Part shown: positions 1 to 64,000 of the stretch, one piece after another
Layout of the letters: each line of letters opens with the position of its first letter
Numbering within the stretch: position 1 is the first letter of the stretch
Made by a program: the position numbers and the translations under genes
Notes under the pieces: generated by a model
What the model saw: only the letters and a program-made list of their open reading frames with translations
Database searches by the model: none
What the model was told of the DNA's origin: nothing
From: a virus
Taxonomy: Duplodnaviria; Heunggongvirae; Uroviricota; Caudoviricetes
Length of the DNA: 64,000 nt
Direction: 5' to 3' (one strand)
IMG/VR virus record: IMGVR_UViG_3300008261_001827
Location: 44,894 to 108,893 of that record

Positions 1-1
1 A

Positions 2-541
2 TATAGAGTTGGAACCGCATATAACGGTGCTCTATGTCTTACTGAGATTAATGACATTGGCGCTCAGGTATCTGACACTCTTGTCATGGATTTTGGTTAT
101 GAAAATATGTTATACACAGAGAATAATGGCCGTGAAGGAAAGAGAATTTCTAACGGCTTTGGAAAAGTAACCGACACCGGAATTAGAACTACAAAATCTG
201 TAAAATCGGTTGGGTGTTCTATGCTTAAACTTTTAATTGAGCAGGATCAGTTACTCATTAGCGATTTCGAGACAATACAAGAGTTGTCGCGTTTCTCTAA
301 GAAACGCAACTCATACGAAGCAGAACCTGGGGCTCACGACGACTTGGTTATGAACCTTGTTCTTTTTGCATGGTTAACGAGTCAGGGATACTTTAAAGAA
401 GTCACAGATATAAATACACTGAGTAAGCTGAGAGATAAGACAGAAGAACAACTCAACGACGATCTTCTTCCGTTCGGCTTTATTGACATCGGTGATGAAC
501 TGCAAACTTCTCAGTGGAACCCAGTGAAGAGTTGGATGTAA
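2..541 (+). CDS. gp17: Terminase large subunit (gp17-like), C-terminal part; gene continues upstream of the window
   Basis: Frame is open from base 2 with no stop. HDDLVMNLVLFAWL nuclease-domain C-terminal motif. Lies immediately upstream of gp18, as in T4. Confidence 0.6.
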   Translation, partial: YRVGTAYNGALCLTEINDIGAQVSDTLVMDFGYENMLYTENNGREGKRISNGFGKVTDTGIRTTKSVKSVGCSMLKLLIEQDQLLISDFETIQELSRFSKKRNSYEAEPGAHDDLVMNLVLFAWLTSQGYFKEVTDINTLSKLRDKTEEQLNDDLLPFGFIDIGDELQTSQWNPVKSWM

Positions 542-552
542 ATCATTGTTTT

Positions 553-560
553 TATAAATA
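553..560 (+). promoter_or_regulatory. T4-type late promoter TATAAATA upstream of gp18
   Basis: Exact TATAAATA about 45 nt before the gp18 ATG. Confidence 0.5.
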
Positions 561-606
561 GACTAAGAACCTGATTGAAACATCTAATCACACAAAGGAG
601 AAAAAT

Positions 607-2466
607 ATGGTTTTTTCTGTAAGTCCATCTGTCATAGTTAGAGAAGTGGACGCCACCGCAGTAATTCCAGCAGTTGCGACTCCTCCTGCCGCAATCGCTG
701 GTGTATTTCGCTGGGGTCCAACTAACGAACGCATCTTAGTTACATCAGAAGACGAGCTTGCTGCTCGTTTTGGAAAACCTTTCGCAAACACAACGTGGCA
801 GAACCACGAAACATTTTTTGCCGCAGCTGACTTCCTATCATATTCGAACGCGCTCTATGTGACTCGCGTATCTTCGGTGTCAGCGGCCACAGCAACTGAT
901 ACTTACTTCTCCGCGAAACACGCCGGCGAAATTGGTAACAGCATTGAAGTTGCTATTACTTCATCAGCTTCTTTTTCTGACGTGCTTGCAGAAGTTGGCG
1001 ACGCAACTGGTACATTTGCGTTTAATTCGAACTCATTAAATCTATCACTCAATCTTGCAATTACGACAGCTCCACAAATAAATGACATCATTCGTGTTGG
1101 TAATCCTACGATAGGTTATCAAGATCTCGTCGTGTCTAACTATGTGGACAACGCCGCGAATAGCGCTCCATTTACTTACGATATAAGTTTTGAAAACAGA
1201 TATACTCTAGCTGAAACTGATATGGAAGAACTTAGCTTTGAAAGAAGATGGGGATATTCTAATCAAGTAAGCGCGGCACCTGCAAACAACACTCTTGTTC
1301 ATATCGCAGTTGTTGATAGGCTAGGCGGGTTTAGCGGTACCGTAGGATCTATTCTTGAACTATACGAGAACGTATCAATTTCTCCATCCGCAAAACTTCC
1401 AGACGGAACTACAAACTACTACGTTGACATATTGGCAAACCGTTCCGCATATATCAAAGCAATTGGGACCGATGCTGCACTAGGTGATAACATCCCATCC
1501 GCTGCGCTCACAGGAACGTTTGCATCTCCAATATATGAAGAATTCGCTGGCGGTAATGACGGCGATGGAGAAGCAGCAATTTCTCTTGGAAGAATTAGCC
1601 AAGGTTATGATCTTTACAAGGATCCTAATGAAGTTGATATCTCCGCACTTATAACAGGTAAGTCAACAAGTTCTAACCTTGCAAACTATCTAACGCAGAA
1701 CATAGCAGAGTCACGTAAAGACTGTGTCGTGTATGCATCTCCAACCTATGCCAACGTCGTAACTCCTGCCAATCCAACGGATAAGATGAATAACGCTATT
1801 ACATTTAGAAATAGCTGCACATCGTCATCCTATCTTGTGATTGATACTGGATATAAGTATCGTTACGACAAGTATAACGATACATACCGCTGGGTTCCGC
1901 TTAACGGTGACATCGCAGGTCTTTCAGCACGTATAGAATCTTGGGAATCTCCAGCAGGATACAAACGTGGTGTTATCAAGAATGTTGTAAAGCTTGCGTT
2001 CAATCCAAATAAAGCACAGAGAGATCAGCTATACGGAAACGACATCAATCCAGTTATTTCTCAGGTTGGCCAAGGTGTTCTTCTATTCGGTGATAAGACT
2101 GCTCTTGGAACTGCAACAGGAAGCGCATTCACTCGCATCAACGTTCGTAGACTCTTTATCACCGTTGAGAAAGCAATCGCAACTGTGGCTGCTTCGTTCC
2201 TCTTTGACTTCAACGACGAATTCACTCAGACTCAGTTTAAAAACTTGGTCGAGCCATTCCTTCGTGACATTCAAGGAAGAAGAGGTATCATAGACTTTAG
2301 AGTCGTCTCTGATGCTACAGTAAATACACCAGACGTAATCGACCGTAACATCTTTAGAGGCAACATCTTCATTAAGCCAGCGCGTTCAATCAACGTTATC
2401 GAGCTTACATTTGTTGCAACTAGAACTGGTGTAGAATTCGATGAAATCGTTGGTCAGCCACTCTAA
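607..2466 (+). CDS. gp18: Tail sheath protein
   Basis: 619 aa. Shares T4 gp18 motifs (FRWGP, YNDxxRWVPL..DIAGL, RINVRRLF, PARSIN..FVAT). SD AAAGGAG. T4 gene order. Confidence 0.9.
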   Translation: MVFSVSPSVIVREVDATAVIPAVATPPAAIAGVFRWGPTNERILVTSEDELAARFGKPFANTTWQNHETFFAAADFLSYSNALYVTRVSSVSAATATDTYFSAKHAGEIGNSIEVAITSSASFSDVLAEVGDATGTFAFNSNSLNLSLNLAITTAPQINDIIRVGNPTIGYQDLVVSNYVDNAANSAPFTYDISFENRYTLAETDMEELSFERRWGYSNQVSAAPANNTLVHIAVVDRLGGFSGTVGSILELYENVSISPSAKLPDGTTNYYVDILANRSAYIKAIGTDAALGDNIPSAALTGTFASPIYEEFAGGNDGDGEAAISLGRISQGYDLYKDPNEVDISALITGKSTSSNLANYLTQNIAESRKDCVVYASPTYANVVTPANPTDKMNNAITFRNSCTSSSYLVIDTGYKYRYDKYNDTYRWVPLNGDIAGLSARIESWESPAGYKRGVIKNVVKLAFNPNKAQRDQLYGNDINPVISQVGQGVLLFGDKTALGTATGSAFTRINVRRLFITVEKAIATVAASFLFDFNDEFTQTQFKNLVEPFLRDIQGRRGIIDFRVVSDATVNTPDVIDRNIFRGNIFIKPARSINVIELTFVATRTGVEFDEIVGQPL

Positions 2467-2491
2467 TAAATAAAGAAAAAGGAGTATAAAC

Positions 2492-3025
2492 ATGGCCTTC
2501 AATATAAACGAATTCAAATCACAACTAGTAGGAGGAGGAGCGAGACCATCGCTCTTCCAAGTCCAAATTACAAACCCAATCAATGCTATCGCTGACTTTA
2601 AAGTTCCTTTCATGGTAAGAGCAGCTGCTCTTCCTGAATCTAACGTAGGATCGTATCAGATACCATACTTTGGCCGTTTCATAAAGTATGCAGGTGACAG
2701 AACATTCGCAGACTGGACAGTATCCATCATTAACGACGAAGACTTCCTTATTCGCAATGCAATGGAAGCTTGGTCGAACGCGATTAACTCTCACGACTCA
2801 AATTCGAGAGCTCTTCCGCAGACATATAAGTCAAACGCGATCATAACACAGTACAGCAAAGATGGTAGACCTCTTCGTACATACGTGTTCGAAGGAATAT
2901 ATCCTATTGCCATCGGAGCGATACCAATGGCGTGGGAATCAACCGACCAGATTGAAAACTTTGATGTTACTTTCCAGTACGACATGTGGAGAGTTGAGGG
3001 CGCTACTGGCATTTCAACTACTTAA
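2492..3025 (+). CDS. gp19: Tail tube protein
   Basis: 177 aa. ARPSLFQV and AGDRTFADWTV match T4 gp19 (ARPNLFQV, AGDRTFDDWTV). SD AAAAGGAG. Confidence 0.9.
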   Translation: MAFNINEFKSQLVGGGARPSLFQVQITNPINAIADFKVPFMVRAAALPESNVGSYQIPYFGRFIKYAGDRTFADWTVSIINDEDFLIRNAMEAWSNAINSHDSNSRALPQTYKSNAIITQYSKDGRPLRTYVFEGIYPIAIGAIPMAWESTDQIENFDVTFQYDMWRVEGATGISTT

Positions 3026-3041
3026 TTATAGGATGTAAAAT

Positions 3042-4706
3042 TTGCGTATCTTTGGCTTTGAGATAAAGAGAGACATCGGCGGTGCCGAAGAAGAAAAAGC
3101 TGTCTCCTTTGTAGAACCTAATAACGACGAAGGTGCGATCACCATAGGAAACTCTTTAGGAGGATCCTATGGTATCGCCATCAACATGGAAGGCGACGCC
3201 AAAACAGAAGGCGAACTCGTCACCAAGTATCGTGGAATGATGATGCAGCCAGAGATAGGTCAGGCAGTTGATGAGGTAGTTAACGAGGCGATCAATATTG
3301 ATACGCACGAAAACGCTGTAGAGGTAGTTCTAGACGACACTGAACTTCCTGATAAAGTAAAGGATCGAATCGTCGAAGAGTTTGAAGAAGTACTTCGTCT
3401 TCTTGACTTTTCGAACTATGGGTACGATATCTTTCAGAAGTTCTACGTAGACGGTCGTCTTAACTATCATATCATTATCGATAATGAAAACATTAAAGAC
3501 GGTATTAAAGAAATACGATACATCGATCCTCGCAAACTTCGTCTCGTAAAAGAAATGGACGAGAAGGCGAAAGATCCACATTCAGGTATTCCTCTTAAAA
3601 AGATTAAGAAAGAGTACTATCTCTATTCAGATGCTGGCTTTGGTTCGAAGTCAGTTTCAAACAACATTCATTCTGGGCAAACGGTACAAGGCTATCGCAT
3701 TGCGAAGGATTCCGTTGCTAGAGTAACGTCAGGACTAATGAATGAAACGAACTCATTGGTCCTATCGTATCTTCATCCTGCGATCAAACCGTTAAACCAA
3801 CTTCGTATGCTAGAAGATGCTACGGTTATCTATACGATCACCCGTGCTCCAGAAAGAAGAATATTCTATATCGACGTAGGACAACTTCCTAAAGCAAAGG
3901 CCGAGCAGTACCTACACGATATGATGACTCGTCATAAGAATAAACTTCAGTATGACTCTGATAGCGGCGACATTACAGACGGTCGCAAGTTTATGACTAT
4001 GACTGAAGACTTTTGGTTTCCTCGTAGAGGTGGCGAGAGATCAACTGAAGTTGATATTCTTGCGGGAGGAAGCGCACAGGCTCTTAGCCAAGATGAAAAC
4101 CTTCAGTACTTCCAAAGAAAACTGTATAAGTCTCTAAAGGTTCCGATATCTCGTCTAGAACCAGAAACTATGTATAGCTTTGGAAGAGTCTCAGAAACTA
4201 CACGTGACGAACTCAAGTTTGGCAAATTCATTCGCCGTCTAAGAGCTCGTTTCTCTGGTCTATTTGATCTTCTTCTAGAAAAGCAACTCATACTTAAAGG
4301 TATCCTAGATCCTGAAGAATGGGCTGAAGTTAAAGATAAGATCCGCTATGACTTTATGAAGGACAACTACTTTGAGGAACTCAAGCAGACTGAAATTCTT
4401 CGTGAAAAAGTCAATATGCTAAAGGATATAGAAGAGCAGATCGGTAAGTATTACTCTCGTGAGTGGGTCGTTAAGAATGTTCTGTTCATGACTGACGACG
4501 AAATGAGAGAGATGCAGAAACAGATGGATAAAGAGAAAGCAGCTGGTCTATACGATATAGAAATGCCTGGCGATCAACCACCTGACCAAGATCAACAGCC
4601 TCCTGCAGATCAACAGCAGCCTCCACAGGACGATCTAGAGGCAGAAGAATCATTAAAAGTTATAAATAACAGAATAAAACCATTCAAAAGAGGGCTCAAC
4701 AAATGA
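3042..4706 (+). CDS. gp20: Portal vertex protein (TTG start inferred; the true start may differ slightly)
   Basis: 554 aa, collinear with T4 gp20 (IKPLNQLRMLEDATVIYTITRAPERR, MTMTEDFW, TRDELKFGKFIRRL). Acidic Q/P-rich C-terminus. Confidence 0.88.
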   Translation: MRIFGFEIKRDIGGAEEEKAVSFVEPNNDEGAITIGNSLGGSYGIAINMEGDAKTEGELVTKYRGMMMQPEIGQAVDEVVNEAINIDTHENAVEVVLDDTELPDKVKDRIVEEFEEVLRLLDFSNYGYDIFQKFYVDGRLNYHIIIDNENIKDGIKEIRYIDPRKLRLVKEMDEKAKDPHSGIPLKKIKKEYYLYSDAGFGSKSVSNNIHSGQTVQGYRIAKDSVARVTSGLMNETNSLVLSYLHPAIKPLNQLRMLEDATVIYTITRAPERRIFYIDVGQLPKAKAEQYLHDMMTRHKNKLQYDSDSGDITDGRKFMTMTEDFWFPRRGGERSTEVDILAGGSAQALSQDENLQYFQRKLYKSLKVPISRLEPETMYSFGRVSETTRDELKFGKFIRRLRARFSGLFDLLLEKQLILKGILDPEEWAEVKDKIRYDFMKDNYFEELKQTEILREKVNMLKDIEEQIGKYYSREWVVKNVLFMTDDEMREMQKQMDKEKAAGLYDIEMPGDQPPDQDQQPPADQQQPPQDDLEAEESLKVINNRIKPFKRGLNK

Positions 4707-7018
4707 AGACTCTACGTCAGATAATATCAGAGGTCGCGCAGCCAAAGGCCGGTGACGAGAAAGATTTCAAAGATAAACATATCATTGATAAGGTAGATCA
4801 TCCTGTTGCCCCTGATCACGCGTTTACTGGAAATACAAAAAAGGCGCCTAAGCGCAGAGCAGACTACGATAAGGGCGAAGATGAGACTGTCTACGAAGGT
4901 AGCTTTGATGTTCCTACCGCTGAAGGTGGTGAGCACGATACCGAGGACAGCCATGTAAAGTATAAGAAGGGAAATAAGCCTTCTAAATCTGTTAACGAAG
5001 CAGTGTTTGTAATTCCTGAAGAAATCCTTGCAACTGAAAAGAATGCGTTCCACACCGCTGCTGCAAACGCTCACAAGTCAGGTGCAAAGCACTTTGCCTT
5101 TGGTGGCAAGAAGTATCCAGTCACGATGTCGAAGGATGCTGCTAGCACATTCGCTGGTAAGGGTTCCATGAAGAAGGAAGCAATGGATCCGGTCGGCAAA
5201 GAAGATGGTGACATTGATAACGACGGTGATAAGGATAAATCAGATAAGTATCTTCACAATCGTCGTAAAGCGATTGGCAAAGCTATTCGTAAAGAAGAAG
5301 TTGAACTCGACGAAGCAACCTTCTCTATGGATATCGATGGCAATTATAAGAAAAACGCCGCCTCAGGTGCGTTAAATGCAGGTCTTAAGATTAATTTTAA
5401 GCAGCACGGCGGTGCCACAGAAATGATTCTTATGGGTGATAAAGATAAGATTACAAAATTCTTAAAAGCTCGTAAGGTTCCATCTGCAGAAATAAACAAC
5501 GGTTTTGTAAAAGAAGAAGCCGAAGAACTCGATGAGATCTCTCGCGACCTTGCTCGTAGATATATTCGTAAAGTTGCTGACAAAACCAACACAGGCGAAT
5601 TAAGCACTAAGGAAGTCATGAAGCGTAGACCTGGTGTAAATCTTGCTGGCAAAAAAGCATACCCTGGGGTTGCTGGTGAACCAAAGGTTCGCGCTACCGA
5701 GAGTGTAGAGCTGGATGAAATTAGTAAGAAGACTCTTGGTTCATATATCAAGAAAGCTAATATAAGCGCTATGGATCAGGCTAGAAAGTCTGGAGAATAT
5801 AATAACCCAGATCAACCAAAGAATTTTAGCAAAGCTATGGACAGAATGCGCGGTATTAAAAAGGCAACTGATAAACTCGTTGCTAAAGAAGAAGTCGAAC
5901 AACTCGACGAGCTTTCTCCAAACACTCTACATAGCTACATCAAGAAAGCTGCTGGTAATATGGCAGGTAATGCTGCTGTTGCTGCTGCTCAGGCATCTTC
6001 ATCGATGAAGAAGTCAAGTCCAGATGTAAAGCGTAAGATCAAGAACCGTATGATGGGTATATCTGGCGCTTCTGGTCGTCTCGCTGATAAAGCAAACATG
6101 GCAGAAGACGCATACGAAGAAATTCCGATGATGATGAGCCAACTTGAGTTCATTTGCTACGCAGCGGAAGAGATCATGGACTACCTCGATATGGGGATAG
6201 ACCCAGAAGAGTGGTATCAAAACAAGCTATCAAATGCTTATCAGACAATGATGTCTCTATACTCTTATGCTCGTGGCGAGATGAGAATGACATCTAGATC
6301 TGGCGGAAGCGGATACTATGACGACATGTATGGAGAAGAAGTCGAGCAGATTGATGAGATTTCGCAAGACAAACTTCGCGACTATCACGCTGCGGCTGCT
6401 TTAGATCTTAAGAAGAAAAGAGAGAAGCTAGATAAAGGCACTCTAACTTCTAAAGACTATAAGCAAGGACAGAACCGTGTAACTGGCCTAAACAGATCCG
6501 CAAACAAGATGGAAGAAGTTGAACTCGAAGAAGATATAACAAAAATGTCTCACGGGCGTCTTAAGTGGCATATGAATAGTGGCGTACCACATGGTAGCTA
6601 CACTAAAGACGAAATGAAAAAAGAAAGAGATCGTCGTTTAAAGACAGATCCTATGGGCTATCGCTCAGCAAAGGCTGGTCTTAACGAAGTAACACATACT
6701 GCTCTTAAAAAGACTATTTCTTATACGGACTCACAAGGAAAGAGCAGAACGAGAAACGTTCCGATCTCAAACGTAGATCGCGATGCAGACGGTGAAGAAA
6801 AGATCCGAGAGTCTGTAGAACTTACAGAAGTATTCAACCAAGGTATCGTAAAACTTAAGGACGGATCATCTGTAATACTTAAGAAGGAAGACGCCGATCT
6901 TCTAAATCAAATGCTTAAGGATCTTTCTTCCGCAAATCGTAAAAAAATGGAAGAAGTCGCAATGAAAGATAAGACTGGATTTAACGAAATCCTTAGCTTT
7001 GCGAGGGAAGCACTATGA
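4703..7018 (+). CDS. Large repeat protein in the gp67/gp68 prohead-core slot; candidate polyprotein with about 8 gp21-type (L/I-x-E) repeat junctions
   Basis: 771 aa. Start overlaps the gp20 stop (ATGA). N-terminus MKTLRQIISE resembles a capsid-targeting leader. Repeated EEVELDE-[IL]S-xxx-L-xxY-IKKA modules about 70-100 aa apart. Confidence 0.6.
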   Translation: MKTLRQIISEVAQPKAGDEKDFKDKHIIDKVDHPVAPDHAFTGNTKKAPKRRADYDKGEDETVYEGSFDVPTAEGGEHDTEDSHVKYKKGNKPSKSVNEAVFVIPEEILATEKNAFHTAAANAHKSGAKHFAFGGKKYPVTMSKDAASTFAGKGSMKKEAMDPVGKEDGDIDNDGDKDKSDKYLHNRRKAIGKAIRKEEVELDEATFSMDIDGNYKKNAASGALNAGLKINFKQHGGATEMILMGDKDKITKFLKARKVPSAEINNGFVKEEAEELDEISRDLARRYIRKVADKTNTGELSTKEVMKRRPGVNLAGKKAYPGVAGEPKVRATESVELDEISKKTLGSYIKKANISAMDQARKSGEYNNPDQPKNFSKAMDRMRGIKKATDKLVAKEEVEQLDELSPNTLHSYIKKAAGNMAGNAAVAAAQASSSMKKSSPDVKRKIKNRMMGISGASGRLADKANMAEDAYEEIPMMMSQLEFICYAAEEIMDYLDMGIDPEEWYQNKLSNAYQTMMSLYSYARGEMRMTSRSGGSGYYDDMYGEEVEQIDEISQDKLRDYHAAAALDLKKKREKLDKGTLTSKDYKQGQNRVTGLNRSANKMEEVELEEDITKMSHGRLKWHMNSGVPHGSYTKDEMKKERDRRLKTDPMGYRSAKAGLNEVTHTALKKTISYTDSQGKSRTRNVPISNVDRDADGEEKIRESVELTEVFNQGIVKLKDGSSVILKKEDADLLNQMLKDLSSANRKKMEEVAMKDKTGFNEILSFAREAL

Positions 7019-7254
7019 TACTTAAAGCTTTAAACACTGAACTATCATTCACATCTGCAAACACCGTATACGACTCAAAACTAGTTCGTATCTATGCGGC
7101 TGCAAATTCAGTCATCACAGTTACTAGTGCGACGAATCCAACAGCAACGTTCACGATGCCGCAAGGGACGATAGAAATTCTAGAAAAACTTTCTACAGAT
7201 ACGATTGCAGGATCGACCACCATTAAATGCACTCCAGTTTCATATAAGAATTAA
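7015..7254 (+). CDS. Hypothetical 79-aa protein (gp67-sized, prohead-core position)
   Basis: ATGA coupling to the upstream gene. SD GAGGGAAG. Sits between the portal and protease genes. Confidence 0.45.
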   Translation: MILKALNTELSFTSANTVYDSKLVRIYAAANSVITVTSATNPTATFTMPQGTIEILEKLSTDTIAGSTTIKCTPVSYKN

Positions 7255-7257
7255 AAT

Positions 7258-7265
7258 TATAAATA
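7258..7265 (+). promoter_or_regulatory. T4-type late promoter TATAAATA upstream of gp21
   Basis: Exact TATAAATA 19 nt before the gp21 ATG. Confidence 0.55.
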
Positions 7266-7283
7266 AAATAAAGGAGATTAGAT

Positions 7284-7958
7284 ATGAAACTGATTACAGA
7301 AACAATCGAAGAAGTTCAAGTTGTCACTGAGGCAAACGAGAACGAGCCAAAGCAGTACTTCATCGAAGGTATCTTCATGCAGGGCGATATCAAGAATCGC
7401 AACGGACGCATATACCCTTCAACAATTCTTGAAAAAGAAATGATGAGATATGAGGATCAGTTCATCAAGACAAAGAGAGCTCTTGGCGAACTTGGACACC
7501 CAGACGGACCGCAGATAAACGGTGATCGTGTCTCTCACCTCATCACAGATATGAAGCGTGACGGATCGAACTTCGTTGGTAAAGCAAAGATACTTAGCAC
7601 ACCAATGGGTAACATCGTAAAAACTTTTATCGATGAAGGTGTAAAGGTTGGTGTATCTACTCGTGGTCTTGGTTCTGTTAAACCAACTAAAGAAGGTATC
7701 ATGGAAGTTCAGAACGACTTCCATCTTGCTACTGTAGATATCGTTACGGATCCTTCGGGTCCAAACTGTTTTGTTAACGGAATCATGGAAAATACAGAGT
7801 ATTTCTACGACATAGTTTCCGGAACTTGGAGAGCCCAGCAGATGATCGAAGAGGCCGTGAAGGAAGTGAAGAAAACGTATAAGAGAACTGAAAGAAAGAT
7901 TGACGAAGCGTTTGCTGCTCGTCTCTTTGAAAACTTCGTTCGTTCTCTGAAGAAATAA
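7284..7958 (+). CDS. gp21: Prohead core protease
   Basis: 224 aa. YFIEGIFMQ, RIYP..ILEKE, ALGELGHP and STRGLGS match T4 gp21. Confidence 0.9.
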   Translation: MKLITETIEEVQVVTEANENEPKQYFIEGIFMQGDIKNRNGRIYPSTILEKEMMRYEDQFIKTKRALGELGHPDGPQINGDRVSHLITDMKRDGSNFVGKAKILSTPMGNIVKTFIDEGVKVGVSTRGLGSVKPTKEGIMEVQNDFHLATVDIVTDPSGPNCFVNGIMENTEYFYDIVSGTWRAQQMIEEAVKEVKKTYKRTERKIDEAFAARLFENFVRSLKK

Positions 7959-7962
7959 GTTT

Positions 7963-7970
7963 TATAAATA
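7963..7970 (+). promoter_or_regulatory. T4-type late promoter TATAAATA upstream of gp22
   Basis: Exact TATAAATA. It overlaps the first in-frame ATG (7970), which argues for the ATG at 8009 as the real start. Confidence 0.55.
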
Positions 7971-8008
7971 TGGATATGAAACACGAATCCATTAAAAGGA
8001 GAGTAAAT

Positions 8009-8953
8009 ATGTCAAAGTTAGAAGAAAAATTTGTAAGCGATGACGGTGTCTCTACGGTTCCTGATGCTGTTACACCAGAAGGTGGAGAAGTTAAGGCACG
8101 TAGAGGAGACGTAAAGAAAGCTGTCGATCCAAAGGCAGGTTCTGTTGCAAAGCCTCCAGTTTCCGAGTCAGAAGAAACTGAAGAAGAAGTAATCGAAGAA
8201 GAAGTTGTTTCTATTGAAGAATCAATTTCTAGCATGTTCGAAGGTATCGATCTTTCAGAAGAATTCAGATCAAAGGTAACGCTCGTATTCGAAGCAGCTG
8301 TAAATGAAGCAGCTCAGATTCGTATAAACGAAGCAACCGCAGCTCTTGAAGAAGAATTCGAACAAAAGCTTACAGAATCCGTTAGCGAAGCTATGGATGA
8401 AATCGTAGAGAATCTAGACTCATACCTCGACTATGTAGTAGAAGAGTGGATGAAAGAGAACGAAGTTGCTATCGAAGCTGGTATCAAAGTTGAGATGGCT
8501 GAGTCCCTAATGAGTGGACTTAAAGAACTATTCACTGAGCACAACATCGATATCGACGATGAGACTCTAGATGTAGTTGCTGGCCTAGAAGAGCACAACG
8601 CTTCTCTAGCGGATCAGGCAAACGAAGTGATCAACGAAAACATCGAGCTTAAGAAGACTATTGTTGCTCTTAAGGCTGATAAAGTTTTTGAAGAAGTTTC
8701 AGAAGGACTCACCGTTTCTCAGAAAGAAAGACTAAGAGTTCTATCAGAAAAGCTTGACGCTGATAACGTCGATGGCTATAAGTCAGATCTTGAAACTCTT
8801 AAGGAATCTTTCTTTAAGACTAAGAAATCTCAAGTGATCAACGAAGAAGCAGAAGAAGTTCTTACTGAAGAAGTGGCAGTTAAAAAGCCAGCATCTTCGT
8901 ATTCAACCGTCAATGCCATCGTTGAAGCACTAAACAAGAAAACTGTTAAGTGA
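8009..8953 (+). CDS. gp22: Prohead core scaffold protein
   Basis: Highly acidic, coiled-coil-rich, about 315 aa. Lies between gp21 and gp23. SD AAGGAG 7 nt upstream of the ATG at 8009. Confidence 0.75.
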   Translation: MSKLEEKFVSDDGVSTVPDAVTPEGGEVKARRGDVKKAVDPKAGSVAKPPVSESEETEEEVIEEEVVSIEESISSMFEGIDLSEEFRSKVTLVFEAAVNEAAQIRINEATAALEEEFEQKLTESVSEAMDEIVENLDSYLDYVVEEWMKENEVAIEAGIKVEMAESLMSGLKELFTEHNIDIDDETLDVVAGLEEHNASLADQANEVINENIELKKTIVALKADKVFEEVSEGLTVSQKERLRVLSEKLDADNVDGYKSDLETLKESFFKTKKSQVINEEAEEVLTEEVAVKKPASSYSTVNAIVEALNKKTVK

Positions 8954-8965
8954 AAAAAACAAAAT

Positions 8966-8973
8966 TATAAATA
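8966..8973 (+). promoter_or_regulatory. T4-type late promoter TATAAATA upstream of gp23
   Basis: Exact TATAAATA about 40 nt before the gp23 ATG. Confidence 0.55.
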
Positions 8974-9011
8974 AAACCAGAAAATAACAACAGCCAAAGG
9001 AGAGACAGCAA

Positions 9012-10322
9012 ATGAGTCAATCTAATAGAACTTTAGTCGAAAAGTGGGGTCCTCTTCTTGAGCACTCTTCATTCTCGCCAATCAAAGACGAGCACAGAAA
9101 AGCAGTAACTGCTACTCTACTCGAAAACACAGAAAAGGCACTTCTTGAGTCCGGCGACCAGTCAATCAACATGACTTCGCTCCTTCAAGAAGCTCCAACC
9201 AACTTCGCCGGAACCGGCGGTTTTGGTTCAAGCGCAGCTACACCACAAGCTGGTTACGACCCAATCCTCATCAGCCTAGTTCGTCGTTCCATGCCAAACC
9301 TAATGGCATACGACATTGCTGGTGTTCAGCCAATGACCGGCCCAACTGGTCTTATCTTCGCAATGCGTTCTAACTACAACGCAATGTCAGGTAACACCGC
9401 AGTAGAAGCTTTCTACGGCGAAGCTGACTCCGACTTCTCCGGTACAGGCACAATGGCTGGTACAACCGGTGGCGCTGCTACCGCAAACACCGGTACTGGT
9501 ATGACCACTGCAGCTGCTGAAGCTCTTGGCGACGGAAACGGAACCAACTTCGCACAGATGGCTCTTGCTATCGAAAAAGTTACCGTATCTGCAAAGAGCC
9601 GCGCGCTAAAAGCAGAATACACCACTGAACTTGCACAAGACCTTCGTGCTGTTCATGGTCTTGACGCAGAGTCCGAACTTGCTAACATTCTTCAGTCTGA
9701 AATCCTCGCAGAAATCAACCGTGAAGTTGTTCGCACAATCTATACCTCTGCTGTAACCGGTGCTGCAAACACTGCTGCTGCTGGCGTATTCGACCTTGAC
9801 GTTGACTCAAACGGCCGTTGGTCAGTTGAGAAGTTCAAGGGACTTATGTTCCAGATCGAACTTGAAGCTAATGCAATTGCAAAAGCTACTCGTAGAGGCA
9901 AGGGTAACATCGTGGTCTGTTCTTCTGACGTAGCTTCCGCTCTTCAGATGGCAGGTGTCCTCGATTATACACCAGCTCTCAACAGCAACGCTCTTAACGT
10001 AGACGATACCGGAAACACCTTCGCCGGTGTTCTAAACGGTCGCTACAGAGTTTATGTAGATCCATACGCTGGTGCAAACTACATGGTCGTAGGTTACAAG
10101 GGTGCATCTGCTTTCGACGCAGGTATCTTCTACTGCCCATACGTTCCACTACAGATGTACCGCGCTGTTGGTGAAGACAGCTTCCAGCCAAAGATCGGCT
10201 TCAAAACCCGCTACGGCATGGTTGCTAACCCATTCGCTTTCGGCCCAACCCGTAGCGAAGGTGCTCTTACTGCAAACAGCAACGTCTACTACAGACGCGT
10301 TAGAGTATCTAACCTATTCTAA
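9012..10322 (+). CDS. gp23: Major capsid protein
   Basis: 436 aa. VRRSMPNLMAYDIAGVQPM, SAKSRALKAEYTTELAQDLRAVHGLDAESEL, YRVYVDPYA and FKTRYG match T4 gp23. The N-terminal region contains LLE/LQE protease-site motifs. Confidence 0.95.
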   Translation: MSQSNRTLVEKWGPLLEHSSFSPIKDEHRKAVTATLLENTEKALLESGDQSINMTSLLQEAPTNFAGTGGFGSSAATPQAGYDPILISLVRRSMPNLMAYDIAGVQPMTGPTGLIFAMRSNYNAMSGNTAVEAFYGEADSDFSGTGTMAGTTGGAATANTGTGMTTAAAEALGDGNGTNFAQMALAIEKVTVSAKSRALKAEYTTELAQDLRAVHGLDAESELANILQSEILAEINREVVRTIYTSAVTGAANTAAAGVFDLDVDSNGRWSVEKFKGLMFQIELEANAIAKATRRGKGNIVVCSSDVASALQMAGVLDYTPALNSNALNVDDTGNTFAGVLNGRYRVYVDPYAGANYMVVGYKGASAFDAGIFYCPYVPLQMYRAVGEDSFQPKIGFKTRYGMVANPFAFGPTRSEGALTANSNVYYRRVRVSNLF

Positions 10323-10331
10323 TATAAAAGA

Positions 10332-10390
10332 GGCCGGAAACAACCGGCCCCTTCTAAAGCTTGGGTGGATCTTCGGATCCACCCTTTTTA
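10332..10390. terminator. Tandem-hairpin bidirectional terminator between convergent gp23 and methyltransferase genes
   Basis: Hairpin ggccgg-aaacaa-ccggcc at 10332-10349. Hairpin gggtggatc-ttcg-gatccaccc plus TTTTT at 10363-10389. Confidence 0.7.
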
Positions 10391-11023
10391 TTTAATAGAA
10401 GTACGCTTAAAGATGATCGCGCCGTCGATCCAACGCTGCTCTTCAAAGCCAATAGCTTTTAGAGCATCAGGAACTAGAGAAACATCTCCCCAGTTAATAT
10501 CGTCAGCGATACAGTAACCACCGAGTTTAACTTGGCGCGCGTACTTTTCTACGTCACGAATTGCTTGTACCGTATGTTGACCATCGATGTACAGGAAGTC
10601 GATATCATAGATCACAGGCGCATCATCGCTAGCCTTTCGAATGATCTCTACATATTCAGAACAACCGTTTTCTTCGATCAAAGTAGTAAAGACTTCATAG
10701 ATCCAAGGCATGTTAACCTTAGTCCAGAACTCGTAATGCTCGCCATCATATCCCTTTGTAGCTTCTCCGTTATCCCAGGGATCGATCGCGTAGACCTTTC
10801 CAGAGTTCATTCGCTTAAGCTCTAGAGCTACTGGAATGACACTCTTTCCGCCATAGACGCCGATCTCTACGCAAATTGGATCATTAACTCGTGTAAAGAT
10901 ATCATCAATGCAGTCGATAATACATCCTGCTTTATCTAGCGAACACCATCCCCATACTCCGTATCGGCTATCGAAGTCGGGATAGATCTTTTCAATAGCT
11001 CGTTTGCTTTGTTCCTTGCTCAT
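10388..11023 (-). CDS. Class I SAM-dependent methyltransferase (TylF/Methyltransf_24-like)
   Basis: VEIGVYGGKS glycine-rich motif I. FLYIDGQHT motif. Confidence 0.65.
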   Translation of the reverse strand: MSKEQSKRAIEKIYPDFDSRYGVWGWCSLDKAGCIIDCIDDIFTRVNDPICVEIGVYGGKSVIPVALELKRMNSGKVYAIDPWDNGEATKGYDGEHYEFWTKVNMPWIYEVFTTLIEENGCSEYVEIIRKASDDAPVIYDIDFLYIDGQHTVQAIRDVEKYARQVKLGGYCIADDINWGDVSLVPDALKAIGFEEQRWIDGAIIFKRTSIK

Positions 11024-11268
11024 TAAGCCATGCCCAACGCGGACTTGTACATCTCAAGAACAGCTTCTTCTTCGGCGATTGCATCGGCCTTGCGCTTACG
11101 AATAGCAATAATCTTCTTCATTACCTTGGTGTCGTATCCACGACCCTTAGCTTCTGCCATGACTTCTTTCTGAGAACTAGTCACGTCTTTCTTTTCTTCT
11201 TCGAGGCGTTCGTAGCGCTCGATGAACTGACGAAGTTCTTCTGCGGTTACGTTATATGCGTCATTCAT
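11023..11268 (-). CDS. DUF2312 / GapR-like nucleoid-associated DNA-binding protein
   Basis: 81 aa. LRQFIERYERLEEEKKD...AEAKGRGYDTKV...IRKRK matches the GapR/UPF0335 pattern found in alphaproteobacteria. Confidence 0.7.
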   Translation of the reverse strand: MNDAYNVTAEELRQFIERYERLEEEKKDVTSSQKEVMAEAKGRGYDTKVMKKIIAIRKRKADAIAEEEAVLEMYKSALGMA

Positions 11269-11360
11269 AGTATATTCTCCTGTGTTATGTTAAAGTAAGT
11301 ATAGGCTCATACCAAGCGGTACACCTACAATCAAAATCATTACGATAAAAAGTGAAAGTC

Positions 11361-11516
11361 CTAGACCTTTAAACATTTTCGCAGCTCAGCTCCTTCAAAA
11401 TTGCTCATCTTCAAATATTTTTCCAAGACTGCGTTGCTAGGATCGAGTCGCAAGATTTCTTTTGCGAACTGCTCGATCATATCATAGTCCAACTGGGTTT
11501 TGATGTGTTTTCCCAT
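11361..11516 (-). CDS. Hypothetical small protein
   Basis: Internal ATG with SD GGTGG. The upstream extension in the ORF track overlaps the neighbouring gene. Confidence 0.4.
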   Translation of the reverse strand: MGKHIKTQLDYDMIEQFAKEILRLDPSNAVLEKYLKMSNFEGAELRKCLKV

Positions 11517-11556
11517 TACAGATCCACCTATTATATATTGTGTAAAGAGAGGCAGC

Positions 11557-12513
11557 TTACGCTGCCTCTGCCATCTCAACTGCGAGATTGAGAGCATCAA
11601 CCTTTCGCTTTGCGTTAACGCCGAACCAAGCCGACGAAAGGCGAGTGTCGTTGGAACGACCGAGTTCGTGGTCAGTCATGTAGGTAACTGCGTTGAACAT
11701 CTGCCAGAACGAACCCTTTTTGAACTCTGCACCGGGCTGGCTTTCGACAACTTCGAGAGCGCGTTCGGCGGTCGGCGACAGAAGTTTGCCTTCTTTGGTG
11801 GACTCACCGAAGATCTGACCGAAGTACTTCTCGAGGTCTTTCTGACCGTACTGCTTCGAACCAAGAAGTTCTGCAGCCGATTTAAAGGTTTCAACCTTAC
11901 GGTGAGACAGACCGAGCAGTTCTTTAACGCGGTTGGCGTCGAAGACGGAACGGTGGTTCACGCGAACAGCAGCCTGGCCGCTTTCAGCAAGCGCGACAGT
12001 AAGAGTGTTGTTGCAGACGACGCGCTCAAGAACGAAGCGAACGTCGATCGACTTGCCGTACTGATGAGGGTTGGAGAAGAGGAGGTAACCTTTAACCTCA
12101 TCACCACCGAACAGAGTGAAACCGTCGCGAACGTCTGCGAGAGCCCAGATGATACGACCGTCGCGAAGCGAACCAGCAGTATCCATTACCATATCGCCTT
12201 TGGAGACGAAGTCAGCAAAGAACTCAAAAGCTTCGGAGTTCTGCACAGGGTTCCAACCAGGACCGACTTGAGTCAAGATCTTGCCATCGGTTTCGCGGAT
12301 CAGCGACTGCTGCCCGGTCGGAATGCGATTGCCGTTGAACTCGATAAAGGAGTCAACCTTCTGAACGTTCCAGTTGAGACCGGCAGCATTCATCATTTCG
12401 GAGGGAGTCATATCGTCGCCAACCGGAGTACCGAGGCCATGCCACGGTTTACCTTTCGACGAGCGGTAAGCCATCTGAGCAACGCCGTCGATCATTTCAA
12501 TCATATGAGCCAT
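11557..12513 (-). CDS. DUF932 / phage-plasmid TIGR03299-like protein
   Basis: 318 aa. N-terminal MAH..E..GKPWHGLG pattern typical of DUF932. Confidence 0.6.
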   Translation of the reverse strand: MAHMIEMIDGVAQMAYRSSKGKPWHGLGTPVGDDMTPSEMMNAAGLNWNVQKVDSFIEFNGNRIPTGQQSLIRETDGKILTQVGPGWNPVQNSEAFEFFADFVSKGDMVMDTAGSLRDGRIIWALADVRDGFTLFGGDEVKGYLLFSNPHQYGKSIDVRFVLERVVCNNTLTVALAESGQAAVRVNHRSVFDANRVKELLGLSHRKVETFKSAAELLGSKQYGQKDLEKYFGQIFGESTKEGKLLSPTAERALEVVESQPGAEFKKGSFWQMFNAVTYMTDHELGRSNDTRLSSAWFGVNAKRKVDALNLAVEMAEAA

Positions 12514-12550
12514 TCTGTAGACCTTTTCAGTTTTCGTTTCCTATATTGTT

Positions 12551-12580
12551 AGAATACACTGATTCTAAACGAATGTCAAC
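12551..12580 (-). promoter_or_regulatory. Conserved early promoter (rc: GTTGACATTCGTTTAGAATCAGTGTATTCT)
   Basis: TTGACA, 17-nt spacer, TATTCT. 38 nt upstream of the 12513 start. Member of a 12-copy family. Confidence 0.7.
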
Positions 12581-12587
12581 CATTATC

Positions 12588-12887
12588 TTAGTGAATAAGT
12601 GTAGAAGTCATTGGGAGCGCGTCCATCATCTTATGTGTATACCGATGGTATCCATTCTTAATGAGATAGATAGCGTCTATATATTCGCCCTTCGTCTCTA
12701 CTGGAACTATATTCCAATCACCGCGATCTCTTCCTAAGTATTCGTCTATGTAGTCGTTTGCTTCCTCTTTCGTATCAAAAGCAATCGCTTTCGAAAGACC
12801 AAGAACATCATTCTTGGCAAAGATGCCAAACTTCTGAAAGGCACCAAGAAAGAAGCCAAGTTCTTCTTCAGCGATTGCGTACTTCAT
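12588..12887 (-). CDS. Hypothetical protein
   Basis: 99-aa ORF in a tight minus-strand array. Confidence 0.5.
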   Translation of the reverse strand: MKYAIAEEELGFFLGAFQKFGIFAKNDVLGLSKAIAFDTKEEANDYIDEYLGRDRGDWNIVPVETKGEYIDAIYLIKNGYHRYTHKMMDALPMTSTLIH

Positions 12888-13407
12888 GATCTTCGCTTTC
12901 TTCTATGAAGAGATTAAAGTGAACTTCTGCAATACTGCTAACTATCTCGTGAATACGATTCGCAGTCTTAGTAGGATACCCATTTACACGAATGATCGGT
13001 GCTGCTCGCTTCCACTGTTCCTTATCAAACATGTGACAGCCCATAGTGATATGTTCGTCGGTAATAATCACCTTATGATCGAAGCCTAGAACGACCTTTG
13101 GAGGAACCGAAACCTTCGCCTTTTCAAAGATGACGATTCCATACCTTACTTCAGCCTTTCCATATACTTCAACGTCATCCTCAAGAGTAACGCCATCAGA
13201 TATGTACGCATTTCCGTAAACTCTTACGCGATTGAGTATCTTAGAACCATTCATAACCATAGCATTTCCGCCAACTTCTGCTTGAGGATCTACTATACTA
13301 TCGTCTGACACCGTCGCGGTATTCGCAACTATGCCTCCGCCGTTCTTATGATGATGAGATGGAACAGGGCCGTTTCCATCTCTAAAGTCGTGTAAAAATG
13401 TTTCCAT
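12868..13407 (-). CDS. Hexapeptide-repeat / beta-helix protein
   Basis: Repetitive V/I-G-x-x-A hexapeptide-like pattern (VYGNAYISDGVTLEDDVEVYGKAEVRYG). Confidence 0.5.
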   Translation of the reverse strand: METFLHDFRDGNGPVPSHHHKNGGGIVANTATVSDDSIVDPQAEVGGNAMVMNGSKILNRVRVYGNAYISDGVTLEDDVEVYGKAEVRYGIVIFEKAKVSVPPKVVLGFDHKVIITDEHITMGCHMFDKEQWKRAAPIIRVNGYPTKTANRIHEIVSSIAEVHFNLFIEESEDHEVRNR

Positions 13408-13964
13408 TAAGTAGTTACCTCAAACCATTCTGGGATATCGCGTTTTGTCCACACCATCTTAAAACGATGTTGCTTTGTCTGATAAAACTTACGATAAGAT
13501 CCCACTACGTCGTTTGGATCCATACACTCTGGGTTAGCCTTCATAGCGAGTGGCTGCTGTGTTAGATAACCGATAGGAATGTTTTTTGGAAGACTGTAGA
13601 GCGCTTCTCTTAGGAGTTTATCGGTGCCGTGAACTTTACCATAACGATATTTATACTCGTCACAGAGAGCAGCGAAGTGTACCCAATGCCACGTATAGTT
13701 GTTGTTTGACTTCGTAGTCCATACGGTACAAGGATGGTTCATATGCACCGCTTTGTAGAAGATGTTTTCGCGCTCGTCTGGCATTGTCCAGTATTTAACG
13801 GTGGTCTTACCTGACTTTGAGGCTCTCCTCTCTAGAGTGCCATCGAGCATTCTATGGGCAGTGGAAAGCATCTGAGCAGATTCCACAATCATTTTAACCA
13901 CATGCTTATCGCATTGCAGTTGCGCAGCTTTTACTGGGTCTTTATTAAGAACGAATAGATTCAT
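13407..13964 (-). CDS. Hypothetical conserved phage protein (start at internal ATG MNLFVLNKDP)
   Basis: ATGA coupling with the upstream small ORF favours the internal start. Confidence 0.5.
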   Translation of the reverse strand: MNLFVLNKDPVKAAQLQCDKHVVKMIVESAQMLSTAHRMLDGTLERRASKSGKTTVKYWTMPDERENIFYKAVHMNHPCTVWTTKSNNNYTWHWVHFAALCDEYKYRYGKVHGTDKLLREALYSLPKNIPIGYLTQQPLAMKANPECMDPNDVVGSYRKFYQTKQHRFKMVWTKRDIPEWFEVTT

Positions 13965-14161
13965 TTGCGATATGTTTGTCCTACACCTAGAATACCTAAT
14001 TCTACAGATATAATATGGTTGCACTTATATGTCAACCTTTTCTTGCACGTGCATGAAAAACCTGCGTCGTGCATTTCTACTTGACAGCCGCGAAACTGCC
14101 AAGTAGATCCAACGAACTGATGATCAACCGTGTTGATAGATTTAGACTGAATATAGTTCAT
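13961..14161 (-). CDS. Small Cys-rich hypothetical protein
   Basis: 66-aa ORF. Its stop overlaps the downstream ATG (ATGA). Confidence 0.35.
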   Translation of the reverse strand: MNYIQSKSINTVDHQFVGSTWQFRGCQVEMHDAGFSCTCKKRLTYKCNHIISVELGILGVGQTYRK

Positions 14162-14164
14162 GTC

Positions 14165-14359
14165 TTACTCGAACTCGCAGACGAGTTCCTCGTAATAGTA
14201 GCAGTCATCTACATATTCAGGATCGTACTGCTTTTCGTGAGCTTGCTGAGTATGATACTGATGACGAGCAAAATCGGCTTCTGCTTCGAGATGAGCTTGA
14301 AGCTCGCTGTCAACAGTAGCACAAGCTGAAAGAGCTACAAGGATAACGAGATATTTCAT
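14165..14359 (-). CDS. Small lipoprotein
   Basis: Signal peptide plus lipobox LSAC. Acidic mature part. Confidence 0.5.
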   Translation of the reverse strand: MKYLVILVALSACATVDSELQAHLEAEADFARHQYHTQQAHEKQYDPEYVDDCYYYEELVCEFE

Positions 14360-14589
14360 AGAGGCTGTCCTTCTCCAATGCCATCTTCAATTTCTTTCGC
14401 CCAAGCAAGAATGCGAGCATCAGACTCTTTCTGCTTGAGTTCTTCTTCAATGCTCCAAGAGCGAACTACTGCCCACTCTCCAGAGTCAGTCAGATCGCTA
14501 TGAATCTTGCGAGACACTTTTTCAGAGACCGGCCCATAGCGAAAGAACTGGGCGTCTTCACCAAATGTTCGAGCTTCAACCATCCACAT
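14356..14589 (-). CDS. Hypothetical protein
   Basis: 77-aa ORF with overlapping stop/start. Confidence 0.5.
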   Translation of the reverse strand: MWMVEARTFGEDAQFFRYGPVSEKVSRKIHSDLTDSGEWAVVRSWSIEEELKQKESDARILAWAKEIEDGIGEGQPL

Positions 14590-14591
14590 TT

Positions 14592-14822
14592 TTAGATCTC
14601 CCAGATCGTGGCAGACATATGTTCTTGGTCAATGTCGCCAAGAACTTGAGAGACGAGTTCCTCGAGGGAATCTTTACTATCGGAAGAGAATTGATAGAGA
14701 GGATTTCCGCCGGCAGGGCCATTCTTGGTAATCAGTTTAGCAGTGCAACCATGTGATGATGCGAATTCACGTACTGATTTCTGAGAAGCTTCAGCGGAGA
14801 TGTCAAGTTCAGCGACGTACAT
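14592..14822 (-). CDS. Hypothetical protein
   Basis: 76-aa ORF directly downstream of a family promoter. Confidence 0.5.
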   Translation of the reverse strand: MYVAELDISAEASQKSVREFASSHGCTAKLITKNGPAGGNPLYQFSSDSKDSLEELVSQVLGDIDQEHMSATIWEI

Positions 14823-14850
14823 AGTGGATCCTTTCGTTGATATAAACAGT

Positions 14851-14877
14851 TTATACTGATTCTAAACGAATGTCAAC
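14851..14877 (-). promoter_or_regulatory. Conserved early promoter
   Basis: rc GTTGACATTCGTTTAGAATCAGTATAAAC. About 30 nt upstream of the 14822 start. Confidence 0.65.
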
Positions 14878-14883
14878 TAAAGA

Positions 14884-15243
14884 TTAAGCTGCGAAGCGCA
14901 TTTTTGCCATTTGCTCGGTGCACTTGTAACGCTTGCCGTCAGCGACGTTGAGGTAGATGAACGGCATCTTCGGAGCGCGAGTGTTGTAGTCAACAAGCTC
15001 GTCGCCATACTTGTTTTTCATCTTCAAGCCGAGAGCAGCAACACGGCTCTCAAGGATCACGTTCGTGAAAGTCTTAGCACCCTTAACTTTCGCTTTGACT
15101 TTGATCTCAACTTCAGCTTCTGAAAACTTCATGTCTCCGACTGTAATATCAAGGTTGGAGTCAACGCCGTACTTTGCGAGGAGAGCCTCCATTTCAGTGC
15201 GGAGGGCTTTCAGATTGCTGCGGTCAAACTTGGAGAATTTCAT
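14884..15243 (-). CDS. Hypothetical protein
   Basis: 119-aa ORF downstream of a family promoter. Confidence 0.5.
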   Translation of the reverse strand: MKFSKFDRSNLKALRTEMEALLAKYGVDSNLDITVGDMKFSEAEVEIKVKAKVKGAKTFTNVILESRVAALGLKMKNKYGDELVDYNTRAPKMPFIYLNVADGKRYKCTEQMAKMRFAA

Positions 15244-15273
15244 GGACGGTTCCTTTCGTTCCTTACATTATTA

Positions 15274-15303
15274 GAATACACTGATTCTAAACGAATGTCA
15301 ACC
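15274..15303 (-). promoter_or_regulatory. Conserved early promoter
   Basis: Identical to the 12551 copy. 31 nt upstream of the 15243 start. Confidence 0.7.
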
Positions 15304-15969
15304 GTTTTCGTGAATTTGTTTGTACTTTTTTCGAACTGAAAGGAAATGTGTTAGGTAGTCATACGTGTTAATCTTAAACACCTGAGGTTCGTCTCCGTCG
15401 ACCATGATGACGATGACGCCTTGCTTGATAGGAATACCAGTTCTCTCAAAGAATGCAGCAGCATAGAACGAAGCCTGAATGAAGTAGTTGGTGATCCACT
15501 CAGCGTTTTTTGGTTTTCTCGATGTCTTAAAGTCTATGATCGAGAGTTCGCCATCAAACTCGGCAATGCAGTCAACCTGCCCAGCACATTTTAGATGATC
15601 GCTATACAGAAAGGACTCTTGGAACCATACGTTGTTGACTCTCTCGTCCAGTATCTTTTTGATCTGAGCAAACGAGAAGAGGTTCGAAGGCATATGACCC
15701 TTCTGCCAATCCGGTTCGTTATTTAGATAGTCTTCGGCTAACTTGTGTACTGCAGTACCACGAGTCGCCGCTTGAACCGATATGCGATTTGCTTCTTCTT
15801 CGCCAACTCTTTTACGCCATTCGAGAAGACCGCCTTTGTCCATGACGGATAGAACTGTCGTGATGGATGGATAAGCATTGCCTTCAGGAGTATAGTACTT
15901 CCTTCCGGTCTCTGTAGTCTTTCTAGTAATAACTGGAAGAACCACGCCGTGGTCCACATGATGAAACAT
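15298..15969 (-). CDS. PD-(D/E)XK-family nuclease-like protein
   Basis: 223 aa. D...E.K-like core (IIDFKTSRK), Cas4/YqaJ-like arrangement. Confidence 0.5.
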   Translation of the reverse strand: MFHHVDHGVVLPVITRKTTETGRKYYTPEGNAYPSITTVLSVMDKGGLLEWRKRVGEEEANRISVQAATRGTAVHKLAEDYLNNEPDWQKGHMPSNLFSFAQIKKILDERVNNVWFQESFLYSDHLKCAGQVDCIAEFDGELSIIDFKTSRKPKNAEWITNYFIQASFYAAAFFERTGIPIKQGVIVIMVDGDEPQVFKINTYDYLTHFLSVRKKYKQIHENG

Positions 15970-15975
15970 AATATA

Positions 15976-16284
15976 TTATCCGCCTATCATAACCTTCGAT
16001 GAACCTGTAATAATACCGGCGCCGTCAGCTGGGTCACCGATCCTGCAGACTGCAAATCCGCCAATAAAAACTTTGGATGTTGTGGCTGACACTGTAACGC
16101 TGTGAGGAACGCACGCGTTTCCAGCTTTAACTGTGTGAACTTGTACAGTATCACCGTCCACGGCAACTAACTTACCGCCTATAGTAACTTTACTCTGCTT
16201 TGTTCCTTGTATAGGAGCAGTCCCAGTACACGGGTGTCCTGTTGCTATCTTATCAATTAATTCTGCTACTGCGCATGCTGGCAT
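15976..16284 (-). CDS. PAAR-repeat protein (spike-tip like)
   Basis: 102 aa, Gly/Cys/His-rich, with PAAR-like repeats (HPCTGTAP, DPADGAG). Confidence 0.55.
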   Translation of the reverse strand: MPACAVAELIDKIATGHPCTGTAPIQGTKQSKVTIGGKLVAVDGDTVQVHTVKAGNACVPHSVTVSATTSKVFIGGFAVCRIGDPADGAGIITGSSKVMIGG

Positions 16285-16286
16285 GT

Positions 16287-16826
16287 TTAACTGCTACTGT
16301 TTGATACTTGTTGCTGTAATTTTATCCACCCTGGCTCAAAATCCCAATAGAGATCTTGAGCAAGAGTGTATGTTTGTGTTTGACCTATTAAACCGGACAG
16401 AGGAATGTTATAAGTAATCGTGAATACGTATGTTGCTGTAATCTGTTCTTGCGTAGGAGTATCCCAGCCTACAACGCTCAGACCGCTTGGTAAGTTATTT
16501 AGATCTTCGTATGTGAAAGCTTCTTGTGTTTCAAACCGAATGAACCTATACTGCTCTCCAGTAAAGACTAATTCATTAGGTTTTTTTGAAAGTGTTACTG
16601 CCGATGACAAATACGAAGAGTTTACATATGACGGTGCAGAAGTAGAAACGTTCGTGATCGTTATAGGATTTCCAGTAATATTTTCCGCACCCGTGAAATT
16701 GAGTCTAAACGACCAATTTATATTTCCATATATAGGTTCCAAAGTTGTTAGTGGGTTTGGTGTTCCCAAACCCACTTCTTCAAAATTTACTTTATTTGAA
16801 ACAGTATATGAAAATGTAACTGCCAT
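16287..16826 (-). CDS. Hypothetical protein (possible structural protein)
   Basis: 179-aa Thr/Ser/Asn-rich ORF. Confidence 0.5.
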   Translation of the reverse strand: MAVTFSYTVSNKVNFEEVGLGTPNPLTTLEPIYGNINWSFRLNFTGAENITGNPITITNVSTSAPSYVNSSYLSSAVTLSKKPNELVFTGEQYRFIRFETQEAFTYEDLNNLPSGLSVVGWDTPTQEQITATYVFTITYNIPLSGLIGQTQTYTLAQDLYWDFEPGWIKLQQQVSNSSS

Positions 16827-17575
16827 TACACCAGTTCTAACTCTTGTTCTTTTGCTATTATATATTCTTTGACGAGACCGGAACGAACGATGTCCTGTAT
16901 GCCAAACTCAACTACGTTGAAAGAACGAATTTTTTCCAACACCTTGACGAAGTCTCTGAGACCAGAGATATCGTTACGATTCTTCGAACCCTTAAGATCG
17001 TCCTGCTTCATATCGCCACAGAATATGATCTTTGAAGACTCTCCGACACGCGTAATAATAGAGTCAAGCTCGTGGTACGTCATGCTTTGGCATTCGTCAA
17101 CAATAATCACTGCGTTATCAAACGTAAGACCACGAACGAAAGAAGAGCTCATGAACTCGATAGAGCCTCTCTGTTTAAGGATCTGATACGCATCTTTACG
17201 CTCAAATAGATCGTTCACAATGTCTATATATGGCGCTTCGTAGTAAGCAATCTTTTCTTTTAGGCTACCTGGCATAAATCCCTGATCGCGTGTCTGGACA
17301 GCAGATCGAATTACTATAACTCTTTCGTACTGCTCTAGTTGGATCACATCAGTAAGAGCTAGATACAACGCACACATGGTCTTACCTGTGCCTGCTGTTC
17401 CAATAGCTGCAATATTATAACCTTGACGATAACTCTCAAAGAGGTTCTCTTGTGTCTTAGTTATAGGTTTAACTGATTTCATAGAGAACTTTTGGCTAAG
17501 AATATTAGTCACGTAGTCGAAATCTCTTTCAACTCTTCTCTTCTCTTTACGCGATAGGCGACGCTGTACTGTCAT
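16826..17575 (-). CDS. phoH: PhoH-like ATPase
   Basis: Walker A GTAGTGKT. PhoH-family layout. Internal ATG with strong SD AAAGGAGG chosen as start. Confidence 0.85.
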   Translation of the reverse strand: MTVQRRLSRKEKRRVERDFDYVTNILSQKFSMKSVKPITKTQENLFESYRQGYNIAAIGTAGTGKTMCALYLALTDVIQLEQYERVIVIRSAVQTRDQGFMPGSLKEKIAYYEAPYIDIVNDLFERKDAYQILKQRGSIEFMSSSFVRGLTFDNAVIIVDECQSMTYHELDSIITRVGESSKIIFCGDMKQDDLKGSKNRNDISGLRDFVKVLEKIRSFNVVEFGIQDIVRSGLVKEYIIAKEQELELV

Positions 17576-17621
17576 GAAGCCTCCTTTAAAACGACTCTTT
17601 AGGAGATGACTAGCTTTTCTC

Positions 17622-17855
17622 CTAGAAGTCATTAATTGTGTTATGTTTATGAACTTTTGCTTTTTTCAACACATCGCGAAAATTATCATCTGGCTTGCGT
17701 ATGCCGATGCGAACCGAGTCAACTGTTCCCGGGAATCTAGTAAATATTTGTTTGATATGAGAGTTGGTTTTTAGATACTCTTCCAGCTCAGAGTATCGCA
17801 TGGTAGCTTCAAATTCTTCGTGCGTATCAGTGTCTCTAAAACTGTATACCGGCAT
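17622..17855 (-). CDS. Hypothetical protein
   Basis: 77-aa ORF. Confidence 0.45.
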   Translation of the reverse strand: MPVYSFRDTDTHEEFEATMRYSELEEYLKTNSHIKQIFTRFPGTVDSVRIGIRKPDDNFRDVLKKAKVHKHNTINDF

Positions 17856-17940
17856 CTATGCTCCTGTGAATAACAAAATTGGCGGCCTTTCGTGCAGACC
17901 GCCAAGTCATAATATGATCTGCTTACTGTTATTTATTAGA

Positions 17941-18531
17941 TCAAAGTGCTTGATCTACGACGATATCGTATATTTCTTTCCACTTATTTACTCGAATAAA
18001 ATCGCCTTCGTACTTAAGATTGTAGTCATGGTTAATCACGATCGGCTTAAGACCAAGTTCAGCTCCCATGATTGCGTTCGATACTTTGTCCTCGATCCAG
18101 AAAAGACCAGAGTCTTTGTACTCACGAAGGATCGGTTCTTTATCCTTGCTGGATGCTGTGCATACTAGACGTTCTACTACACTATCGCCGAAGACTCTGT
18201 TTAGGTTCTCTTGGCGAAGTTTATGAACGAGCGGATGAGTGCCAACTGCGGTAATGCAGTGGAATACAAAGCCGTGTTCTTCGTGGAGTTTACGAACATA
18301 CTTAATGGCGTCTCGTAGAGGAGGAAGCTGACCCATATGAATACTCTCGTTAAAGAAATCCACCATCTCGTCAGATCTTTCTTTGGAGATACCGTATAGA
18401 TCTTCTATCTCATAGATGTCAGAGTCGTCTTTATTCTTTCGTTCATATCCATGGCGAGACATCCAATTCATAAACGCGCTCTTCCACAAAAGCATGCAGC
18501 CGTCAACGTCTGCGAGGATCACTTTTTCCAT
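17941..18531 (-). CDS. HAD-superfamily hydrolase (5'-nucleotidase NT5C-like)
   Basis: ILADVDGCM DxDG motif I at the chosen start (MEKVIL). Start follows the stop of an upstream small ORF by 4 nt. Confidence 0.5.
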   Translation of the reverse strand: MEKVILADVDGCMLLWKSAFMNWMSRHGYERKNKDDSDIYEIEDLYGISKERSDEMVDFFNESIHMGQLPPLRDAIKYVRKLHEEHGFVFHCITAVGTHPLVHKLRQENLNRVFGDSVVERLVCTASSKDKEPILREYKDSGLFWIEDKVSNAIMGAELGLKPIVINHDYNLKYEGDFIRVNKWKEIYDIVVDQAL

Positions 18532-18535
18532 ATTA

Positions 18536-18691
18536 TTAATCGTCAACCTTTTCGTCGAATCTGGATAATTTTTCAGCTGATTTCTTGCGACGCTGGTCAC
18601 GTCTACTCTGAAGTTTTCGATCTTTGTCACTAACGTCATCTTCCCACTCATCATCCCATTCTTCACGAAATTTCTTAAACGACTTAGCCAT
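18536..18691 (-). CDS. Small acidic-then-basic protein MAKSFKKFREEWDDEWEDD... (not in ORF track; under 60 aa)
   Basis: SD AAGAGGA 7 nt upstream. N-terminus matches the MKSFKQF leader family. Conflicts with the N-terminal extension of the HAD gene. Confidence 0.45.
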   Translation of the reverse strand: MAKSFKKFREEWDDEWEDDVSDKDRKLQSRRDQRRKKSAEKLSRFDEKVDD

Positions 18692-19121
18692 TTTGTTCCT
18701 CTTTTACTCCTTCGATAAGACCTGGGAACGCTTGAACGATTACATTGCGAGTAAGACCCGCGAGTGGTTTTTGAGCGATCATCTTGCAGAGCAGCTCAGC
18801 ATCATTATTGTCGACATCCTCAAGTAGACTAATGAAGAGGTTCTCTCTCTTTACTTGGTTGAGGTTATCATAACCACCACCTTCTACGAAGATACGAAGA
18901 CGACGAGCTTCTTTTAGGAGCATACCCTCTACACCAATGTAGCTATTCTTTTTCCACGGTGGCGGAGTATCTGGAATAAGAAACTTTACGCTCTTATCGT
19001 AAGTGAACTTAAGAACTGTTCTGAGTGGCTGAGAGTCATTCTTTCGCAGCCAGTCAATCTTTTCTTGAACCGTTTTAAGCTCGGCTGCTTTGTTTACGAT
19101 TTCAGATAGTGAGAGTATCAT
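18684..19121 (-). CDS. Hypothetical protein
   Basis: 145-aa ORF. Its stop overlaps the rnh start. Confidence 0.5.
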   Translation of the reverse strand: MILSLSEIVNKAAELKTVQEKIDWLRKNDSQPLRTVLKFTYDKSVKFLIPDTPPPWKKNSYIGVEGMLLKEARRLRIFVEGGGYDNLNQVKRENLFISLLEDVDNNDAELLCKMIAQKPLAGLTRNVIVQAFPGLIEGVKEEQNG

Positions 19122-19981
19122 TAAAAATCCTGTAGGTCAGTGATGAGGTTTTTGAGTTTCTTTTCGACAAAATAGTTAAACAGTTGCGATCTGCCGATGT
19201 CTTTTTCTTTGTTGTATTCTTCTAGAATTTTAGTCTTGTAGTTCTCAGGGATTTCTCCTAGATCAATCATCATCTTATTGCGATGATAGTTTCTAAGAGT
19301 CGCTTCATCCATACTCTGCGGACCCTTTGAGAGATCAGCAAGGCGCTTTGCAGTCATCATCTTTTGGCGTTCACCAATAGCAAGACAGTTATCAGGAGAG
19401 AGAATGTTTGGCACACCGTCTCCGCCATCACCCTTTAGAATATGTTCCATGAGGTATTTATCGGGATCTGAGTTTTGAACCCACTTCTTGCGAACAGGAT
19501 CGTATTGCTTTACATTCGCATACTTATGAAGTTGGATGTAGTCCTTATCACCTGAAAGAATAAGGAATTGATCGTTACCGATATTTAGTTCCGTCCCAAA
19601 CTCATGTACGACGGCTCCGATGATATCATCGGCTTCACAATGGTCGATATGAATTACTTTGTAGGGAAAGTGATCTTTGATCTCGGTGCGGATCGTATTG
19701 ATGATACGAAACAGTTCGTTCCAGTCGAGTTCAGACTCTTCACGGGACTTGCGACGCGCAGCCTTGTAGTAAGGAAAGATTTCGCGGCGCCAAGAATTCT
19801 TACCGTCAGCGCAGATTACGATCTCACCAAACTCTTGGTGAAACTTTTTTCGGTTATAGCGCAATGAGTTTAGGAACATGTGACGAAGCAGATTCTCGTC
19901 TACGTCAATGTTGTGATGGTTGCCGATACCAGCAAATAGAGATGCTAGCATCACTTGGTTAAAGTCAATCAAAATTGGCAT
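19121..19981 (-). CDS. rnh: RNase H / 5'-3' flap exonuclease
   Basis: 286 aa, collinear with T4 RNase H (LIDFNQV, ICADGKNSWRREIFPYYKA, EADDIIGA, QLHKYANVKQ). Confidence 0.9.
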   Translation of the reverse strand: MPILIDFNQVMLASLFAGIGNHHNIDVDENLLRHMFLNSLRYNRKKFHQEFGEIVICADGKNSWRREIFPYYKAARRKSREESELDWNELFRIINTIRTEIKDHFPYKVIHIDHCEADDIIGAVVHEFGTELNIGNDQFLILSGDKDYIQLHKYANVKQYDPVRKKWVQNSDPDKYLMEHILKGDGGDGVPNILSPDNCLAIGERQKMMTAKRLADLSKGPQSMDEATLRNYHRNKMMIDLGEIPENYKTKILEEYNKEKDIGRSQLFNYFVEKKLKNLITDLQDF

Positions 19982-20022
19982 GTTATATGTTTCTCTTATA
20001 TTTGGATCTTACAGATTAGATA

Positions 20023-20364
20023 TTACTCTAGTAATTCACCAATGTCAATCATTTCTTTATCGATTTCTTCACTTTCTATAAATTCTTCTGCAAAGTCTTG
20101 CAGCGGGTGGTGAATACCACTTGCCATAAGATGAAGTGAACGAATCGATTCTAAAAGAAGAATGATTGATGGATAGAACTTTTCCGTGTCTTCTTCAAAT
20201 CTACAACCGGAACGAACCATCTCTACTAGAACAAGGTTCCAAAGACTCTCGGCGACGTCGTTAGAAAAGCTAGTCCTGTATTCAGTTAGCTTTTCTGAAA
20301 GCTCTTCCAGAGACTGCGGTGGTGCGTCGAGCTTCATTTTAGGAAACTTTATGATTTCAGCCAT
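20023..20364 (-). CDS. Hypothetical protein
   Basis: 113-aa acidic ORF. Confidence 0.5.
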   Translation of the reverse strand: MAEIIKFPKMKLDAPPQSLEELSEKLTEYRTSFSNDVAESLWNLVLVEMVRSGCRFEEDTEKFYPSIILLLESIRSLHLMASGIHHPLQDFAEEFIESEEIDKEMIDIGELLE

Positions 20365-21310
20365 TATCTAAACGCCTTAATAGATTAATCCAAGAACTCT
20401 TAAACTTATTTATACCATTCCTCGGCAACGCATGCCGATCTGAAGACGTGATTATGTTTAAAAAGTTCTCATTGTTTCTTTGAGCTTCCAGAAGGTTCTT
20501 TGTCACAATGAACGCGATGTTTGCGTGTTCATGAACATCCTCTGTATATTCGTACATGAGTGTAGCACTCGATGAAGTTTCTGGTAAGGCCGCATACGAA
20601 GGATGAATTACTAGGACGCCAGAACGAATGGCTTCTATCATTGCAATACAAGATGTCTCTTGCCAGATCGAAGGATAGAGAAAGATGTGCGACTCCTTTA
20701 GAGCAGCAAGAACTTCGTCATTGCTCTTGGATCCATGATATGTGATCTTTGGATGAGCCTTTAACTTCTCAAAGAGTTGTTCGTATGGCTTGTCTCTCTG
20801 TTCCCAACCATAGATCTTAAACGATGAGTATACATCTAGGTGAATGTTATCAAACTGTTTCGATAGCGCATCAAAGATTGGATACACAAGTTCCAATCCA
20901 CGGTGCGGAGTCGTATGATAGATGAAACGTATCTGATCCGTTCTCTTTTGGATCGGCGTATACTCGAGTTCGATGGCATTTGGAATTACGGTGCATCTCG
21001 AGTACGGAATACCATACGCCGACACATACTGATCTCTCTGCCAATATGAAACGAAGACGAAGTGATCAAACTTACGCCAACCACCATCCTTAAGAATCTT
21101 ATTCTCCGGGTCCATAACAAGATCGTGGCAGTAGAATATATTCTTTACATCGCGGTGCATCTCTCGAGGGCGCGAGAAGTGAATTGCAAAATTTTGTAGA
21201 AGTTCTTGAGGAACATTATTGAGCAGCCTCTCTCGCATCATCTCAGTGCCTCCACGAGCATTGCGAGAGAGGTTTGTATCTACAACATTTCCTTTGTAAA
21301 TGCAGCTCAT
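20357..21310 (-). CDS. Glycosyltransferase, GT-B fold (GT4-like)
   Basis: C-terminal E(T)SCIAMIEAIRSG motif typical of GT1/GT4-family enzymes. Confidence 0.65.
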   Translation of the reverse strand: MSCIYKGNVVDTNLSRNARGGTEMMRERLLNNVPQELLQNFAIHFSRPREMHRDVKNIFYCHDLVMDPENKILKDGGWRKFDHFVFVSYWQRDQYVSAYGIPYSRCTVIPNAIELEYTPIQKRTDQIRFIYHTTPHRGLELVYPIFDALSKQFDNIHLDVYSSFKIYGWEQRDKPYEQLFEKLKAHPKITYHGSKSNDEVLAALKESHIFLYPSIWQETSCIAMIEAIRSGVLVIHPSYAALPETSSSATLMYEYTEDVHEHANIAFIVTKNLLEAQRNNENFLNIITSSDRHALPRNGINKFKSSWINLLRRLDNG

Positions 21311-21576
21311 TATTTGTCTACTGTGCTGAACTCTTTAAGAGAGTCCCAACGGAAAGAACGCCATCCGTTTGCTTCGACGTCCCAGACTGCGAGCACGTCA
21401 TTGTTTGGGATTTTCTTTTGAATTGCTTCTTCAAGATCTACTTGAGCTGGTAGAAACTCTTCTGATAGTGTACAGTGCATCACTCGAGTATCACCGTTTG
21501 CTTTTGTAAAGATGATCTTACAGATCGTTTCGTTCAGCTTACGAATAATATCGTCTTTATCCCAATCCATGATCAA
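21310..21576 (-). CDS. Hypothetical protein
   Basis: 88-aa ORF. Confidence 0.5.
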   Translation of the reverse strand: MIMDWDKDDIIRKLNETICKIIFTKANGDTRVMHCTLSEEFLPAQVDLEEAIQKKIPNNDVLAVWDVEANGWRSFRWDSLKEFSTVDK

Positions 21577-21580
21577 ATCC

Positions 21581-21841
21581 TTACTGCATCACATAGAGTT
21601 TTTTGTAACGTTCCTTAGCAGGTCCGCCGTTCATATCGTTCATGCGAACACGAATGAACTTCTTGTTCGTCTGCTCTTTGTTTGGGTTCTCGATGGTCAG
21701 CCACGGATTTGATCCGCTGAGCCATGCCTTTTGCTTATTCAGCATATCGTCTGCGCCGGTTCTTTCTCTACGAATAGAGTTTAGAAGCTGACGGTTTACG
21801 TTAGGACGTTCACCGTTTGAAGTGTTGTTCGTCTTAGCCAT
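21581..21841 (-). CDS. Hypothetical basic protein
   Basis: 86-aa ORF. Confidence 0.5.
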   Translation of the reverse strand: MAKTNNTSNGERPNVNRQLLNSIRRERTGADDMLNKQKAWLSGSNPWLTIENPNKEQTNKKFIRVRMNDMNGGPAKERYKKLYVMQ

Positions 21842-21858
21842 AATATAATACTCCGTGT

Positions 21859-22083
21859 TTAGTATGTTTCAAGTTTTACGATGTTTAGATCTGACAGTAT
21901 TTTAAAACTTAGCGTTGTGAGATCTGCTTCTGGGTTTAATCTTAGTAGAGATACTAATCTATCTATGAATATAAGTTCTTTATCGTGTTTAGATGCAATA
22001 CTTAAAGATTCGAACATCGTCTCTAGGTCGAATGGATTCTCGTAGAATATCCTAGGCGACGTCTTTTGTTTCTGCGTGTTCAT
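21859..22083 (-). CDS. Hypothetical protein (start uncertain)
   Basis: Internal ATG with SD AAGGA. The long form overlaps the kinase gene by 230 nt. Confidence 0.3.
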   Translation of the reverse strand: MNTQKQKTSPRIFYENPFDLETMFESLSIASKHDKELIFIDRLVSLLRLNPEADLTTLSFKILSDLNIVKLETY

Positions 22084-22711
22084 TACATTCCTTTTCGTAA
22101 ATATCGCGAAGAATTTCATGGAACTCATTGAGAGAACCATTGTTATGTACACGATAGGTGCGAATAGAAAATTCTTTTGGTAGTACGTGTTCTCTATCGA
22201 TATCTGTAGATTTTTGAATAATGTACTCTTTTTCGAGTCTTCCGTTAAAGTATCGGCGTGAGTCTGAAGAGTAATCGCATCCATCTCGTGTCAGCTGAAC
22301 CAGAACAATATTCTGTGTTCCAACTCTATTTATAAGTGGAACCAATTCTTCTTCGAAGCCGCCGTCTGAGATGGCATAGTTCATTCCATCCTCGATCTCT
22401 CGAGCCACGCAGACTCCAAAGATGTCTTTTCCTAGAGCAGGCTTTGTGATTTCTTCTGAGACGTAGATCATTGCTTCTCGTCGAGACATGTCTTCAAGAA
22501 GTTCTTCCGGCTGCTCCTTAACAGTCCGATCGTTATATCCATTCATAAACCATTCCTCGTCAACATCGAAGAATGCGATTGTTTCTTTAAAGAGAACTTG
22601 TTTAAAACTCAGGTGTTTGAAGCCGCGGCGTTTAAAATACGACGCGGCCTCGTCCTTACCCGAACCCGGGGGACCGTTGAATATAATAATCAAGAGAACG
22701 CCTCGTCCCAT
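22052..22711 (-). CDS. P-loop nucleotide kinase (T4 gp1 dNMP-kinase-like)
   Basis: FNGPPGSGKD Walker A near the N-terminus. About 220 aa. Confidence 0.55.
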   Translation of the reverse strand: MGRGVLLIIIFNGPPGSGKDEAASYFKRRGFKHLSFKQVLFKETIAFFDVDEEWFMNGYNDRTVKEQPEELLEDMSRREAMIYVSEEITKPALGKDIFGVCVAREIEDGMNYAISDGGFEEELVPLINRVGTQNIVLVQLTRDGCDYSSDSRRYFNGRLEKEYIIQKSTDIDREHVLPKEFSIRTYRVHNNGSLNEFHEILRDIYEKECNEHAETKDVA

Positions 22712-22884
22712 TCCTTCGTAGTCATACCAGAGAGAATGAATTCGCGGTCGGTATCATTGAGGTAGGGCATGAGATCTTGAATGCTACCGTAACCGGCCTG
22801 CCATGCTTCCATATCCTCTGGGTTGACCGGAATGTTACGAGTACGCTCGATACCAGTCAGAATGCTCTTACGCTTGATCAACAT
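22690..22884 (-). CDS. Hypothetical protein
   Basis: 64-aa ORF. Confidence 0.4.
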   Translation of the reverse strand: MLIKRKSILTGIERTRNIPVNPEDMEAWQAGYGSIQDLMPYLNDTDREFILSGMTTKEWDEAFS

Positions 22885-23434
22885 TTTCTCTCTCCTTCAT
22901 GAAGCCTAGCTTTGCGATGTAGTAGGAATCAACAATATCCGAAACCGGATTCCACTGATTAATATTCAATATACCAACTTTTTCACGAATGTCAACTGCA
23001 TTTTCTTGTATAAATGCTTCATACATCTTTTCTTTGTTTGCGTTGCCTTTAGTCGTCGCAAACTTCTTAATTACTGTCGGTGGATATACCTCAAAGTTAA
23101 GTCCTTCCTTCCACGCCTTGTATTTAAGAACTCCTGCGTTCTCTGCGATCTGAAAGACACGACCAACTGCTCCGAACGCGTAACCTTCGATGAAGCATCG
23201 TTCGACTCGGTGTGCTTTTAAAATACCTAGAGACCATGAAGCTAGATTATCAAACCGATGTATATCACTCTTAAACTCGGGATACATTGTCGCATAGAAC
23301 TGCGGTTGCGACATTGCTAGCTTTTCTTTTTGAACTATGTAGTAGAACGAGCAGTTCTCGTAGCTCCATTCGTCACCTTCGTGAACGCATATCGCTGGGC
23401 TTGTCAAACTATAGTCAATTCCTGCAACTATCAT
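22868..23434 (-). CDS. RuvC-like Holliday junction resolvase
   Basis: AGIDYSLTSPAICV N-terminal catalytic Asp motif. Later EGYAFG and DIVDSYYIA acidic motifs. Confidence 0.6.
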   Translation of the reverse strand: MIVAGIDYSLTSPAICVHEGDEWSYENCSFYYIVQKEKLAMSQPQFYATMYPEFKSDIHRFDNLASWSLGILKAHRVERCFIEGYAFGAVGRVFQIAENAGVLKYKAWKEGLNFEVYPPTVIKKFATTKGNANKEKMYEAFIQENAVDIREKVGILNINQWNPVSDIVDSYYIAKLGFMKERENVDQA

Positions 23435-23462
23435 AAAATACCTCTACATGTTGTAGAGATAT

Positions 23463-23807
23463 TTATCTTCTCATTTGAGCAGCATCTACAGCAGCCTGCT
23501 TATTGTCCTTACGAATAGGAACCATGTTTGACTTATGAGTCGTGGCGATACCAAGGATCTCGTCGCCAGTGTACTGCATGCGGTCCTTCTTAGTACCGTT
23601 AGCAGCAACGCGATCGCTCGTTACACGAGGTCCTGTATTGTAGTTGGGGATTTCGTAACGATAGTCTTTTGCGTTACCTTTAAAGCCAACGCGAGCAAGA
23701 AACCGTTCGTGTTCGGCTTCTGCCTCTAACATACGCTTTGTCTTGTTCTTTGGCTTTTGTTTTCGCGTGTTGAGGGAAGTCATCCCTCGGATCAAATGCA
23801 TTGTCAT
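23463..23807 (-). CDS. Hypothetical basic protein
   Basis: 114-aa ORF. Confidence 0.45.
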   Translation of the reverse strand: MTMHLIRGMTSLNTRKQKPKNKTKRMLEAEAEHERFLARVGFKGNAKDYRYEIPNYNTGPRVTSDRVAANGTKKDRMQYTGDEILGIATTHKSNMVPIRKDNKQAAVDAAQMRR

Positions 23808-24043
23808 TGTATTTTTTTCAATTCGATATCAGGTTCCTGACCAGCCCAAACGAGCATATAGTACTTGACCTTTTCTAAGTCAACGAGTTTTTCTTCCAGA
23901 AAATCGCATGGCCCGAATACTGATGACGTATCGATACACTCCGCTTGAAAGTCGAAATCTAGAGCTTCCGATAGAGTTAAGTTGTAGTCCTTCATAAGTA
24001 TCACAAGATGCATTTCGTATTCGGTTGCTTCCGTGGTAGCCAT
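23804..24043 (-). CDS. Hypothetical protein
   Basis: 79-aa ORF downstream of a family promoter. Confidence 0.5.
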   Translation of the reverse strand: MATTEATEYEMHLVILMKDYNLTLSEALDFDFQAECIDTSSVFGPCDFLEEKLVDLEKVKYYMLVWAGQEPDIELKKIQ

Positions 24044-24070
24044 TGAGCTATCTCCCTACTGTCTAGACTA

Positions 24071-24100
24071 GAATATACTGATTCTATCGGAATGTCAACT
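24071..24100 (-). promoter_or_regulatory. Conserved early promoter (variant spacer)
   Basis: rc GTTGACATTCCGATAGAATCAGTATATTCT. 28 nt upstream of the 24043 start. Confidence 0.65.
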
Positions 24101-24351
24101 CAAAATGCCGACTGACCATAGTCTCCTAGTGTGTTTTCTATCTCTTTTGCGAATTCTGCGTATCCACCGATGTGGCGGTTGTTCCACCAGATCTGAGGAA
24201 CCGTCTTTACTTCTGGATATTTTTCAAACATCTCTGTTCGATAGTCTTCAAACAGTGTGTTCTTATATTGATACTTCAAACCATATTGTTCGGCTAGCTT
24301 CTTAGCTTCTTGACACCAATGGCAGTTATCCTTTCCATATATTACGATCAT
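24100..24351 (-). CDS. Glutaredoxin (NrdC-like)
   Basis: MIVIYGKDNCHWCQEAKKL with a CxxC active site. ATGA coupling to the upstream gene. Confidence 0.75.
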   Translation of the reverse strand: MIVIYGKDNCHWCQEAKKLAEQYGLKYQYKNTLFEDYRTEMFEKYPEVKTVPQIWWNNRHIGGYAEFAKEIENTLGDYGQSAF

Positions 24352-24644
24352 TCTCCATACTTCCATTTCTTAATGTATGCTAGTTTCTGTTCTTTTGTCC
24401 AGTTCTTAAGATAGTCGTTATCCTTATCAAAAAGAGTCAAAACGTCTTCTTCAGTGAATTCTTGAACGTCGAGAACTGTCTCGCCGAGATGTTCTTGCGA
24501 GAACTCATTCACTTCGTTCATAGTGACTGAGTCAGCAGCCCAAACCGGTTCAACATGTCCATCGAGTTTTAGATCTTCAACCGGAACAACGTATCTCATT
24601 CTATACTGCGAGATAGCAGTCACGACGTAGTATTTATCAGTCAT
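24348..24644 (-). CDS. Hypothetical protein
   Basis: 98-aa ORF. Confidence 0.5.
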   Translation of the reverse strand: MTDKYYVVTAISQYRMRYVVPVEDLKLDGHVEPVWAADSVTMNEVNEFSQEHLGETVLDVQEFTEEDVLTLFDKDNDYLKNWTKEQKLAYIKKWKYGE

Positions 24645-24647
24645 AGT

Positions 24648-24830
24648 TTAGTCTCCCCAATTAAATATGCCTTCAAAGAAGGACCATAGCATATGAAGTG
24701 GAAATAAGAATAGCAGCAGAAAGAAAGCTAACCAAAAGTTCTTTTCGAATGTTATTAGAAACCCTCGTATGTAGAGGATTGCAAGAAGAAGGATAATTCC
24801 TATGATCAATATTTCATTCATACTTTTCAC
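24648..24830 (-). CDS. Small membrane protein
   Basis: 60 aa with two hydrophobic segments. Confidence 0.4.
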   Translation of the reverse strand: MKSMNEILIIGIILLLAILYIRGFLITFEKNFWLAFFLLLFLFPLHMLWSFFEGIFNWGD

Positions 24831-24922
24831 GTATCTCTTTTAATCTATCTTGATCGACTCGATAGTCTGATACTTGACGAGCGACACTCAGTAACCAAAG
24901 AATGTCTGCCAACATTTCAGAC

Positions 24923-25072
24923 TTATTCGTCGTCTTCATCTTCAGAGACCCATTCCTGCCCTTCGTCAATGAATCCGTCGTCGTGCATTGCTTCGAAGAT
25001 GTCGTCTACCATGAAGTCTTCGCCCTCAATCAACATCATACACCACTTTGCGTATTCCTTCTTAGTAGCCAT
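24923..25072 (-). CDS. Small acidic protein (not in ORF track)
   Basis: ATG preceded by SD AAGAGGA. 49 aa, D/E-rich. Confidence 0.4.
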   Translation of the reverse strand: MATKKEYAKWCMMLIEGEDFMVDDIFEAMHDDGFIDEGQEWVSEDEDDE

Positions 25073-25193
25073 ATCTATCCTCTTAAGAAAAGTTGTAATA
25101 AACTGTTAGTATTAGTTAAGATTGCTAAGTCCGTACACATCATATTTATCTACTTCGATGACCGGAACTATAAATTCTTCCATGGCCCGAGAT

Positions 25194-26333
25194 TTACATC
25201 CCGAGCCACAGGGCAGTTTGATCCCAGCGAGTGTTGGTGCTGATGCTCTTACGGACGTGTTCCAACATCAAGTCACGGATGTTATGGCCATCCAACATAC
25301 GGAAGATGAACGGAGCGTCTGCCTTGTCTTCCAGCTTCGGAATGTACTCAAGAGCGACGCGCTTACGGTCGTTGTCGTACAATTGATTTACAACATCACG
25401 ATCCGCAAGAAGTTGGTCTTCTTTTACTTTGAACGCATTCCAGAAACGAATTTCAAAGTTACGAACACGGTTAGCCTGAACAACAGGCAACATCGGCATC
25501 ACGTCGTCAACTTCTTCGTTAACGATTAGATCCACAATGTTACGATCAAACGTGATACGTTCCATAGTCTTGTGGATACGGACGTACCAATCGTTCTTCA
25601 CCTTCAGCATATGGCCATCAGCGAAACGGATGATGTCACCTTCGCGGCCTTCAGACTCGCGCTGACGAGCAACGTAGTCTCCCATGGTACCTTCGATAGA
25701 ACCATAGGTACGAACACGATTAAACGGACACGAGGTATCCATCACATACGCGCCGGTAGCGTTGTCACGAGTACCTAGATACACGAGGTCTGCTTCGTCG
25801 TAAGCAAGAACGATCTGGTTGAACGGGCTTACCCACTCGAAGATCGGAGTTACAGAGTCATATACGCACTGACGCAGCCACTCCTTCATAGAAGGGTCAC
25901 AAGCAGCAAGCCAAGTTTCAGCCTGCATAGCCACGTCAGTCACACCCATCTTGGTAGCGAGACGAAGATAACCATCCACAAGGATAGGACGGATCATAGA
26001 ACCATCCATCTTTTCCATGATCACGTGCGGCTGAGACATATCAACCACATGAGTCTGAGTCTCTTCACGCTCGTTCACGTTGAAGAACTTGTGCAAAGGG
26101 CGGCTCATGAGGTTGCCATCACGATCAAAGATAAGACCGCGGCACTCGCGGCGGATCGCACCAGTCAAGTCATCAGAGCCGGACATGTTGAAAGTATCAG
26201 CCATCGCAACGACGTAGTTGATAACAGTATAGCCTTCGCGCTCTGCTACAACAAACTCGTCACGTCCTTCGATGTGAGGAAGAACGTCTGATATATGGCG
26301 GATCACAGGAAATTGATATCGCATCTTATTCAA
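25194..26333 (-). CDS. rnlA: RNA ligase (Rnl1-like)
   Basis: 379 aa. IMEKMDGS nucleotidyltransferase motif I (KxDG). Overall size and architecture like T4 RnlA. Confidence 0.75.
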   Translation of the reverse strand: MNKMRYQFPVIRHISDVLPHIEGRDEFVVAEREGYTVINYVVAMADTFNMSGSDDLTGAIRRECRGLIFDRDGNLMSRPLHKFFNVNEREETQTHVVDMSQPHVIMEKMDGSMIRPILVDGYLRLATKMGVTDVAMQAETWLAACDPSMKEWLRQCVYDSVTPIFEWVSPFNQIVLAYDEADLVYLGTRDNATGAYVMDTSCPFNRVRTYGSIEGTMGDYVARQRESEGREGDIIRFADGHMLKVKNDWYVRIHKTMERITFDRNIVDLIVNEEVDDVMPMLPVVQANRVRNFEIRFWNAFKVKEDQLLADRDVVNQLYDNDRKRVALEYIPKLEDKADAPFIFRMLDGHNIRDLMLEHVRKSISTNTRWDQTALWLGM

Positions 26334-26595
26334 ATTCTACATCTTCGAAGATTTCGTTGAAGGTGATCTCGTTGTACTCACCCCGGCCAGTCATGCCGAG
26401 TTCCCACATACGAGCCATCATCTTTGCGTCGTGTTCGGTCTTGATGTACATAGTAGTCTCAAGATCACCGTGCAGCATACCTACTTCACTGCGGAAGAAG
26501 TCAATCACGTACATGGTTTTGGTATACGAGCTGTCGAAGTCGCCGTAGCAGACATCAACTTCAACTTCTTCAGGGGTTACGATCGCGATAGCCAT
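26326..26595 (-). CDS. Hypothetical protein
   Basis: 89-aa ORF downstream of a family promoter. Confidence 0.5.
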   Translation of the reverse strand: MAIAIVTPEEVEVDVCYGDFDSSYTKTMYVIDFFRSEVGMLHGDLETTMYIKTEHDAKMMARMWELGMTGRGEYNEITFNEIFEDVEFE

Positions 26596-26620
26596 GTTGT
26601 TCTCCGTTCTTTACAGATAT

Positions 26621-26650
26621 AGAATATACTGATTCTAAACGAATGTAAAT
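26621..26650 (-). promoter_or_regulatory. Conserved early promoter (TTTACA -35 variant)
   Basis: rc ATTTACATTCGTTTAGAATCAGTATATTCT. 26 nt upstream of the 26595 start. Confidence 0.65.
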
Positions 26651-26833
26651 AGAAAACTTACCTTCTAACAACTTTTTTCTCTTCGTGGTATCCCCATGAA
26701 GACGATGGCTTTTGCTTTAGTTGTTCTAGGATTTTTGATAGAGTCTCTCTATCTCTATAGGAACCGGTTCTTCGTATGATATCTTCGAGTTCTTGGATCA
26801 ATGACACGGATACAACTCCTTCCTATAAAAGAG

Positions 26834-27067
26834 TTATTTATCGCTATCGTTCCAGAACGGATGATCTAGGATATAGTCAGCCGAAAGAATGAATAGCTCT
26901 TCTTCCCCGTCACCTTTTGTATACATACGAAACACGATGCTCCTGTCTTCTGGTTTTGGTTTCTCGATGCGAACCACCATCTTATTCTTAAGAGATGGCT
27001 TCACCGAGTGCACGAACAATGTTGAATTTACAAGATCTTCAATCGACGCGTCAACAAATTCTACCAA
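26834..27067 (-). CDS. Hypothetical protein
   Basis: 77-aa ORF. Confidence 0.45.
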   Translation of the reverse strand: MVEFVDASIEDLVNSTLFVHSVKPSLKNKMVVRIEKPKPEDRSIVFRMYTKGDGEEELFILSADYILDHPFWNDSDK

Positions 27068-27306
27068 TCTTTGATTCCATACTTCTCGTCGATTGGAAGG
27101 ACTACAGTCTCACAACTCACGGTGAACTCATTTGTAGGAAACAGAGACGCTACAGACTCATCGAGTTTTGAAGGATCCGAATACGTTTGTTCTAGATCCG
27201 TCAGCATCATCGTCTTAAGAACTTCACAATCGTTTTGATTCTGTCCTTCGTAACCGAGTTGTACGACAACGGCTCCTGCATACCAGAGTGTAGCCCAATA
27301 AGTCAT
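27061..27306 (-). CDS. Hypothetical protein
   Basis: 81-aa ORF. Confidence 0.45.
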   Translation of the reverse strand: MTYWATLWYAGAVVVQLGYEGQNQNDCEVLKTMMLTDLEQTYSDPSKLDESVASLFPTNEFTVSCETVVLPIDEKYGIKDW

Positions 27307-27317
27307 TTATGTTTCCT

Positions 27318-27515
27318 TTACTTCTTTGGAGAAAATGGTCTTGCTGCGAGACATGATTGGATCTCACTAGTCAGTTCACGAATCCTTGGCCAAACAGTCG
27401 TGTCGTTATTAAGAACGAGCTGCTTCATAAGAGCAGCTCGTTCGCGGCGTAGGTCTCCAAACTTAGTTCCGATCCAGAGACCATTCGCAACTTCGTAGTT
27501 CTTTTCGTCCATCAT
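27318..27515 (-). CDS. Hypothetical protein
   Basis: 65-aa ORF. Its stop overlaps the downstream start. Confidence 0.45.
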   Translation of the reverse strand: MMDEKNYEVANGLWIGTKFGDLRRERAALMKQLVLNNDTTVWPRIRELTSEIQSCLAARPFSPKK

Positions 27516-28030
27516 TATACATATGCCTTCAAAAGAGCGCCGTGCATGTTATAGAATTCGATTCTATCGAAACCTTCGTCTGCAGTCGGAAGAACAAAGC
27601 TTTCCATCATGTTTGCGACGACTTCGTTAGGAATGTTCTTGCCAGGGCGGTTCTGAAGACGATGCATCCAATCCTTTTGGTCGCTGATATGCCCAGCTTC
27701 AGGTGGAACGATGCATACGCAGTTCACTTCGTAACTCGCCTGACGCATACGATTAACGATCTTGCGACGCTTGCCAACGCCGAGGTTGGTCTGATCCCAG
27801 ATGATATCCTTACGTAGCTTAATCATCGAGTTCAACTTCTGCTCGTTGAACTCCGTCGCAGCCTTAATGTTTGAAGAAAACGCCTCGTTATAAGTGATGC
27901 CGTTGTCTTCAGCGACTGTATCGATATACATATCGGTGCTATAGATCCAGGTGTCTTCAGAGATCATTCTCTGAATGAGAGTGCTCTTACCGGTAGCAGG
28001 CAACCCAACCATCACAGTACAAGTAGGCAT
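27515..28030 (-). CDS. P-loop kinase (Pnk kinase-domain / AAA_33-like)
   Basis: GLPATGKST Walker A, WDQTN, RRKIV. ATG at 28030 with SD GGAGA chosen over the TTG at 28045. Confidence 0.6.
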   Translation of the reverse strand: MPTCTVMVGLPATGKSTLIQRMISEDTWIYSTDMYIDTVAEDNGITYNEAFSSNIKAATEFNEQKLNSMIKLRKDIIWDQTNLGVGKRRKIVNRMRQASYEVNCVCIVPPEAGHISDQKDWMHRLQNRPGKNIPNEVVANMMESFVLPTADEGFDRIEFYNMHGALLKAYV

Positions 28031-28041
28031 GTTTTCTCCAA

Positions 28042-28350
28042 TCAATACTTAAAGTTTCCACTCGCTTCGTTATCTTTGAAACCAGTCATATATGCTTCGA
28101 TTTCATTAGGAGTCATACGATCCTCAGGAATTAATTCGCTGGATCCGGTGCCACCAACGTAGTAGTGAGGAACACATGGACGACGGTAGTAACTATCAGC
28201 ACCACCGCGATCGTAGGGTCCACCATGACGTCTATCGTTAGATTGAGACATTAGGTTATTCTCTGCGAGTTTAATCAGCTGAGTAAGTTCTTCGTTCGTC
28301 ATACCGCAGATTGCAGCTTTGACTTCTTCGAGGCTATTAAAGGTAGTCAT
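28042..28350 (-). CDS. Hypothetical protein
   Basis: Start MTTFNS with SD AAAGGA, downstream of a family promoter. Confidence 0.5.
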   Translation of the reverse strand: MTTFNSLEEVKAAICGMTNEELTQLIKLAENNLMSQSNDRRHGGPYDRGGADSYYRRPCVPHYYVGGTGSSELIPEDRMTPNEIEAYMTGFKDNEASGNFKY

Positions 28351-28380
28351 TATCGTATTCCTTTCGTTTCCTACAGATAT

Positions 28381-28410
28381 AGAATACACTGATTCTAAAC
28401 GAATGTAAAT
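28381..28410 (-). promoter_or_regulatory. Conserved early promoter
   Basis: rc ATTTACATTCGTTTAGAATCAGTGTATTCT. 31 nt upstream of the 28350 start. Confidence 0.65.
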
Positions 28411-28421
28411 AGAAAAGTTGT

Positions 28422-28868
28422 TTAGAAGTCCTCATCACCTTGGTATACGTTGAACACAAAGATACCTTGCGAGCGCCAAGCTCTAACTACCCTGGGTCTG
28501 TCGTCAAACACCATGTCAGGCTTACGACCGTAGTCAGCGATGATCTCGTCTAGGATTTCCAGCTTGACAATGTCATCACTGCGGAGGTCGTCTGCCTTAC
28601 GCATGTACAGCTTTTCAAACGTATGCAGATGATTAGCAGTCAGCCAACTAATCGTGGCTTGACGACTGCGCTCGTTGCGACCGCTAGCGAGAATGATCTG
28701 GTTCCCAGCAGCACTCAGACAGTGAAATGCTTCTGCTACAGCTCGGTTCACTTTATCATTTGGAATGCCAGCATCGAAAGCAGCCCAGTTCTTAGGCTTG
28801 CTTCGAACGTAATCCAGACGGTGATCAATGTTAGCCAGTGTTCCGTCGATATCAAATACAATTAGCAT
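28422..28868 (-). CDS. HAD-family phosphatase (Pnk 3'-phosphatase-domain-like)
   Basis: MLIVFDIDGTL DxDGT motif I. 148 aa. Confidence 0.65.
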   Translation of the reverse strand: MLIVFDIDGTLANIDHRLDYVRSKPKNWAAFDAGIPNDKVNRAVAEAFHCLSAAGNQIILASGRNERSRQATISWLTANHLHTFEKLYMRKADDLRSDDIVKLEILDEIIADYGRKPDMVFDDRPRVVRAWRSQGIFVFNVYQGDEDF

Positions 28869-29224
28869 TATCTTACCTTCATATAGTTATTCAGCAGTCC
28901 TTCGATGTTTGCCTTACCTACTATGTTTTTTGAGTGGACATAGAAGTCAAAGTTTTCTGGAAACCGATATATATCTTCTGGAGTTTCCATGTCGATATTA
29001 ATGAGCATCTTTACGATGTCGTATCCGGTGCCGCTGTCTTCTCCAAGATCGTGGTCGAAACTAATGTAGGACGGCATGCCTTTCTCGAGGAATGCATCTA
29101 ACACTTCCTGACCGTTACGAGCAACTACCCACTCTTCGTTACGATACTTTTCCTGAACTTGCCAAGGAGCCCAAGTGACGTCCGAAAGATTGCGTTCATC
29201 GTCGATGAATAGATTCCAATCCAT
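28868..29224 (-). CDS. Hypothetical protein
   Basis: 118-aa ORF with overlapping stop/start. Confidence 0.5.
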   Translation of the reverse strand: MDWNLFIDDERNLSDVTWAPWQVQEKYRNEEWVVARNGQEVLDAFLEKGMPSYISFDHDLGEDSGTGYDIVKMLINIDMETPEDIYRFPENFDFYVHSKNIVGKANIEGLLNNYMKVR

Positions 29225-29225
29225 C

Positions 29226-29389
29226 TCAAATCACCTTCTTGATTTCGATATAATAGTAGTACGTTTTGTCAAGACCTTCAACGATCTTTTCCGCGGCATC
29301 TTTTGTATCTTCACGGAAAAGATCATAAGACTCGTAACGATCACCGGTTTTACGGTCGAACTCTTCGTAATGCGCGTAGATCTTGTACA
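29226..29389 (-). CDS. Small protein MYKIYAHYEEFDRKTGDRYESYDLF... (not in ORF track)
   Basis: SD GGAG 8 nt upstream. Directly downstream of a family promoter. Its stop overlaps the next ATG. Confidence 0.45.
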
Positions 29390-29416
29390 TCAGTTGCTCC
29401 GTTCCTTACAATACTA

Positions 29417-29446
29417 GAATACACTGATTCTAAACGAATGTAAATA
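29417..29446 (-). promoter_or_regulatory. Conserved early promoter
   Basis: Identical to the 28381 copy. About 28 nt upstream of the 29389 start. Confidence 0.65.
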
Positions 29447-29451
29447 GAAAA

Positions 29452-29476
29452 AGAGCGCCGAAGCGCTCTTTTTTTG
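29452..29476. terminator. Rho-independent terminator (bidirectional: A-tract, hairpin, T-tract)
   Basis: aaaaagagcgc-cgaa-gcgctcttttttt, immediately after the 29492 stop. Confidence 0.7.
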
Positions 29477-29491
29477 TTGAGTCTTACTGAT

Positions 29492-29701
29492 TTACCAAAT
29501 TCCTAAAGTTCTACCATTACTTGCGATAATAAAGACGCATGTTACAATATGTAATACGATCCAAAAAGTTCTGAATGCTAGCGCACGCTTTACATCTGTC
29601 TGTGTAATTGGCAAGAATTCTGGTTTATCGTCATCTGTAATGCCGATTGGCATGCCAACAGTTCTGGCCCACATTTTTAAGAAGCGTCTTTGGCCACTCA
29701 T
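29492..29701 (-). CDS. Small membrane protein
   Basis: 69 aa with a C-terminal TM helix. Start overlaps the AOX stop. Confidence 0.45.
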   Translation of the reverse strand: MSGQRRFLKMWARTVGMPIGITDDDKPEFLPITQTDVKRALAFRTFWIVLHIVTCVFIIASNGRTLGIW

Positions 29702-30339
29702 TATAGTTTATCAGCCATTCCGTGATTTACGTCTGCGTGACCCTGCTCATCAGATCTTACTGCAATAACAACATCTCTTAACGTAGCATCGTCTGCTAAG
29801 CTATAATAATCGATAGCAATCCGCGGCGCCGGTATGTTTTCTGCTCTTCCTGCATCGATTTCTTCTAGATAATGCGTATAACTAATCACCGCCTGATTCT
29901 CAAAGTAACCGACCATGCGATGAGCTGTTCTAGGAAAGAAAACATACAGTACAAAGTAAAAATGCCAGAACACGAACTGTGCAAATGCCACTATCAAACG
30001 TTCGAACCAATTTGGCCGAGCGATCTCTATGAAGATCATCAAGTGCATACGCTCGTTCTCTGCTTCGTCTAATAGAGTCTTAATCCAACCACGTTTGTCC
30101 GGTTCCATATTACGTAGACTACGAAGGTGTTGCCACATACCGGCTACCATGCCAGGAACACCGGCGACTGTTTCTAATACAACCGCGCGGTGCCCATATC
30201 TTCCAGCAAAAAATGTATCCGCAAACCAACGAAAGAACATAGTAAGCGCGTATGCGAACCTATCGCTAAAGTTTTTTGGATCCGGAATCATTTTTAACTT
30301 CCCCAGCCAGCGAAGTCTTGTTCCTCTACAGGAAACCAT
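29701..30339 (-). CDS. aox: Alternative oxidase (ubiquinol oxidase, AOX)
   Basis: LETVAGVPGMV, EAENERMHL, ISYTHYLEE and RSDEQGHADVNH di-iron ligand motifs, near-collinear with plant and bacterial AOX. Confidence 0.85.
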   Translation of the reverse strand: MVSCRGTRLRWLGKLKMIPDPKNFSDRFAYALTMFFRWFADTFFAGRYGHRAVVLETVAGVPGMVAGMWQHLRSLRNMEPDKRGWIKTLLDEAENERMHLMIFIEIARPNWFERLIVAFAQFVFWHFYFVLYVFFPRTAHRMVGYFENQAVISYTHYLEEIDAGRAENIPAPRIAIDYYSLADDATLRDVVIAVRSDEQGHADVNHGMADKL

Positions 30340-30349
30340 TTATTATCGG

Positions 30350-30727
30350 TCATTGTGAACCGAGAGTCTTAAGATACGCAATAAGATTTGCACGCTCTTC
30401 TTCTTTGGCTACTTTAACATTCATCTTTGTACCAGAAACTAGTTTCTTTGGATCTGCAAGCCAAGCATCCAGCAATTCATCAGTCCACAATGAGTTTGTA
30501 GCAGCAAATTCAGTTAGTGCTGCGCTGTACTTGTAGTCTGCGTTTGCGGCCACTCCGCGAGTAGAGATACCATAAAGATTTGGGCCATTTCCGTTCTTGC
30601 CGCCTTCATCAACAGAATGGCAGCTAGCACACTTTTTAAACGACTTTTCTCCAGCGGCCGCATCACCCTCAGCGTACGAAATTGATGGAAGAAGTGCGAC
30701 TAAGAGTGCAAGTGTAGTTTTAGTCAT
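30350..30727 (-). CDS. Class I c-type cytochrome (cytochrome c2/c550-like), secreted
   Basis: Signal peptide. CASCH heme-binding motif, GPNLYGI, and a distal Met in GTKMN. 125 aa. Confidence 0.8.
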   Translation of the reverse strand: MTKTTLALLVALLPSISYAEGDAAAGEKSFKKCASCHSVDEGGKNGNGPNLYGISTRGVAANADYKYSAALTEFAATNSLWTDELLDAWLADPKKLVSGTKMNVKVAKEEERANLIAYLKTLGSQ

Positions 30728-30750
30728 CTGATTTTTCCTTTTAATTTAAA

Positions 30751-31098
30751 TTATTCGTGTTCGCCGCCGTTCATGCGACCGTTGTAGTTAGACAAACGAG
30801 TTGCATCTCTACGACGATTTCCTTCTTTGTATACTAGCGCAGTAACGAACACGCCGGATACAAACAATACATGCAACGTTGCACTAACACCAAAAGCAAG
30901 GTAACTGCCCAACATTAGAGCAAAGATAGCAGACCATACAAATGCTAACACTTGAAACAGCATGTGGGCTACCATTGGATCAAAGTTTTTTAGTGGTGAA
31001 TGTTCGATGGTCATAATGGTTTGATATGCTTCTTTAGGCATTCTCAGCAAAAGCAAAAAGGTATTTGCCATGCCAGGGCTAGATTTGCGGTTGTTCAT
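30751..31098 (-). CDS. Membrane protein
   Basis: 115 aa with two or three predicted TM helices. Confidence 0.45.
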   Translation of the reverse strand: MNNRKSSPGMANTFLLLLRMPKEAYQTIMTIEHSPLKNFDPMVAHMLFQVLAFVWSAIFALMLGSYLAFGVSATLHVLFVSGVFVTALVYKEGNRRRDATRLSNYNGRMNGGEHE

Positions 31099-31499
31099 TA
31101 TTTCGTTTCCTTAGCAATCATTTTGTATCCAGTTCCTGTAGGATGCACACCATCCTTGCTCAGTGGATAAGCTCTGGTATCCACAACCCAGTCTTTAAAC
31201 TTTTCGGCAATTGTGAGCGCAGCATACCTGGATTCTTGGTTGTTCGAACTGAGAATCCAAATAACGTCACCTTGGATGAGTTCACGCAAGGCCAGCATAG
31301 GACCATACGATTCTACATAGCCATCATTTGAACCTAGACTGATAATGGTCTTTTTGGATTCTGTCAACACAAACTGTCTATACAAGCCGTTGGCATAGTC
31401 CTCGGAATTGATGCCGGACTTGGCTTGCACAACACATTCTGGCCGCATCTGGCCGATACCAACTGCAATACTATCGCCTAAAATCAAACATTCAATCAT
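31098..31499 (-). CDS. SGNH/GDSL-family hydrolase
   Basis: LGDSIA (block I), GSNDG (block III), DGVHP (block V). Confidence 0.55.
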   Translation of the reverse strand: MIECLILGDSIAVGIGQMRPECVVQAKSGINSEDYANGLYRQFVLTESKKTIISLGSNDGYVESYGPMLALRELIQGDVIWILSSNNQESRYAALTIAEKFKDWVVDTRAYPLSKDGVHPTGTGYKMIAKETK

Positions 31500-31511
31500 T
31501 ATTTATCTTCC

Positions 31512-32477
31512 TTACTGTGCAGGTTTAGTTGCGACGTCCATGAAAGGAACAGTAGACCCTGGAATCATAGTAGTAGGCAGTTGGCCATTCCACTTTTCAG
31601 CTTGAGTCAGAGCAATCAGACCAGCATTATCCTTAAGAGCTTCTGCCTTTGCCTTAATGGCCGATGCTTCTGCTTCACCACGGATACGAGTGGCTTCTGC
31701 TTCAGCAGTTGCTCGAGCAAGTTGTGCATCAGCTTCTGCTTGCGCCTGGATCACAGTAATCTCAGCAGTAACCTTTTCACGTTCTGCGTTCTGACGAACT
31801 TTCTGAACTTCGACTTCTGCGAGCATACGAGCTTCGATCGACTGTTCATACGCATCGGAGAAGTCAATGTTTTCGATCTGAACCGACTCAACAATGATCG
31901 GACCAATCACGGCTTTTTGAATAGCCATCTGCACTTCAGCAGCAAGACGTTCACGCTCTTGAATAGCAGTAGATGCGTTGAACTTACCGAAAATGTTCTT
32001 TACTTCTTCGAGAACCTGACGATCGAGAAGACGCGAGATAACACCGGCTTCACCACCGTACTCGCGGTAGATCGTCTCAACTTGATCTGCAGGGAAGCGA
32101 TAGTTAACAGACAGGTTCAGGCCCGCAGTTTGTTGGTCTCGTGAGTAAGCAAGGATGTTCTCGTACAACTGAGCTTGCGATTGAACGCTAATATCAATCA
32201 CTGAGTCGATAATCGGCATCTTAAAACCAAGACCAGGTTCTGACGTTCCAATCACCGCGCCATTTCGCAGGGCTACACCACGGTAACCTTCATCAACGGT
32301 ATACCACGATCCACCAATAACAGTAAGAGCAGTAATACCAATAAGAGTAGCAAAAGTACCACCAACGATAGCATTCATTTTCATTTTCCTCATGTGATTA
32401 TCATATTTTACCATAGCATCCCGATATTGCTCGGGTTTATCGAAGTCCCAACGATCAGGCTTTTGCATCAGGCTCAA
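31512..32477 (-). CDS. SPFH / band-7 (prohibitin/HflC-like) membrane protein
   Basis: N-terminal TM, SPFH core, and an Ala/Glu-rich coiled-coil C-terminus. Confidence 0.8.
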   Translation of the reverse strand: MSLMQKPDRWDFDKPEQYRDAMVKYDNHMRKMKMNAIVGGTFATLIGITALTVIGGSWYTVDEGYRGVALRNGAVIGTSEPGLGFKMPIIDSVIDISVQSQAQLYENILAYSRDQQTAGLNLSVNYRFPADQVETIYREYGGEAGVISRLLDRQVLEEVKNIFGKFNASTAIQERERLAAEVQMAIQKAVIGPIIVESVQIENIDFSDAYEQSIEARMLAEVEVQKVRQNAEREKVTAEITVIQAQAEADAQLARATAEAEATRIRGEAEASAIKAKAEALKDNAGLIALTQAEKWNGQLPTTMIPGSTVPFMDVATKPAQ

Positions 32478-32646
32478 CCTTAGATTTCAGTGAATCATCT
32501 TGCACGTATTCGTTACCAGCTTCGTCAGTCTTATATGTGTAGCGTTCTGGTTGACGTTTAAACGTCACGTTTGATAGTAACCAGTATACACCTGCACCCA
32601 AGATGAATGCGACAACCGTTAATCCAATCATAGTATAGAAAGCCAT
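32455..32646 (-). CDS. Small single-TM protein (SPFH partner-like)
   Basis: 63 aa with a TM helix. Overlaps the SPFH gene start. Confidence 0.45.
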   Translation of the reverse strand: MAFYTMIGLTVVAFILGAGVYWLLSNVTFKRQPERYTYKTDEAGNEYVQDDSLKSKVEPDAKA

Positions 32647-32658
32647 TATTTTGTTCCC

Positions 32659-32847
32659 TTATCCAAAAAAGTACCACATCCAGAAGGCAAGAACACCAAT
32701 CCACGGAATATAGATTTTACCACTGAGTTGAACTGTTCGCAACCCTGCTTTTACTTGTGGTGTATCAAAAAGCATGATGAGACCTACGATAGTAAGCGAA
32801 GCCCAGATGTGGGCCACAACACCGACGGTATACATAATCCAGTCCAT
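32659..32847 (-). CDS. Small two-TM membrane protein
   Basis: Start MDWIMYT with SD GGAGG. Directly downstream of a promoter-like motif. Confidence 0.4.
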   Translation of the reverse strand: MDWIMYTVGVVAHIWASLTIVGLIMLFDTPQVKAGLRTVQLSGKIYIPWIGVLAFWMWYFFG

Positions 32848-32880
32848 TTTATTCCTCCAATGGATCAACCTTACAGAATC

Positions 32881-32910
32881 AATATAATCACTGTTAGGCA
32901 GAATGTCAAC
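32881..32910 (-). promoter_or_regulatory. Early promoter, divergent family member
   Basis: rc GTTGACATTCTGCCTAACAGTGATTATATT (TTGACA, 17 nt, TATATT). Confidence 0.5.
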
Positions 32911-32923
32911 CACTGTTTTCAAT

Positions 32924-33232
32924 TTATTTGATTAAATTGCTCCAAGTTTTGAGTTTGTTGCGCTTTACATCTACTCTATCTCTCAACTCTTTGTCTGTCA
33001 AGATACCGTGCTCGACCATCAGTTCGATCATGCAAAGAACGTCGCCCGCTTCTTCGATCAACAAATCCCTATACTTGTCGTTCTGGATTTCTTCGAGTGT
33101 AGTATACTTACGCATGATCTTCATACATACTTGCGTCAGTTCGCCACATTCTTCTGATGTAATCGCCATGAGTTGTTGTATGGTATTCAGAGGTGATTCC
33201 AGTTCTTCATTGCTTACCATGATTAATCCCAC
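32924..33232 (-). CDS. mazG: MazG-like nucleotide pyrophosphohydrolase
   Basis: EECGEL and EEAGDVL metal-binding motifs. About 100 aa, all-alpha NTP-PPase. Confidence 0.75.
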   Translation of the reverse strand: MGLIMVSNEELESPLNTIQQLMAITSEECGELTQVCMKIMRKYTTLEEIQNDKYRDLLIEEAGDVLCMIELMVEHGILTDKELRDRVDVKRNKLKTWSNLIK

Positions 33233-33924
33233 AGTCCAAAGTAATACTTTGCGAAGAGACGAAGTCCATTACCGATGCGATCGTAGTGAGCCTTCTGACC
33301 TACGTGATCAACCTCGAATGTATGGTTAGGTCCGTGGTTCATACGATAGAGTTCACTATCTTCTTCCTTGTCAAACTTCCAGTCAACTTCACCAGAGTAG
33401 AATTGTTCGTCACCTTTATCATCCTTAGAGCACTGTTCAAACGCCCAGATCATTTCATCTATGACCCAGTCCCAACGAGCATGTGTATTGTCGTCAATAT
33501 CCCACTCGTCTTTTTTCGGTGGGGCAGCAGTGCTACGAAGATGTTCAGGAACGTCCTCATCATCAACGTGAGGCGAACCATGCTTCTTCTGTTTTAGTCG
33601 AATAAGCAGAGGATGAACGATCAGAGCAATCGTATGATCAGCACCCCAAACATCGTAGTCATCAATGCGGATCTTAATCTTGCGTTCGTTCTTGTCAAGA
33701 TACTTGTTGATGGTCTTATTGAGAACATCCATCATAGCATCAGTGACTTTCTCAACTACGCGATCGTACCAAGTGTAGTCTTTCTCGCTGTAGTCGTACC
33801 CAACCACACCAAAGCGCTTTGCAAAATACCAATCCTGGAGTTTCAAAGGTCCAGAGATTCGATCGCGGTAAGGTCCGATAGTTGCTTTCATTCGCTTTCT
33901 CCAATTAGTTTTTTTAGACTCCAC
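33223..33924 (-). CDS. Hypothetical protein
   Basis: 233-aa ORF. Confidence 0.5.
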   Translation of the reverse strand: MESKKTNWRKRMKATIGPYRDRISGPLKLQDWYFAKRFGVVGYDYSEKDYTWYDRVVEKVTDAMMDVLNKTINKYLDKNERKIKIRIDDYDVWGADHTIALIVHPLLIRLKQKKHGSPHVDDEDVPEHLRSTAAPPKKDEWDIDDNTHARWDWVIDEMIWAFEQCSKDDKGDEQFYSGEVDWKFDKEEDSELYRMNHGPNHTFEVDHVGQKAHYDRIGNGLRLFAKYYFGLWD

Positions 33925-34076
33925 ATAATAAAGTCGTAGTCACCATCTTCGTTAGAATACATGATATCATACGCTGTTTGAAGGCCAGCAATATATGCTT
34001 GTTTCATTAGGTCAATAGTATCATTCCCAAAGTCAACATCATATTGGTTCTTTTCTAGCCATTCTTGCCAAGTCAT
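33888..34076 (-). CDS. Hypothetical protein
   Basis: 62-aa ORF. Confidence 0.4.
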   Translation of the reverse strand: MTWQEWLEKNQYDVDFGNDTIDLMKQAYIAGLQTAYDIMYSNEDGDYDFIMWSLKKLIGESE

Positions 34077-34187
34077 TCTTTTACCTCAACGTATTCAATT
34101 TTAGGGTAACCGTCTGTGTACATATGACGATGAGCGTCTGAACATTGATACCGTCCCATGCGTGTTTGAACTTCCAAGGATACTGTT

Positions 34188-34475
34188 TCAAAAGTAACTC
34201 CTAGGCATTTTCAGATTTTCGACCAGCCGGATCAACTTCTGCTTTGTTTCTTCAAATTGTTCGAGAGCAATCTTCTTGGTAAGATTGCAATCATCCATAA
34301 CAGCGCTCATCTTATCAAGTATTTCTTTTACCTCAATACCGTCAGTACCAACTTCTCGAACCTTATCAATAGCTTCATTCTTGGTGCGCTGAATGTCAGC
34401 ATCAGCTTTGGTATAATCACGGACAGCGCGGTCGAGCGCGCAGTTCAGACGTTCAAAAGCAAGAGTATCAATCAT
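34188..34475 (-). CDS. Hypothetical coiled-coil protein
   Basis: 95-aa ORF. Confidence 0.45.
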   Translation of the reverse strand: MIDTLAFERLNCALDRAVRDYTKADADIQRTKNEAIDKVREVGTDGIEVKEILDKMSAVMDDCNLTKKIALEQFEETKQKLIRLVENLKMPRSYF

Positions 34476-34843
34476 TCGATTACCTCGTATACCGGAACAC
34501 CGGCTTCATTTCCAATGCGGACCATATGAGCAGTACCATTACCACCCTTAAATGCTATAATAACATGCGGTTGCGATTCTGTCAACATCTTTATGTTTCG
34601 GATTGGCCCTGCTCTTTTTCCATGAGTTTCCCAGTCCGCTTCATACACTCTAATATTGCTGACTTGCCTTGTCTTCGCCCACTCATGTGAATGTCTATCC
34701 GCCCCTCTTGCTCCTCCATGTGCCAAAGCAAAAGATTTTCCTGCCAAGGTTGCAGCCTCGAGCGCGCTGTCGAGGACTTTAAAGAGTCGTTCTCGGTTGT
34801 CATAATCTCTCCCTCCACAGACGAGTACTCGGAATTCATTCAT
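34472..34843 (-). CDS. SLOG-domain / DUF2493-like protein
   Basis: VLVCGGRDY...HGGARGADR...GPIRN Rossmann-like motifs. Confidence 0.5.
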   Translation of the reverse strand: MNEFRVLVCGGRDYDNRERLFKVLDSALEAATLAGKSFALAHGGARGADRHSHEWAKTRQVSNIRVYEADWETHGKRAGPIRNIKMLTESQPHVIIAFKGGNGTAHMVRIGNEAGVPVYEVIE

Positions 34844-35334
34844 TCCAATTCTTCATTTGGAAACTCTTCGGTAGGAACAAACACATATTCGCTCTGATCT
34901 GGTTGTGTCCAAGGAAAAGTAATATACACTCGGCTGTTACTACTCGTATAGTGGCTCTTGAACGGTTTACCATCATCGATCTCAGGATGCGTAGCCCACT
35001 CCCAGAACACTCGGCCCTCGATCCAGTATGCTTGACCATCCTCTCCTTTAAACACCACACTGTTGCGGCGGTTCTGCCAAGTGCTTTCACCCACCTCGTT
35101 CCACTCGTCGTCTTCGCCAGTCAACGGTGCGATAGGTTTCCATAATGCAAGTTTTTCAAAGAGAGCTACCGCATACGGTGCAGACATACCACTGTGCCCT
35201 TGTTCTGAGAACACTTTCAGTAGTTCGAGTGTCCCTTCTGCAAGCCAGCGATTTGGCCCGTCTTCCGGATCATTAATATCGTATCCTGCAAGTTTTAGCT
35301 CTTGCTCAGCCCATTCCATCCTAGCCATAATCAT
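34840..35334 (-). CDS. Hypothetical protein
   Basis: 164-aa ORF. Confidence 0.5.
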   Translation of the reverse strand: MIMARMEWAEQELKLAGYDINDPEDGPNRWLAEGTLELLKVFSEQGHSGMSAPYAVALFEKLALWKPIAPLTGEDDEWNEVGESTWQNRRNSVVFKGEDGQAYWIEGRVFWEWATHPEIDDGKPFKSHYTSSNSRVYITFPWTQPDQSEYVFVPTEEFPNEELE

Positions 35335-35717
35335 TTATCCTCATCATTCATTGTTTGCCACTGGTGTTTCTCCGAATATACAGCGCTAGTAACTCTCACA
35401 AATGTAGGGCACTGTGAATCGTTACAGACGTATCCCATTACCTGATCCAGTCGAAGACCACATCGGCTGCATTTGAAAGGTTGTTGCAGAACATCGGGCC
35501 CAGGATACGTTGGCGAATACGTTGGGACGTACGAGGGTTTCTCTTTTACCACCATTTCAATTTTGACTTCTGAACCCAACTCATAGATTTTATCAGCCTT
35601 AGAATCAAATTCAGGATTTCTGTAAAGCCATTCTAGATCGTTTACCATAACTAGAGCATGCCCTTGTTTGCTCCAGATATAATATTTTTCAGTTTTCATA
35701 CTCATTTTATAATCCAA
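35331..35717 (-). CDS. Hypothetical Cys-rich protein
   Basis: 128 aa. CSRCG..C..C putative zinc-binding cluster. Confidence 0.45.
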   Translation of the reverse strand: MDYKMSMKTEKYYIWSKQGHALVMVNDLEWLYRNPEFDSKADKIYELGSEVKIEMVVKEKPSYVPTYSPTYPGPDVLQQPFKCSRCGLRLDQVMGYVCNDSQCPTFVRVTSAVYSEKHQWQTMNDEDK

Positions 35718-36025
35718 TCCGTATTCATCCAGTCTGTATCTTCTGGCATCATCTCTACATTATCACCGTGCTGAGCTTTTAAACCCGACCAAATATGAGC
35801 ATTGTTCATACGAAGACAGTATCCAGTCTTTCGGCATTCATAGCAAGATCCACTCGAGCCATAAAACATAAACGCATGTTCAGTTTCTTCGACACGAGTA
35901 ATACCGCTATTCATTCGCCAAGAGTCGCCAGTCGTGTAGCCACCCGACCAGCCTGCAAGAATACGATAATGAGGATCGTCACCTTTAAATTTGATTACGA
36001 CCCAGTTATCAGGAGTGTATGTCAT
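35702..36025 (-). CDS. Hypothetical protein
   Basis: 107-aa ORF. Confidence 0.45.
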   Translation of the reverse strand: MTYTPDNWVVIKFKGDDPHYRILAGWSGGYTTGDSWRMNSGITRVEETEHAFMFYGSSGSCYECRKTGYCLRMNNAHIWSGLKAQHGDNVEMMPEDTDWMNTDWIIK

Positions 36026-36222
36026 AGTCCTAATGCCTTCTTCATTTCATCTTGCGCGTCTTCTCGGCCCGCTCTGTATGCCATTCGGATCAATTCGGCA
36101 ATTCTGTTTGCAACTGCTTCATTTTGAGCGGGTACATTCCAGTACCTAGATGCAACACTCCAGCCAGTTCCATGTGCTGAAACAAATGCTTCACAGTCTA
36201 AAAATGGGTTATGTTCGGTCAT
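36022..36222 (-). CDS. Hypothetical protein
   Basis: 66-aa ORF. Confidence 0.4.
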   Translation of the reverse strand: MTEHNPFLDCEAFVSAHGTGWSVASRYWNVPAQNEAVANRIAELIRMAYRAGREDAQDEMKKALGL

Positions 36223-36524
36223 TTATAGAACCTTTCATATAGTTTAACAATCTTATGGAGTTCAGGATGTTTGTATATCCACTGACCGGTTGACGGATCA
36301 AAATCTGTCTTAAAGAAATTATCCATTACATTATTACCAGTGTTTATGCTTGGATCCACTTCCAAACACATCTTATCAAATTCAGCATCCGAGATAATTG
36401 CTTCATCTCTAAATTCATACGCGTAGGCGGCGACAGACAGTTTGATCCGCCGCCGCACTTCTTTCTCTACTTTCGACCCCCAGCCAACTGGAGCGTCGTC
36501 AGTAAAGAATTCTTCAAGGTTCAT
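36219..36524 (-). CDS. Hypothetical protein
   Basis: 101-aa ORF. Confidence 0.45.
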   Translation of the reverse strand: MNLEEFFTDDAPVGWGSKVEKEVRRRIKLSVAAYAYEFRDEAIISDAEFDKMCLEVDPSINTGNNVMDNFFKTDFDPSTGQWIYKHPELHKIVKLYERFYK

Positions 36525-36979
36525 TCTTTTACTCCGAATCCAAGTCGCTCTTTTTCACGTTTGCGCCAAGAGCGTTTAATAGCACGAGCATCTTCCAAAG
36601 CATTGTGTAGGATAGCACTCGACTCAGTTGACAACTCACGGTCGATCTGCATAGTCAGTTTCAAAGGCGTATTGATTGCTACGCCTGGACCAGTGATAAG
36701 CGACATACAGAAGTATTTAATATCATCCGGCCAGTCGGCAATAATATGAACATCATCCCATTGGTTAATGAATGCCCAGAGTTTCGTGTGAAACCAAGTC
36801 TTTGCAATCGGATCTTTATTCAGCCAAGGCACGACATTGGCGAACACCCATGAGCCATACTTTTCATCATTCTCTAGTTCTAGAACCTCATAGAACTCTT
36901 GACCATCGTCAGCAACGAGAGCCATCGAGATAAGATCACCACCAAACTCGTTGAATTCGCAATCAATCCAAATATTCAT
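36521..36979 (-). CDS. DEDDh 3'-5' exonuclease (DnaQ/RNase T-like)
   Basis: IWIDCEF (Exo I), ADWPDD, HNALEDA (Exo III with His). Confidence 0.65.
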   Translation of the reverse strand: MNIWIDCEFNEFGGDLISMALVADDGQEFYEVLELENDEKYGSWVFANVVPWLNKDPIAKTWFHTKLWAFINQWDDVHIIADWPDDIKYFCMSLITGPGVAINTPLKLTMQIDRELSTESSAILHNALEDARAIKRSWRKREKERLGFGVKE

Positions 36980-37152
36980 TTATACAATTCTTTATCTTTG
37001 TCAGACCAGCTATGGAGGACACTAAACTGAATTGGCAGAACCTTTTCATATTTCCAATCAGCAGGTTGTTCAAACTTGATCACTGGTTCATTATCTTCTA
37101 GATCATCACCAAGCGATAGACGAGGGTAGCACAAGTATGCAATATAGCTCAT
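36976..37152 (-). CDS. Small hypothetical protein (not in ORF track)
   Basis: 58-aa ORF, ATGA-coupled at both ends. Confidence 0.3.
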   Translation of the reverse strand: MSYIAYLCYPRLSLGDDLEDNEPVIKFEQPADWKYEKVLPIQFSVLHSWSDKDKELYK

Positions 37153-37607
37153 TCTATAGCTCCCTGAACGAACTTTCCATCTTTTACTTTGAGACTGTTT
37201 CTCTTTGGCCGTTCGCCGTTGAACAGGATGCGATTGTATGCTCGGCCTCCGTCGATCGAGATATCACCGATAGTGCGAAAGTCATGGCGATGTTGGCTGT
37301 AATGTAGCTCTCCGTCTACCTCTACCATCGTGAATTCTAGATCCTCAATGCAATCTGCATTAGTGATCATAACTTGGTTTTCACCGTTCATGTATAGAGC
37401 AAAGTAGCGATTACCAAACTCAGGATGAGGAGTTTCACGATAGAAGACATCAGTAGCAAGTGTACCATGATTTAGTGCACTAGTACACACATATGTAATA
37501 GGAACACCGTCTTTTTTCTCGTAAGAAGCAATCACTGCATTAGTGTCGAAGATAGGGTTATGTTTAATGTTCATCACATTTCTTTCCAATAGTGTGTCAG
37601 TCATCAT
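37149..37607 (-). CDS. Hypothetical protein
   Basis: 152-aa ORF. Confidence 0.45.
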   Translation of the reverse strand: MMTDTLLERNVMNIKHNPIFDTNAVIASYEKKDGVPITYVCTSALNHGTLATDVFYRETPHPEFGNRYFALYMNGENQVMITNADCIEDLEFTMVEVDGELHYSQHRHDFRTIGDISIDGGRAYNRILFNGERPKRNSLKVKDGKFVQGAIE

Positions 37608-37885
37608 TCACCTCTATATGCTTTAAAAAACGAGTTGCGGAACGTCTCTGCCCAACTGCGTCCTTCTTTACTGAAAGCAAAGATTAGGCCAACCGGCGCA
37701 CTACACGCTAAAGAAAATCTCAACAAAAGCATAATTGCTTCTATTGTGAAGGGTGGAAGACGCCAGTTTATGAAAGACCCCAATAGGTATATCATTGTAA
37801 CTATACCGATAAAGACACCAGCAAGGCCGCCAGTCACTGTTGCAAATGCGACAAAGTACGATAGGATTCTGATAAACATATTCAT
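37604..37885 (-). CDS. Membrane protein
   Basis: 93 aa with two TM helices. Confidence 0.4.
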   Translation of the reverse strand: MNMFIRILSYFVAFATVTGGLAGVFIGIVTMIYLLGSFINWRLPPFTIEAIMLLLRFSLACSAPVGLIFAFSKEGRSWAETFRNSFFKAYRGE

Positions 37886-38076
37886 TCCTTTGGTGTCTCT
37901 ACTATTTCTACGTTACGCCATTCATGATAGGACTTGCGAGTGTAGTTGTGATCTATCACAGTCGTTTCCCACATCTGTTGCAAAACTGGCGGGTCGCCAG
38001 CAAGCATGCGAATATGCACGGTAGGCGATGATATTGTCCACCCACTAGCAGCATCTATGTCAAATAGGTTGGTCAA
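37882..38076 (-). CDS. Hypothetical protein
   Basis: 64-aa ORF. Confidence 0.4.
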   Translation of the reverse strand: MTNLFDIDAASGWTISSPTVHIRMLAGDPPVLQQMWETTVIDHNYTRKSYHEWRNVEIVETPKE

Positions 38077-38282
38077 CGCTTCCTCAGCTTCTCATAGATA
38101 TTGTACGCGATCGTACCTGGTTTAGAACGATAGACGAAATCCAATATGACGTCTTTTTCTTCTCGAGTCAACTGCTCTTCGGGTTCGTCTTCACTAACAT
38201 ACCAACCTCGTTCCTCTAGTTCGTCGATCAGCTCCTGATCGAGAAACTCTTCGAGACCAACTTCTACTTCAATATAAGCCAT
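38073..38282 (-). CDS. Hypothetical acidic protein
   Basis: 69-aa ORF downstream of a promoter-like motif. Confidence 0.45.
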   Translation of the reverse strand: MAYIEVEVGLEEFLDQELIDELEERGWYVSEDEPEEQLTREEKDVILDFVYRSKPGTIAYNIYEKLRKR

Positions 38283-38310
38283 TCTGTCCTCTTTCGTTCA
38301 TCTCAGATAC

Positions 38311-38340
38311 AATATAATATATGGTTTTCAAAATGTCAAT
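38311..38340 (-). promoter_or_regulatory. Early promoter, divergent family member
   Basis: rc ATTGACATTTTGAAAACCATATATTATATT (TTGACA, 17 nt, TATATT). 29 nt upstream of the 38282 start. Confidence 0.5.
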
Positions 38341-38470
38341 AGAAATCATTCAGTCTGAACGTCTCTTTCTTTTTACACAGTCTCTTCCTTGGTTGCAGTC
38401 AAAGTTGCAACACCCTCGATCCTTTGGAACAACATTAACGAACAGCATGGCAATTAGTGTATGGAATATC

Positions 38471-38689
38471 TTAATCATCTTTGTTTAGCTCCATGACTTT
38501 GTCAATCTTCTTTTCGATATCGTCCAAACGATCCAAGAGTTCATCAAAGAGCTCAGAGATTGTAGGTTCCTGCGGCTTCACTTCTTTGCAGCCGTACCCT
38601 TCTGGACAGATTGCTTTTTCCGGTTTAACCCAGTCTGCCCACATCCATTCACGATTGCATTCCGGGCAAGTGATATTCTTAAAACGCAT
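38471..38689 (-). CDS. Zinc-ribbon protein
   Basis: CPEC...CPEGYGC. 72 aa. Confidence 0.45.
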   Translation of the reverse strand: MRFKNITCPECNREWMWADWVKPEKAICPEGYGCKEVKPQEPTISELFDELLDRLDDIEKKIDKVMELNKDD

Positions 38690-38698
38690 GTCAATCTC

Positions 38699-39721
38699 CT
38701 ATGATTTGACCAGTGTGATTTTTTCTGAAGCACGAGTAATCGCGGTGTACAGCCATCGTTTCCAATCATCTCGAAAACACCACGACTCGTCGTATATCAG
38801 AACATTATTCCATTGCGAACCCTGTGACTTATGACAGGTGATCGCGTAACCAAAGTCGAACTCTTGACTTCCTTTCAGCATCTTCCAGTCAGGTACTGCT
38901 ACGTCGGCGCTGAAAAAGCTCTTATGAACCTTTACCATAACCGGAAGACCTTCGGTGTCGTCTTCTGGATACAGACTCATGTTTAGAAAACTAGTCTTGT
39001 ACTTAGAGTCAAAGACTCGATCGACTGTAAATATGCCGCCGTTAAAGATTGCACGATCACGGTCGTTACGAAGACAGATGAGCTTATCGTTCTTAATCGG
39101 ATACTCATCGTTTATCTTCAGAAGTTTGCGGACTTTGTAGTTCATAGTATCTCTCGTGGCATTTCGCCCTACGAGGATCTGATTCGCATCCAACGCATCG
39201 CTTGAAGATACCTTAGATACGATACGAGACTCTCCATAATCACCGAGGTCTAACTGTGAACCTTCTCTTACTAGAGTGGACAGATAGACGATAGGATTGT
39301 CTCTGGCCTGACGATGGATCTCAGTCAACATAATGTCAGGCTTTGCTTCTGTAAAGAAACCGGCTCCTGAGACTGGAGGAAGCTGTGCAGGATCGCCGAG
39401 GACTAGAACAGGAACACCAAAAGACAGAAGATCCTTTGCGAGTTCTTCGTCAACCATCGAGCACTCGTCAATGATTAACAGCGATGCTTCCTTAAGGGAA
39501 CTCTCTTTGTTGAGTCTCCATGTAATATCACCAGTCTTCTTATCTGGCTCGGCAATGTATATCATACTGTGGATCGTACACGCAAAATGTGTTGCTAGAG
39601 TGGTCTTGCCGGTTCCGGCGTAACCAAAGATGCGAAAGATCTGCTTCTTTTTGGATTCTGTATAGAACCACTTGTCAACCGCTTTCAGCGCGGCTTCTTG
39701 TTGTGGAGACCACATGCTCAC
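38699..39721 (-). CDS. dda: Dda-like SF1B DNA helicase
   Basis: GYAGTGKTT, IIDECSMV, GDPAQLPPV, AITCHKSQGSQW and YTAITRA motifs. 340 aa. Confidence 0.85.
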   Translation of the reverse strand: MSMWSPQQEAALKAVDKWFYTESKKKQIFRIFGYAGTGKTTLATHFACTIHSMIYIAEPDKKTGDITWRLNKESSLKEASLLIIDECSMVDEELAKDLLSFGVPVLVLGDPAQLPPVSGAGFFTEAKPDIMLTEIHRQARDNPIVYLSTLVREGSQLDLGDYGESRIVSKVSSSDALDANQILVGRNATRDTMNYKVRKLLKINDEYPIKNDKLICLRNDRDRAIFNGGIFTVDRVFDSKYKTSFLNMSLYPEDDTEGLPVMVKVHKSFFSADVAVPDWKMLKGSQEFDFGYAITCHKSQGSQWNNVLIYDESWCFRDDWKRWLYTAITRASEKITLVKS

Positions 39722-39804
39722 CTCTTATCAAATGCAATAGGCAAACTTTTGCCTATAGCCCCATTATACCATACATCTAAGAGACTGTAAATAGATAAAT
39801 ATTT

Positions 39805-40023
39805 TTAGGATTGCACGCTTTCATCAGTCCAATTATAGCATGCGTATTTTTTCGGCTCGTATCCTTCGTAGACGATTTGAAACTGCTCGTCTCCAACTAA
39901 ACTTGCGATGGCATCTTCGCATTCTCTTTCTGACTTGAATATTGTTTCGTTTTTAAGTATGAAACAGTTCGTCGAGTTCATAGGAGTGCCGCTCAAACAT
40001 ATCATGATCATTGCTGTAAACAC
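39805..40023 (-). CDS. Small hypothetical protein with hydrophobic N-terminus
   Basis: 72-aa ORF. Confidence 0.35.
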   Translation of the reverse strand: MFTAMIMICLSGTPMNSTNCFILKNETIFKSERECEDAIASLVGDEQFQIVYEGYEPKKYACYNWTDESVQS

Positions 40024-40040
40024 TAGAGGAATCCTTTCAT

Positions 40041-40595
40041 ATGGGAAGATTAATAATCTTATTTATAATGACGATCGTCGCTTCTTGCTCTCCAAGCGAG
40101 TTTGCCGCAAGAATGGAAGAAAAGAAAGCTAAAGAACAGAGCGAGACGGTTGTAACATATGCAAGCAACTATATAGGAATGCACGAGGTAGAGAATAGAA
40201 AGGAACTTAAATCACTAATGGGTGTCGATCCTTCTAGGATCGAGTGGTGCGCAGCCTTTGTGAATTCGGTACTATCTACAAACGGTATGCCAGGTTCCGA
40301 GTCCGTCAGTAGACATCCACTCGTCGCAAAGAGCTTTCTGAAGTGGGGAGAAGAAGTAGAAGACGAACCTAGAGTAGGAGATGTCGTCGTATTTCCTCGA
40401 GGAAGAAGAGCATGGCAGGGTCACGTAGGTTTCTTTGTTACGTCTTATCTAGACGAAGAGGGAAAGCTCTACTACGTAATCCTCGGCGGTAATCAGAACA
40501 ACACTGTTAGCTATAAGGTATATGAAGAAAGGAAGGCGATCTCTGTTCGAAGATGGCCTTCAGATATGAACACTACTGTAATGACAATGAATTAA
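40041..40595 (+). CDS. Lipoprotein with CHAP/NlpC-P60-like (TIGR02594-like) peptidase domain
   Basis: Lipobox VASC. Cys (EWCAAFV) and His (GHVGFFV) catalytic pair. Only plus-strand gene between 10388 and 64000. Confidence 0.55.
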   Translation: MGRLIILFIMTIVASCSPSEFAARMEEKKAKEQSETVVTYASNYIGMHEVENRKELKSLMGVDPSRIEWCAAFVNSVLSTNGMPGSESVSRHPLVAKSFLKWGEEVEDEPRVGDVVVFPRGRRAWQGHVGFFVTSYLDEEGKLYYVILGGNQNNTVSYKVYEERKAISVRRWPSDMNTTVMTMN

Positions 40596-40677
40596 CCTCT
40601 ATCGAGGATACGCTCGCCGATCACAGTGATTATGGTAAGAGCGACGAAGAAGATGAAGCAGCCAACGAAAGTTCCCA

Positions 40678-41034
40678 TTACACGTTCTCCAGTTGGGGAT
40701 AGGCACCTACAGCCACGAACCCGAAGTTATCTACGATATAGCAATCTCCATCCTTGACGAAGATGTCGCCGACGGAAGAACTAGAACCACGAGCGATACG
40801 ACGAACATTGTAACCTTCCCAGAGGTTAGTAGCCTCGAAGGCCACGTTAAGATCGTCGGTATCAACTTCATAAGTCGGACGGTAGAACTGAAGATAATCT
40901 TCAGAAAACTTCGAATGATTGAAGCCGCGCATCATGCGATTCTTGGCAAGGACGGCAGGAACCGCCTCGAAACCTTCGCGGTTAGCACGATTGATTTCTT
41001 CATTCGTCAGGTGGATCTGGTAGATTGTAATCAT
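40678..41034 (-). CDS. Hypothetical protein
   Basis: 118-aa ORF downstream of a family promoter. Confidence 0.5.
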   Translation of the reverse strand: MITIYQIHLTNEEINRANREGFEAVPAVLAKNRMMRGFNHSKFSEDYLQFYRPTYEVDTDDLNVAFEATNLWEGYNVRRIARGSSSSVGDIFVKDGDCYIVDNFGFVAVGAYPQLENV

Positions 41035-41060
41035 GGTGGCCTCCTTGCCTTCCTTACATT

Positions 41061-41093
41061 ATCAATCTACACTGATTCTAAACGAATGTAAAT
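41061..41093 (-). promoter_or_regulatory. Conserved early promoter
   Basis: rc ATTTACATTCGTTTAGAATCAGTGTAGATTGAT. 27 nt upstream of the 41034 start. Confidence 0.6.
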
Positions 41094-41102
41094 AGAAAAA
41101 TG

Positions 41103-41288
41103 TTATGAAAGTGATTTTTTTAGAGTCTCAACTACATTTTCCGGAAGATCACCGGCTTTCAGCGAGTCCTTCATGTAGTCTGTCTCCGGATCGTACCCAA
41201 CGTTATCTACGATCATCTGAGCTCTCTTCTGCTCATATTCTCTCCACTCTTCTGGAGTGATGGTCGGTACAAATTCTATTTCAGCCAT
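41103..41288 (-). CDS. Hypothetical protein
   Basis: 61-aa ORF. Confidence 0.45.
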   Translation of the reverse strand: MAEIEFVPTITPEEWREYEQKRAQMIVDNVGYDPETDYMKDSLKAGDLPENVVETLKKSLS

Positions 41289-41692
41289 GCGATTCTCTTT
41301 CCTTCCCTTAAGCGGCGTTCGTGTTCCTCTTCACTTCCTGGATATCTCCAACTCCATATCACAACCAGAATCATAGACAAAAGCATCCAACCAACTGCTT
41401 GCGCATTGGCTGTCGTAATCCAAAGAACAAGTAGAGAAGACGCCATCGTAACCAACATAAGATACTTAGCCTTTGTAGGAAAGATCTTTTTCTCTTGCCA
41501 GTTACGAAGGAATGGTCCGAACCTATGATGGTTATAGATCCACGCATGCATGCGATCGCTTGACTTTGCAAAGCAGATCGCAGCGAGAACGGTTGGTGTA
41601 CTCCAAGGAATACCAGGAACTATGACACCAATGTATGCCACTGCCAATAGATTGATACCTAATACTAACCAAACTAATTTTCTAAGTTCCAT
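41276..41692 (-). CDS. DUF454 (YbaN-like) inner-membrane protein
   Basis: LAAICFAKSSDRMHAWIYNHHRFGPFLRNW matches the DUF454 core. Start at internal ATG with SD TAGGAG. Confidence 0.55.
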   Translation of the reverse strand: MELRKLVWLVLGINLLAVAYIGVIVPGIPWSTPTVLAAICFAKSSDRMHAWIYNHHRFGPFLRNWQEKKIFPTKAKYLMLVTMASSLLVLWITTANAQAVGWMLLSMILVVIWSWRYPGSEEEHERRLREGKRIAWLK

Positions 41693-41705
41693 GGTACTCC
41701 TAAAA

Positions 41706-41897
41706 CTATTCTCGCTGCTTTTCCATAGCGTATCTAACTCTACAGTATGCACTGTTCCAAAAATCCCAGACTAGGCCGAGGAATAAACCTCCGCCTAGCT
41801 GGTGCCAAAATGTAGGACCGTTCGTTGCTAACAAAAAGCCGCCAATCAAAAGATCGGCTGTCACAACTGCAATAATATAATCATACCAACGAATCAT
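41706..41897 (-). CDS. Small two-TM membrane protein
   Basis: 63-aa ORF. Confidence 0.4.
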   Translation of the reverse strand: MIRWYDYIIAVVTADLLIGGFLLATNGPTFWHQLGGGLFLGLVWDFWNSAYCRVRYAMEKQRE

Positions 41898-42388
41898 AGA
41901 CGGTTCTTAACTTTATAAAATACATGACCGCCGTAGTAACCTACTTTGGTATAATGTTTAGACCAATTAGGTCTTACGTGTTTTGCGTGATAGTGAGTCG
42001 CGTTGGTACCTATAATATCTGCCGTACCGTTAACGAGGGCAGTTGCAATTATTACAGAATTAAACCACATGACTCTATCCCTCGGCATATCTGACTTTCC
42101 GTCACAATACCAAGAGAACTGACACTTTCCGCGAATAGGATTACCACTCTTGTCAACTTTTGATTGGTATACTACTTCGCACACGTTACTAGGAAAAAGT
42201 TTATTGTCTGCACGATTAAGTGTTACTTCTCCTACCATTTGCATCGCGTCTCTTCCCTCACCTCTTGCTTCGTGATACATATTAAGCGCAAGGGCGTGGA
42301 TCTGATCTTCTTTGTCACAAGTAGTTGCATATGCCAAAGAAGTACTTAGAAGTATAGCTAAAGTAAATGTTAGTGTTGATAAACGCAT
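41894..42388 (-). CDS. SleB-family cell wall hydrolase (Hydrolase_2), secreted
   Basis: Signal peptide. ALNMYHEARGE...VTLNRA...QFSWY motifs. Confidence 0.75.
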   Translation of the reverse strand: MRLSTLTFTLAILLSTSLAYATTCDKEDQIHALALNMYHEARGEGRDAMQMVGEVTLNRADNKLFPSNVCEVVYQSKVDKSGNPIRGKCQFSWYCDGKSDMPRDRVMWFNSVIIATALVNGTADIIGTNATHYHAKHVRPNWSKHYTKVGYYGGHVFYKVKNRL

Positions 42389-42417
42389 TGTTCTTTCCGA
42401 TGTTGTTTCCTTTTATT

Positions 42418-42612
42418 TCAAGCCGCCTCGATCGCATCACGTTGCATCTGAATGATCATCTGTAGTTCGATACGATCAGATACTTCTTCATAGTTCTCAG
42501 CAATCTCAATGATTGCTTCGAGAACCTTCTGACGATTATAACCAAAGGAATCTGCGCGGCGAGCCAAACTGCGCATTTTCCGAGCGATCTCTTGGGCGGC
42601 TTGAATGTCCAT
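42418..42612 (-). CDS. Hypothetical protein
   Basis: 64-aa ORF downstream of a family promoter. Confidence 0.45.
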   Translation of the reverse strand: MDIQAAQEIARKMRSLARRADSFGYNRQKVLEAIIEIAENYEEVSDRIELQMIIQMQRDAIEAA

Positions 42613-42638
42613 CTCGTTGTCTCCATCTCTGATACAAT

Positions 42639-42671
42639 ATCAATCTATACTGATTCTAATGAAATGTCAAC
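42639..42671 (-). promoter_or_regulatory. Conserved early promoter (variant spacer)
   Basis: rc GTTGACATTTCATTAGAATCAGTATAGATTGAT. 27 nt upstream of the 42612 start. Confidence 0.6.
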
Positions 42672-42683
42672 AACGAAATGATT

Positions 42684-44339
42684 TTATGCTTCGCAGGCCG
42701 CACACCCTGCTGCCATGACTCTCTTTCTAGTCAACGCCTGAGCAGCCGACATAGAATAGCTGTAATAAAGACTCTTTACTCCCATCTCGTGCGCGTACAG
42801 GTACAGCTGATTAATTTCGCGGACAGACATGTCCGGATCTAACATAAGATTGAGACTCTGTCCCTGATCTATATATTCTTGACGGACAGCAGCATGATCC
42901 ACGATTGTGTATGGATTGATCTCCGAGAATGTCTTGAAGACATCTTTTTCTTCCTGGGTCAAGAAGCTGAGATGCTGAACAGATCCATCGGCAACCTTAA
43001 TCGAGTCCCATACATCGTCGGTATCCTTACCTTTTTCTTGAAGAAGCTTAAGGAGGTACGGGTTCTTAATCGTTACCTTCATCTTTGCGAGATCTTTTAC
43101 GTAGCAGTTCGAGAACTCTGGTTCGATGGATTGGCTTACCTGACCAAGAATGAACGAGCTACTCTTTGTAGGAGCAATCGCCATCGTAGTTGTGTTTCGC
43201 ATTCCGTAACCAACTAGAAGAGGAGCCTCACCAAACTTTTCTGCAAGAACTTTTGACGCTCTGTGGCTTCTTTCACGAAGAGTCTTTGCGATCTCAAGGT
43301 TCTTTTGTGCAGCTTCTTTTGACTCGAACGAAATCATCTTTGACTGAAGATACGAATGCCAACCGAGGATTCCTGCTCCAAGAGCGCGATGGTTGATTGC
43401 GAACCGACGAGCACGCTTTAGGTATTCCTGACCTTCAGTCTTACGAATGAACTCTTCACATACGGTGTCAAGGAAGTAAGTCATTACCTCGATAGCATCC
43501 GTCTTAACAATCTCTTCCCAGTGAAGAACATTGATTGAAGAAAGAACGCAAGTAAATGTTTCGTCTACAGAAGAAGGAAGAGCGATCTCGATACACATGT
43601 TAGACGCATGGATCTTAAGGTTCTTATCCTTATATACTTGAGGTTTGTTCTTGTTTACGTTATCACCGTATAGAACGTAAGGGTAGCCGATCTCAGAACG
43701 ACGCTGAAGAACCTTTGCCCATAGTCTACGCTTTTCTGGATCGCCGCCCTTCATTTTCTGAATGAAATCGTCGGATACGACTACACCAGTTGTTAATCCC
43801 TGAATAGGATTACCTTCCGTTCCAATGTCGAGGAACTCATCTGCATCAGGGTGGTCGAGATCTTGATATGCAGCAAAGAAACCACGACGAACGGAACCTT
43901 GTGATACAACGGAAGCAAGCGAGTCGTAGAGTTGCATAAAGTGTACGGAACCCGAAGACTCACCGGAGTCGCGAATTGGCGCACCGCGATGGCGAACTGC
44001 GCCAAAGTAACCGGATGTTCCACCGCCATTCTTCATGAGCATACCGTTCTCTGCGACGCCAAAGAGTATTGACTCCATGTTATCGTCTATGAAAGAACCG
44101 AAGCAGGATACTGGAAGGCCACGTTCCTTTCCGTAGTTTGCCCAGACTGGTGACGATAGAGAATAGAAACCACGAGCCATGTAATCATAGAACTTGTCTG
44201 CATATCCAGGCATATCAAGATACTTCTCAGCAGTCTCTGCGATCTGTCTAATGCGATCCTCTGCAGTCTCTCCCTCGCTTAGATAACCTCGCGAAAGAAA
44301 TGTTCTAGAATCATCGTTTAGCCAGTAGAATTTTTCCAT
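42684..44339 (-). CDS. nrdA: Ribonucleotide reductase class I alpha subunit, lacking N-terminal ATP-cone
   Basis: 551 aa. Catalytic-core motifs (ASNMCIEIALP, C-terminal AAGCAACEA Cys pair). Begins directly in the core region. Confidence 0.8.
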   Translation of the reverse strand: MEKFYWLNDDSRTFLSRGYLSEGETAEDRIRQIAETAEKYLDMPGYADKFYDYMARGFYSLSSPVWANYGKERGLPVSCFGSFIDDNMESILFGVAENGMLMKNGGGTSGYFGAVRHRGAPIRDSGESSGSVHFMQLYDSLASVVSQGSVRRGFFAAYQDLDHPDADEFLDIGTEGNPIQGLTTGVVVSDDFIQKMKGGDPEKRRLWAKVLQRRSEIGYPYVLYGDNVNKNKPQVYKDKNLKIHASNMCIEIALPSSVDETFTCVLSSINVLHWEEIVKTDAIEVMTYFLDTVCEEFIRKTEGQEYLKRARRFAINHRALGAGILGWHSYLQSKMISFESKEAAQKNLEIAKTLRERSHRASKVLAEKFGEAPLLVGYGMRNTTTMAIAPTKSSSFILGQVSQSIEPEFSNCYVKDLAKMKVTIKNPYLLKLLQEKGKDTDDVWDSIKVADGSVQHLSFLTQEEKDVFKTFSEINPYTIVDHAAVRQEYIDQGQSLNLMLDPDMSVREINQLYLYAHEMGVKSLYYSYSMSAAQALTRKRVMAAGCAACEA

Positions 44340-44561
44340 TTATTGTTTCCTTGTGAAGTATGTTTCGATAATTTCTAGATGGTCGTGATATTTTGACATT
44401 TCCTCGAGCTCGTGCTCGATAGCATCCATGATATCAGAATGTTCACCGATACCGACTGGTTGTGTAAGGTATACCTCAACGTTAATACGATGCTTTTCGA
44501 TATGAGCCTTCGCGTGTTGACGCGTTGCTTCTAACATTAGTTCTCTGAATCTACTGTCCAT
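44340..44561 (-). CDS. Hypothetical protein between nrdB and nrdA
   Basis: 73-aa ORF. Confidence 0.45.
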   Translation of the reverse strand: MDSRFRELMLEATRQHAKAHIEKHRINVEVYLTQPVGIGEHSDIMDAIEHELEEMSKYHDHLEIIETYFTRKQ

Positions 44562-44575
44562 TATATGTTCTCCCT

Positions 44576-45856
44576 TTAGAATAGATCTTCTTCCGTGAAT
44601 GCTTTTGTCTTCTTAGAATACGCAGTGCTGCGCTTAACAAAGAAGTCAACGTTCTTAGTGCTAAGTATTTCTTCGACGAACCAGTCCGTGCTCTTTACAG
44701 CAGCAGTGTCTGTTTCAAAAATTCCTTTGAGGTCGATCGCGACTAGCGACTGATTAAAGCGGTGCTTAAGGAATTCTTTTACTGTTTCTTTTGGAAGGAA
44801 GTCAAGGTCGCTATCACCATAGATCCAGTCTACGATCATTGCTTCAGCTTTGTATGCTTCCTTGCACAGACGATTGATCTCTGCAATCGTATCTTTGTTC
44901 CACCAGTCTGGATTCTCTGATTTTATAATGTTCACCAACTCAAAACCAAAACGGGCGTGAATGTCTTCTTCCTTTGACGTAGCCTCGACTGCGTTCGAGA
45001 TACCCTTAAGAACGTTCTTATGCTTATTGAAAGCCATCATGATCAAGAACTGCGAGAATAGAGAAACGTTTTCAACAAACATAGAGAATAGAATAATATT
45101 GTGGAAGTAATCCTTATCGTCTACTGGGTTCTGTAGCGACTGTTCGAGATACGAGATACGCTTCTTCATTGCTGGTACGTCAACGATCTTTTCGAACTCT
45201 TCGTTCAGACCCATGATCTCAAGAAGGTTGGAGTATGCGTCTGCGTGGCGAACTTCAGACTCAGCAAAGGTGGCTCCGACACCCTGAACTTCAGGCTTCT
45301 TTAATCTGTCACCGACTCTACCCCAGAAGGTTTTGACTTGAACTTCGATCTGAGAGATAGCAAGCATTGCCTTCTTTACGATGTCTGCTTCTTCGGGTGT
45401 CATACGAACCTTCATATCTTGGATATCAGAAGAATAGTTGAATTCTGTATGAACCCAATACGAGTGGCGAATTGCTTCGAGGTATTCAATAAGCTGAGGG
45501 TATTCGTATGGCTTTAGATTTGTTCTCTTACGAAAGATATTAGGCATGTTATTATAACGATATAGAATATACTCACGAGCAAGATCGTGAAGACCCATAT
45601 CCATGATCACATTCTCTACAGTTCTATGAATGGTATCTACACTTACAACCACGTCATTTAGCGTGTCGCTGTTTAACTTATCAGCAACCTCTAAAGAAAC
45701 TTCTTCAGGAATAGTCTTACTTCGTATTCCAACCGATTTCATAGCCTTTGAAACTGCGGTGGCGATCTTGTTCCTATCAAAGTTTTCGGTTGAACCGTCT
45801 CTCTTTGAAACGTAGCTCACCATCTTTTTTGATTCACTGTTTGAAACGTCAAGCAT
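44576..45856 (-). CDS. nrdB: Ribonucleotide reductase beta subunit with N-terminal ATP-cone fusion
   Basis: 426 aa. N-terminal VSKRDGSTENFDRNKIATAVSKA is an ATP-cone signature. Downstream ferritin-like NrdB motifs (FVENVSLFSQFL, EEDIHARFG). Confidence 0.8.
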   Translation of the reverse strand: MLDVSNSESKKMVSYVSKRDGSTENFDRNKIATAVSKAMKSVGIRSKTIPEEVSLEVADKLNSDTLNDVVVSVDTIHRTVENVIMDMGLHDLAREYILYRYNNMPNIFRKRTNLKPYEYPQLIEYLEAIRHSYWVHTEFNYSSDIQDMKVRMTPEEADIVKKAMLAISQIEVQVKTFWGRVGDRLKKPEVQGVGATFAESEVRHADAYSNLLEIMGLNEEFEKIVDVPAMKKRISYLEQSLQNPVDDKDYFHNIILFSMFVENVSLFSQFLIMMAFNKHKNVLKGISNAVEATSKEEDIHARFGFELVNIIKSENPDWWNKDTIAEINRLCKEAYKAEAMIVDWIYGDSDLDFLPKETVKEFLKHRFNQSLVAIDLKGIFETDTAAVKSTDWFVEEILSTKNVDFFVKRSTAYSKKTKAFTEEDLF

Positions 45857-46012
45857 GCGTAGATACCTCTTATATTATTGGTGAAAATGGTTCAAGACCC
45901 CACGAATGGAGTTTTTCATATACATATATTGTGGATTTTAATCTGTCTTAGTCAACATGTAATATTTATTTGAGTTCGAAGATCTTTTTGAAGTTATATA
46001 CAAAAGTTTACC

Positions 46013-46900
46013 TCAAACAGCCATATTGGCTTTGATTGTTTCATGGTGTTTATAGTCAATGAGTTTGAACATTGAAGCATCGTCAATATTAAAGAATCCG
46101 CTAAGACCATTCTCCAGATTGAAGCTTTCGTCGATTTCTAGTGTCGGTAGCGAATACTCTTCTCTGCTCAGTTGTTCTCTCACTTGTTCGAAATGATTGC
46201 TATAGATATGAGCATCACCGATAGTATGGACATAGTTGCCAGCTTCAAGACCTGTCTCGCGTGCGAGAATATGAGTAAGAAGCGCATAAGAGGCAATATT
46301 AAACGGAACGCCGAGGAACGCATCTGCAGATCTCTGATACATTTGGCAACTCAGACGTCCGTTGAGTACACGAAACTGGGCGAATGTATGACAGGGAGGG
46401 AGAGCCATTGCGGCTGTCTGTAGAGGGTTCCATGCCGAAAGGATAATTCTTCTTGAGTCGGGATTATTTCGTATCTGTTTGATAACTTCGACGATTTGGT
46501 CGCAGTGTTGGTTGTTGAAGTTGCGCCATTGCGAACCGTAGACTGGGCCAAGGTCTTTGGTGAACTCATTGTTGATGTATCCAAGAGCCTTGCCTTGAGC
46601 GTCGGCGTTTGCCGTCCAAATTGTTGATTTTCCGACCAGATCGACTCTGTGTTTGCCATAAGTAATCTCTGCAAGACGTCGTTCATCGGTACCTCCTTCT
46701 AAGAACCAAAGCAGTTCACCGACGACTGCTTTCCATGCAAGTTTTTTAGTAGTGACAGCAGGGAAACCTTTCGAAAGATCGAAACGCATTTGGTAACCAA
46801 AGATGGATCGAGTTCCAACACCAGTACGATCACTTACGTCTTCACCGTGTTCTAGGATATCTTCAAGTAGTTTATGATACTGTTTCATTTTCTCATCCAC
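46013..46900 (-). CDS. td: Thymidylate synthase
   Basis: PPCHTFAQFRV...QRSADAFLGVPFNIASYALL active-site region. 295 aa. Confidence 0.9.
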   Translation of the reverse strand: MDEKMKQYHKLLEDILEHGEDVSDRTGVGTRSIFGYQMRFDLSKGFPAVTTKKLAWKAVVGELLWFLEGGTDERRLAEITYGKHRVDLVGKSTIWTANADAQGKALGYINNEFTKDLGPVYGSQWRNFNNQHCDQIVEVIKQIRNNPDSRRIILSAWNPLQTAAMALPPCHTFAQFRVLNGRLSCQMYQRSADAFLGVPFNIASYALLTHILARETGLEAGNYVHTIGDAHIYSNHFEQVREQLSREEYSLPTLEIDESFNLENGLSGFFNIDDASMFKLIDYKHHETIKANMAV

Positions 46901-47376
46901 TTTGTTACGATACCAAAACTTAAAACTTCTACAGTTCCCATATGAAATTGTTCTGTGATCTTTTGTTTAGGAAGAAAAGTGTCACAGTTATAAACTCCTC
47001 CAACGTCATTAAGCCAGAGTTCATCTATAATAGGTAAGCAACTTTCTAATAATGTTGCTCCACCGATGATCCACTTATCTCCACCCGATATGTATGGCAA
47101 TACTTGTACAATTCCATTTATATTCATTACAGAATCTGCACCTGGAAAATGAGATAGATCTTTGGTAGAACATACAATGTTTTTTCTATTAGGAAGAGGT
47201 TTCACAGGTAAACTTTCCCAAGTCTTACGACCCATAACTACAGTGCCACCTTCGGTGCATTCTTTAAACCATTTTAGATCTTCTTTATTCTTTGGCCAAG
47301 GTAAGTCTCCATCCTTACCTATTCCCCAAAAAGAATCGTGCGCGAGTATCGCTCTTACTGTCATACTTTTCTCCAT
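46885..47376 (-). CDS. frd: Dihydrofolate reductase
   Basis: N-terminal RAILAHDSFWGIGKDGDLPW motif. 163 aa. Adjacent to td as in T4. Confidence 0.8.
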   Translation of the reverse strand: MEKSMTVRAILAHDSFWGIGKDGDLPWPKNKEDLKWFKECTEGGTVVMGRKTWESLPVKPLPNRKNIVCSTKDLSHFPGADSVMNINGIVQVLPYISGGDKWIIGGATLLESCLPIIDELWLNDVGGVYNCDTFLPKQKITEQFHMGTVEVLSFGIVTKWMRK

Positions 47377-48380
47377 GAAGCAAGCTTTAGATCCGCTTGC
47401 AATCCCTTATACGTGTTCTCTCGAATGACTTCTTCTACGTTATGCATGCCACTGAGTACCATCTCATTAATGTCCTTGCCAGGCACGTTAGAGGGCCATA
47501 TACACACTCGATAACCGGTTTTAATCAGCCGCTCAATTCTTTTATGGATCTCTTTATTACGAGGCTCGGCGTCAAATACGAATATCGCGTTGTCAGTTCT
47601 ACTAAGACCATTCGCGTTTCCTTCAGCACCTGCCATCGCAACCGCATTAGAAAGAAACAGACTATCAATCGCGCCCTCAACAACAAAGTACGTCTTTTCA
47701 AAATTAACGGTGTCTAGACCAAAGATCTTTTGACGATCCTCGAACATAATAGTGATGTATCGAATACCATTTGGTTCAAAGCCACGAGCAGAGACGCCAA
47801 ACATCTTTCCCTTTTCGTCAAGGAATGGTATCACAAGACGGGGCTCGTCGTTTCCGATCTTTTCAAATTTGTTTGGAATAATGCTATTGATCCAAGTCTT
47901 AAACTTAGGAGCAAAGTACATGCGATAGTGGTGCTGCGGTGGTATTCCTCTCTTCATTACATATCGCTTGAGAGGATGATCTACAGAGAGTTGGCTGATC
48001 TTTTTGAGTTGCTTGAGAGGATCTACATTGAATACAGGTTTCTCAAACTTAGTCTTTTCTAAAGTACTCTTTTCATCTTTCGTAACGTTCTTTACGAACT
48101 TTTCCGCGATGTAGTCATTATAAGCCATTCCATCCATACTCTTCAGGAAGAATGAGAAGGACTGACTCGCTCCGCAGTTGTGGCAATAGAAGTGAAAGGT
48201 GTTGTCTTTCTCAAGAAGCCAACCACGTGCTTTTGAACGTGACTTCTGAGAATCACCACAGACAGGACATCTGAAATTGATCTTATATGGATTTGTTGAT
48301 CGAACTTTAAAGTGATCTAACCGACTTGCAAGCATAGTCGCATACTGAAGATCTACGAAATCTACCACTTCGCCTCGCAA
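47361..48380 (-). CDS. gp61: DNA primase (gp61-like; zinc ribbon plus TOPRIM)
   Basis: CPVCGDS..CHNCG zinc ribbon. TOPRIM-like EGAIDSLFL and DAEPRN motifs. 339 aa. Confidence 0.8.
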   Translation of the reverse strand: MRGEVVDFVDLQYATMLASRLDHFKVRSTNPYKINFRCPVCGDSQKSRSKARGWLLEKDNTFHFYCHNCGASQSFSFFLKSMDGMAYNDYIAEKFVKNVTKDEKSTLEKTKFEKPVFNVDPLKQLKKISQLSVDHPLKRYVMKRGIPPQHHYRMYFAPKFKTWINSIIPNKFEKIGNDEPRLVIPFLDEKGKMFGVSARGFEPNGIRYITIMFEDRQKIFGLDTVNFEKTYFVVEGAIDSLFLSNAVAMAGAEGNANGLSRTDNAIFVFDAEPRNKEIHKRIERLIKTGYRVCIWPSNVPGKDINEMVLSGMHNVEEVIRENTYKGLQADLKLASWRKV

Positions 48381-48400
48381 TTGTTACATGATATTGATCT

Positions 48401-48430
48401 AGTATATTACTGACTATATGAAATGTCAAC
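48401..48430 (-). promoter_or_regulatory. Early promoter, divergent family member
   Basis: rc GTTGACATTTCATATAGTCAGTAATATACT. About 20 nt upstream of the primase start. Confidence 0.5.
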
Positions 48431-48893
48431 TGAAAAGTGACATCAGTACATCATATCTGTCCAAAACGAAAACGAGTACTGCTGCAGCACCGAGGATCCA
48501 CCATCTCCAGTTCTCAAGAGCTTGTATTCTTAGATCCTGACTGTCAAGTTTTGCAGTGATCGTATCGTGCATAGTCTTGATAGACTCTAGAACTTCTTTA
48601 TGACGACGTTCTCTCTGTATCTGAGCGTCTTCTCTCATATCTGTTATAGTCTCACGAAGTTCTTTACGATGAATAGCTTCTTCATCTGCGTGTTTAATGA
48701 AAGAGTCTTCGAGGTTCTCTATTCTTCTTTCGGCATTTTCGAGTATCTTTTCCTGAACCGCAGCTATCTTATGTAACTCGGCCATGTCATCAACAGCGTC
48801 GTCAACCTTATTGAATACGCGCTCTATCTGCTTTATGTCTTTCTTAATAAGAGCGACATCGGTCTTTAAGACGTTTACTTCGTTGTCCGTCAT
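48426..48893 (-). CDS. Coiled-coil protein with C-terminal TM anchor (lysis-region membrane protein)
   Basis: 155 aa, long heptad-repeat region, C-terminal WWILGAAAVLVFVL helix. Confidence 0.5.
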   Translation of the reverse strand: MTDNEVNVLKTDVALIKKDIKQIERVFNKVDDAVDDMAELHKIAAVQEKILENAERRIENLEDSFIKHADEEAIHRKELRETITDMREDAQIQRERRHKEVLESIKTMHDTITAKLDSQDLRIQALENWRWWILGAAAVLVFVLDRYDVLMSLFS

Positions 48894-48896
48894 TTG

Positions 48897-49253
48897 TTAG
48901 TCCCATTGCTTTTGGTATATCACAATGATTTCTTTTTGCTGTTGAATATATGCGTTGATGTCACTTAAGTTCAGAGATATGTTTTCGTAATCTTTAACTG
49001 TAAGAGCAAATATAGCCTTATCGCCTTTTAGTTCATTAAAAGTCTCTACTACATTTTCTGGAGTAACTACAATAAACTTAACTTCTCTTAGGTTTAGTTC
49101 ATCCGGGGTTGGAACCGTCGGTTTCGGAGGTTTCACTATTTGTGTCTCCGTTATTATCTTCGGTGGTGGTTCCACTGGTGCTGGGCGTGAGCACGCCGCT
49201 AGCGATAAGACGATCGTAAATCCAAGGACACTCGCTATTAAACGCTCTTGCAT
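48897..49253 (-). CDS. o-spanin-like outer-membrane lipoprotein
   Basis: Lipobox LAAC, Pro-rich mature region. Start lies inside the 3' end of the i-spanin gene (overlapped architecture). Confidence 0.55.
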   Translation of the reverse strand: MQERLIASVLGFTIVLSLAACSRPAPVEPPPKIITETQIVKPPKPTVPTPDELNLREVKFIVVTPENVVETFNELKGDKAIFALTVKDYENISLNLSDINAYIQQQKEIIVIYQKQWD

Positions 49254-49677
49254 TCTTTGCTTCCTTTTCTTTGTCTGTTAAAGCAGCACCAGACTCAAGT
49301 TCAAAGCATCTCATTGTCTTTTCAGCTGCGCTATTTAGTATCTTTTCAACTAGAGCTGGCTTTGCGGCCGCCAAAGCATCGAGCTCGTGTTTACCGAGTC
49401 TATCTCTCAACTCATTATTCTGACGACGGATCGCAGTGAAGCTATTCTGAAGCTCTGCGTAATTTTCTTGGGCTTGTTGATAACTCGACTGAAGATTATT
49501 AATCGTAGCGATGTTTTGCTTATTCACCTGCTCCATCTGCTCAACGTTGGCAGTGAGTATAGCATTATACTGAGTGAGTTGTTCGATCTTGGCCTGAGTG
49601 GAGGTGTAGTAATAATATACACCTCCACTTATCATTGAGGCGGCCATGAACATCGCTATAATAATATAGAGTTTCAT
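49099..49677 (-). CDS. i-spanin-like protein (N-terminal TM plus coiled coil)
   Basis: N-terminal TM helix and a long Q/N-rich coiled coil. 192 aa. Confidence 0.6.
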   Translation of the reverse strand: MKLYIIIAMFMAASMISGGVYYYYTSTQAKIEQLTQYNAILTANVEQMEQVNKQNIATINNLQSSYQQAQENYAELQNSFTAIRRQNNELRDRLGKHELDALAAAKPALVEKILNSAAEKTMRCFELESGAALTDKEKEAKNARAFNSECPWIYDRLIASGVLTPSTSGTTTEDNNGDTNSETSETDGSNPG

Positions 49678-49683
49678 AGAAGA

Positions 49684-49884
49684 TTACTTAGACATCTCTT
49701 CTTCGTCTTCATCCTCGTCTTCGTCCTCATCTTCATCTTCATCATCTTCTTCCTCGTCTTCGTCGTCCATCATTTTTGCTTCGATGGCAAGGGCGATGCG
49801 TGAACGTAGCTCTTCTTCTAGAGCTTCTTTCATTGCGAGAGGATTCTTCTCGACTGAGTGCTTTATAATATCTTGAATAGACAT
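49684..49884 (-). CDS. Small poly-acidic protein
   Basis: 66 aa, C-terminal MDDEDEEEDDEDEDEDEDEDEDEEE run. Confidence 0.45.
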   Translation of the reverse strand: MSIQDIIKHSVEKNPLAMKEALEEELRSRIALAIEAKMMDDEDEEEDDEDEDEDEDEDEDEEEMSK

Positions 49885-49924
49885 GTTTGTCTCCTTGTTT
49901 ATTAGGTTTCTAACCTACTATTTA

Positions 49925-50809
49925 TTACTTGAATAGTTTTGCAAGAGTAGCTGGACCCGCTACACCGTCTGCTTCTAGGCCGTTTTCTCTCTGCCACTTC
50001 TTAAGAGCACCGGCGGTACCAAAGCCAAAGTCTCCATCAGCTGTTAGACCTAGAGCCTGTTGCATTCTCTTAATGTCATCACCTTTCATTCCGCGTGTAA
50101 GTGTTCTCTGCGCAGCCTTTGCCGGTGCAGCTGCCGCTGCTGGTTTTGCTTGTTCCTTAACGACCGCCGGTGCTGCAACACCACCACTTAGTAGGGCCTT
50201 TGCTCTGTTATAGCGAGACTGACGATCATCAAGGCCGATAGTTCCGCCGTTGATTCTTTTAGTCATACCAACAATGTCATCCTTATCAGCAAAAGATGCG
50301 ATGTTATTTGTTTTCCAGAACCAGCACGCAGACTCAAACGCACCCTTTTTGGTTTCTAGATATGCAGCTGCTTCTTCCGCAGACATATCAACCGTCTTTG
50401 CGAAGGCAGTATAGTTATTACGTCCAGTAAGCTGCTTGATACCACGACCGCGGAATCTCCAACCGTCTCCAGCTTGAGTATTACCCATAGCACCCTGCTT
50501 TGAACGGAACTCATCCATGTATACGTAGTTCGCAATCTTCTCTGGGTTCTTTGCGTATTCAGCAGCATTGCGCTTGCCGGCACCGAAGTAACGAGGGAAG
50601 ATCTTGTTTAGAGTCTCTTCACGGTAGTTTAGATTTTCCTCGAGCGCAGTAAAGTCTGCAGACTCGTGAGCGCACTGTGCCATGAAACCAGCAATGCGTA
50701 GTGGTGTAGTTATATCATACTTCTTAAACATGTCAACCGCAATATCGTACCATTCTTTAGACTCTTTGTTCTTAGGTATCATTGCGCTGAATTGCTCTAA
50801 TGTAATCAT
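49925..50809 (-). CDS. Endolysin: GH19-like catalytic domain plus C-terminal peptidoglycan-binding domain
   Basis: RIAGFMAQCAHESADF GH19/COG3179-type motif. C-terminal PG_binding_1-like repeat (LGLTADGDFGFGT...GLEADGVAGPAT). Confidence 0.8.
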   Translation of the reverse strand: MITLEQFSAMIPKNKESKEWYDIAVDMFKKYDITTPLRIAGFMAQCAHESADFTALEENLNYREETLNKIFPRYFGAGKRNAAEYAKNPEKIANYVYMDEFRSKQGAMGNTQAGDGWRFRGRGIKQLTGRNNYTAFAKTVDMSAEEAAAYLETKKGAFESACWFWKTNNIASFADKDDIVGMTKRINGGTIGLDDRQSRYNRAKALLSGGVAAPAVVKEQAKPAAAAAPAKAAQRTLTRGMKGDDIKRMQQALGLTADGDFGFGTAGALKKWQRENGLEADGVAGPATLAKLFK

Positions 50810-51360
50810 ATCTTTGCTCCTATTATATCTCTGAGTCTCTTTGGACCGGTATTCTTCTTTTTATACTTTTTCATTTGAGCAGGTGTTACACCTGGCTCTC
50901 CTTGGGGACCAACACCTAGGCCGGCGATGGCTCCAGACCCAACATTTACTGTTGGTGTTTCTTGCATTTTTCGGTTGACATCTTCTTCTAGACCGGTATA
51001 ATAGCAATAGGTGCTAAAAAATAAATCTAGCGATTCATCAATATGTTGTTCAGAAACAGACTCGTTGAGTAGAGAATCTTCTGAGAAGTGGTTCCATTCA
51101 CGTATGAGCCACAGCGCAGCACTGTATGTTGCTAGCTGTGTAGATCCACCAGGAATTTTTGCAAGAAGCTTCTTGAGCTTCAACACCATGAGATCAAAGA
51201 TTCCAAAAGATTCTTTGTCAGCTCTTGTGTTTCTGTTCTTCTTAGTCTTTAAGATATTACCATCTTTATCAATAACACCTTGCTTGTATGCATCCCATTT
51301 TTCAAATGGAGTAGTAAGTCTACGAATAAAGCTATATACTAGAAAGAGATCGACGATCAT
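50806..51360 (-). CDS. Hypothetical protein
   Basis: 184-aa ORF with overlapping stop/start. Confidence 0.45.
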   Translation of the reverse strand: MIVDLFLVYSFIRRLTTPFEKWDAYKQGVIDKDGNILKTKKNRNTRADKESFGIFDLMVLKLKKLLAKIPGGSTQLATYSAALWLIREWNHFSEDSLLNESVSEQHIDESLDLFFSTYCYYTGLEEDVNRKMQETPTVNVGSGAIAGLGVGPQGEPGVTPAQMKKYKKKNTGPKRLRDIIGAKI

Positions 51361-51362
51361 TG

Positions 51363-51737
51363 TTAGATGCCTTTGAGTGTTTCTTCAATTACTTGATCAG
51401 ACTTAATATGTCTACTATGTATTCTTTCATTTTCGTATTCTATATATGCAGGCATAAAGTTTAAGTATTCTACGAATGGTTTTAAGTATTCGTGATACTC
51501 ATCCAACTTCATGAACAACATATTTGTTGCATCAACTCCGAAACAATTGTATAGAATGATCAAGTGGTTGAGAATCAACCTTTCCTTGAGATCTCCTGTC
51601 TGCTTATATCGACTAAAGAGCTTTCTTAAGTATTGAAATCTTTTTAGGTCTTCTTCAAATTCTACTATGTCTGAACAATGCGGATTGTCATAATGTTTTG
51701 CAGCGTAGAGAAGAAAGGTTGATTCTCCTAACTTCAT
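51363..51737 (-). CDS. Hypothetical protein
   Basis: 124-aa ORF. Confidence 0.45.
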   Translation of the reverse strand: MKLGESTFLLYAAKHYDNPHCSDIVEFEEDLKRFQYLRKLFSRYKQTGDLKERLILNHLIILYNCFGVDATNMLFMKLDEYHEYLKPFVEYLNFMPAYIEYENERIHSRHIKSDQVIEETLKGI

Positions 51738-51740
51738 TTA

Positions 51741-52046
51741 TTAGCTGTCTGCCACCGTAGAGTCATCGCCAGCTCCAGTAACACCCGCGTCACCTGCCGC
51801 GCCAGCAGTCACTTTCATAACAACCAACGGCTCTGCCTTGTGACGAGTAACACCGTTTTGATTTACATATGTGTGATATAGGTTCCAGCCCGGAGTTCCT
51901 AACCCTTTAGCTTTGTTTGCAGTGACCTGAGCTTCCGTTACGTCTACGAAAAACGCATTATCACGGTCGTTTGATTTATTTGGATCGCTAGCATTGAGCC
52001 ATTTAGGTACAGATGCTAGGGCGTCGGTTTTTCCCCAAAGTGCCAT
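51741..52046 (-). CDS. Hypothetical protein
   Basis: 101 aa. SD AAGGAG. Confidence 0.45.
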   Translation of the reverse strand: MALWGKTDALASVPKWLNASDPNKSNDRDNAFFVDVTEAQVTANKAKGLGTPGWNLYHTYVNQNGVTRHKAEPLVVMKVTAGAAGDAGVTGAGDDSTVADS

Positions 52047-52047
52047 T

Positions 52048-52197
52048 TTATTTCTCCTTGTGATTGAGTTTTAGTTCTTCATTATATTTCTTATTTAACT
52101 CAATATTCGTATTCATTTGTATTTCGTATGGATCGAAGTTATTTATGATATCTTGAACAAGTCTTTCGTTAAAGATCCTCATAAACAGCTTTATCAT
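52048..52197 (-). CDS. Small hypothetical protein (not in ORF track)
   Basis: 49-aa ORF, ATGA-coupled to the upstream gene. Confidence 0.35.
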   Translation of the reverse strand: MIKLFMRIFNERLVQDIINNFDPYEIQMNTNIELNKKYNEELKLNHKEK

Positions 52198-53045
52198 TTC
52201 TTTGTTTCTAGATGCTTCTTTGCGTCCGCTTCTGTATCGAATTCCTTGTAGTACTTACGATCCAGTGTATGAACTGCGTACTTTGCTTTCTTTGGAAACT
52301 TGTTGTAGACTTTAGTTACACGAAGATCTGAAGCTTCATCTAGTTCAGCTTCTTCTTTTGTAGCAAGAACTTTTGCTCTACCGGTCTGCTTAGCGAATGC
52401 TAGGTCACGACCAAACTTACGCTTACGATACTTATCGGAGCCATCGTCACCAGATGGTTGATCTGCGAATGCTTTCTGGCGATATGCGTCCAACTTCTTA
52501 TCAGAGACTTCGTCTAGCTCTACTGATTCTTTACGATTGTATACATATACATCGTGATGAGCCGCGTCTGCTTTTTGGATACGCTGATGCGAATGTCCGC
52601 CTGATTTTCCCGAAACGTCGCTATTTACACGTTTGCCATCTTTATATTGTGCGCTAGGTGCATCCTTAGAATACTTATGTGCATTAGGATTGTCTTTACC
52701 TAAACGACCCTGCAGCACAACCCGCTTACCGGTACCTTTTACAGACTGTTTAAGATCCGCCAATTTCTTTTCGGATGCAGCATCACCAGGTTTGTGAGTA
52801 AATTGATATGAGGAACTCTTGCGTTCTTCATCAAGTTCTGCTTCTTCTTTTCTCATTCCAGCTTCACGTTCAGCGCCAAGCTTAGCAGCAATAGCCATCT
52901 GCTGACGCTTCTTCTGAGACTTACCTTTAAATTGTGGAGCGTCCGAGTCTTGGAAGTCTTTTACCCAATCACCCATATCATCGGATGCTTTGAGTTTTTC
53001 TTCGAGCTCGATCGATTCTTGAATAAATTTAGAAAAGCGCTTCAT
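52194..53045 (-). CDS. Putative capsid-targeted internal protein with ELDE repeat junctions
   Basis: N-terminus MKRFSKFIQESIE. Three [AV]ELDE-[EVA]S repeats homologous to the modules of the 771-aa protein. Late promoter 29 nt upstream. Confidence 0.6.
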   Translation of the reverse strand: MKRFSKFIQESIELEEKLKASDDMGDWVKDFQDSDAPQFKGKSQKKRQQMAIAAKLGAEREAGMRKEEAELDEERKSSSYQFTHKPGDAASEKKLADLKQSVKGTGKRVVLQGRLGKDNPNAHKYSKDAPSAQYKDGKRVNSDVSGKSGGHSHQRIQKADAAHHDVYVYNRKESVELDEVSDKKLDAYRQKAFADQPSGDDGSDKYRKRKFGRDLAFAKQTGRAKVLATKEEAELDEASDLRVTKVYNKFPKKAKYAVHTLDRKYYKEFDTEADAKKHLETKK

Positions 53046-53073
53046 GGTTTCCTCTTGGTGAAAATCTGTTTAA

Positions 53074-53081
53074 TCTATTTA
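53074..53081 (-). promoter_or_regulatory. T4-type late promoter (TATAAATA on minus strand)
   Basis: Forward tatttata, 29 nt upstream of the 53045 ATG, with SD AAGAGGA in between. Confidence 0.5.
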
Positions 53082-53090
53082 TAAAAGTGT

Positions 53091-53615
53091 TTACCACTTT
53101 ACCTTGTCAGCCCAGTATGCAGCAGACATCTTACCCTTTGCAATGTTCTTTCCGTGGCGAGCTTTGAACGACTTTCTCTTCATCTTCATTCTCTCAGACT
53201 CGCCTTCTTTAGGATCGCCTGCCGTCTCTGCGCCCTGTTGACCGAAACGAATCGTCTTTACCTGATTGCCGTCCTTGGCGACCACGATATGACTCTTTTC
53301 TGGATGACTAGGAGTTGCTTTTGGTTTATTAAAACCTTGGACGCCAGCTCTCTCGATACGTGGATCTTTTTCTTCATCGAGATCAGCTTCTTCTTTAAGA
53401 CGCCCTGATTTGGTTCCATGATCGAAGTGTCCACGATTGTTACCTTGCTTGTCTTTAGCAATCTGGTATTTTGTCATTTCGCCGGATGGGTGTGTCATTG
53501 ATTTAACAACTAGTCCACGAGCCTTTGCTGAACTTTCCCATTCGGAAGCATTTTTAAATAGACCACCAACGTTTTCATCTATCTTAGCTTCTACGAACTG
53601 CTTGAAACTCTTCAT
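53091..53615 (-). CDS. Putative capsid-targeted internal protein (basic)
   Basis: N-terminus MKSFKQFVEAKIDE. 174 aa, Lys/Gly-rich. Contains an EADLDEE junction. Confidence 0.55.
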   Translation of the reverse strand: MKSFKQFVEAKIDENVGGLFKNASEWESSAKARGLVVKSMTHPSGEMTKYQIAKDKQGNNRGHFDHGTKSGRLKEEADLDEEKDPRIERAGVQGFNKPKATPSHPEKSHIVVAKDGNQVKTIRFGQQGAETAGDPKEGESERMKMKRKSFKARHGKNIAKGKMSAAYWADKVKW

Positions 53616-53905
53616 TTCATTAACCTTTCTACGGTTTCTATTGCTTTTTTACCATGAGGATGATGTGGATTAATACTAACAACGTCACCGTTCATTAGGT
53701 CTGATATGCTTGCGGCTTTACCTAATCCATCGATAGCTTTATGTAGTGGATCATTTTTATCATAAGTAACTTCGTAGTTCTTTTTTCCTCTAACTTCAAC
53801 CCAACTAGCCTGCTTTGAATCCTTTAGTTTCAACACATCAACATTCTTATCACGAATGTATTGAACAAAGTATGATTCTGATATGTATTCGCTAAACTTT
53901 AGCAT
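53612..53905 (-). CDS. Putative capsid-targeted internal protein (start uncertain: ATG at 53905, ATG at 53923 or TTG at 53932)
   Basis: Chosen start gives MLKFSEYISE, matching the leader family. Confidence 0.45.
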   Translation of the reverse strand: MLKFSEYISESYFVQYIRDKNVDVLKLKDSKQASWVEVRGKKNYEVTYDKNDPLHKAIDGLGKAASISDLMNGDVVSINPHHPHGKKAIETVERLMK

Positions 53906-53906
53906 C

Positions 53907-54284
53907 TTATCCGCCGAACTCATGGCCAGCAACGCGACGCATCTGCTTATTGAACTCAGCCTGTGATGGCTTTTCTTTATAGAGTTTGATCGAGATCTCA
54001 GGGCGTTCCTTGCCCTTGATGCGCCAGTTCATACCCTTTTCCTTGTGTTCAGGATCCGTTGTCTTTACAACACGGCGCTTGTAACCGGCTTCCCAAGTTT
54101 CCGAAGCTTCGGAAACGGCTGTGTCGCACTGACGACAACAATCAGGCGTTCCGCAGTTTACATGCTCGTTTACTGGAACGCAGTTAGGAACTTCTCTACC
54201 ATCTTTCATTTTCATACCTACTTGACGATATCCAACCCAGCAGGGTCCTTTGTTTTCTTCTAGAAATTTCTTAAACGATTTCAT
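53907..54284 (-). CDS. Putative capsid-targeted internal protein, Cys-rich
   Basis: N-terminus MKSFKKFLEENK. CVPVNEHVNCGTPDCCRQC cysteine cluster. Confidence 0.55.
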   Translation of the reverse strand: MKSFKKFLEENKGPCWVGYRQVGMKMKDGREVPNCVPVNEHVNCGTPDCCRQCDTAVSEASETWEAGYKRRVVKTTDPEHKEKGMNWRIKGKERPEISIKLYKEKPSQAEFNKQMRRVAGHEFGG

Positions 54285-54292
54285 TTTATTAC

Positions 54293-54826
54293 CTATTCTT
54301 CGTAATATGGGTTATTAGGATCTGCATCTTTAGTAACATCTGGCCACCAATCCAATTCAAATCTTTTTCCATCAGCAAACATTTTCTTCATTGATTTAAT
54401 ACGCTTTTCATATTCAGCTTTAGATGGTTTAACATTTCCTTCCACAACATCCATTACATACTGAAGAGTTACTGCGTTTGCACTAAGACTCGCGCATCTT
54501 CCTCCGACTTCGCCTTTAAGATGATCTATCAGTATGCTCTCGCTGCTCATTGCGAGAGCATTAGAGAGTTCGTGCGGTACCTTTAGATCTATATATGAAT
54601 AAACATAGTCATAGTGTGGTACAGGAGAAGCATGCAGAATGTATTCGTCTAACACTTCTACTCTCTTAAATCCATCTTTGTTATACCAAACGGCTCTCAT
54701 TTTTGTAAGTTCGTCAGGAAGGCCAAAGAAATTGGTAAGATGCATTACATACTCTGCGGGCTCGTCATTATTCCAGCGAGATAGGATATTACTAATATCG
54801 TTTGAAAACTGCTTAAACGACTTCAT
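54293..54826 (-). CDS. Putative capsid-targeted internal protein
   Basis: N-terminus MKSFKQFSNDIS. 177 aa. Confidence 0.55.
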   Translation of the reverse strand: MKSFKQFSNDISNILSRWNNDEPAEYVMHLTNFFGLPDELTKMRAVWYNKDGFKRVEVLDEYILHASPVPHYDYVYSYIDLKVPHELSNALAMSSESILIDHLKGEVGGRCASLSANAVTLQYVMDVVEGNVKPSKAEYEKRIKSMKKMFADGKRFELDWWPDVTKDADPNNPYYEE

Positions 54827-56154
54827 ACCTTTATCTCCGGGTTAGGTGTACGAAAATTCTTTTTTCTCATAATAGTCTTTGATATAACAACAAGTTCGTC
54901 ATTCTTACGATCGTATTCCACCGCTATCGGCATGTTAAGATCCGTCTGCATATCCTTAATGACAGCTTCGGCATCTACAAACTTACTTAATGATTTATCA
55001 CCGCCCTGATACTTCTTATAGATCTTCTGTATCATACCAGCAAGTTCTTTCATATCGATACATGGATCGTTACGAGAATCGGTCATACGTTCGCGGAAAT
55101 GCTTTGTGAATTCAAAGTTTACATTGAACCTTTTAAACATACGATCTACAAACTGTTCAAAAGCTTGCATGTGAGCGACTGTAAAGATAGGACATTGATC
55201 TGCTTCTAGTACTAACTCTTCTTTTAATCTATTAGTAATTTTTTTAAATCTACGAAATGCTTTTTCTTCAATTTGACTAACTCTAGAGATGCTAAGGTTT
55301 AACTCTTTTGCTATCTGTCCCAAGGTCATATTATCAACGAATCGCATTTTATATACTTCAAGTTCTCTATCTCTTGCGGCGGCGCTTTTAGCATCGCCTG
55401 GTTTTGTTTTCTTGTACATAGCTATTATCTTTTGCAAATCAATTTTAGAATCAATGCTAATAGCTTCATTAACTTTACGTTGAGCCTTTATCCACTCAGA
55501 AGCAGCAGAAGAAGCGGGTTTTGTCTTTGCCCAGCCTGCTATCTTTTTATATGTGGAAAGGACAGCACCTTCGTAGTTTGATCCTGTAGAATTATCTACG
55601 ATAAACATCTTCTGACGAAAGAAGTTCTGAAACTTTCCGAGGTTCTTTTGAACATCTTTCCACATTCTATTCACTTCAGAATCTGATAATGATCTTTCTC
55701 TCTTTCTATTACGATCGAGCGCAGTGTCAAGATCTGTGTTCACAAATATCATAGCAACTTCGTATCCAATACCACGAAGCATATCAGCTTGCTTTTGTAT
55801 CTTTTCGTAGTCCTTACCGGTTCCATCAATCACTAGACCAAGGCGACCGTCAATCGCAAGTTGCATCATTTTCGTGGTAAGAGCCTTCGCCTGTCCACGT
55901 ACTTCTTGACCCTTTGGAGAATAGATATCTTCAGGAGTCGGTTTTAGACCAACTTTCTTTAGAGCATTTTCGAACGCGATGTCTGAGTTAATCACTTTAA
56001 AACCAAGAGATGTAAGAGCAGTTCTGCCAACTATAAAAGACTTGCCGGATCCTGGACCACCAGCAAGAAAGATTGCTTTGAAGATGGAAGGGTCGTTAAC
56101 TCCTTCGTTAATGAACTGCTTAAAACTTAGCACTTTATTCACCACCGTTTCCAT
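54823..56154 (-). CDS. P-loop kinase (zeta/Pnk/AAA_33-like) fused to a sigma70 region-4-like HTH, with leader motif (alternative GTG start at 56133)
   Basis: FLAGGPGSGKSF Walker A. MTLGQIAKELNLSISRVSQIEEKAFRRFKK resembles sigma70 region 4.2. Residues 9-18 read LSFKQFINEG. Confidence 0.6.
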   Translation of the reverse strand: METVVNKVLSFKQFINEGVNDPSIFKAIFLAGGPGSGKSFIVGRTALTSLGFKVINSDIAFENALKKVGLKPTPEDIYSPKGQEVRGQAKALTTKMMQLAIDGRLGLVIDGTGKDYEKIQKQADMLRGIGYEVAMIFVNTDLDTALDRNRKRERSLSDSEVNRMWKDVQKNLGKFQNFFRQKMFIVDNSTGSNYEGAVLSTYKKIAGWAKTKPASSAASEWIKAQRKVNEAISIDSKIDLQKIIAMYKKTKPGDAKSAAARDRELEVYKMRFVDNMTLGQIAKELNLSISRVSQIEEKAFRRFKKITNRLKEELVLEADQCPIFTVAHMQAFEQFVDRMFKRFNVNFEFTKHFRERMTDSRNDPCIDMKELAGMIQKIYKKYQGGDKSLSKFVDAEAVIKDMQTDLNMPIAVEYDRKNDELVVISKTIMRKKNFRTPNPEIKV

Positions 56155-58738
56155 CGCCCCCGTCTGAACTACTGCTCTTGCCAGGAGGCATCTTTCTCAT
56201 AGTTCCGTCAGCCATACGAATAGCCACATTTTTAATCTTTATCTTCTTTCCTTCAAAGCCCATAGCAGTTGCTTCTAGTACGTCCTGTATTACGTCGCCA
56301 TCAGAAAGAGCTGCATCGTAGTGTCTAACTTTGAATAACTTTCCATCTTCGTCACGAACTCTTAGCCAAGCAACGTCTCCACCGATTACAGTACCCATGC
56401 GCGCTGCGCCGTCAAACATATCCATAGAATGACGATTAAAACGAACAGTGTCACCTCTTTTGAAAGGACCGTATGTATCAGTTAACATAAACTCCTTTAG
56501 GGATTTCTGACCAGGAGTATCTTTCTTATAGGTCTTTACGACACTATCCGTTCCCTGTTCTCTTTTACTTGGGTCGGGGTTGCCTTCGCTAATAGATTTA
56601 GTTAGACTCTTTTTTGCTGCTGCGTCTCTTGACTTTGCAGCATCAAGCATACGATCGTGCTTTCTTGCGTCGGCTTCTTTTTCCTGTGCAATCTTCATCT
56701 TCATCTTTGAAGTTTCTACATTCTCAAATGCATGGCCAATACGAGTATGTTTTACTTCGCCAGATAGCTTCTTTTGCATAACGCGAGTCATATTCTTCTT
56801 TTCGGTTCCAGTGATTTCATCTGGTGTTCCTTTTTCAAATCTATCAATGTCGCCATCAACATCTAAGTCAATAGACTTCATTGCGTGCTGACCCATCTGA
56901 GCAGCAGATAATCCAATGCCAAGTTTGTGCTTAAGACCCTTTGAAACCTTTACTGATTTGTCTGGAGTTTTTGTATGAACAAACGGATGAACCGCTGTTG
57001 GTGAAACGGCTTCACTTCTTACTTTTGCTGCAAGATCTGAGTCTGCCTTACCCCAAGTACCCTTACCCTTTGTTGCGAATGAATTCACTCGTGCAAATCC
57101 CCACTGAGTAGGAGTGGTTCCTGGTCTATGACCGGTTCTCCAAGCAGCAACACCACGATCAAACACCTTCTTAAGAATACCATAAGAGATGCCTGATTTC
57201 TCAGCCTTCTTCTTTAGTCCTTCCGATGGATCTGATTCCATTAGAGCATCAAACTCTTCAGAGAACACGAAATCTTCCATCGCATTCATGAGTTCGTATA
57301 CTTCTTCTGCAATATACTCTTGGCTTTCGTTTATATCTTTCTTCGTCTTATACATCTTAAAGCGTTTGTCAAACTTAACGGATCCGTTCTTTTCGAGAGC
57401 CATGTGTGGACGACTACGTACTTTAGTGTCTGCGAGTGAAGCCTCCTGTAGAGACTCTCCAAACATCTGCTTAAACTTCTTCGTATGAACAGAAGTTTTT
57501 GTCTTTGCTTCGGCGTCACCAGGTGCTGGTTTATATGAAGACTGTTCATCATCACTCTTTTTCGAATATGTAGCAAAATGACGAGCACGAGCAGCTTTCG
57601 TATCTTTATCTAACCCGGCATAATAACCCTTTGGTTGAGAACCCGGAAGATGCTTTACATCTTTATCCTGTGGCTTTATCGTTCTTTCATCTAGAAATGC
57701 TTCAAACATTTCGTTCTTATCTTGATTAGGAGAAAGAACGCTCTGTAGTCTTTCTCTCTCAGCAGATCTTATCTGTGGTAGTAATTTAGTAGCGATACGA
57801 GAGATAACCGCCTTTGGTATCTTCATAACTCTCTTATCCAATGCAATCTTTTCGGCAGGCGTCATCTCTGAATACTTCTTATTCTTCATAAGACGATCAC
57901 GAATAAACTCAAGAGCTCTCTTCCTCGATCTCTTGAGTAGCTTTTCCTTCGGAGCCATCTTTCTTTTTGCTCTCTCACGAGCAGCCATTATCTTTGTTCT
58001 GTAGCGCTTCATAACCAGACCACGCTTGCGTCTCTGAGCAAGAGTAAGTGGTTCCGCTTCCGATAATGTTTCTTCGTTGATGTTCTCTGACATATTCATT
58101 CCGCCTCTAACAAGGTTATATACTTTCTCAGCTGAAGATTTTAGTTTACTAGGTAGTCCATTCTTAAATGCTTCCATATTACCCTGAGCTGCAAGTGATC
58201 TCATCTTTGAAGCAGACATCCCAGTAACGTCATCTGCGTCAGGATCTCTTTCACCTGCTGATATAACTGATATGCTTTCGAAATTAAACTCTTTTCCGTT
58301 ATAGCGGTTTAGTAGAGTTTCAAACTCGCCGACTCTATCGGATCCTACGACTATGACTAGATCCGAATACTTTCCGGATAGTTCCTTAGAAACCTCAATG
58401 ATCGTTTTTGCTGTAGACTTTTTGACCGGCTTGCCAAAAGCTTTCTGTGCAAGTGATAGCTTTTCTTCATACGATAGTGGATTCTTTTTAGCATCCTGAG
58501 AGTGCGACATGTAGATGGCCGGATCGGCCTTTCTCTTTATCGCTTCCGATACTACTTTATTTACTAGCTTTTCGTGTCCGACGGTGATAGGATTGAACCT
58601 TCCAAAACTAATCACTGCCGTTCTCTTTACGGCTTCGGTCATAGTTGGTTCTGTTTCTATGTATTTAGTAGGATCGAATTCTTTAAAGCTCTTACGATCC
58701 TTCTTCTTTGGATCAATCTTTTTCTTATCGTCGTCCAT
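56135..58738 (-). CDS. 867-aa multidomain protein with N-terminal HxGH nucleotidyltransferase (NMNAT/PPAT-like) domain
   Basis: GRFNPITVGHEKLV (HxGH) and GMSASKMR (ISSTxxR-like) motifs. KSFKEF near the N-terminus. Late promoter 29 nt upstream. Internal HRPG motif (AAWRTGHRPGTTPTQWGFARVNSF). Confidence 0.65.
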   Translation of the reverse strand: MDDDKKKIDPKKKDRKSFKEFDPTKYIETEPTMTEAVKRTAVISFGRFNPITVGHEKLVNKVVSEAIKRKADPAIYMSHSQDAKKNPLSYEEKLSLAQKAFGKPVKKSTAKTIIEVSKELSGKYSDLVIVVGSDRVGEFETLLNRYNGKEFNFESISVISAGERDPDADDVTGMSASKMRSLAAQGNMEAFKNGLPSKLKSSAEKVYNLVRGGMNMSENINEETLSEAEPLTLAQRRKRGLVMKRYRTKIMAARERAKRKMAPKEKLLKRSRKRALEFIRDRLMKNKKYSEMTPAEKIALDKRVMKIPKAVISRIATKLLPQIRSAERERLQSVLSPNQDKNEMFEAFLDERTIKPQDKDVKHLPGSQPKGYYAGLDKDTKAARARHFATYSKKSDDEQSSYKPAPGDAEAKTKTSVHTKKFKQMFGESLQEASLADTKVRSRPHMALEKNGSVKFDKRFKMYKTKKDINESQEYIAEEVYELMNAMEDFVFSEEFDALMESDPSEGLKKKAEKSGISYGILKKVFDRGVAAWRTGHRPGTTPTQWGFARVNSFATKGKGTWGKADSDLAAKVRSEAVSPTAVHPFVHTKTPDKSVKVSKGLKHKLGIGLSAAQMGQHAMKSIDLDVDGDIDRFEKGTPDEITGTEKKNMTRVMQKKLSGEVKHTRIGHAFENVETSKMKMKIAQEKEADARKHDRMLDAAKSRDAAAKKSLTKSISEGNPDPSKREQGTDSVVKTYKKDTPGQKSLKEFMLTDTYGPFKRGDTVRFNRHSMDMFDGAARMGTVIGGDVAWLRVRDEDGKLFKVRHYDAALSDGDVIQDVLEATAMGFEGKKIKIKNVAIRMADGTMRKMPPGKSSSSDGGDGNGGE

Positions 58739-58766
58739 ATTGCCCTCTAAGGAACTGTGTTCTTTC

Positions 58767-58774
58767 TATTTATA
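58767..58774 (-). promoter_or_regulatory. T4-type late promoter (TATAAATA on minus strand)
   Basis: Forward tatttata, 29 nt upstream of the 58738 ATG, with SD AGAGGG in between. Same spacing as the 53074 copy. Confidence 0.5.
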
Positions 58775-58777
58775 ATG

Positions 58778-59338
58778 TCAAGCTTTTAAAGTAAAATTGT
58801 CTTTAGAAAAGAACTTGGTAGCACAATACTCTTTTTCTACTGGATAGTCGTGAGGACAACCTTTTTCCCTCTTCATATCTGGATCTGTAAATGTCGCCGT
58901 TTCTTTCCAGTCAAAACCGTAGACGTCTACGTGCTTTGGTTTACAAGATGCTATATAATCTAAAGCGATAAGACCCGTTGTTGGGTTGTTGTGATTGCCA
59001 GAGTGCTTTTTCAGTTCTTTATACATATGTTCCGGATAGACACAATCAACCAAATGAATATTATTCGGACTGCGGCCTTGATGACCTGCATGCATCTTCT
59101 TTATATGTTTGGGTATCTTATGAAAGAATGACTTATACTCTGCGGCATTCCAAAATACCCAGACGTTAGTCTTTGTTCCATGACTCTTATTTACTTCATG
59201 TCTTGTATACAATACAGCTGCTTTATTAATACGTACTACTACATCGTGCTCGTCGATTTCGGCACCGTAGTTCTTATTGAAAAGAGCCATAGAGTTGCCA
59301 ATGACGGCAACAGTTTTTCCTTCAAACCATTCTTTCAT
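58778..59338 (-). CDS. GT42/CstII-like (sialyltransferase-family) glycosyltransferase, paralog 1
   Basis: KTVAVIGNSMAL...DVVVRIN and TGLIALDYIASC...VDVYGFD parallel the CstII motifs. Confidence 0.55.
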   Translation of the reverse strand: MKEWFEGKTVAVIGNSMALFNKNYGAEIDEHDVVVRINKAAVLYTRHEVNKSHGTKTNVWVFWNAAEYKSFFHKIPKHIKKMHAGHQGRSPNNIHLVDCVYPEHMYKELKKHSGNHNNPTTGLIALDYIASCKPKHVDVYGFDWKETATFTDPDMKREKGCPHDYPVEKEYCATKFFSKDNFTLKA

Positions 59339-59841
59339 TTTCTTAACACAAAGGTTTCGTTGTTACTAAAGAATCTATTTATGCAATACTGCTTTTCTAA
59401 TTTAAAATTGTGCCTATCGTCTTCTAGTTTTTTATCGTGAAAAGACGGAGTTTCTTTCCAATCGTATCCATAGACGTATACCTTTGCCGGATTATAAAGA
59501 GAGATAAGGTGAAGAATTCTTAGACCAGTTGATGGTCTATGATGCCCAAGGTCTTTCTTTAACCACTCTATGTCTATTTCGGGGTTGTTTAAGATCTCGA
59601 CTATATGATCGCAAGTCTTATTCGTAACTCTGTTCGGTTTCATAGTCTTAAACCAGTTTAAAAACCAGACATCTGTTCTCTTACCATGAGATTTAGTATC
59701 TTCAGGGTTTAACATAAAGAAGCCCCGTTTGATCCTGCAGACAACCTGCGCAGAATCGATTTCTGGCCCATACTTACTATGAAACAGACTCTTAGCGTTT
59801 CCGACTATAGAAACAGTCTTTCCATCAAATATCTCTCTCAT
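59335..59841 (-). CDS. GT42/CstII-like glycosyltransferase, paralog 2
   Basis: KTVSIVGNAKSLF...AQVVCRIKRG, STGLRILHLISL...VYVYGYDW. Paralog of the gene at 58778. Confidence 0.55.
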   Translation of the reverse strand: MREIFDGKTVSIVGNAKSLFHSKYGPEIDSAQVVCRIKRGFFMLNPEDTKSHGKRTDVWFLNWFKTMKPNRVTNKTCDHIVEILNNPEIDIEWLKKDLGHHRPSTGLRILHLISLYNPAKVYVYGYDWKETPSFHDKKLEDDRHNFKLEKQYCINRFFSNNETFVLRK

Positions 59842-60515
59842 AGTCCTCTCTGAAGACTATAATCCATATACATTCTTTCTCTATGCCACTCATCGGCCAT
59901 AGGTGTAGTCGCAAAATCGTGGAAACATGGCGTTCCTAGAGTATAGTGAAGAAGCTTAGCGTGCTTATTCTCTCCGAACTCGTCAGGTAGCCAGTTCCAT
60001 ACGATAGGAAGCTCGCCAATAAGGCTGTCATCCAACCAAGTAAAGCGATGTACCTGGGCCCCAGTTGAGTTCTGAACAAACTCTGGAGTTACACCACGAT
60101 TCGCCTCGTGACCACAGTTCCATAGTATCACACTTGACCAGTTTTTGCGAGGATAATTTTCGTTCTTTGCACCAAGATATTTTTCAGTCATACGAGTCTT
60201 ATAATCGTGCTTGACGACCATGACTGCTTTTGACTCGTCTCTCATGTTCCATAGTTCGGTGATGTCGTCTCTTAGGATCATATCTCCGTCAAGGAACAAT
60301 GCCCAACCTTTATAGTTCATAAGGTGCGGAATAAGGAACCTACTGTAGATGAAGTGATTGCTTCCATCCGTATGTTTCTCTTCGTATCCGCTCAAGAGAT
60401 TAAGAGCGAGTGGATTAAAACTAACCGGAGAGGTTGACAGCCTCATGATTGAGTTTGCGCATACGTGATATGCAGCTGCTTCTCTTTTGTCAAAACCGAT
60501 AAAAACGGGTATCAT
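59838..60515 (-). CDS. GT-A fold glycosyltransferase (DxD)
   Basis: ALFLDGDMIL DxD motif. 225 aa. Confidence 0.5.
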   Translation of the reverse strand: MIPVFIGFDKREAAAYHVCANSIMRLSTSPVSFNPLALNLLSGYEEKHTDGSNHFIYSRFLIPHLMNYKGWALFLDGDMILRDDITELWNMRDESKAVMVVKHDYKTRMTEKYLGAKNENYPRKNWSSVILWNCGHEANRGVTPEFVQNSTGAQVHRFTWLDDSLIGELPIVWNWLPDEFGENKHAKLLHYTLGTPCFHDFATTPMADEWHRERMYMDYSLQRGL

Positions 60516-61054
60516 GACAGTTCCTTTCTTCTACTATGCATTATATCTATCGTTAAGTTCTTAAAGAACATTTTTTCTGGTTGGCATAACATCCACTCTA
60601 CTACGTTTGCGATATATCCTGTATCTATACGAGGATATTCTTTTCTTGAGTCCGTCATAGGAGTGTTCATTCTTCCGAGTTTTAAATGTACAACTTTACA
60701 GTCGGAGTCTATTAGTTGCAGCTGAGAACATGCTTTTTCTAGCGCAGACTTATGAACCGCATACTCGTTGATGGTGTCTTTATTTCCATCAGCACTCACG
60801 CTTCCAATGTTAATGATTGTGCAGTTTCTATATTTATTTTGTTCGAACAACTGATATAACAGATCAACTTGAGCATACGCATGATACGCGTTATTGATAT
60901 AGACATCAAAGTTTTCTACTTGAAAAGGTGTGATATCTTTTGAAAGATCGTGTCCGTTTGATCTACTAAGACCTATCGTATGGTGTTTCTCCGATAGTCT
61001 ATCGTATAGAGTCTTTCCAAGACCACTAGTATGACCAGTTACTACTACCTTCAT
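60512..61054 (-). CDS. Short-chain dehydrogenase/reductase (SDR)
   Basis: VVVTGHTSGLGK N-terminal dinucleotide motif. YAVHK catalytic YxxxK. Confidence 0.6.
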   Translation of the reverse strand: MKVVVTGHTSGLGKTLYDRLSEKHHTIGLSRSNGHDLSKDITPFQVENFDVYINNAYHAYAQVDLLYQLFEQNKYRNCTIINIGSVSADGNKDTINEYAVHKSALEKACSQLQLIDSDCKVVHLKLGRMNTPMTDSRKEYPRIDTGYIANVVEWMLCQPEKMFFKNLTIDIMHSRRKELS

Positions 61055-62028
61055 GTTATACTATGTCTTTCAATATCACACGCAACCATCTCGCATATCA
61101 TAGACTCAAATGAATACTTAGGTTCCCAACCGAGTAGTCTCTTTGCTTTATCTGAGTCTGCGTGTAGGCTGTGAAGCTCGTTTGGTCTTTGGAATTCGTT
61201 ATCGGATATAACATAGTCTTCCCAGTTTGTTATTCCAGCAGACAGGAATGCGATCCTACACAGATCCCTTACGCTGTGCTTTACTCCTGTCGCTATGATG
61301 AAGTCTTCAGGGTTGTCCTGCTGCAACATCAACCACTGAGCACGGACGTAATCCTTCGCGTGACCCCAATCGCGTTCTGCATCTAGGTTACCAAGAACGA
61401 TCTTATCACCCTTTCCAGTTACAATTCTTGCGACGCCGTCGGTTATCTTTCTTGAAACAAACTCAATACCACGAATAGGAGACTCGTGGTTAAATAGAAT
61501 ACCTGTGCAGGCAAAGGCATCGTAGCTCTCTCTATAGTTTCGTGTAATGTGGTATCCATAGAGTTTAGCAATACCGTATGGACTTACCGGTTCGAAAGGA
61601 GTCTTCTCTGTCTGTCTTCCGTCTATATTACTGTTTCCAAACATCTCGCTCGTACCCGCTTGATAGAATTTAGTGTCGGGTTTGATACGACGAATTGCTT
61701 CTAGACAGTTAAGAGGACCGAGAGCATCAACGTGAGTAGTTACATACGCAAGTCTCCAAGAACCGCCTACGAAACTCTGGGCTGCGAGGTTATAGAACTC
61801 ATCCGGCCGAACTATCTCCATCACATCCATTAGACTGCATGGATCCGTAACATCTCCTACGATTGTCTTAAGACCCTTACTAAATAGATCTAGAAACTCT
61901 ATGTTGCTCCAATTCGGACTCGTGTATCTCTTAACGACTCCGTATACGACGTAACCTTTTTCTAGCAAAAAATCGGCGAGGTAGCACGCGTCCTGGCCAG
62001 GGAATCCTGTAATCAGCGCAGTCTTCAT
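61051..62028 (-). CDS. gmd: GDP-mannose 4,6-dehydratase
   Basis: ALITGFPGQDACYLADFLLEKGY N-terminus. YGIAKLYG catalytic YxxxK. 325 aa, typical Gmd length. Confidence 0.85.
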   Translation of the reverse strand: MKTALITGFPGQDACYLADFLLEKGYVVYGVVKRYTSPNWSNIEFLDLFSKGLKTIVGDVTDPCSLMDVMEIVRPDEFYNLAAQSFVGGSWRLAYVTTHVDALGPLNCLEAIRRIKPDTKFYQAGTSEMFGNSNIDGRQTEKTPFEPVSPYGIAKLYGYHITRNYRESYDAFACTGILFNHESPIRGIEFVSRKITDGVARIVTGKGDKIVLGNLDAERDWGHAKDYVRAQWLMLQQDNPEDFIIATGVKHSVRDLCRIAFLSAGITNWEDYVISDNEFQRPNELHSLHADSDKAKRLLGWEPKYSFESMICEMVACDIERHSIT

Positions 62029-63203
62029 TTTATATTCCTTATTATATCTGCGACCATGTTTATATTATCGTCTAAGTTGACACAGTCGTTTCCTATAAAG
62101 AATCCATTTTCATGAAGATCGTCCGCGCCTTCAAATGTTCCAACACTATCCCAGTTCAAAAGATTGATCACTGGGTTCTTCATAAAGTTTCCTGCCACGA
62201 TCGGTCTCGTTTCTACCTCACGTTGTGTAAGAACTTGAATGACTTCTTTTCTTCTTCCCTTTAGGTGTCCTTCTAGGACCAATCCAAAACCAAACCAACT
62301 ACTGGTACCATGCTCGGATTGTAATCTAATACCAGGGACGTTGCGAAACGCTGCTTTGGCTGTAGTTGCGTTCTGTCTGCGTTTCGTCATCATATCCGGC
62401 CACTTTCTGAGTTGTTCTTGCCCAACAGCACCACTCATCTCAAGCGGACGAACGCAATAGCCAGGAAGAACGAACTTAAAGCTATCCTCGAACGGATCGC
62501 CAGTTTTCTGATGTAGAGCACTACCTTCAGACATATCACGTATCCAGCCATGTGCTCTTAGACTCTTTAGGTACTCGTATGTTAGGTTGTCGTTCGTAAG
62601 AACCATTCCGCCTTCCATAGTCTGCATGTGATGGCTAAAGAAGAAACTGAACGTACCCATCTCGCCAACGGATCCACAGAATGATGAACCTTCCCAAGCT
62701 CCTAGACTCTCACAGTTATCCTCAAGAAGAGCAATGCCGCGCTCGTCGCATATCGTCTTAAGTTCTTCAAGTTCTGCTGGGTTGCCTAATAGGTTAACAA
62801 CAAACACCGCAGCTGTCTCGTCATCTATCGCGTCAATCACCTTCTTTGTATCTATATTGAATGTGTTAGGATCCACATCAACGAAGCGAAGCTTATAACC
62901 CCACTGATGTACTGGGAAATACGTTGTGCTCCAACTCACCGCAGGAACAATGATGTTTCCTTTATTCTTGTACTTAGGATTGAGAGCAAGCGCAGCAAGT
63001 GCTATTAGGTTAGCGCTACTCCCACTATTCGTCATGACTGCGTATTTACTACCGAAGAACTTGGCAAATTGTTTTTCAAATTTCTTAACCTCTTCACCCA
63101 TAGTATACCGCCCGCTTGCGATTACACGATGAATTGCGTCTATCTCTTCCCGGCCCCAGGTGTCACTCGCAAGTTTGTACTTCATTTCATACTGCCCTTC
63201 CAT
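62025..63203 (-). CDS. DegT/DnrJ/EryC1-family PLP enzyme, ColD-like (GDP-4-keto-6-deoxy-D-mannose 3-dehydratase-like)
   Basis: FSFFFSHHMQTMEGG: a His-His pair replaces the usual PLP-binding Lys, as in ColD/E1 dehydratases. Adjacent to gmd. Confidence 0.7.
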   Translation of the reverse strand: MEGQYEMKYKLASDTWGREEIDAIHRVIASGRYTMGEEVKKFEKQFAKFFGSKYAVMTNSGSSANLIALAALALNPKYKNKGNIIVPAVSWSTTYFPVHQWGYKLRFVDVDPNTFNIDTKKVIDAIDDETAAVFVVNLLGNPAELEELKTICDERGIALLEDNCESLGAWEGSSFCGSVGEMGTFSFFFSHHMQTMEGGMVLTNDNLTYEYLKSLRAHGWIRDMSEGSALHQKTGDPFEDSFKFVLPGYCVRPLEMSGAVGQEQLRKWPDMMTKRRQNATTAKAAFRNVPGIRLQSEHGTSSWFGFGLVLEGHLKGRRKEVIQVLTQREVETRPIVAGNFMKNPVINLLNWDSVGTFEGADDLHENGFFIGNDCVNLDDNINMVADIIRNIK

Positions 63204-63925
63204 TGTGTTATACTATTTATGAATTTAAATGTTTTCTTGTTCGTAATTTCTTCCATTGTAAACTGCCCCCACGAAAGACTTGCAAATAGTTGTGTTCTTT
63301 CTTTTTCTTTCAATTTTTCCAACTCAGAAAAAGAATGCGTTAATGGATATGCTGCGCAGTATCTTTCACATATGACCGGTATACCTCTTTCCAAAGCAGT
63401 AAGCGCAACCGCACTGTTAAACGCGACGACACAATACGCATTATTAAGAACGTTATCAAGAGATTCATCATAATGATATTTTTCTGTATTTTTAGCAGTA
63501 ATCATTAGATTGTCCATAACTGGACCAGACTTTCTTCTAACTACTATTGGCCTATCGGTGTACTCTTTTATTTTTTTAATCGTTTCGGCTTCCCAATTTG
63601 TTTTATTAAATACTCTAGCGACAGTATCACTAGGCGGAAAAACAACAATATTCTGTTTCTTATTGAAATTGTATTCTTTAAATTTAATATCAAATAGTTT
63701 CAAACGTTCGGCGTCAACATTCGGTAATATAGTGTTTTGAACAAATCCATTCTTTGTCACTCGCATCCAATTTGGATATTTGTAACCTGGATTAAAGTAT
63801 GCATGATCTATATAATAAAAATTAAGATTATCACGCAAGGCCATGTTTAGGATATGCGCGTTTCCTCTTAATAAGCCTGCAAAAGCTACTGAGTTATAGC
63901 CAGGTAATAGATTTTTAACTTTCAC
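63182..63925 (-). CDS. Hypothetical protein, possible GT-B-like glycosyltransferase
   Basis: NAYCVVAFNSAVALTALERGIPVI resembles a GT-B C-terminal donor-binding motif. Confidence 0.4.
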   Translation of the reverse strand: MKVKNLLPGYNSVAFAGLLRGNAHILNMALRDNLNFYYIDHAYFNPGYKYPNWMRVTKNGFVQNTILPNVDAERLKLFDIKFKEYNFNKKQNIVVFPPSDTVARVFNKTNWEAETIKKIKEYTDRPIVVRRKSGPVMDNLMITAKNTEKYHYDESLDNVLNNAYCVVAFNSAVALTALERGIPVICERYCAAYPLTHSFSELEKLKEKERTQLFASLSWGQFTMEEITNKKTFKFINSITQWKGSMK

Positions 63926-64000
63926 TTGTGAACTTTGGCTCTGAAATACTTGATGCCGCGTGTAAATTATTTTCGCATCACTAGAATGACCGAATGACTT

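What the first reader, a model, noticed from the sequence alone, without database searches (positions are those of the whole stretch)
52194..58738. Late-gene cluster of seven proteins that all start with a T4 internal-protein-like capsid-targeting leader (MKSFKQF..E)
Seven adjacent minus-strand genes show the leader:
- 53091-53615: MKSFKQFVEAKIDE
- 53907-54284: MKSFKKFLEENK
- 54293-54826: MKSFKQFSNDIS
- 52194-53045: MKRFSKFIQESIE
- 53612-53905: MLKFSEYISE
- 54823-56154: LSFKQFINEG, after an in-frame GTG
- 56135-58738: KSFKEF near its N-terminus

T4 IPI, IPII and IPIII begin MKTYQEFIAE. That leader directs them into the prohead core and is removed by gp21 after Glu. The leaders here have the same length, the same K2, aromatic 4, F7 and E9/10, and the same hydrophobic periodicity.

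The cluster is served by two T4-type late promoters (58767 and 53074), and gp21 is present in the window.

The cargo is unusually diverse: a Cys-cluster protein, basic proteins, a kinase-HTH fusion and an 867-aa nucleotidyltransferase protein. This suggests an arsenal of head-packaged proteins injected with the DNA.
Basis: partly seen in the sequence, partly recalled or inferred. Interest (0 to 1): 0.85.

Follow-up and report, generated by a model that had tools for sequence, protein, structure and literature searches.

The report
Head-packaging leader on seven phage proteins
An uncultured T4-like phage has a late operon of unrelated proteins that all carry the short N-terminal tag T4 uses to load "internal proteins" into its head. 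This suggests the phage packs enzymes and other effectors with its DNA for delivery into the host.

Summary
Seven adjacent minus-strand genes (52194-58738) carry a T4-type capsid-targeting-sequence (CTS) leader. Six have it at the N-terminus; in the 867-aa protein it starts at residue 16.

A rule taken only from T4 mutagenesis (aromatic at 4 and 7, I/L/V/M at 8, E at 10) hits 5 of 1463 candidate starts in the window. Four are in the cluster, and shuffles give none. T4 IPI (MKTFKEF...) is the closest match.

The cargo regions are unrelated to each other. The cluster has only two promoters, both TATAAATA late promoters. The window also encodes the T4-type S77 protease, gp22 scaffold, portal and capsid protein, and the capsid's L-x-E|A cleavage site is conserved.

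Relatives carry the same leader on at least 12 cargo families. Modules that follow a leader in one phage follow an internal [LIVM]-x-E linker in another, which suggests protease-cut polyproteins.

Homologues of the nucleotidyltransferase in three cultured cyanophages have the leader and were detected in purified virions by published mass spectrometry.

Packaging, cleavage and injection remain untested for this phage. I rate it a new variant of a known system, interest 0.6.

The parts
58767..58774 (-). T4-type late promoter core TATAAATA, 28 nt upstream of the c7 ATG. It serves c7 through c2, which are tightly packed or overlapping.
   Evidence: 12 sites in the window against 3.07 expected, and the others sit in front of the sheath, p771, gp21, gp22 and capsid genes; no excess of sigma-70-like promoters and no minus-strand terminators inside the cluster.
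56135..58738 (-). c7, 867 aa, pI 9.7. It has a 15-aa N-terminal extension, then a leader-like KSFKEF (nt 58676-58693). An NMNAT/cytidylyltransferase-like domain (about residues 36-222), DUF5824 (511-568) and a C-terminal region follow. [LI]-x-E sites lie at the domain borders: INE222, LSE227, LME501, LKE749.
   Evidence: The domain is 33% identical (E 1e-26) to the virion protein S-CREM2 gp154.
54823..56133 (-). c6, 436 aa from the GTG start, leader (M)LSFKQFINE. It has a P-loop kinase domain (AAA_33 / Zeta_toxin), a sigma-70 region 4 helix-turn-helix, and a C-terminal domain that starts right after ...LVLE|ADQ.
   Evidence: L001 orthologue.
54293..54826 (-). c5, 177 aa, the only acidic member (pI 5.1), leader MKSFKQFSND with D at position 10. 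The model is confident and the fold weakly resembles YbjN / type III secretion chaperones.
53907..54284 (-). c4, 125 aa, leader MKSFKKFLEE. It has a CWxGY...PNCVP module, an NCGTPDCCRQC Cys cluster (6 Cys) and a basic C-terminal module that stands alone behind a leader in relatives.
53612..53905 (-). c3, 97 aa, leader MLKFSEYISE, no known family.
   Evidence: Identical in L001.
53091..53615 (-). c2, 174 aa, leader MKSFKQFVEA (IDE at 14). An N-terminal module is followed by the linker EEADLDE (nt 53373-53390) and then the phrog_7595 domain (residues 85-174). In relatives that domain follows a leader directly.
53076..53083 (-). Second TATAAATA late promoter, 30 nt upstream of the c1 ATG.
52194..53045 (-). 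c1, 283 aa, basic, leader MKRFSKFIQE. Three E[AV]ELDE linkers (nt 52827-52844, 52509-52526, 52335-52352) divide it into four modules. It is a partial paralogue of p771.
   Evidence: (27% over 254 aa, E 8.6e-9).
4703..7018 (+). p771, a 771-aa protein between the portal and protease genes with its own TATAAATA (4661-4668). It has the aliphatic leader variant MKTLRQIISE and seven E[AV]E.LDE-type linkers. It is probably a head-core or internal polyprotein.
7284..7958 (+). Prohead serine protease (T4 gp21 homologue), the presumed processing enzyme.
   Evidence: phrog_207, E 6e-73; Peptidase_S77, E 9.5e-36.
7970..8953 (+). Scaffolding core protein (T4 gp22 homologue), the presumed docking partner of the leader.
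   Evidence: (T4_CASP, E 7e-64).
9012..10322 (+). Major capsid protein. Its ...SLLQE|APT aligns with the T4 gp23 maturation site LTE65|A66, which indicates the same L-x-E specificity.

Best explanation
The cluster encodes head-internal (ejection) proteins of a distant T4-like myovirus. Each cargo is fused to a roughly 10-residue capsid-targeting sequence homologous to the leaders of T4 IPI, IPII and IPIII.

Proposed sequence of events:
1. Late in infection the two TATAAATA promoters express the genes.
2. The leader, through the aromatic residues at positions 4 and 7, docks each protein onto the gp22-type scaffolding core, so the capsid shell assembles around it.
3. The S77 prohead protease cuts after Glu in [I/L/V]-x-E. 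This removes the leader and, in multi-module proteins (c1, c2, probably c6 and c7, and p771), cuts the internal ELDE-type linkers to release separate modules.
4. The mostly basic mature proteins stay with the DNA and leave the head with it at the next infection. They act before any phage gene is expressed.

The cargo includes an NMNAT-like nucleotidyltransferase, a P-loop kinase fused to sigma region 4, a Cys-cluster protein and others.

Shown here: the motif and its non-randomness, late promoters, the protease, scaffold and capsid-site context, unrelated cargo, the same tag on many cargo families in relatives, and linker/leader equivalence at module junctions.

Shown by others: virion association of leader-bearing homologues of one cargo family.

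Inferred: docking, cleavage, ejection and the functions in the host.
For: 1. Motif statistics.
2. Match to T4 leaders read from NC_000866 and to the T4 residue roles: 4 and 7 for targeting, 8 and 10 for processing, and D10 blocks processing but not targeting (PMC9026906).
3. Selection acts on the peptide, not the DNA: Ser3 is encoded by AGT, TCG and AGC, and Phe and Lys codons vary.
4. Cargo regions show no mutual similarity, apart from c1 and p771.
5. TATAAATA is enriched 4-fold and sits in front of the head and tail genes and the cluster. There are no other promoter or terminator signals.
6. S77 protease, gp22 scaffold, gp20 and gp23 are present. The capsid cleavage site is conserved.
7. In 80 related loci (1.03 Mb) there are 107 leader hits, all on the cluster strand, against 2-4 in shuffles. 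They fall on at least 12 cargo clusters.
8. By the regexes, 93 of 117 c5 homologues with complete N-termini keep a leader, while the spacer behind it varies and sometimes holds extra modules.
9. 42 of 63 internal junctions homologous to post-leader positions have [LIVM]xE at the boundary; random positions give 9.5 +/- 2.9.
10. The E[AV]E.LDE linker occurs 11 times in all six frames, only in p771, c1 and c2.
11. [quoted passage not shown]
Against: - There is no direct evidence for this phage.
- The c7 leader is internal and lacks I-x-E.
- c5 has D10 and no early cleavage site.
- The mass-spectrometry support covers one cargo family only, with 2-3 peptides each. The authors themselves allow for carry-over of abundant proteins.
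- The phiM12 homologue (gp159) has no leader and is not annotated as a virion protein, although a neighbouring gene is.
- One kinase homologue with a leader (L020) sits among replication genes without TATAAATA.
- A 51-aa ORF with MAKSFKKF lies in an early-type region.
- Residues after the ELDE linkers are also conserved (DE[IV]S...L..Y..KA), so the linkers could be a structural repeat rather than only cleavage sites.
- The 80 loci were retrieved partly with a peptide pattern that overlaps the kinase leader, and the junction contexts are not phylogenetically independent.
Confidence: 0.72

Rival explanations
1. The proteins are targeted into the prohead, but mainly as core, scaffold or DNA-condensing material. 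They would be cut into small peptides and lost or kept as counter-ions, like T4 gp22, gp67 and gp68, rather than acting as injected effectors. This fits c1, c2 and p771 best.
For: c1 and p771 are cut by 3 and 7 linkers into modules of 60-100 aa and are paralogues. p771 occupies the position of T4 genes 67 and 68, between portal and protease. Most members are very basic.
Against: c6 and c7 carry recognisable enzyme and DNA- or RNAP-binding domains. The modules after the linkers are conserved folded domains that stand alone in other phages. Tryptic peptides of the NMNAT-like homologues survive in mature virions (PMC10665884, PMC9146016, PMC9602691).
Confidence: 0.15
2. The shared N-terminus is not a packaging signal. 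It would serve another purpose, such as efficient translation initiation, a recombination joint for gene shuffling, or a generic amphipathic helix, and the proteins would act in the infected cell late in infection.
For: MK... starts are common in highly expressed genes. The motif also occurs on a small ORF in an early-type region and on a kinase homologue among replication genes.
Against: Conservation is at the amino-acid level, with synonymous and cross-family codon changes. The conserved positions are exactly the T4 targeting and processing residues. The same boundary motif recurs internally at module junctions, where translation initiation is irrelevant. Homologues are found in purified virions.
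Confidence: 0.08
3. The leaders are remnants of tandem gene duplication (a paralogous family), or a chance resemblance.
For: The genes are adjacent and on the same strand.
Against: c2-c7 show no pairwise similarity beyond the leader. Shuffles give 0 hits. The leader is attached to at least 12 unrelated cargo families in relatives.
Confidence: 0.02

Closest known systems
T4 internal proteins IPI, IPII and IPIII and their capsid targeting sequence (Mullaney & Black 1996; reviewed in PMC9026906 and PMC3012670)
   Same: A 10-residue N-terminal leader M-K-(T/S)-(Y/F)-x-(E/Q)-F-(I/L/V)-x-E. Late expression. A gp21 (S77) protease and gp22 core are present. Cargo proteins are unrelated and share only the leader. 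Most are basic.
   Different: The host phage is only about 44% identical to T4 in the capsid protein and groups with the Kyanoviridae / phiM12-like phages. The cargo is much larger (up to 867 aa) and multi-domain, with recognisable enzymes. Internal protease-type linkers are present. Seven tagged genes sit in one operon, whereas the T4 ip genes are scattered.
Hypervariable internal-protein loci of T-even phages (Repoila et al. 1994, as cited in PMC3012670 and PMC9026906)
   Same: Clusters of diverse ORFs that share only a CTS-like N-terminus, interpreted as an arsenal against host defences.
   Different: Those were described only for close T4 relatives with small proteins. Here the same principle extends to marine and environmental T4-like lineages and to polyprotein architectures.
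T4 Alt, and the ejection proteins of phiKZ / SPN3US giant phages (PMC5694885)
   Same: Enzymes packaged in the head through propeptides and processed after Glu by an S77-family protease, sometimes at several sites.
   Different: The giant-phage propeptides are 100+ residues and the motif is A/S-x-E. The Alt leader differs. Here the short T4 IP-type tag is used.
Polyvalent proteins of phages and conjugative elements (Iyer et al. 2017, PMC5512222)
   Same: Multi-domain proteins predicted to be virion-delivered. They combine kinase (zeta-like), nucleotidyltransferase, nuclease and DNA-binding modules that shuffle between genomes.
   Different: Here the modules are spread over several genes, each with its own CTS, or are joined by [LIV]-x-E linkers suited to the prohead protease. 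Classical polyvalent proteins carry their own peptidase domains or MuF/portal fusions. Hits to the polyvalent-specific Pfam domains are below threshold.
Virion-associated NMNAT-like / cytidylyltransferase proteins of T4-like cyanophages (PMC9602691, PMC10665884, PMC9146016)
   Same: The c7 N-terminal domain is homologous. The gene neighbourhood is the same. The leader is present.
   Different: I found no mention of a targeting leader or a packaging route in the passages of those papers I read. c7 is a much longer fusion with an N-terminal extension.

Membership tests
T4-type CTS-bearing internal (head-packaged) proteins | An N-terminal leader of about 10 residues with hydrophobic or aromatic residues at positions 4 and 7 (targeting determinants) | tested here: met
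   F/F or F/Y at positions 4 and 7 in c1-c6. In c7 the motif is internal (residues 15-21). p771 has L4 and I7.
T4-type CTS-bearing internal (head-packaged) proteins | Processing determinants: I/L/V at position 8 and Glu at position 10, the gp21 site [L/I]-x-E | tested here: inconclusive
   Met in c1 (IQE), c3 (ISE), c4 (LEE) and c6 (INE). c2 has VE at 8-9 and IDE at 14. c5 has S8 and D10, which from T4 data predicts targeting without processing. c7 lacks the site at the leader.
T4-type CTS-bearing internal (head-packaged) proteins | Late-gene expression | tested here: met
   TATAAATA lies 28-30 nt upstream of c7 and c1. The same element precedes the sheath, p771, protease, scaffold and capsid genes. 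This is sequence-level evidence only.
T4-type CTS-bearing internal (head-packaged) proteins | Co-occurrence with a T4-type prohead protease (S77) and a gp22 scaffolding core that share the Glu-specific maturation chemistry | tested here: met
   Peptidase_S77 and T4_CASP hits. The capsid LLQE|A aligns with T4 LTE65|A66. The T4 cleavage position is taken from established knowledge.
T4-type CTS-bearing internal (head-packaged) proteins | Cargo proteins unrelated to each other except for the leader | tested here: met
   All-against-all BLASTP without the leaders finds nothing significant among c2-c7.
T4-type CTS-bearing internal (head-packaged) proteins | Physical presence in the mature head, with the N-terminus removed after Glu | not testable with these tools
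   Indirect only. Leader-bearing homologues of c7 were detected in purified virions of three cyanophages (PMC10665884, PMC9146016, PMC9602691). No N-terminal mapping is available.
T4-type CTS-bearing internal (head-packaged) proteins | Ejection into the host with the DNA | not testable with these tools
   No data.
Polyvalent proteins (Iyer et al. 2017) | Two or more effector-type domains in one polypeptide, drawn from the polyvalent domain repertoire, encoded with head-morphogenesis genes | tested here: inconclusive
   c6 has kinase, sigma region 4 and C-terminal domains. c7 has nucleotidyltransferase, DUF5824 and C-terminal domains. The Zeta_toxin hit is above the cut-off. ART-PolyVal (E 0.026) and MuF_C (E 0.011) are below it. 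The cluster is about 45 kb from the head genes.
Cyanophage virion-associated NMNAT-like cytidylyltransferase | Sequence homology of the nucleotidyltransferase domain and conserved synteny with the MALWG head protein and DUF7207 genes | tested here: met
   33% identity over 209 aa (E 1e-26) to S-CREM2 gp154. phrog_3041 and phrog_395 hits. Synteny.

The most novel reading that the evidence does not exclude
The T4 capsid-targeting tag, together with [LIV]-x-E protease linkers, may form a conserved, sequence-readable grammar across the whole T4 superfamily, including the abundant marine cyano-, pelagi- and methylophage myoviruses. Under this reading any protein module can be loaded into the head and released there as a separate effector, so these would be polyvalent proteins processed by the prohead protease. 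The injected proteome of uncultured phages could then be read from the genome. It would include an NAD-salvage-type nucleotidyltransferase, a kinase fused to a sigma region 4 mimic, a ligase-like enzyme and a secretion-chaperone-like protein, all delivered before any phage gene is expressed.
Probability: 0.35. Interest if true: 0.8.

Novelty: new variant of a known kind. Interest (0 to 1): 0.6.

Why it matters
- Several cyanophage studies found NMNAT-like enzymes in virion proteomes and treated their presence there as uncertain. A conserved T4-type targeting tag offers a mechanism for how they get in, which I did not see proposed in the passages I read.
- The tag turns "which proteins does this phage inject?" into a question that can be asked of sequence alone, for thousands of uncultured T4-like phages.
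- The leader/linker equivalence suggests that the prohead protease also works as a polyprotein-processing enzyme for effectors. That would link the T4 internal-protein concept with the polyvalent-protein concept.
- The tag is also a candidate tool for loading foreign proteins into marine phage heads.

Tried and rejected
- Megablast of the cluster against 50,697 phage records found nothing, so no close cultured relative exists.
- Pfam, PHROGs and NCBIfam gave nothing for c1, c3 and c5, and only sub-threshold polyvalent-domain hits for c2 and c6.
- c6 and c7 have no sequence relatives in the PDB.
- I looked for peptide-level mass-spectrometry data to map N-termini in the S-CREM2 supplement. None is held.
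- Literature searches for a CTS described in cyanophages or other distant T4-likes found nothing. The library is incomplete, so prior description cannot be excluded.
- The idea that the motif is a DNA or RNA signal was rejected because of the synonymous codon variation.
- Sigma-70 promoter and terminator scans showed no enrichment.
- The fifth rule hit, at 29889, is an internal GTG of a 212-aa ORF and was dismissed.
- The 51-aa and 49-aa small ORFs have no homologues in the fetched loci.


Full report
WHAT IS THERE

The window comes from an uncultured T4-like myovirus. Its major capsid protein (9012-10322) is 60-66% identical to those of Sinorhizobium phages phiM12/phiN3, Methylophilales phage Melnitz, Stenotrophomonas phage DLP_6 and the cyanomyoviruses. 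It is about 44% identical to T4 gp23. No phage record matches the cluster at the DNA level.

The plus-strand head module holds these genes:
- sheath
- portal (Portal_T4)
- a 771-aa ORF, here called p771
- prohead protease (Peptidase_S77)
- scaffold (T4_CASP)
- capsid protein (Gp23)

The finding lies about 45 kb away on the minus strand. Seven back-to-back ORFs run from 58738 down to 52194. I call them c7 to c1 in transcription order.

THE OBSERVATION

| Gene | Leader |
|---|---|
| c1 | MKRFSKFIQE |
| c2 | MKSFKQFVEA |
| c3 | MLKFSEYISE |
| c4 | MKSFKKFLEE |
| c5 | MKSFKQFSND |
| c6 | (M)LSFKQFINE |
| c7 | KSFKEF, at residues 16-21 |

- c6 starts from a GTG one base after the c7 stop. The 86%-identical orthologue in L001 begins MIRFKKFISE at its own ATG, which supports that start.
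- c7 has a good Shine-Dalgarno sequence and ATG at 58738, so its 15-residue extension is real.

The strict motif K[STR]F[KS][QKE]F occurs six times in the six-frame translation. All six are on the minus strand and five are in the cluster.

To avoid circularity I built a rule only from published T4 genetics. Residues 4 and 7 drive targeting, and residues 8 and 10 drive processing (PMC9026906). The rule ^M..[FYW]..[FYW][ILVM].E hits 5 of all 1463 candidate start codons. Four are in the cluster, and 30 codon shuffles gave none.

I read the T4 leaders from NC_000866. IPII and IPIII begin MKTYQEFIAE. IPI is in fact the closest match to MKSFKQF and KSFKEF.

Conservation is at the peptide level. Ser3 uses AGT, TCG and AGC, and Phe and Lys codons vary. 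Without the leaders, c2-c7 share no detectable similarity. Only c1 resembles p771 (27% over 254 aa, E 8.6e-9).

EXPRESSION AND MACHINERY

TATAAATA occurs 12 times in the window against 3.07 expected. It sits directly upstream of the sheath, p771, protease, scaffold and capsid genes. On the minus strand it lies at 58767-58774 (before c7) and 53076-53083 (before c1).

Inside the cluster there is no excess of sigma-70-type promoters and no minus-strand terminator. Genes c7-c2 overlap or are at most 8 nt apart. This looks like a late operon plus one separately promoted late gene.

The T4 gp23 maturation site LTE65|A66 (position from established knowledge) aligns with SLLQE|APT in the window's capsid protein. 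S61, L63, E65 and A66 are invariant. The S77 protease therefore very probably keeps the [L/I]-x-E|specificity that the leaders match.

COMPARATIVE EVIDENCE

A scan of IMG/VR with the kinase c6 gave 80 related loci, 1.03 Mb in total. In them the T4-derived rule, allowing a register shift of one residue, hits 107 candidate starts. All are on the strand of the cluster, and shuffles give 2-4.

The 70 distinct proteins fall into at least 12 cargo clusters:
- kinase
- cytidylyltransferase
- an ATP-dependent-ligase-like 409-aa protein
- 444-aa and 96-aa families
- the phrog_7595 domain
- the c4 C-terminal module
- others

Caveat: one of the retrieval patterns overlapped the kinase leader, so the kinase hits are partly circular. 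The other families are not.

Cultured relatives also carry leader-like N-termini in the syntenic region:
- Melnitz: MQGFKTFLSE, MKKFSEIIEA, MKNFKNHIAEE
- HTVC008M: MKSFKDFQNVNE, MKTFTDFSTD
- DLP_6: MMKFTQFLAE, MKNIKDILEA

Among the 120 listed cluster representatives homologous to c5 (59-94% identity), 117 have complete N-termini:
- 77 have the aromatic leader.
- 16 have an aliphatic, one-residue-shorter variant (MKINEIITE type).
- Most of the remaining 24 are near-variants.

The spacer behind the leader varies and sometimes holds extra modules (CWxGY...C, or a Cys-rich module). The leader is therefore a separable, selectively maintained unit.

LINKERS

The motif E[AV]E.LDE ([EDS][AV][ED][EQ]?[LI][DETQ]E) occurs 11 times in all six frames of the window. 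Seven are in p771, three in c1 and one in c2. All contain [L/I]-x-E.

In c2 the linker (...EEADLDEE|KDPRIERAG...) directly precedes a 90-residue domain. That domain is a stand-alone protein in many podo- and siphophages. In relatives it follows a leader directly (MLKFKAFLEE|KDPRLARAG...).

I generalised this test. For every leader-bearing protein I asked where its first 60 post-leader residues align inside other proteins.
- Of 63 distinct internal junctions, 42 have an [LIVM]-x-E ending within -6 to +3 of the boundary, and 20 end exactly at it.
- Random internal positions give 9.5 +/- 2.9, with a maximum of 20 in 1000 trials.
- Examples: kinase domain ...SAQLEE|GINDP...TLKIE|GVNDP; DUF5824 ...EISE|DATAS...DITE|SAESA. 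In c7 itself the boundary is ...DALME|SDPSEG.

In c6 and c7, [LIV]-x-E sites coincide with domain borders: LVLE|ADQ before the c6 C-terminal domain, and INE222/LSE227 after the c7 nucleotidyltransferase domain.

The simplest reading is that the leader end and the linkers are equivalent protease sites, and that these are polyproteins cut inside the prohead. Two caveats apply. The junctions are not phylogenetically independent. Residues after the ELDE linkers are also conserved, so a structural-repeat role is not excluded.

EXPERIMENTAL SUPPORT FROM THE LITERATURE

Three independent virion proteomes of cultured T4-like cyanophages detected the NMNAT-like / cytidylyltransferase protein in CsCl-purified particles:

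| Phage and protein | Source | Mass-spectrometry detail |
|---|---|---|
| S-CREM2 ORF154 | PMC10665884, | 3 peptides; neighbours ORF155, 156 and 160 also detected |
| S-SZBM1_140 | PMC9146016, | 2 peptides; neighbour _139 also detected |
| S-SCSM1 ORF91 | PMC9602691, | neighbours 89, 90, 92 and 93 annotated as virion proteins |

I fetched these genes and read their N-termini:
- S-CREM2 gp154: MKNFSSFLTE|ADE
- S-SZBM1_140: MRFRQFIIE|AVA
- S-SCSM1_91: MKSFLQFLKE|AAE

S-CREM2 gp154 and S-SCSM1_91 have an ATAAATA element upstream; none was found in the 70 nt upstream of S-SZBM1_140.

S-CREM2 gp154 is 33% identical to c7 (E 1e-26).

The block is syntenic with the window. It lies just upstream of the MALWG head protein (window 51741-52046) and the DUF7207 gene (51363-51737).

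I saw no mention of a targeting leader in the passages of these papers that I read, and my literature searches found no description of a CTS outside close T4 relatives and giant phages. The library is incomplete.

CARGO

| Protein | Content |
|---|---|
| c7 | NMNAT/cytidylyltransferase-like domain, DUF5824, C-terminal region |
| c6 | P-loop kinase (AAA_33, Zeta_toxin), sigma-70 region 4, C-terminal domain with a sub-threshold MuF_C hit |
| c4 | Cys-rich |
| c1-c3 | Basic, without known families |

All except c5 have pI 9.1-9.8, like the DNA-associated T4 IPs. What these proteins do in the host is speculation.

MECHANISM AND CONFIDENCE

Best explanation (0.72): late expression, CTS-mediated docking on the gp22 core, encapsidation, S77 cleavage after the leader and at the linkers, retention with the DNA and ejection at the next infection.

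Rivals:
- Packaged, but as degradable core or DNA-condensing material rather than effectors. This is most plausible for c1, c2 and p771 (0.15).
- The leader has another role and the proteins are not packaged (0.08).
- Paralogy or chance (0.02).

Points against the main reading:
- The internal, site-less leader of c7.
- D10 in c5. From T4 data this predicts targeting without processing.
- The leaderless phiM12 homologue, which is not annotated as a virion protein.
- A leader-bearing kinase among replication genes in L020 without TATAAATA.
- A 51-aa ORF with MAKSFKKF in an early-type region.
- The thin mass-spectrometry support (2-3 peptides, one cargo family).

NOVELTY

The principle is textbook for T4 and its close relatives: diverse internal proteins that share only a CTS and form a variable anti-host arsenal (PMC3012670, PMC9026906). 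What appears new:
- The same tag is conserved in a lineage as distant as the Kyanoviridae / phiM12-like phages.
- It sits on large enzymes and multi-module proteins.
- Internal linkers are equivalent to the leader's cleavage site.
- It offers a mechanism for the unexplained presence of NMNAT-like enzymes in cyanophage virions.

I rate it a new variant of a known kind, interest 0.6.

Noticed in passing
window 4703-7018 (+): A 771-aa protein between the portal and prohead protease genes with its own TATAAATA. It has the aliphatic leader variant MKTLRQIISE and seven E[AV]E.LDE linkers, each followed by a repeated DE[IL]S...L..Y..KA motif. c1 is its partial paralogue. It is probably a head-core polyprotein.
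   Followed up: partly
window 18536-18691 (-): A 51-aa ORF, MAKSFKKFREEWDDEWEDD..., carries the KSFKKF motif outside the cluster. It lies among early-type genes (RNase H, PhoH), has no TATAAATA nearby and has no homologue in the fetched loci. It is either an eighth small tagged peptide or a counter-example.
   Followed up: partly
window 52048-52197 (-): A 49-aa ORF, MIKLFMRIFNE..., overlaps the c1 stop (ATGA). A similar N-terminus (MIKLFRTYIQE) heads a 123-aa ORF in L026. It may be a further leader-bearing member.
   Followed up: partly
[not shown]
   Followed up: partly
L003 5290-6519, L012 2469-3725, L022 360-1583, L088 4146-5381; L086 21478-22671: Relatives attach the leader to an ATP-dependent-ligase-like protein of about 409 aa (KxDG motif), for example MINFSNFITEE|KNTHM.... 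The S-SZBM1_141 orthologue starts MA|KNTHLEHLED exactly at the post-leader position, without a leader.
   Followed up: partly
window 7963-7970 / 7970-8953 (+): A TATAAATA overlaps the first ATG of the scaffold ORF, so the true start is probably a downstream Met (about 8009).
   Followed up: no
window 58778-63925 (-): Directly upstream of the cluster on the same strand lies a sugar-modification cassette. It has two GT29 (sialyltransferase-like) genes and a GT8 gene (Pfam). By eye it also has an SDR, a sugar-nucleotide dehydratase-like gene and an aminotransferase-like gene.
   Followed up: partly
window 53612-53905 versus L001 6624-6914: c3 is 100% identical at the protein level to its L001 counterpart, although the neighbouring genes are only about 86% identical. 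This suggests recent exchange of this single module.
   Followed up: no
L020 10001-10666: A kinase homologue with the leader MDDFKTFIQE lies among replication genes (clamp, clamp loader, gp46/47-like) with no TATAAATA upstream.
   Followed up: partly
window 49925-50809 (-): A likely endolysin with a sub-threshold chitinase class I-like hit (E 0.0019, below Pfam's cut-off) and a C-terminal PG_binding_1 domain. An Rz-like spanin lies downstream of the cluster (49099-49677).
   Followed up: no

Follow-up and report, generated by a model that had tools for sequence, protein, structure and literature searches.

An uncultured T4-like myovirus carries a conserved cassette of sugar genes, the product of which is very probably a rare GDP-linked 3,6-dideoxy sugar; the families of the predicted enzymes suggest this, with no configuration at C4 or C5 implied. 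Our preferred reading, which we consider probable, is that a GDP-3,6-dideoxyhexose is made and that soluble transferases glycosylate a cytoplasmic acceptor, most likely a virion protein. Large aquatic phages are known to carry sugar gene clusters, of which this cassette represents an unusual form.

Extent and gene layout of the cassette

The stretch of DNA analysed (64,000 nt at its full length, here called the window) is part of a T4-like myovirus replicon on which genes for sheath, portal, gp23-type capsid protein, RNR and primase were seen. An earlier, sequence-only reading that the cluster is phage-borne is supported. All seven ORFs named in that reading were found, encoded on one strand with overlapping stop and start codons (Table 1), and the matches of their predicted products to protein families are far beyond chance. 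The gene order had to be revised: along the transcript it is GT-B-like, ColD, GMD, SDR, GT8, GT29, GT29.

Table 1. Features of the cassette within the window, in transcript order.
Feature	Position	Strand	Basis or context
KpsC/WbbB-like predicted glycosyltransferase unk288 (GT-B-derived)	63182..64000, gene continues past window end	minus	structure model
ColD orthologue, predicted PLP/PMP-dependent GDP-4-keto-6-deoxy-D-mannose 3-dehydratase	62025..63203	minus	PDB 2gms match
GDP-mannose 4,6-dehydratase (GMD), short P. aeruginosa type	61051..62028	minus	Pfam PF16363, PDB 1rpn
"Mini" classical SDR, 180 aa, putative NADPH-dependent 4-ketoreductase acting on the ColD product	60512..61054	minus	conserved residues, AF2 model
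GT8-like predicted retaining GT-A glycosyltransferase with DxD	59838..60515	minus	Pfam PF01501
Mini GT29-like (sialyltransferase-family) protein, 168 aa	59335..59841	minus	Pfam PF00777
Mini GT29-like (sialyltransferase-family) protein, 186 aa	58778..59338	minus	Pfam PF00777
T4-type late-promoter motif TATAAATA	58767..58774	minus	29 nt upstream of 867-aa gene

A metagenomic contig (L001) is 100% identical to window positions 52025-64000, and on it the cassette runs about 2.3 kb beyond the window, with three further predicted transferases upstream, past position 64000. The complete cassette comprises 11 genes in about 7.5 kb. Several glycosyltransferases do accompany the pathway genes, but their number is not four, as had been proposed; seven are predicted, namely one GT8-like, three mini GT29-like, two KpsC/WbbB-like paralogues and one orphan DxD protein. 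Two GT29-like proteins, one KpsC/WbbB-like and one GT8-like protein lie inside the window. The orphan DxD candidate co-occurs with ColD across distant contigs.

In the window the late-promoter motif TATAAATA was counted 12 times, against an expectation of 3.07, and most copies stand shortly before structural genes; the one listed in Table 1 marks the downstream boundary of the cassette. A terminator-like hairpin is located between the cassette and the nearest late promoter upstream.

GMD and the ColD-type dehydratase

The GMD gene proved genuine, with 364.6 bits to Pfam GDP_Man_Dehyd (PF16363) and a full-length alignment (residues 2-322) to P. aeruginosa GMD (PDB 1rpn; E 1.2e-101) in which the T-x-E and Y-x3-K catalytic motifs appear as GTSEMFG and SPYGIAKLYG. 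With TIGR01472 it scored 364 bits, under the equivalog cut-off of 415. No manA/B/C-type gene was found in the cassette or its flanks; GDP-mannose would therefore be supplied by the host, and the earlier description of a self-contained pathway does not hold.

The DegT-family ORF carrying FSFFFSHHMQTMEGG was confirmed (Pfam PF01041, 247.9 bits), and its product is a predicted orthologue of ColD, i.e. a GDP-4-keto-6-deoxy-D-mannose 3-dehydratase. Residues 7-388 of its 392 aligned with E. coli ColD (PDB 2gms) at 47.9% identity (E 1.3e-113). When PDB scores were compared, ColD (383 bits) was nearest, ahead of E1 (151 bits), the best aminotransferase (120 bits) and perosamine synthase (93 bits); the E1 match had an E value of 1e-43, versus about 1e-113 for ColD. 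The best NCBIfam match was RfbH. Its Ser-His-His aligns with S187-H188-H189 of E. coli ColD, where the PDB mutant entries 2r0t and 3b8x (H188K, H188N) mark the position of the catalytic His. The motif FFSHHMQTMEGG is invariant, and the His-His pair kept, in all 30 of 30 viral homologues. These results agree with the suggestion that His-His marks a 3-dehydratase rather than an aminotransferase. That the protein is an ordinary sugar aminotransferase making a perosamine-type GDP-4-amino sugar is exceedingly improbable: it belongs to the DegT family, and homologues are named "aminotransferase" in PHROGs and deposited phage records, but His takes the place of the Schiff-base Lys in the window protein and the 30 viral homologues, two Lys-bearing paralogues (31% identity) are present in the same contigs, and perosamine synthetase scores so far below ColD. 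GMD and ColD overlap at the stop codon of the latter, and the pairing is retained in most viral loci and all SAR11 loci.

The mini-SDR and the predicted sugar product

A 180-aa SDR is indeed encoded after GMD, but it is not ColC-like, as had been considered possible, since it has no C-terminal substrate domain of the kind found in ColC or GFS. ColC is an extended SDR of about 300 aa with 5-epimerase and 4-reductase activity, and the sole candidate for it in the cassette is this classical SDR. The mini-SDR is a complete classical SDR with the NADP site and the Ser-Tyr-Lys triad intact, and its AF2 model has a pLDDT of 95.6. Foldseek matched the model to NADP-dependent SDRs of the classical type and to no extended SDR acting on sugars. 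The family counts 99 homologues, nearly all of 170-187 aa, in which T6, G7, G11, G13, N54, S85, Y98 and K102 are invariant and R31 is nearly so. Cys119 is also nearly invariant, which leaves room for an epimerising activity. The gene stays directly after GMD even in contigs where the SDR itself shows only 43-52% identity.

Three steps are proposed. GMD would convert host GDP-mannose to GDP-4-keto-6-deoxy-D-mannose, as its orthology suggests. The ColD orthologue would strip the C3 hydroxyl in a PMP-dependent reaction, yielding GDP-4-keto-3,6-dideoxy-D-mannose, to which both orthology and the active-site His point. Finally, the mini-SDR would reduce the C4 ketone to give GDP-3,6-dideoxyhexose, a step that we infer from its conserved adjacency, intact NADP site and Ser-Tyr-Lys triad.

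Colitose had been named as the product. The enzymes found support a 3,6-dideoxyhexose without further configuration, the mini-SDR not being of the ColC/GDP-fucose-synthase type, and because a 5-epimerase/reductase of that type is absent, a D-series sugar may be formed instead of L-colitose. GDP-L-colitose would require that the mini-SDR performs both C5 epimerisation and C4 reduction, or that a ColC/GDP-fucose synthase of the host or from elsewhere in the phage completes the pathway. We consider this unlikely, with a modest chance of being right. The ColD orthologue and GMD are the two committed colitose enzymes, the canonical trio is found in cyanophage ACG-2014f, where one gene resembles GDP-fucose synthase (420 bits), and on L027, a remote viral contig with ColD, the mini-SDR is replaced by an extended SDR of GDP-fucose-synthase-like type (108 bits). 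In the phage studied here, however, the small SDR lacks the substrate domain, and GMD is the only extended SDR/Epimerase in window positions 9.1-30 kb and 38.8-64 kb and in the 7.4 kb beyond.

Predicted glycosyltransferases

The GT-A protein with DxD was confirmed as GT8-like: Pfam GT8 (PF01501) scored 35.8 bits (cut-off 24.3), the match spanning residues 46-113 only, and the motif reads FLDGDM. D76 and D78 are invariant in eight homologues. The protein also matched phrog_28018 (E 1e-37), and its profile gave weak PDB matches to WbbM and one GT8 structure.

The two tandem genes encode paralogues (39% identical), as had been noted, but the family is GT29 and not GT42/CstII. On their profile matches they are GT29 miniatures, with 34.1 bits (168-aa protein) and 53.8 bits (186-aa protein) to Pfam GT29 (PF00777; cut-off 23), part of the model being covered. 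The 186-aa protein has 167 homologues, with lengths of about 185 aa among the 120 listed. At E <= 1 the family profile matched nothing in the PDB but GT29 structures from mammals (the best being ST3Gal-I, 8.7e-8), L- and S-like sialylmotif blocks aligning to ST3Gal-I; in both paralogues we assigned blocks that we take to be L-, S- and VS-like. H163 and E168 (H-x4-E) are invariant. Sialylmotif-like blocks, this His and Glu, and above-cut-off Pfam scores are shared with animal GT29 enzymes (ST3Gal-I and others), whose catalytic domain measures about 270 aa or more, whereas the phage proteins have 168-186 aa, are phage-borne and have neither a membrane anchor nor a CMP-sialic acid pathway nearby. 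As to GT42/CstII, no match was obtained in the PDB profile search, and Pfam gave only GT29 at E <= 0.01.

The ORF previously regarded as a possible GT-B protein (247 aa, 63182-63925) is cut by the window end. Read on contig L001, the full gene, unk288, encodes 288 aa and starts at window-equivalent position 64048. The structure model has a modified GT-B fold closest to KpsC/WbbB beta-Kdo transferases, and by this resemblance of fold unk288 is a KpsC/WbbB-like predicted glycosyltransferase. The likeness to KpsC (GT107) and WbbB (GT99), which are retaining enzymes, is by model only, sequence similarity being undetectable; by sequence no PDB match was found, and Pfam Capsule_synth reached E 0.047 in two of 17 relatives. 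As regards the HP motif, unk288 has R-R-K-S and its relatives have K-P where the paralogue unk301 has R-L-H-P.

CMP-ulosonic acids are the usual donors for GT29- and KpsC-like folds. As no pathway to a CMP-sugar is visible, several of the transferases may be unrelated to the dideoxyhexose.

Conservation and genomic slot

About 20 IMG/VR contigs share the order GT29c-unk301-unk263-unk288-ColD-GMD-SDR-GT8-GT29a-GT29b, with amino-acid identities of roughly 50-98%; three of these contigs (L013, L014 and L023) measure 183-218 kb. ColD-GMD-SDR and unk263 stay together down to 43-59% identity. The slot is flanked by a virion structural protein gene (phrog_1645, E 1e-146) and the late-promoter gene. 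In two related phage contigs (L052, L053) the flanks and the GT29 pair recur, the remaining sugar genes are different ones, and GMD and ColD are absent from the slot. The cassette fills a variable slot at a fixed genome place, in which the GT29 pair is constant and the ColD-GMD-SDR module accessory. Genomes of Pelagibacteraceae (SAR11) contain ColD-GMD pairs, their ColD being 50-56% identical to that of the phage; the virus-specific partners unk263, mini-SDR, GT8 and unk288 are absent from these loci.

Acceptor of the predicted glycan

The seven predicted glycosyltransferases, all soluble, would build a glycan on a cytoplasmic acceptor, for which a phage virion protein appears most likely, ahead of a host lipid-linked glycan. 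None of the 11 cassette proteins has a TM-like segment (maximum KD(19) 1.34), and Pfam and family scans detected no Wzx, Wzy, WaaL, ABC-transporter or phosphoglycosyltransferase family in any of them. The cassette has neither the initiating phosphoglycosyltransferase nor the membrane export and polymerisation proteins of an O-antigen or capsule locus, and this lack of a membrane or export component weakens the O-antigen-conversion reading. Chlorovirus capsid glycans are made with a virus-encoded GMD. For virion glycosylation in phages, mycobacteriophages provide a precedent, as described in PMC12582341 (citing Freeman 2023). ColD, GT8 and the KpsC/WbbB-like proteins belong to families that typically serve in making LPS and capsule, on lipid-linked acceptors, which counts against a virion acceptor.

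Remodelling of the host surface is the alternative to which we assign a real, if minority, chance. At the cytoplasmic face, sugars including the dideoxyhexose would be added to lipid-linked intermediates of host LPS, O-antigen or capsule, for export by the flippase, ABC transporter and ligase of the host; the cell surface would then be altered during infection, leading to superinfection exclusion or to fewer progeny lost on cell debris. ColD, GMD, GT8 and the KpsC/WbbB-like proteins are all LPS/capsule-type families, ColD-GMD pairs occur in SAR11, the slot is hypervariable like host O-antigen loci, and comparable clusters of large T4-like cyanophages are by convention taken to serve in modifying LPS or the cell wall (PMC9602691). 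On the other hand, the cassette has no membrane protein, initiating transferase, flippase, polymerase or ligase, the SAR11 loci do not contain the four virus-specific partners, and the phage looks strictly lytic, with no integrase-, repressor- or lysogeny-type family in gene tables and scans of the window and flank.

Hypermodification of DNA, in which the transferases would put sugars on modified phage bases as T4 glucosylates hmC, is very improbable. T4-like phages, to which this one belongs, are the textbook example of DNA glycosylation, but the sole gene of the thymidylate-synthase family that the window contains encodes a canonical ThyA (348.7 bits, cut-off 327) and lies beside DHFR, which weakens this reading; no hydroxymethylase was seen, Pfam and PHROGs matched no cassette protein to the T4 alpha- or beta-glucosyltransferases, the unk288 model matched no T4 glucosyltransferase in the PDB, and GDP-dideoxyhexose is not a known DNA-modifying donor.

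A more specific version of the preferred virion reading is speculative, and we give it only a slim chance: a clade of aquatic T4-like phages of about 200 kb would make a non-colitose GDP-3,6-dideoxyhexose via a previously undescribed mini-SDR displacing ColC, and enzymes resembling sialyl- and Kdo-transferases, fed by host CMP-sugars, would coat the virion proteins with a complex, strain-variable glycan. If so, the cassette would parallel, in phages, the capsid glycosylation of chloroviruses, with a diversity like that of O-antigens.

Relation to known systems

The bacterial GDP-L-colitose pathway (ManB/ManC, Gmd, ColD and ColC; E. coli O55/O111, Yersinia pseudotuberculosis) includes orthologues of the phage GMD and ColD. 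Shared are a 48% identical ColD, the equivalent of catalytic His188, adjacency of the genes and GDP-mannose as the entry substrate. The phage cassette differs in that (i) ColC is absent and the 180-aa classical SDR stands in its place; (ii) manB, manC and Wzx-, Wzy- and WaaL-type partners are lacking; (iii) the carrier is a lytic-looking T4-like phage.

Virus-encoded nucleotide-sugar enzymes and soluble transferases are likewise found in chlorovirus PBCV-1 (GMD, GMER, cytosolic glycosyltransferases) and in mycobacteriophages. There, no export machinery is involved and the glycan is on virion proteins, whereas for the phage studied here a virion glycan is a prediction; unlike it, PBCV-1 is a eukaryotic virus (fucose, rhamnose) and mycobacteriophages are actinobacteriophages (hexoses).

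The large T4-like cyanophages, which are likewise aquatic, have sugar clusters (ACG-2014f gp223-225, S-CAM7 gp230-232, S-SCSM1 ORF121-135) with GMD beside a DegT-family protein in which His-His occupies the Lys position; glycosyltransferase genes come next. The combination of GMD with a ColC-like gene and a His-His dehydratase was already present in deposited cyanophages. These retain the GDP-fucose-synthase/ColC-like extended SDR, whereas the window cassette does not, and their transferase sets differ, the gene tables compared naming no GT29-like or KpsC-like protein. Between the cyanophage dehydratase and the window ColD, identity is no more than 31-33%, and both match the E1/RfbH model best in NCBIfam.

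A ColD-type dehydratase and its GMD partner

Within the window the cassette comprises seven minus-strand ORFs with overlapping stop and start codons. The 392-aa DegT-family protein (Pfam, 247.9 bits) matched E. coli ColD structures with an E-value of 1e-113 over residues 7-388 (47.9% identity), as compared with 1e-43 for the CDP-sugar 3-dehydrase E1, 1e-34 or weaker for aminotransferases and 1e-25 for perosamine synthetase. Its motif FSFFFSHHMQTMEGG aligned with FYSHHIATMEGG of ColD, where the first His of the pair is the catalytic residue in place of the usual Lys, as pinpointed by the ColD mutant entries H188K and H188N. The sequence-only reading had taken the protein for a 3-dehydratase, not an aminotransferase, and had named conservation of the His pair in homologues as a check. 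This is borne out by ColD being closest by score and by the motif FFSHHMQ[T/C]MEGG, which was kept in all 30 non-identical viral homologues collected. Two paralogues in the same contigs are 31% identical and Lys-bearing.

The adjacent 325-aa protein (Pfam, 364.6 bits) is a GDP-mannose 4,6-dehydratase (GMD): it aligned from end to end with the P. aeruginosa enzyme (E-value 1e-101), and both the TSE and the YxxxK motif could be recognised. Its score was slightly under the strict TIGR01472 cut-off.

Coordinates of the cassette, its flanks and comparison loci
Feature	Record	Position	Strand	Remark
Cassette ORFs	window	58778-63925	-
867-aa protein	window	56135-58738	-	weak cytidylyltransferase-like N-terminal domain (PF01467, 25 bits; phrog_3041) and DUF5824
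Octamer TATAAATA	window	58767-58774	-	T4-type late promoter, 29 nt upstream of 867-aa gene
TATAAATA, example sites	window	553-560, 7258-7265, 7963-7970, 8966-8973	+	T4 late-promoter motif
TATAAATA, example site	window	53076-53083	-	T4 late-promoter motif
unk263	L001	6623-7414		263 aa; window-equivalent ~64045-64836, outside window; invariant D122-x-D124, H234-x-K236-G237
Deletion in L006	window	63356-63532		KpsC-like gene
Deletion in L005	window	63687-63885		KpsC-like gene
GMD/SDR/DegT trio	L056	5020-8137		Synechococcus phage ACG-2014f, gp223-225
GMD/SDR/DegT trio	L057	5085-8143		S-CAM7
mini-SDR homologue and neighbours	L050	4492-10178		Tara scaffold
GT4-type glycosyltransferase	window	20357-21310	-	317 aa
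Alternative oxidase/PTOX family ORF	window	29701-30339	-	212 aa
Contig junction	window	~38784-38908		within Dda-like helicase gene

A compact SDR as putative 4-ketoreductase

A ColC-like function had been suggested for the 180-aa SDR of the cassette. Its family comprised 99 homologues in a set of 5.8 billion proteins, nearly all of them 170-187 aa long, with the TGxxxGxG motif, N54, S85, Y98 and K102 invariant and R31 nearly so. A truncated gene or pseudogene is ruled out by the shared short length and catalytic residues of these homologues. ColC and GDP-fucose synthase belong among the extended sugar SDRs. The structural neighbours of the confident AlphaFold model (pLDDT 95.6) were NADP-dependent classical SDRs and not extended sugar SDRs; in view of this fold, the consistently short family and the lack of an extended sugar SDR match, the ColC-like assignment was abandoned.

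The SDR gene stays directly after GMD even in contigs at 43-52% SDR identity, and remoter homologues occur in unrelated contexts (radical-SAM and NeuB clusters). No further Epimerase-family gene was found in those parts of the window and of its extension that the gene tables cover. Because the family is intact, its gene follows GMD and no other Epimerase-family gene was seen, the mini-SDR is the putative 4-ketoreductase of the pathway, acting after GMD and ColD. The product would be a GDP-3,6-dideoxyhexose, to which no C4/C5 configuration is assigned; L-colitose would need C5 epimerisation, a step with no evident enzyme. The three-enzyme pathway (GMD, ColD and mini-SDR, in that order) is tractable and its biochemical prediction clear, and the compact reductase family may give a dideoxyhexose stereoisomer not known as GDP-sugar.

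Transferases of the cassette

The 225-aa protein resembles GT8 enzymes and has an invariant DxD. The tandem paralogues GT29a and GT29b (39% mutual identity) both scored above the Pfam GT29 cut-off, and the PDB entries matched by a family profile built from 33 sequences were all mammalian GT29 sialyltransferases, with sialylmotif L- and S-like blocks aligned; an H-x4-E block (H163, E168) was invariant in the family. Nothing was found in support of the GT42 identity first proposed for the pair, and GT29 takes its place on the Pfam and PDB profile matches. On the L050 scaffold, where GT29-like enzymes occur together with a nonulosonic-acid pathway, a 31%-identical mini-SDR homologue is found in a cluster with two NeuB genes, a CMP-sugar synthetase (CTP_transf_3), an MptE-like protein and a 250-aa GT29-like protein.

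Contig L001, which overlaps the window and extends beyond it, carries three more cassette genes upstream, encoding unk263, the 301-aa protein unk301 and a third GT29-like protein, GT29c. The profile of unk301 and its paralogue unk288, at the window edge, gave no sequence match in the PDB, and the predicted KpsC-like assignment of unk288 was settled by the structure model alone. Where unk288 of the window has R-R-K-S, unk301 has R-L-H-P. For unk263, an orphan DxD protein, no significant PDB profile match was obtained and Pfam gave weak GT2 and GT8 hints only; in hhalign its DxD region aligned with the GT8-like family at a probability of only 4%. A GT-A fold is plausible for this protein. Both GT29-like and KpsC-like transferases are present here in miniature form, which could extend the range of donors and acceptors known for these folds.

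The KpsC-like gene has a clean in-frame 177-bp deletion in contig L006 and a frameshifting 199-bp deletion in contig L005, both contigs being otherwise 100% identical; neither deletion has obvious flanking direct repeats. Other metagenome variants shorten or split unk301. These deletions and splits are population-level polymorphism of the transferases.

Conservation and boundaries of the glyco-island

ColD homologues were found at 41 IMG/VR loci, about 20 of which keep the full order GT29c-unk301-unk263-unk288-ColD-GMD-SDR-GT8-GT29a-GT29b-867aa at ~50-98% amino acid identity per gene. Among distant viral contigs (ColD 50-59% identical), unk263 in particular stays beside ColD in nearly all, and some (L037, L042 and L044) carry 3-4 copies of it. 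As the gene that stays with ColD, unk263 is, by association only, the leading candidate for dideoxyhexosyl transfer. In two related large phage contigs the flanks and the GT29 pair recur, but the sugar genes are different and GMD and ColD are absent. The locus is thus a variable glyco-island, of which the ColD module is an accessory part. In Pelagibacteraceae, ColD-GMD pairs were found at 50-56% (ColD) and 45% (GMD) identity with none of the virus-specific partners, in a scan that finds only exact-peptide-word matches to the query and is silent on the closest bacterial relative.

Further upstream, beyond the genes for unk263, unk301 and GT29c, come a terminator-like hairpin, a DUF1127 gene and the gene of a structural protein of the virion (phrog_1645, E 1e-146). 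The downstream cassette end is marked by the late promoter preceding the 867-aa gene. Its octamer occurs at 12 sites in the window versus 3.07 expected (four-fold enriched), most of them shortly before structural or late genes; a sigma-70 promoter scan was uninformative (34 sites versus 34.4 expected). The 867-aa gene is the kept downstream flank of the island, also in relatives without ColD. A role of its product as CMP-sugar synthetase was set aside: the gene has its own late promoter and also flanks slots without ColD, and the product matches PF01467 weakly and an NMN-adenylyltransferase model, not the KdsB/NeuA family.

Precedents in cyanophages

Genes for GMD, GDP-fucose synthase, fucosyltransferases and further transferases have been described in large T4-like cyanophages (PMC9602691). 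Two cultured members, ACG-2014f and S-CAM7, have three genes side by side, for GMD, a second SDR for nucleotide sugars and a His-His DegT protein; 'aminotransferase' and 'nucleotide-sugar epimerase' are the prevailing annotations. For ACG-2014f, the only trio scored, GMD reached 555 bits and the second SDR, which is GDP-fucose-synthase-like, 420 bits. The DegT motif FYFGHHMTT[IV]EGG has His-His at the catalytic Lys position, and one S-CAM7 record already labels this protein a putative 3-dehydrase. By sequence, the gene set is a canonical colitose-type trio, and with it a predicted phage 3,6-dideoxyhexose pathway is therefore already in public genomes. Literature searches on phage colitose or ColD and on GT29 in phages returned nothing relevant. 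Unlike the cyanophages and other deposited phages, the window cassette has a true ColD orthologue, for which 50,697 phage records, searched at the protein level, contained no match above 36% identity. It further differs from the cyanophage clusters in the mini-SDR that takes the place of ColC, in its GT29-like and KpsC-like transferase set and in its island architecture.

Possible targets of the glycan

When large aquatic phages carry nucleotide-sugar and transferase clusters, these are usually labelled "LPS genes" with no test of that role. Chloroviruses glycosylate virus proteins in the cytoplasm. Cytoplasmic glycosylation of phage proteins is described for mycobacteriophages (PMC12582341). 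None of the 11 cassette proteins showed a membrane-like segment, and flippases, polymerases, ligases and initiating transferases were not found among them. Glycosylation of phage proteins in the cytoplasm fits this picture, and so does decoration of host lipid-linked intermediates that are afterwards exported by the host. Because the enzymes are soluble and the cassette lies between a structural and a late gene, we infer that a virion-protein target is slightly ahead of host lipid-linked intermediates. DNA modification is an unlikely role, the thymidylate-synthase-family gene of the window being a canonical ThyA that adjoins DHFR. The cassette is a good candidate for the question of virion glycosylation because it occupies a variable slot near structural genes and lacks export functions; virion glycosylation by tailed phages of Gram-negative hosts, if true, would bear on host range, grazing and immune recognition.

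Phage and genome setting

The window derives from a T4-like myovirus with tail sheath, gp20-type portal, scaffold, gp23-type major capsid protein, RNR, primase and Dda-like helicase. No deposited phage has a capsid protein more than 66% identical to that of the window (top matches Sinorhizobium phiM12/phiN3 and Methylophilales Melnitz), and a DNA-level search of deposited phages gave only ~140-nt matches at ~71% identity, hence no close relative. No tRNA genes were found in the window. The metagenome contigs Ga0569701_000346 and _000098 meet inside the Dda-like helicase gene, for which no exact product is on record; this suggests an assembly break or strain variation. Alternative oxidase/PTOX is an auxiliary gene typical of cyanophages; an ORF of the window matches this family (PF01786). 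A GT4-type glycosyltransferase (Glycos_transf_1) is encoded remote from the cassette and adjoins an RNase H gene.
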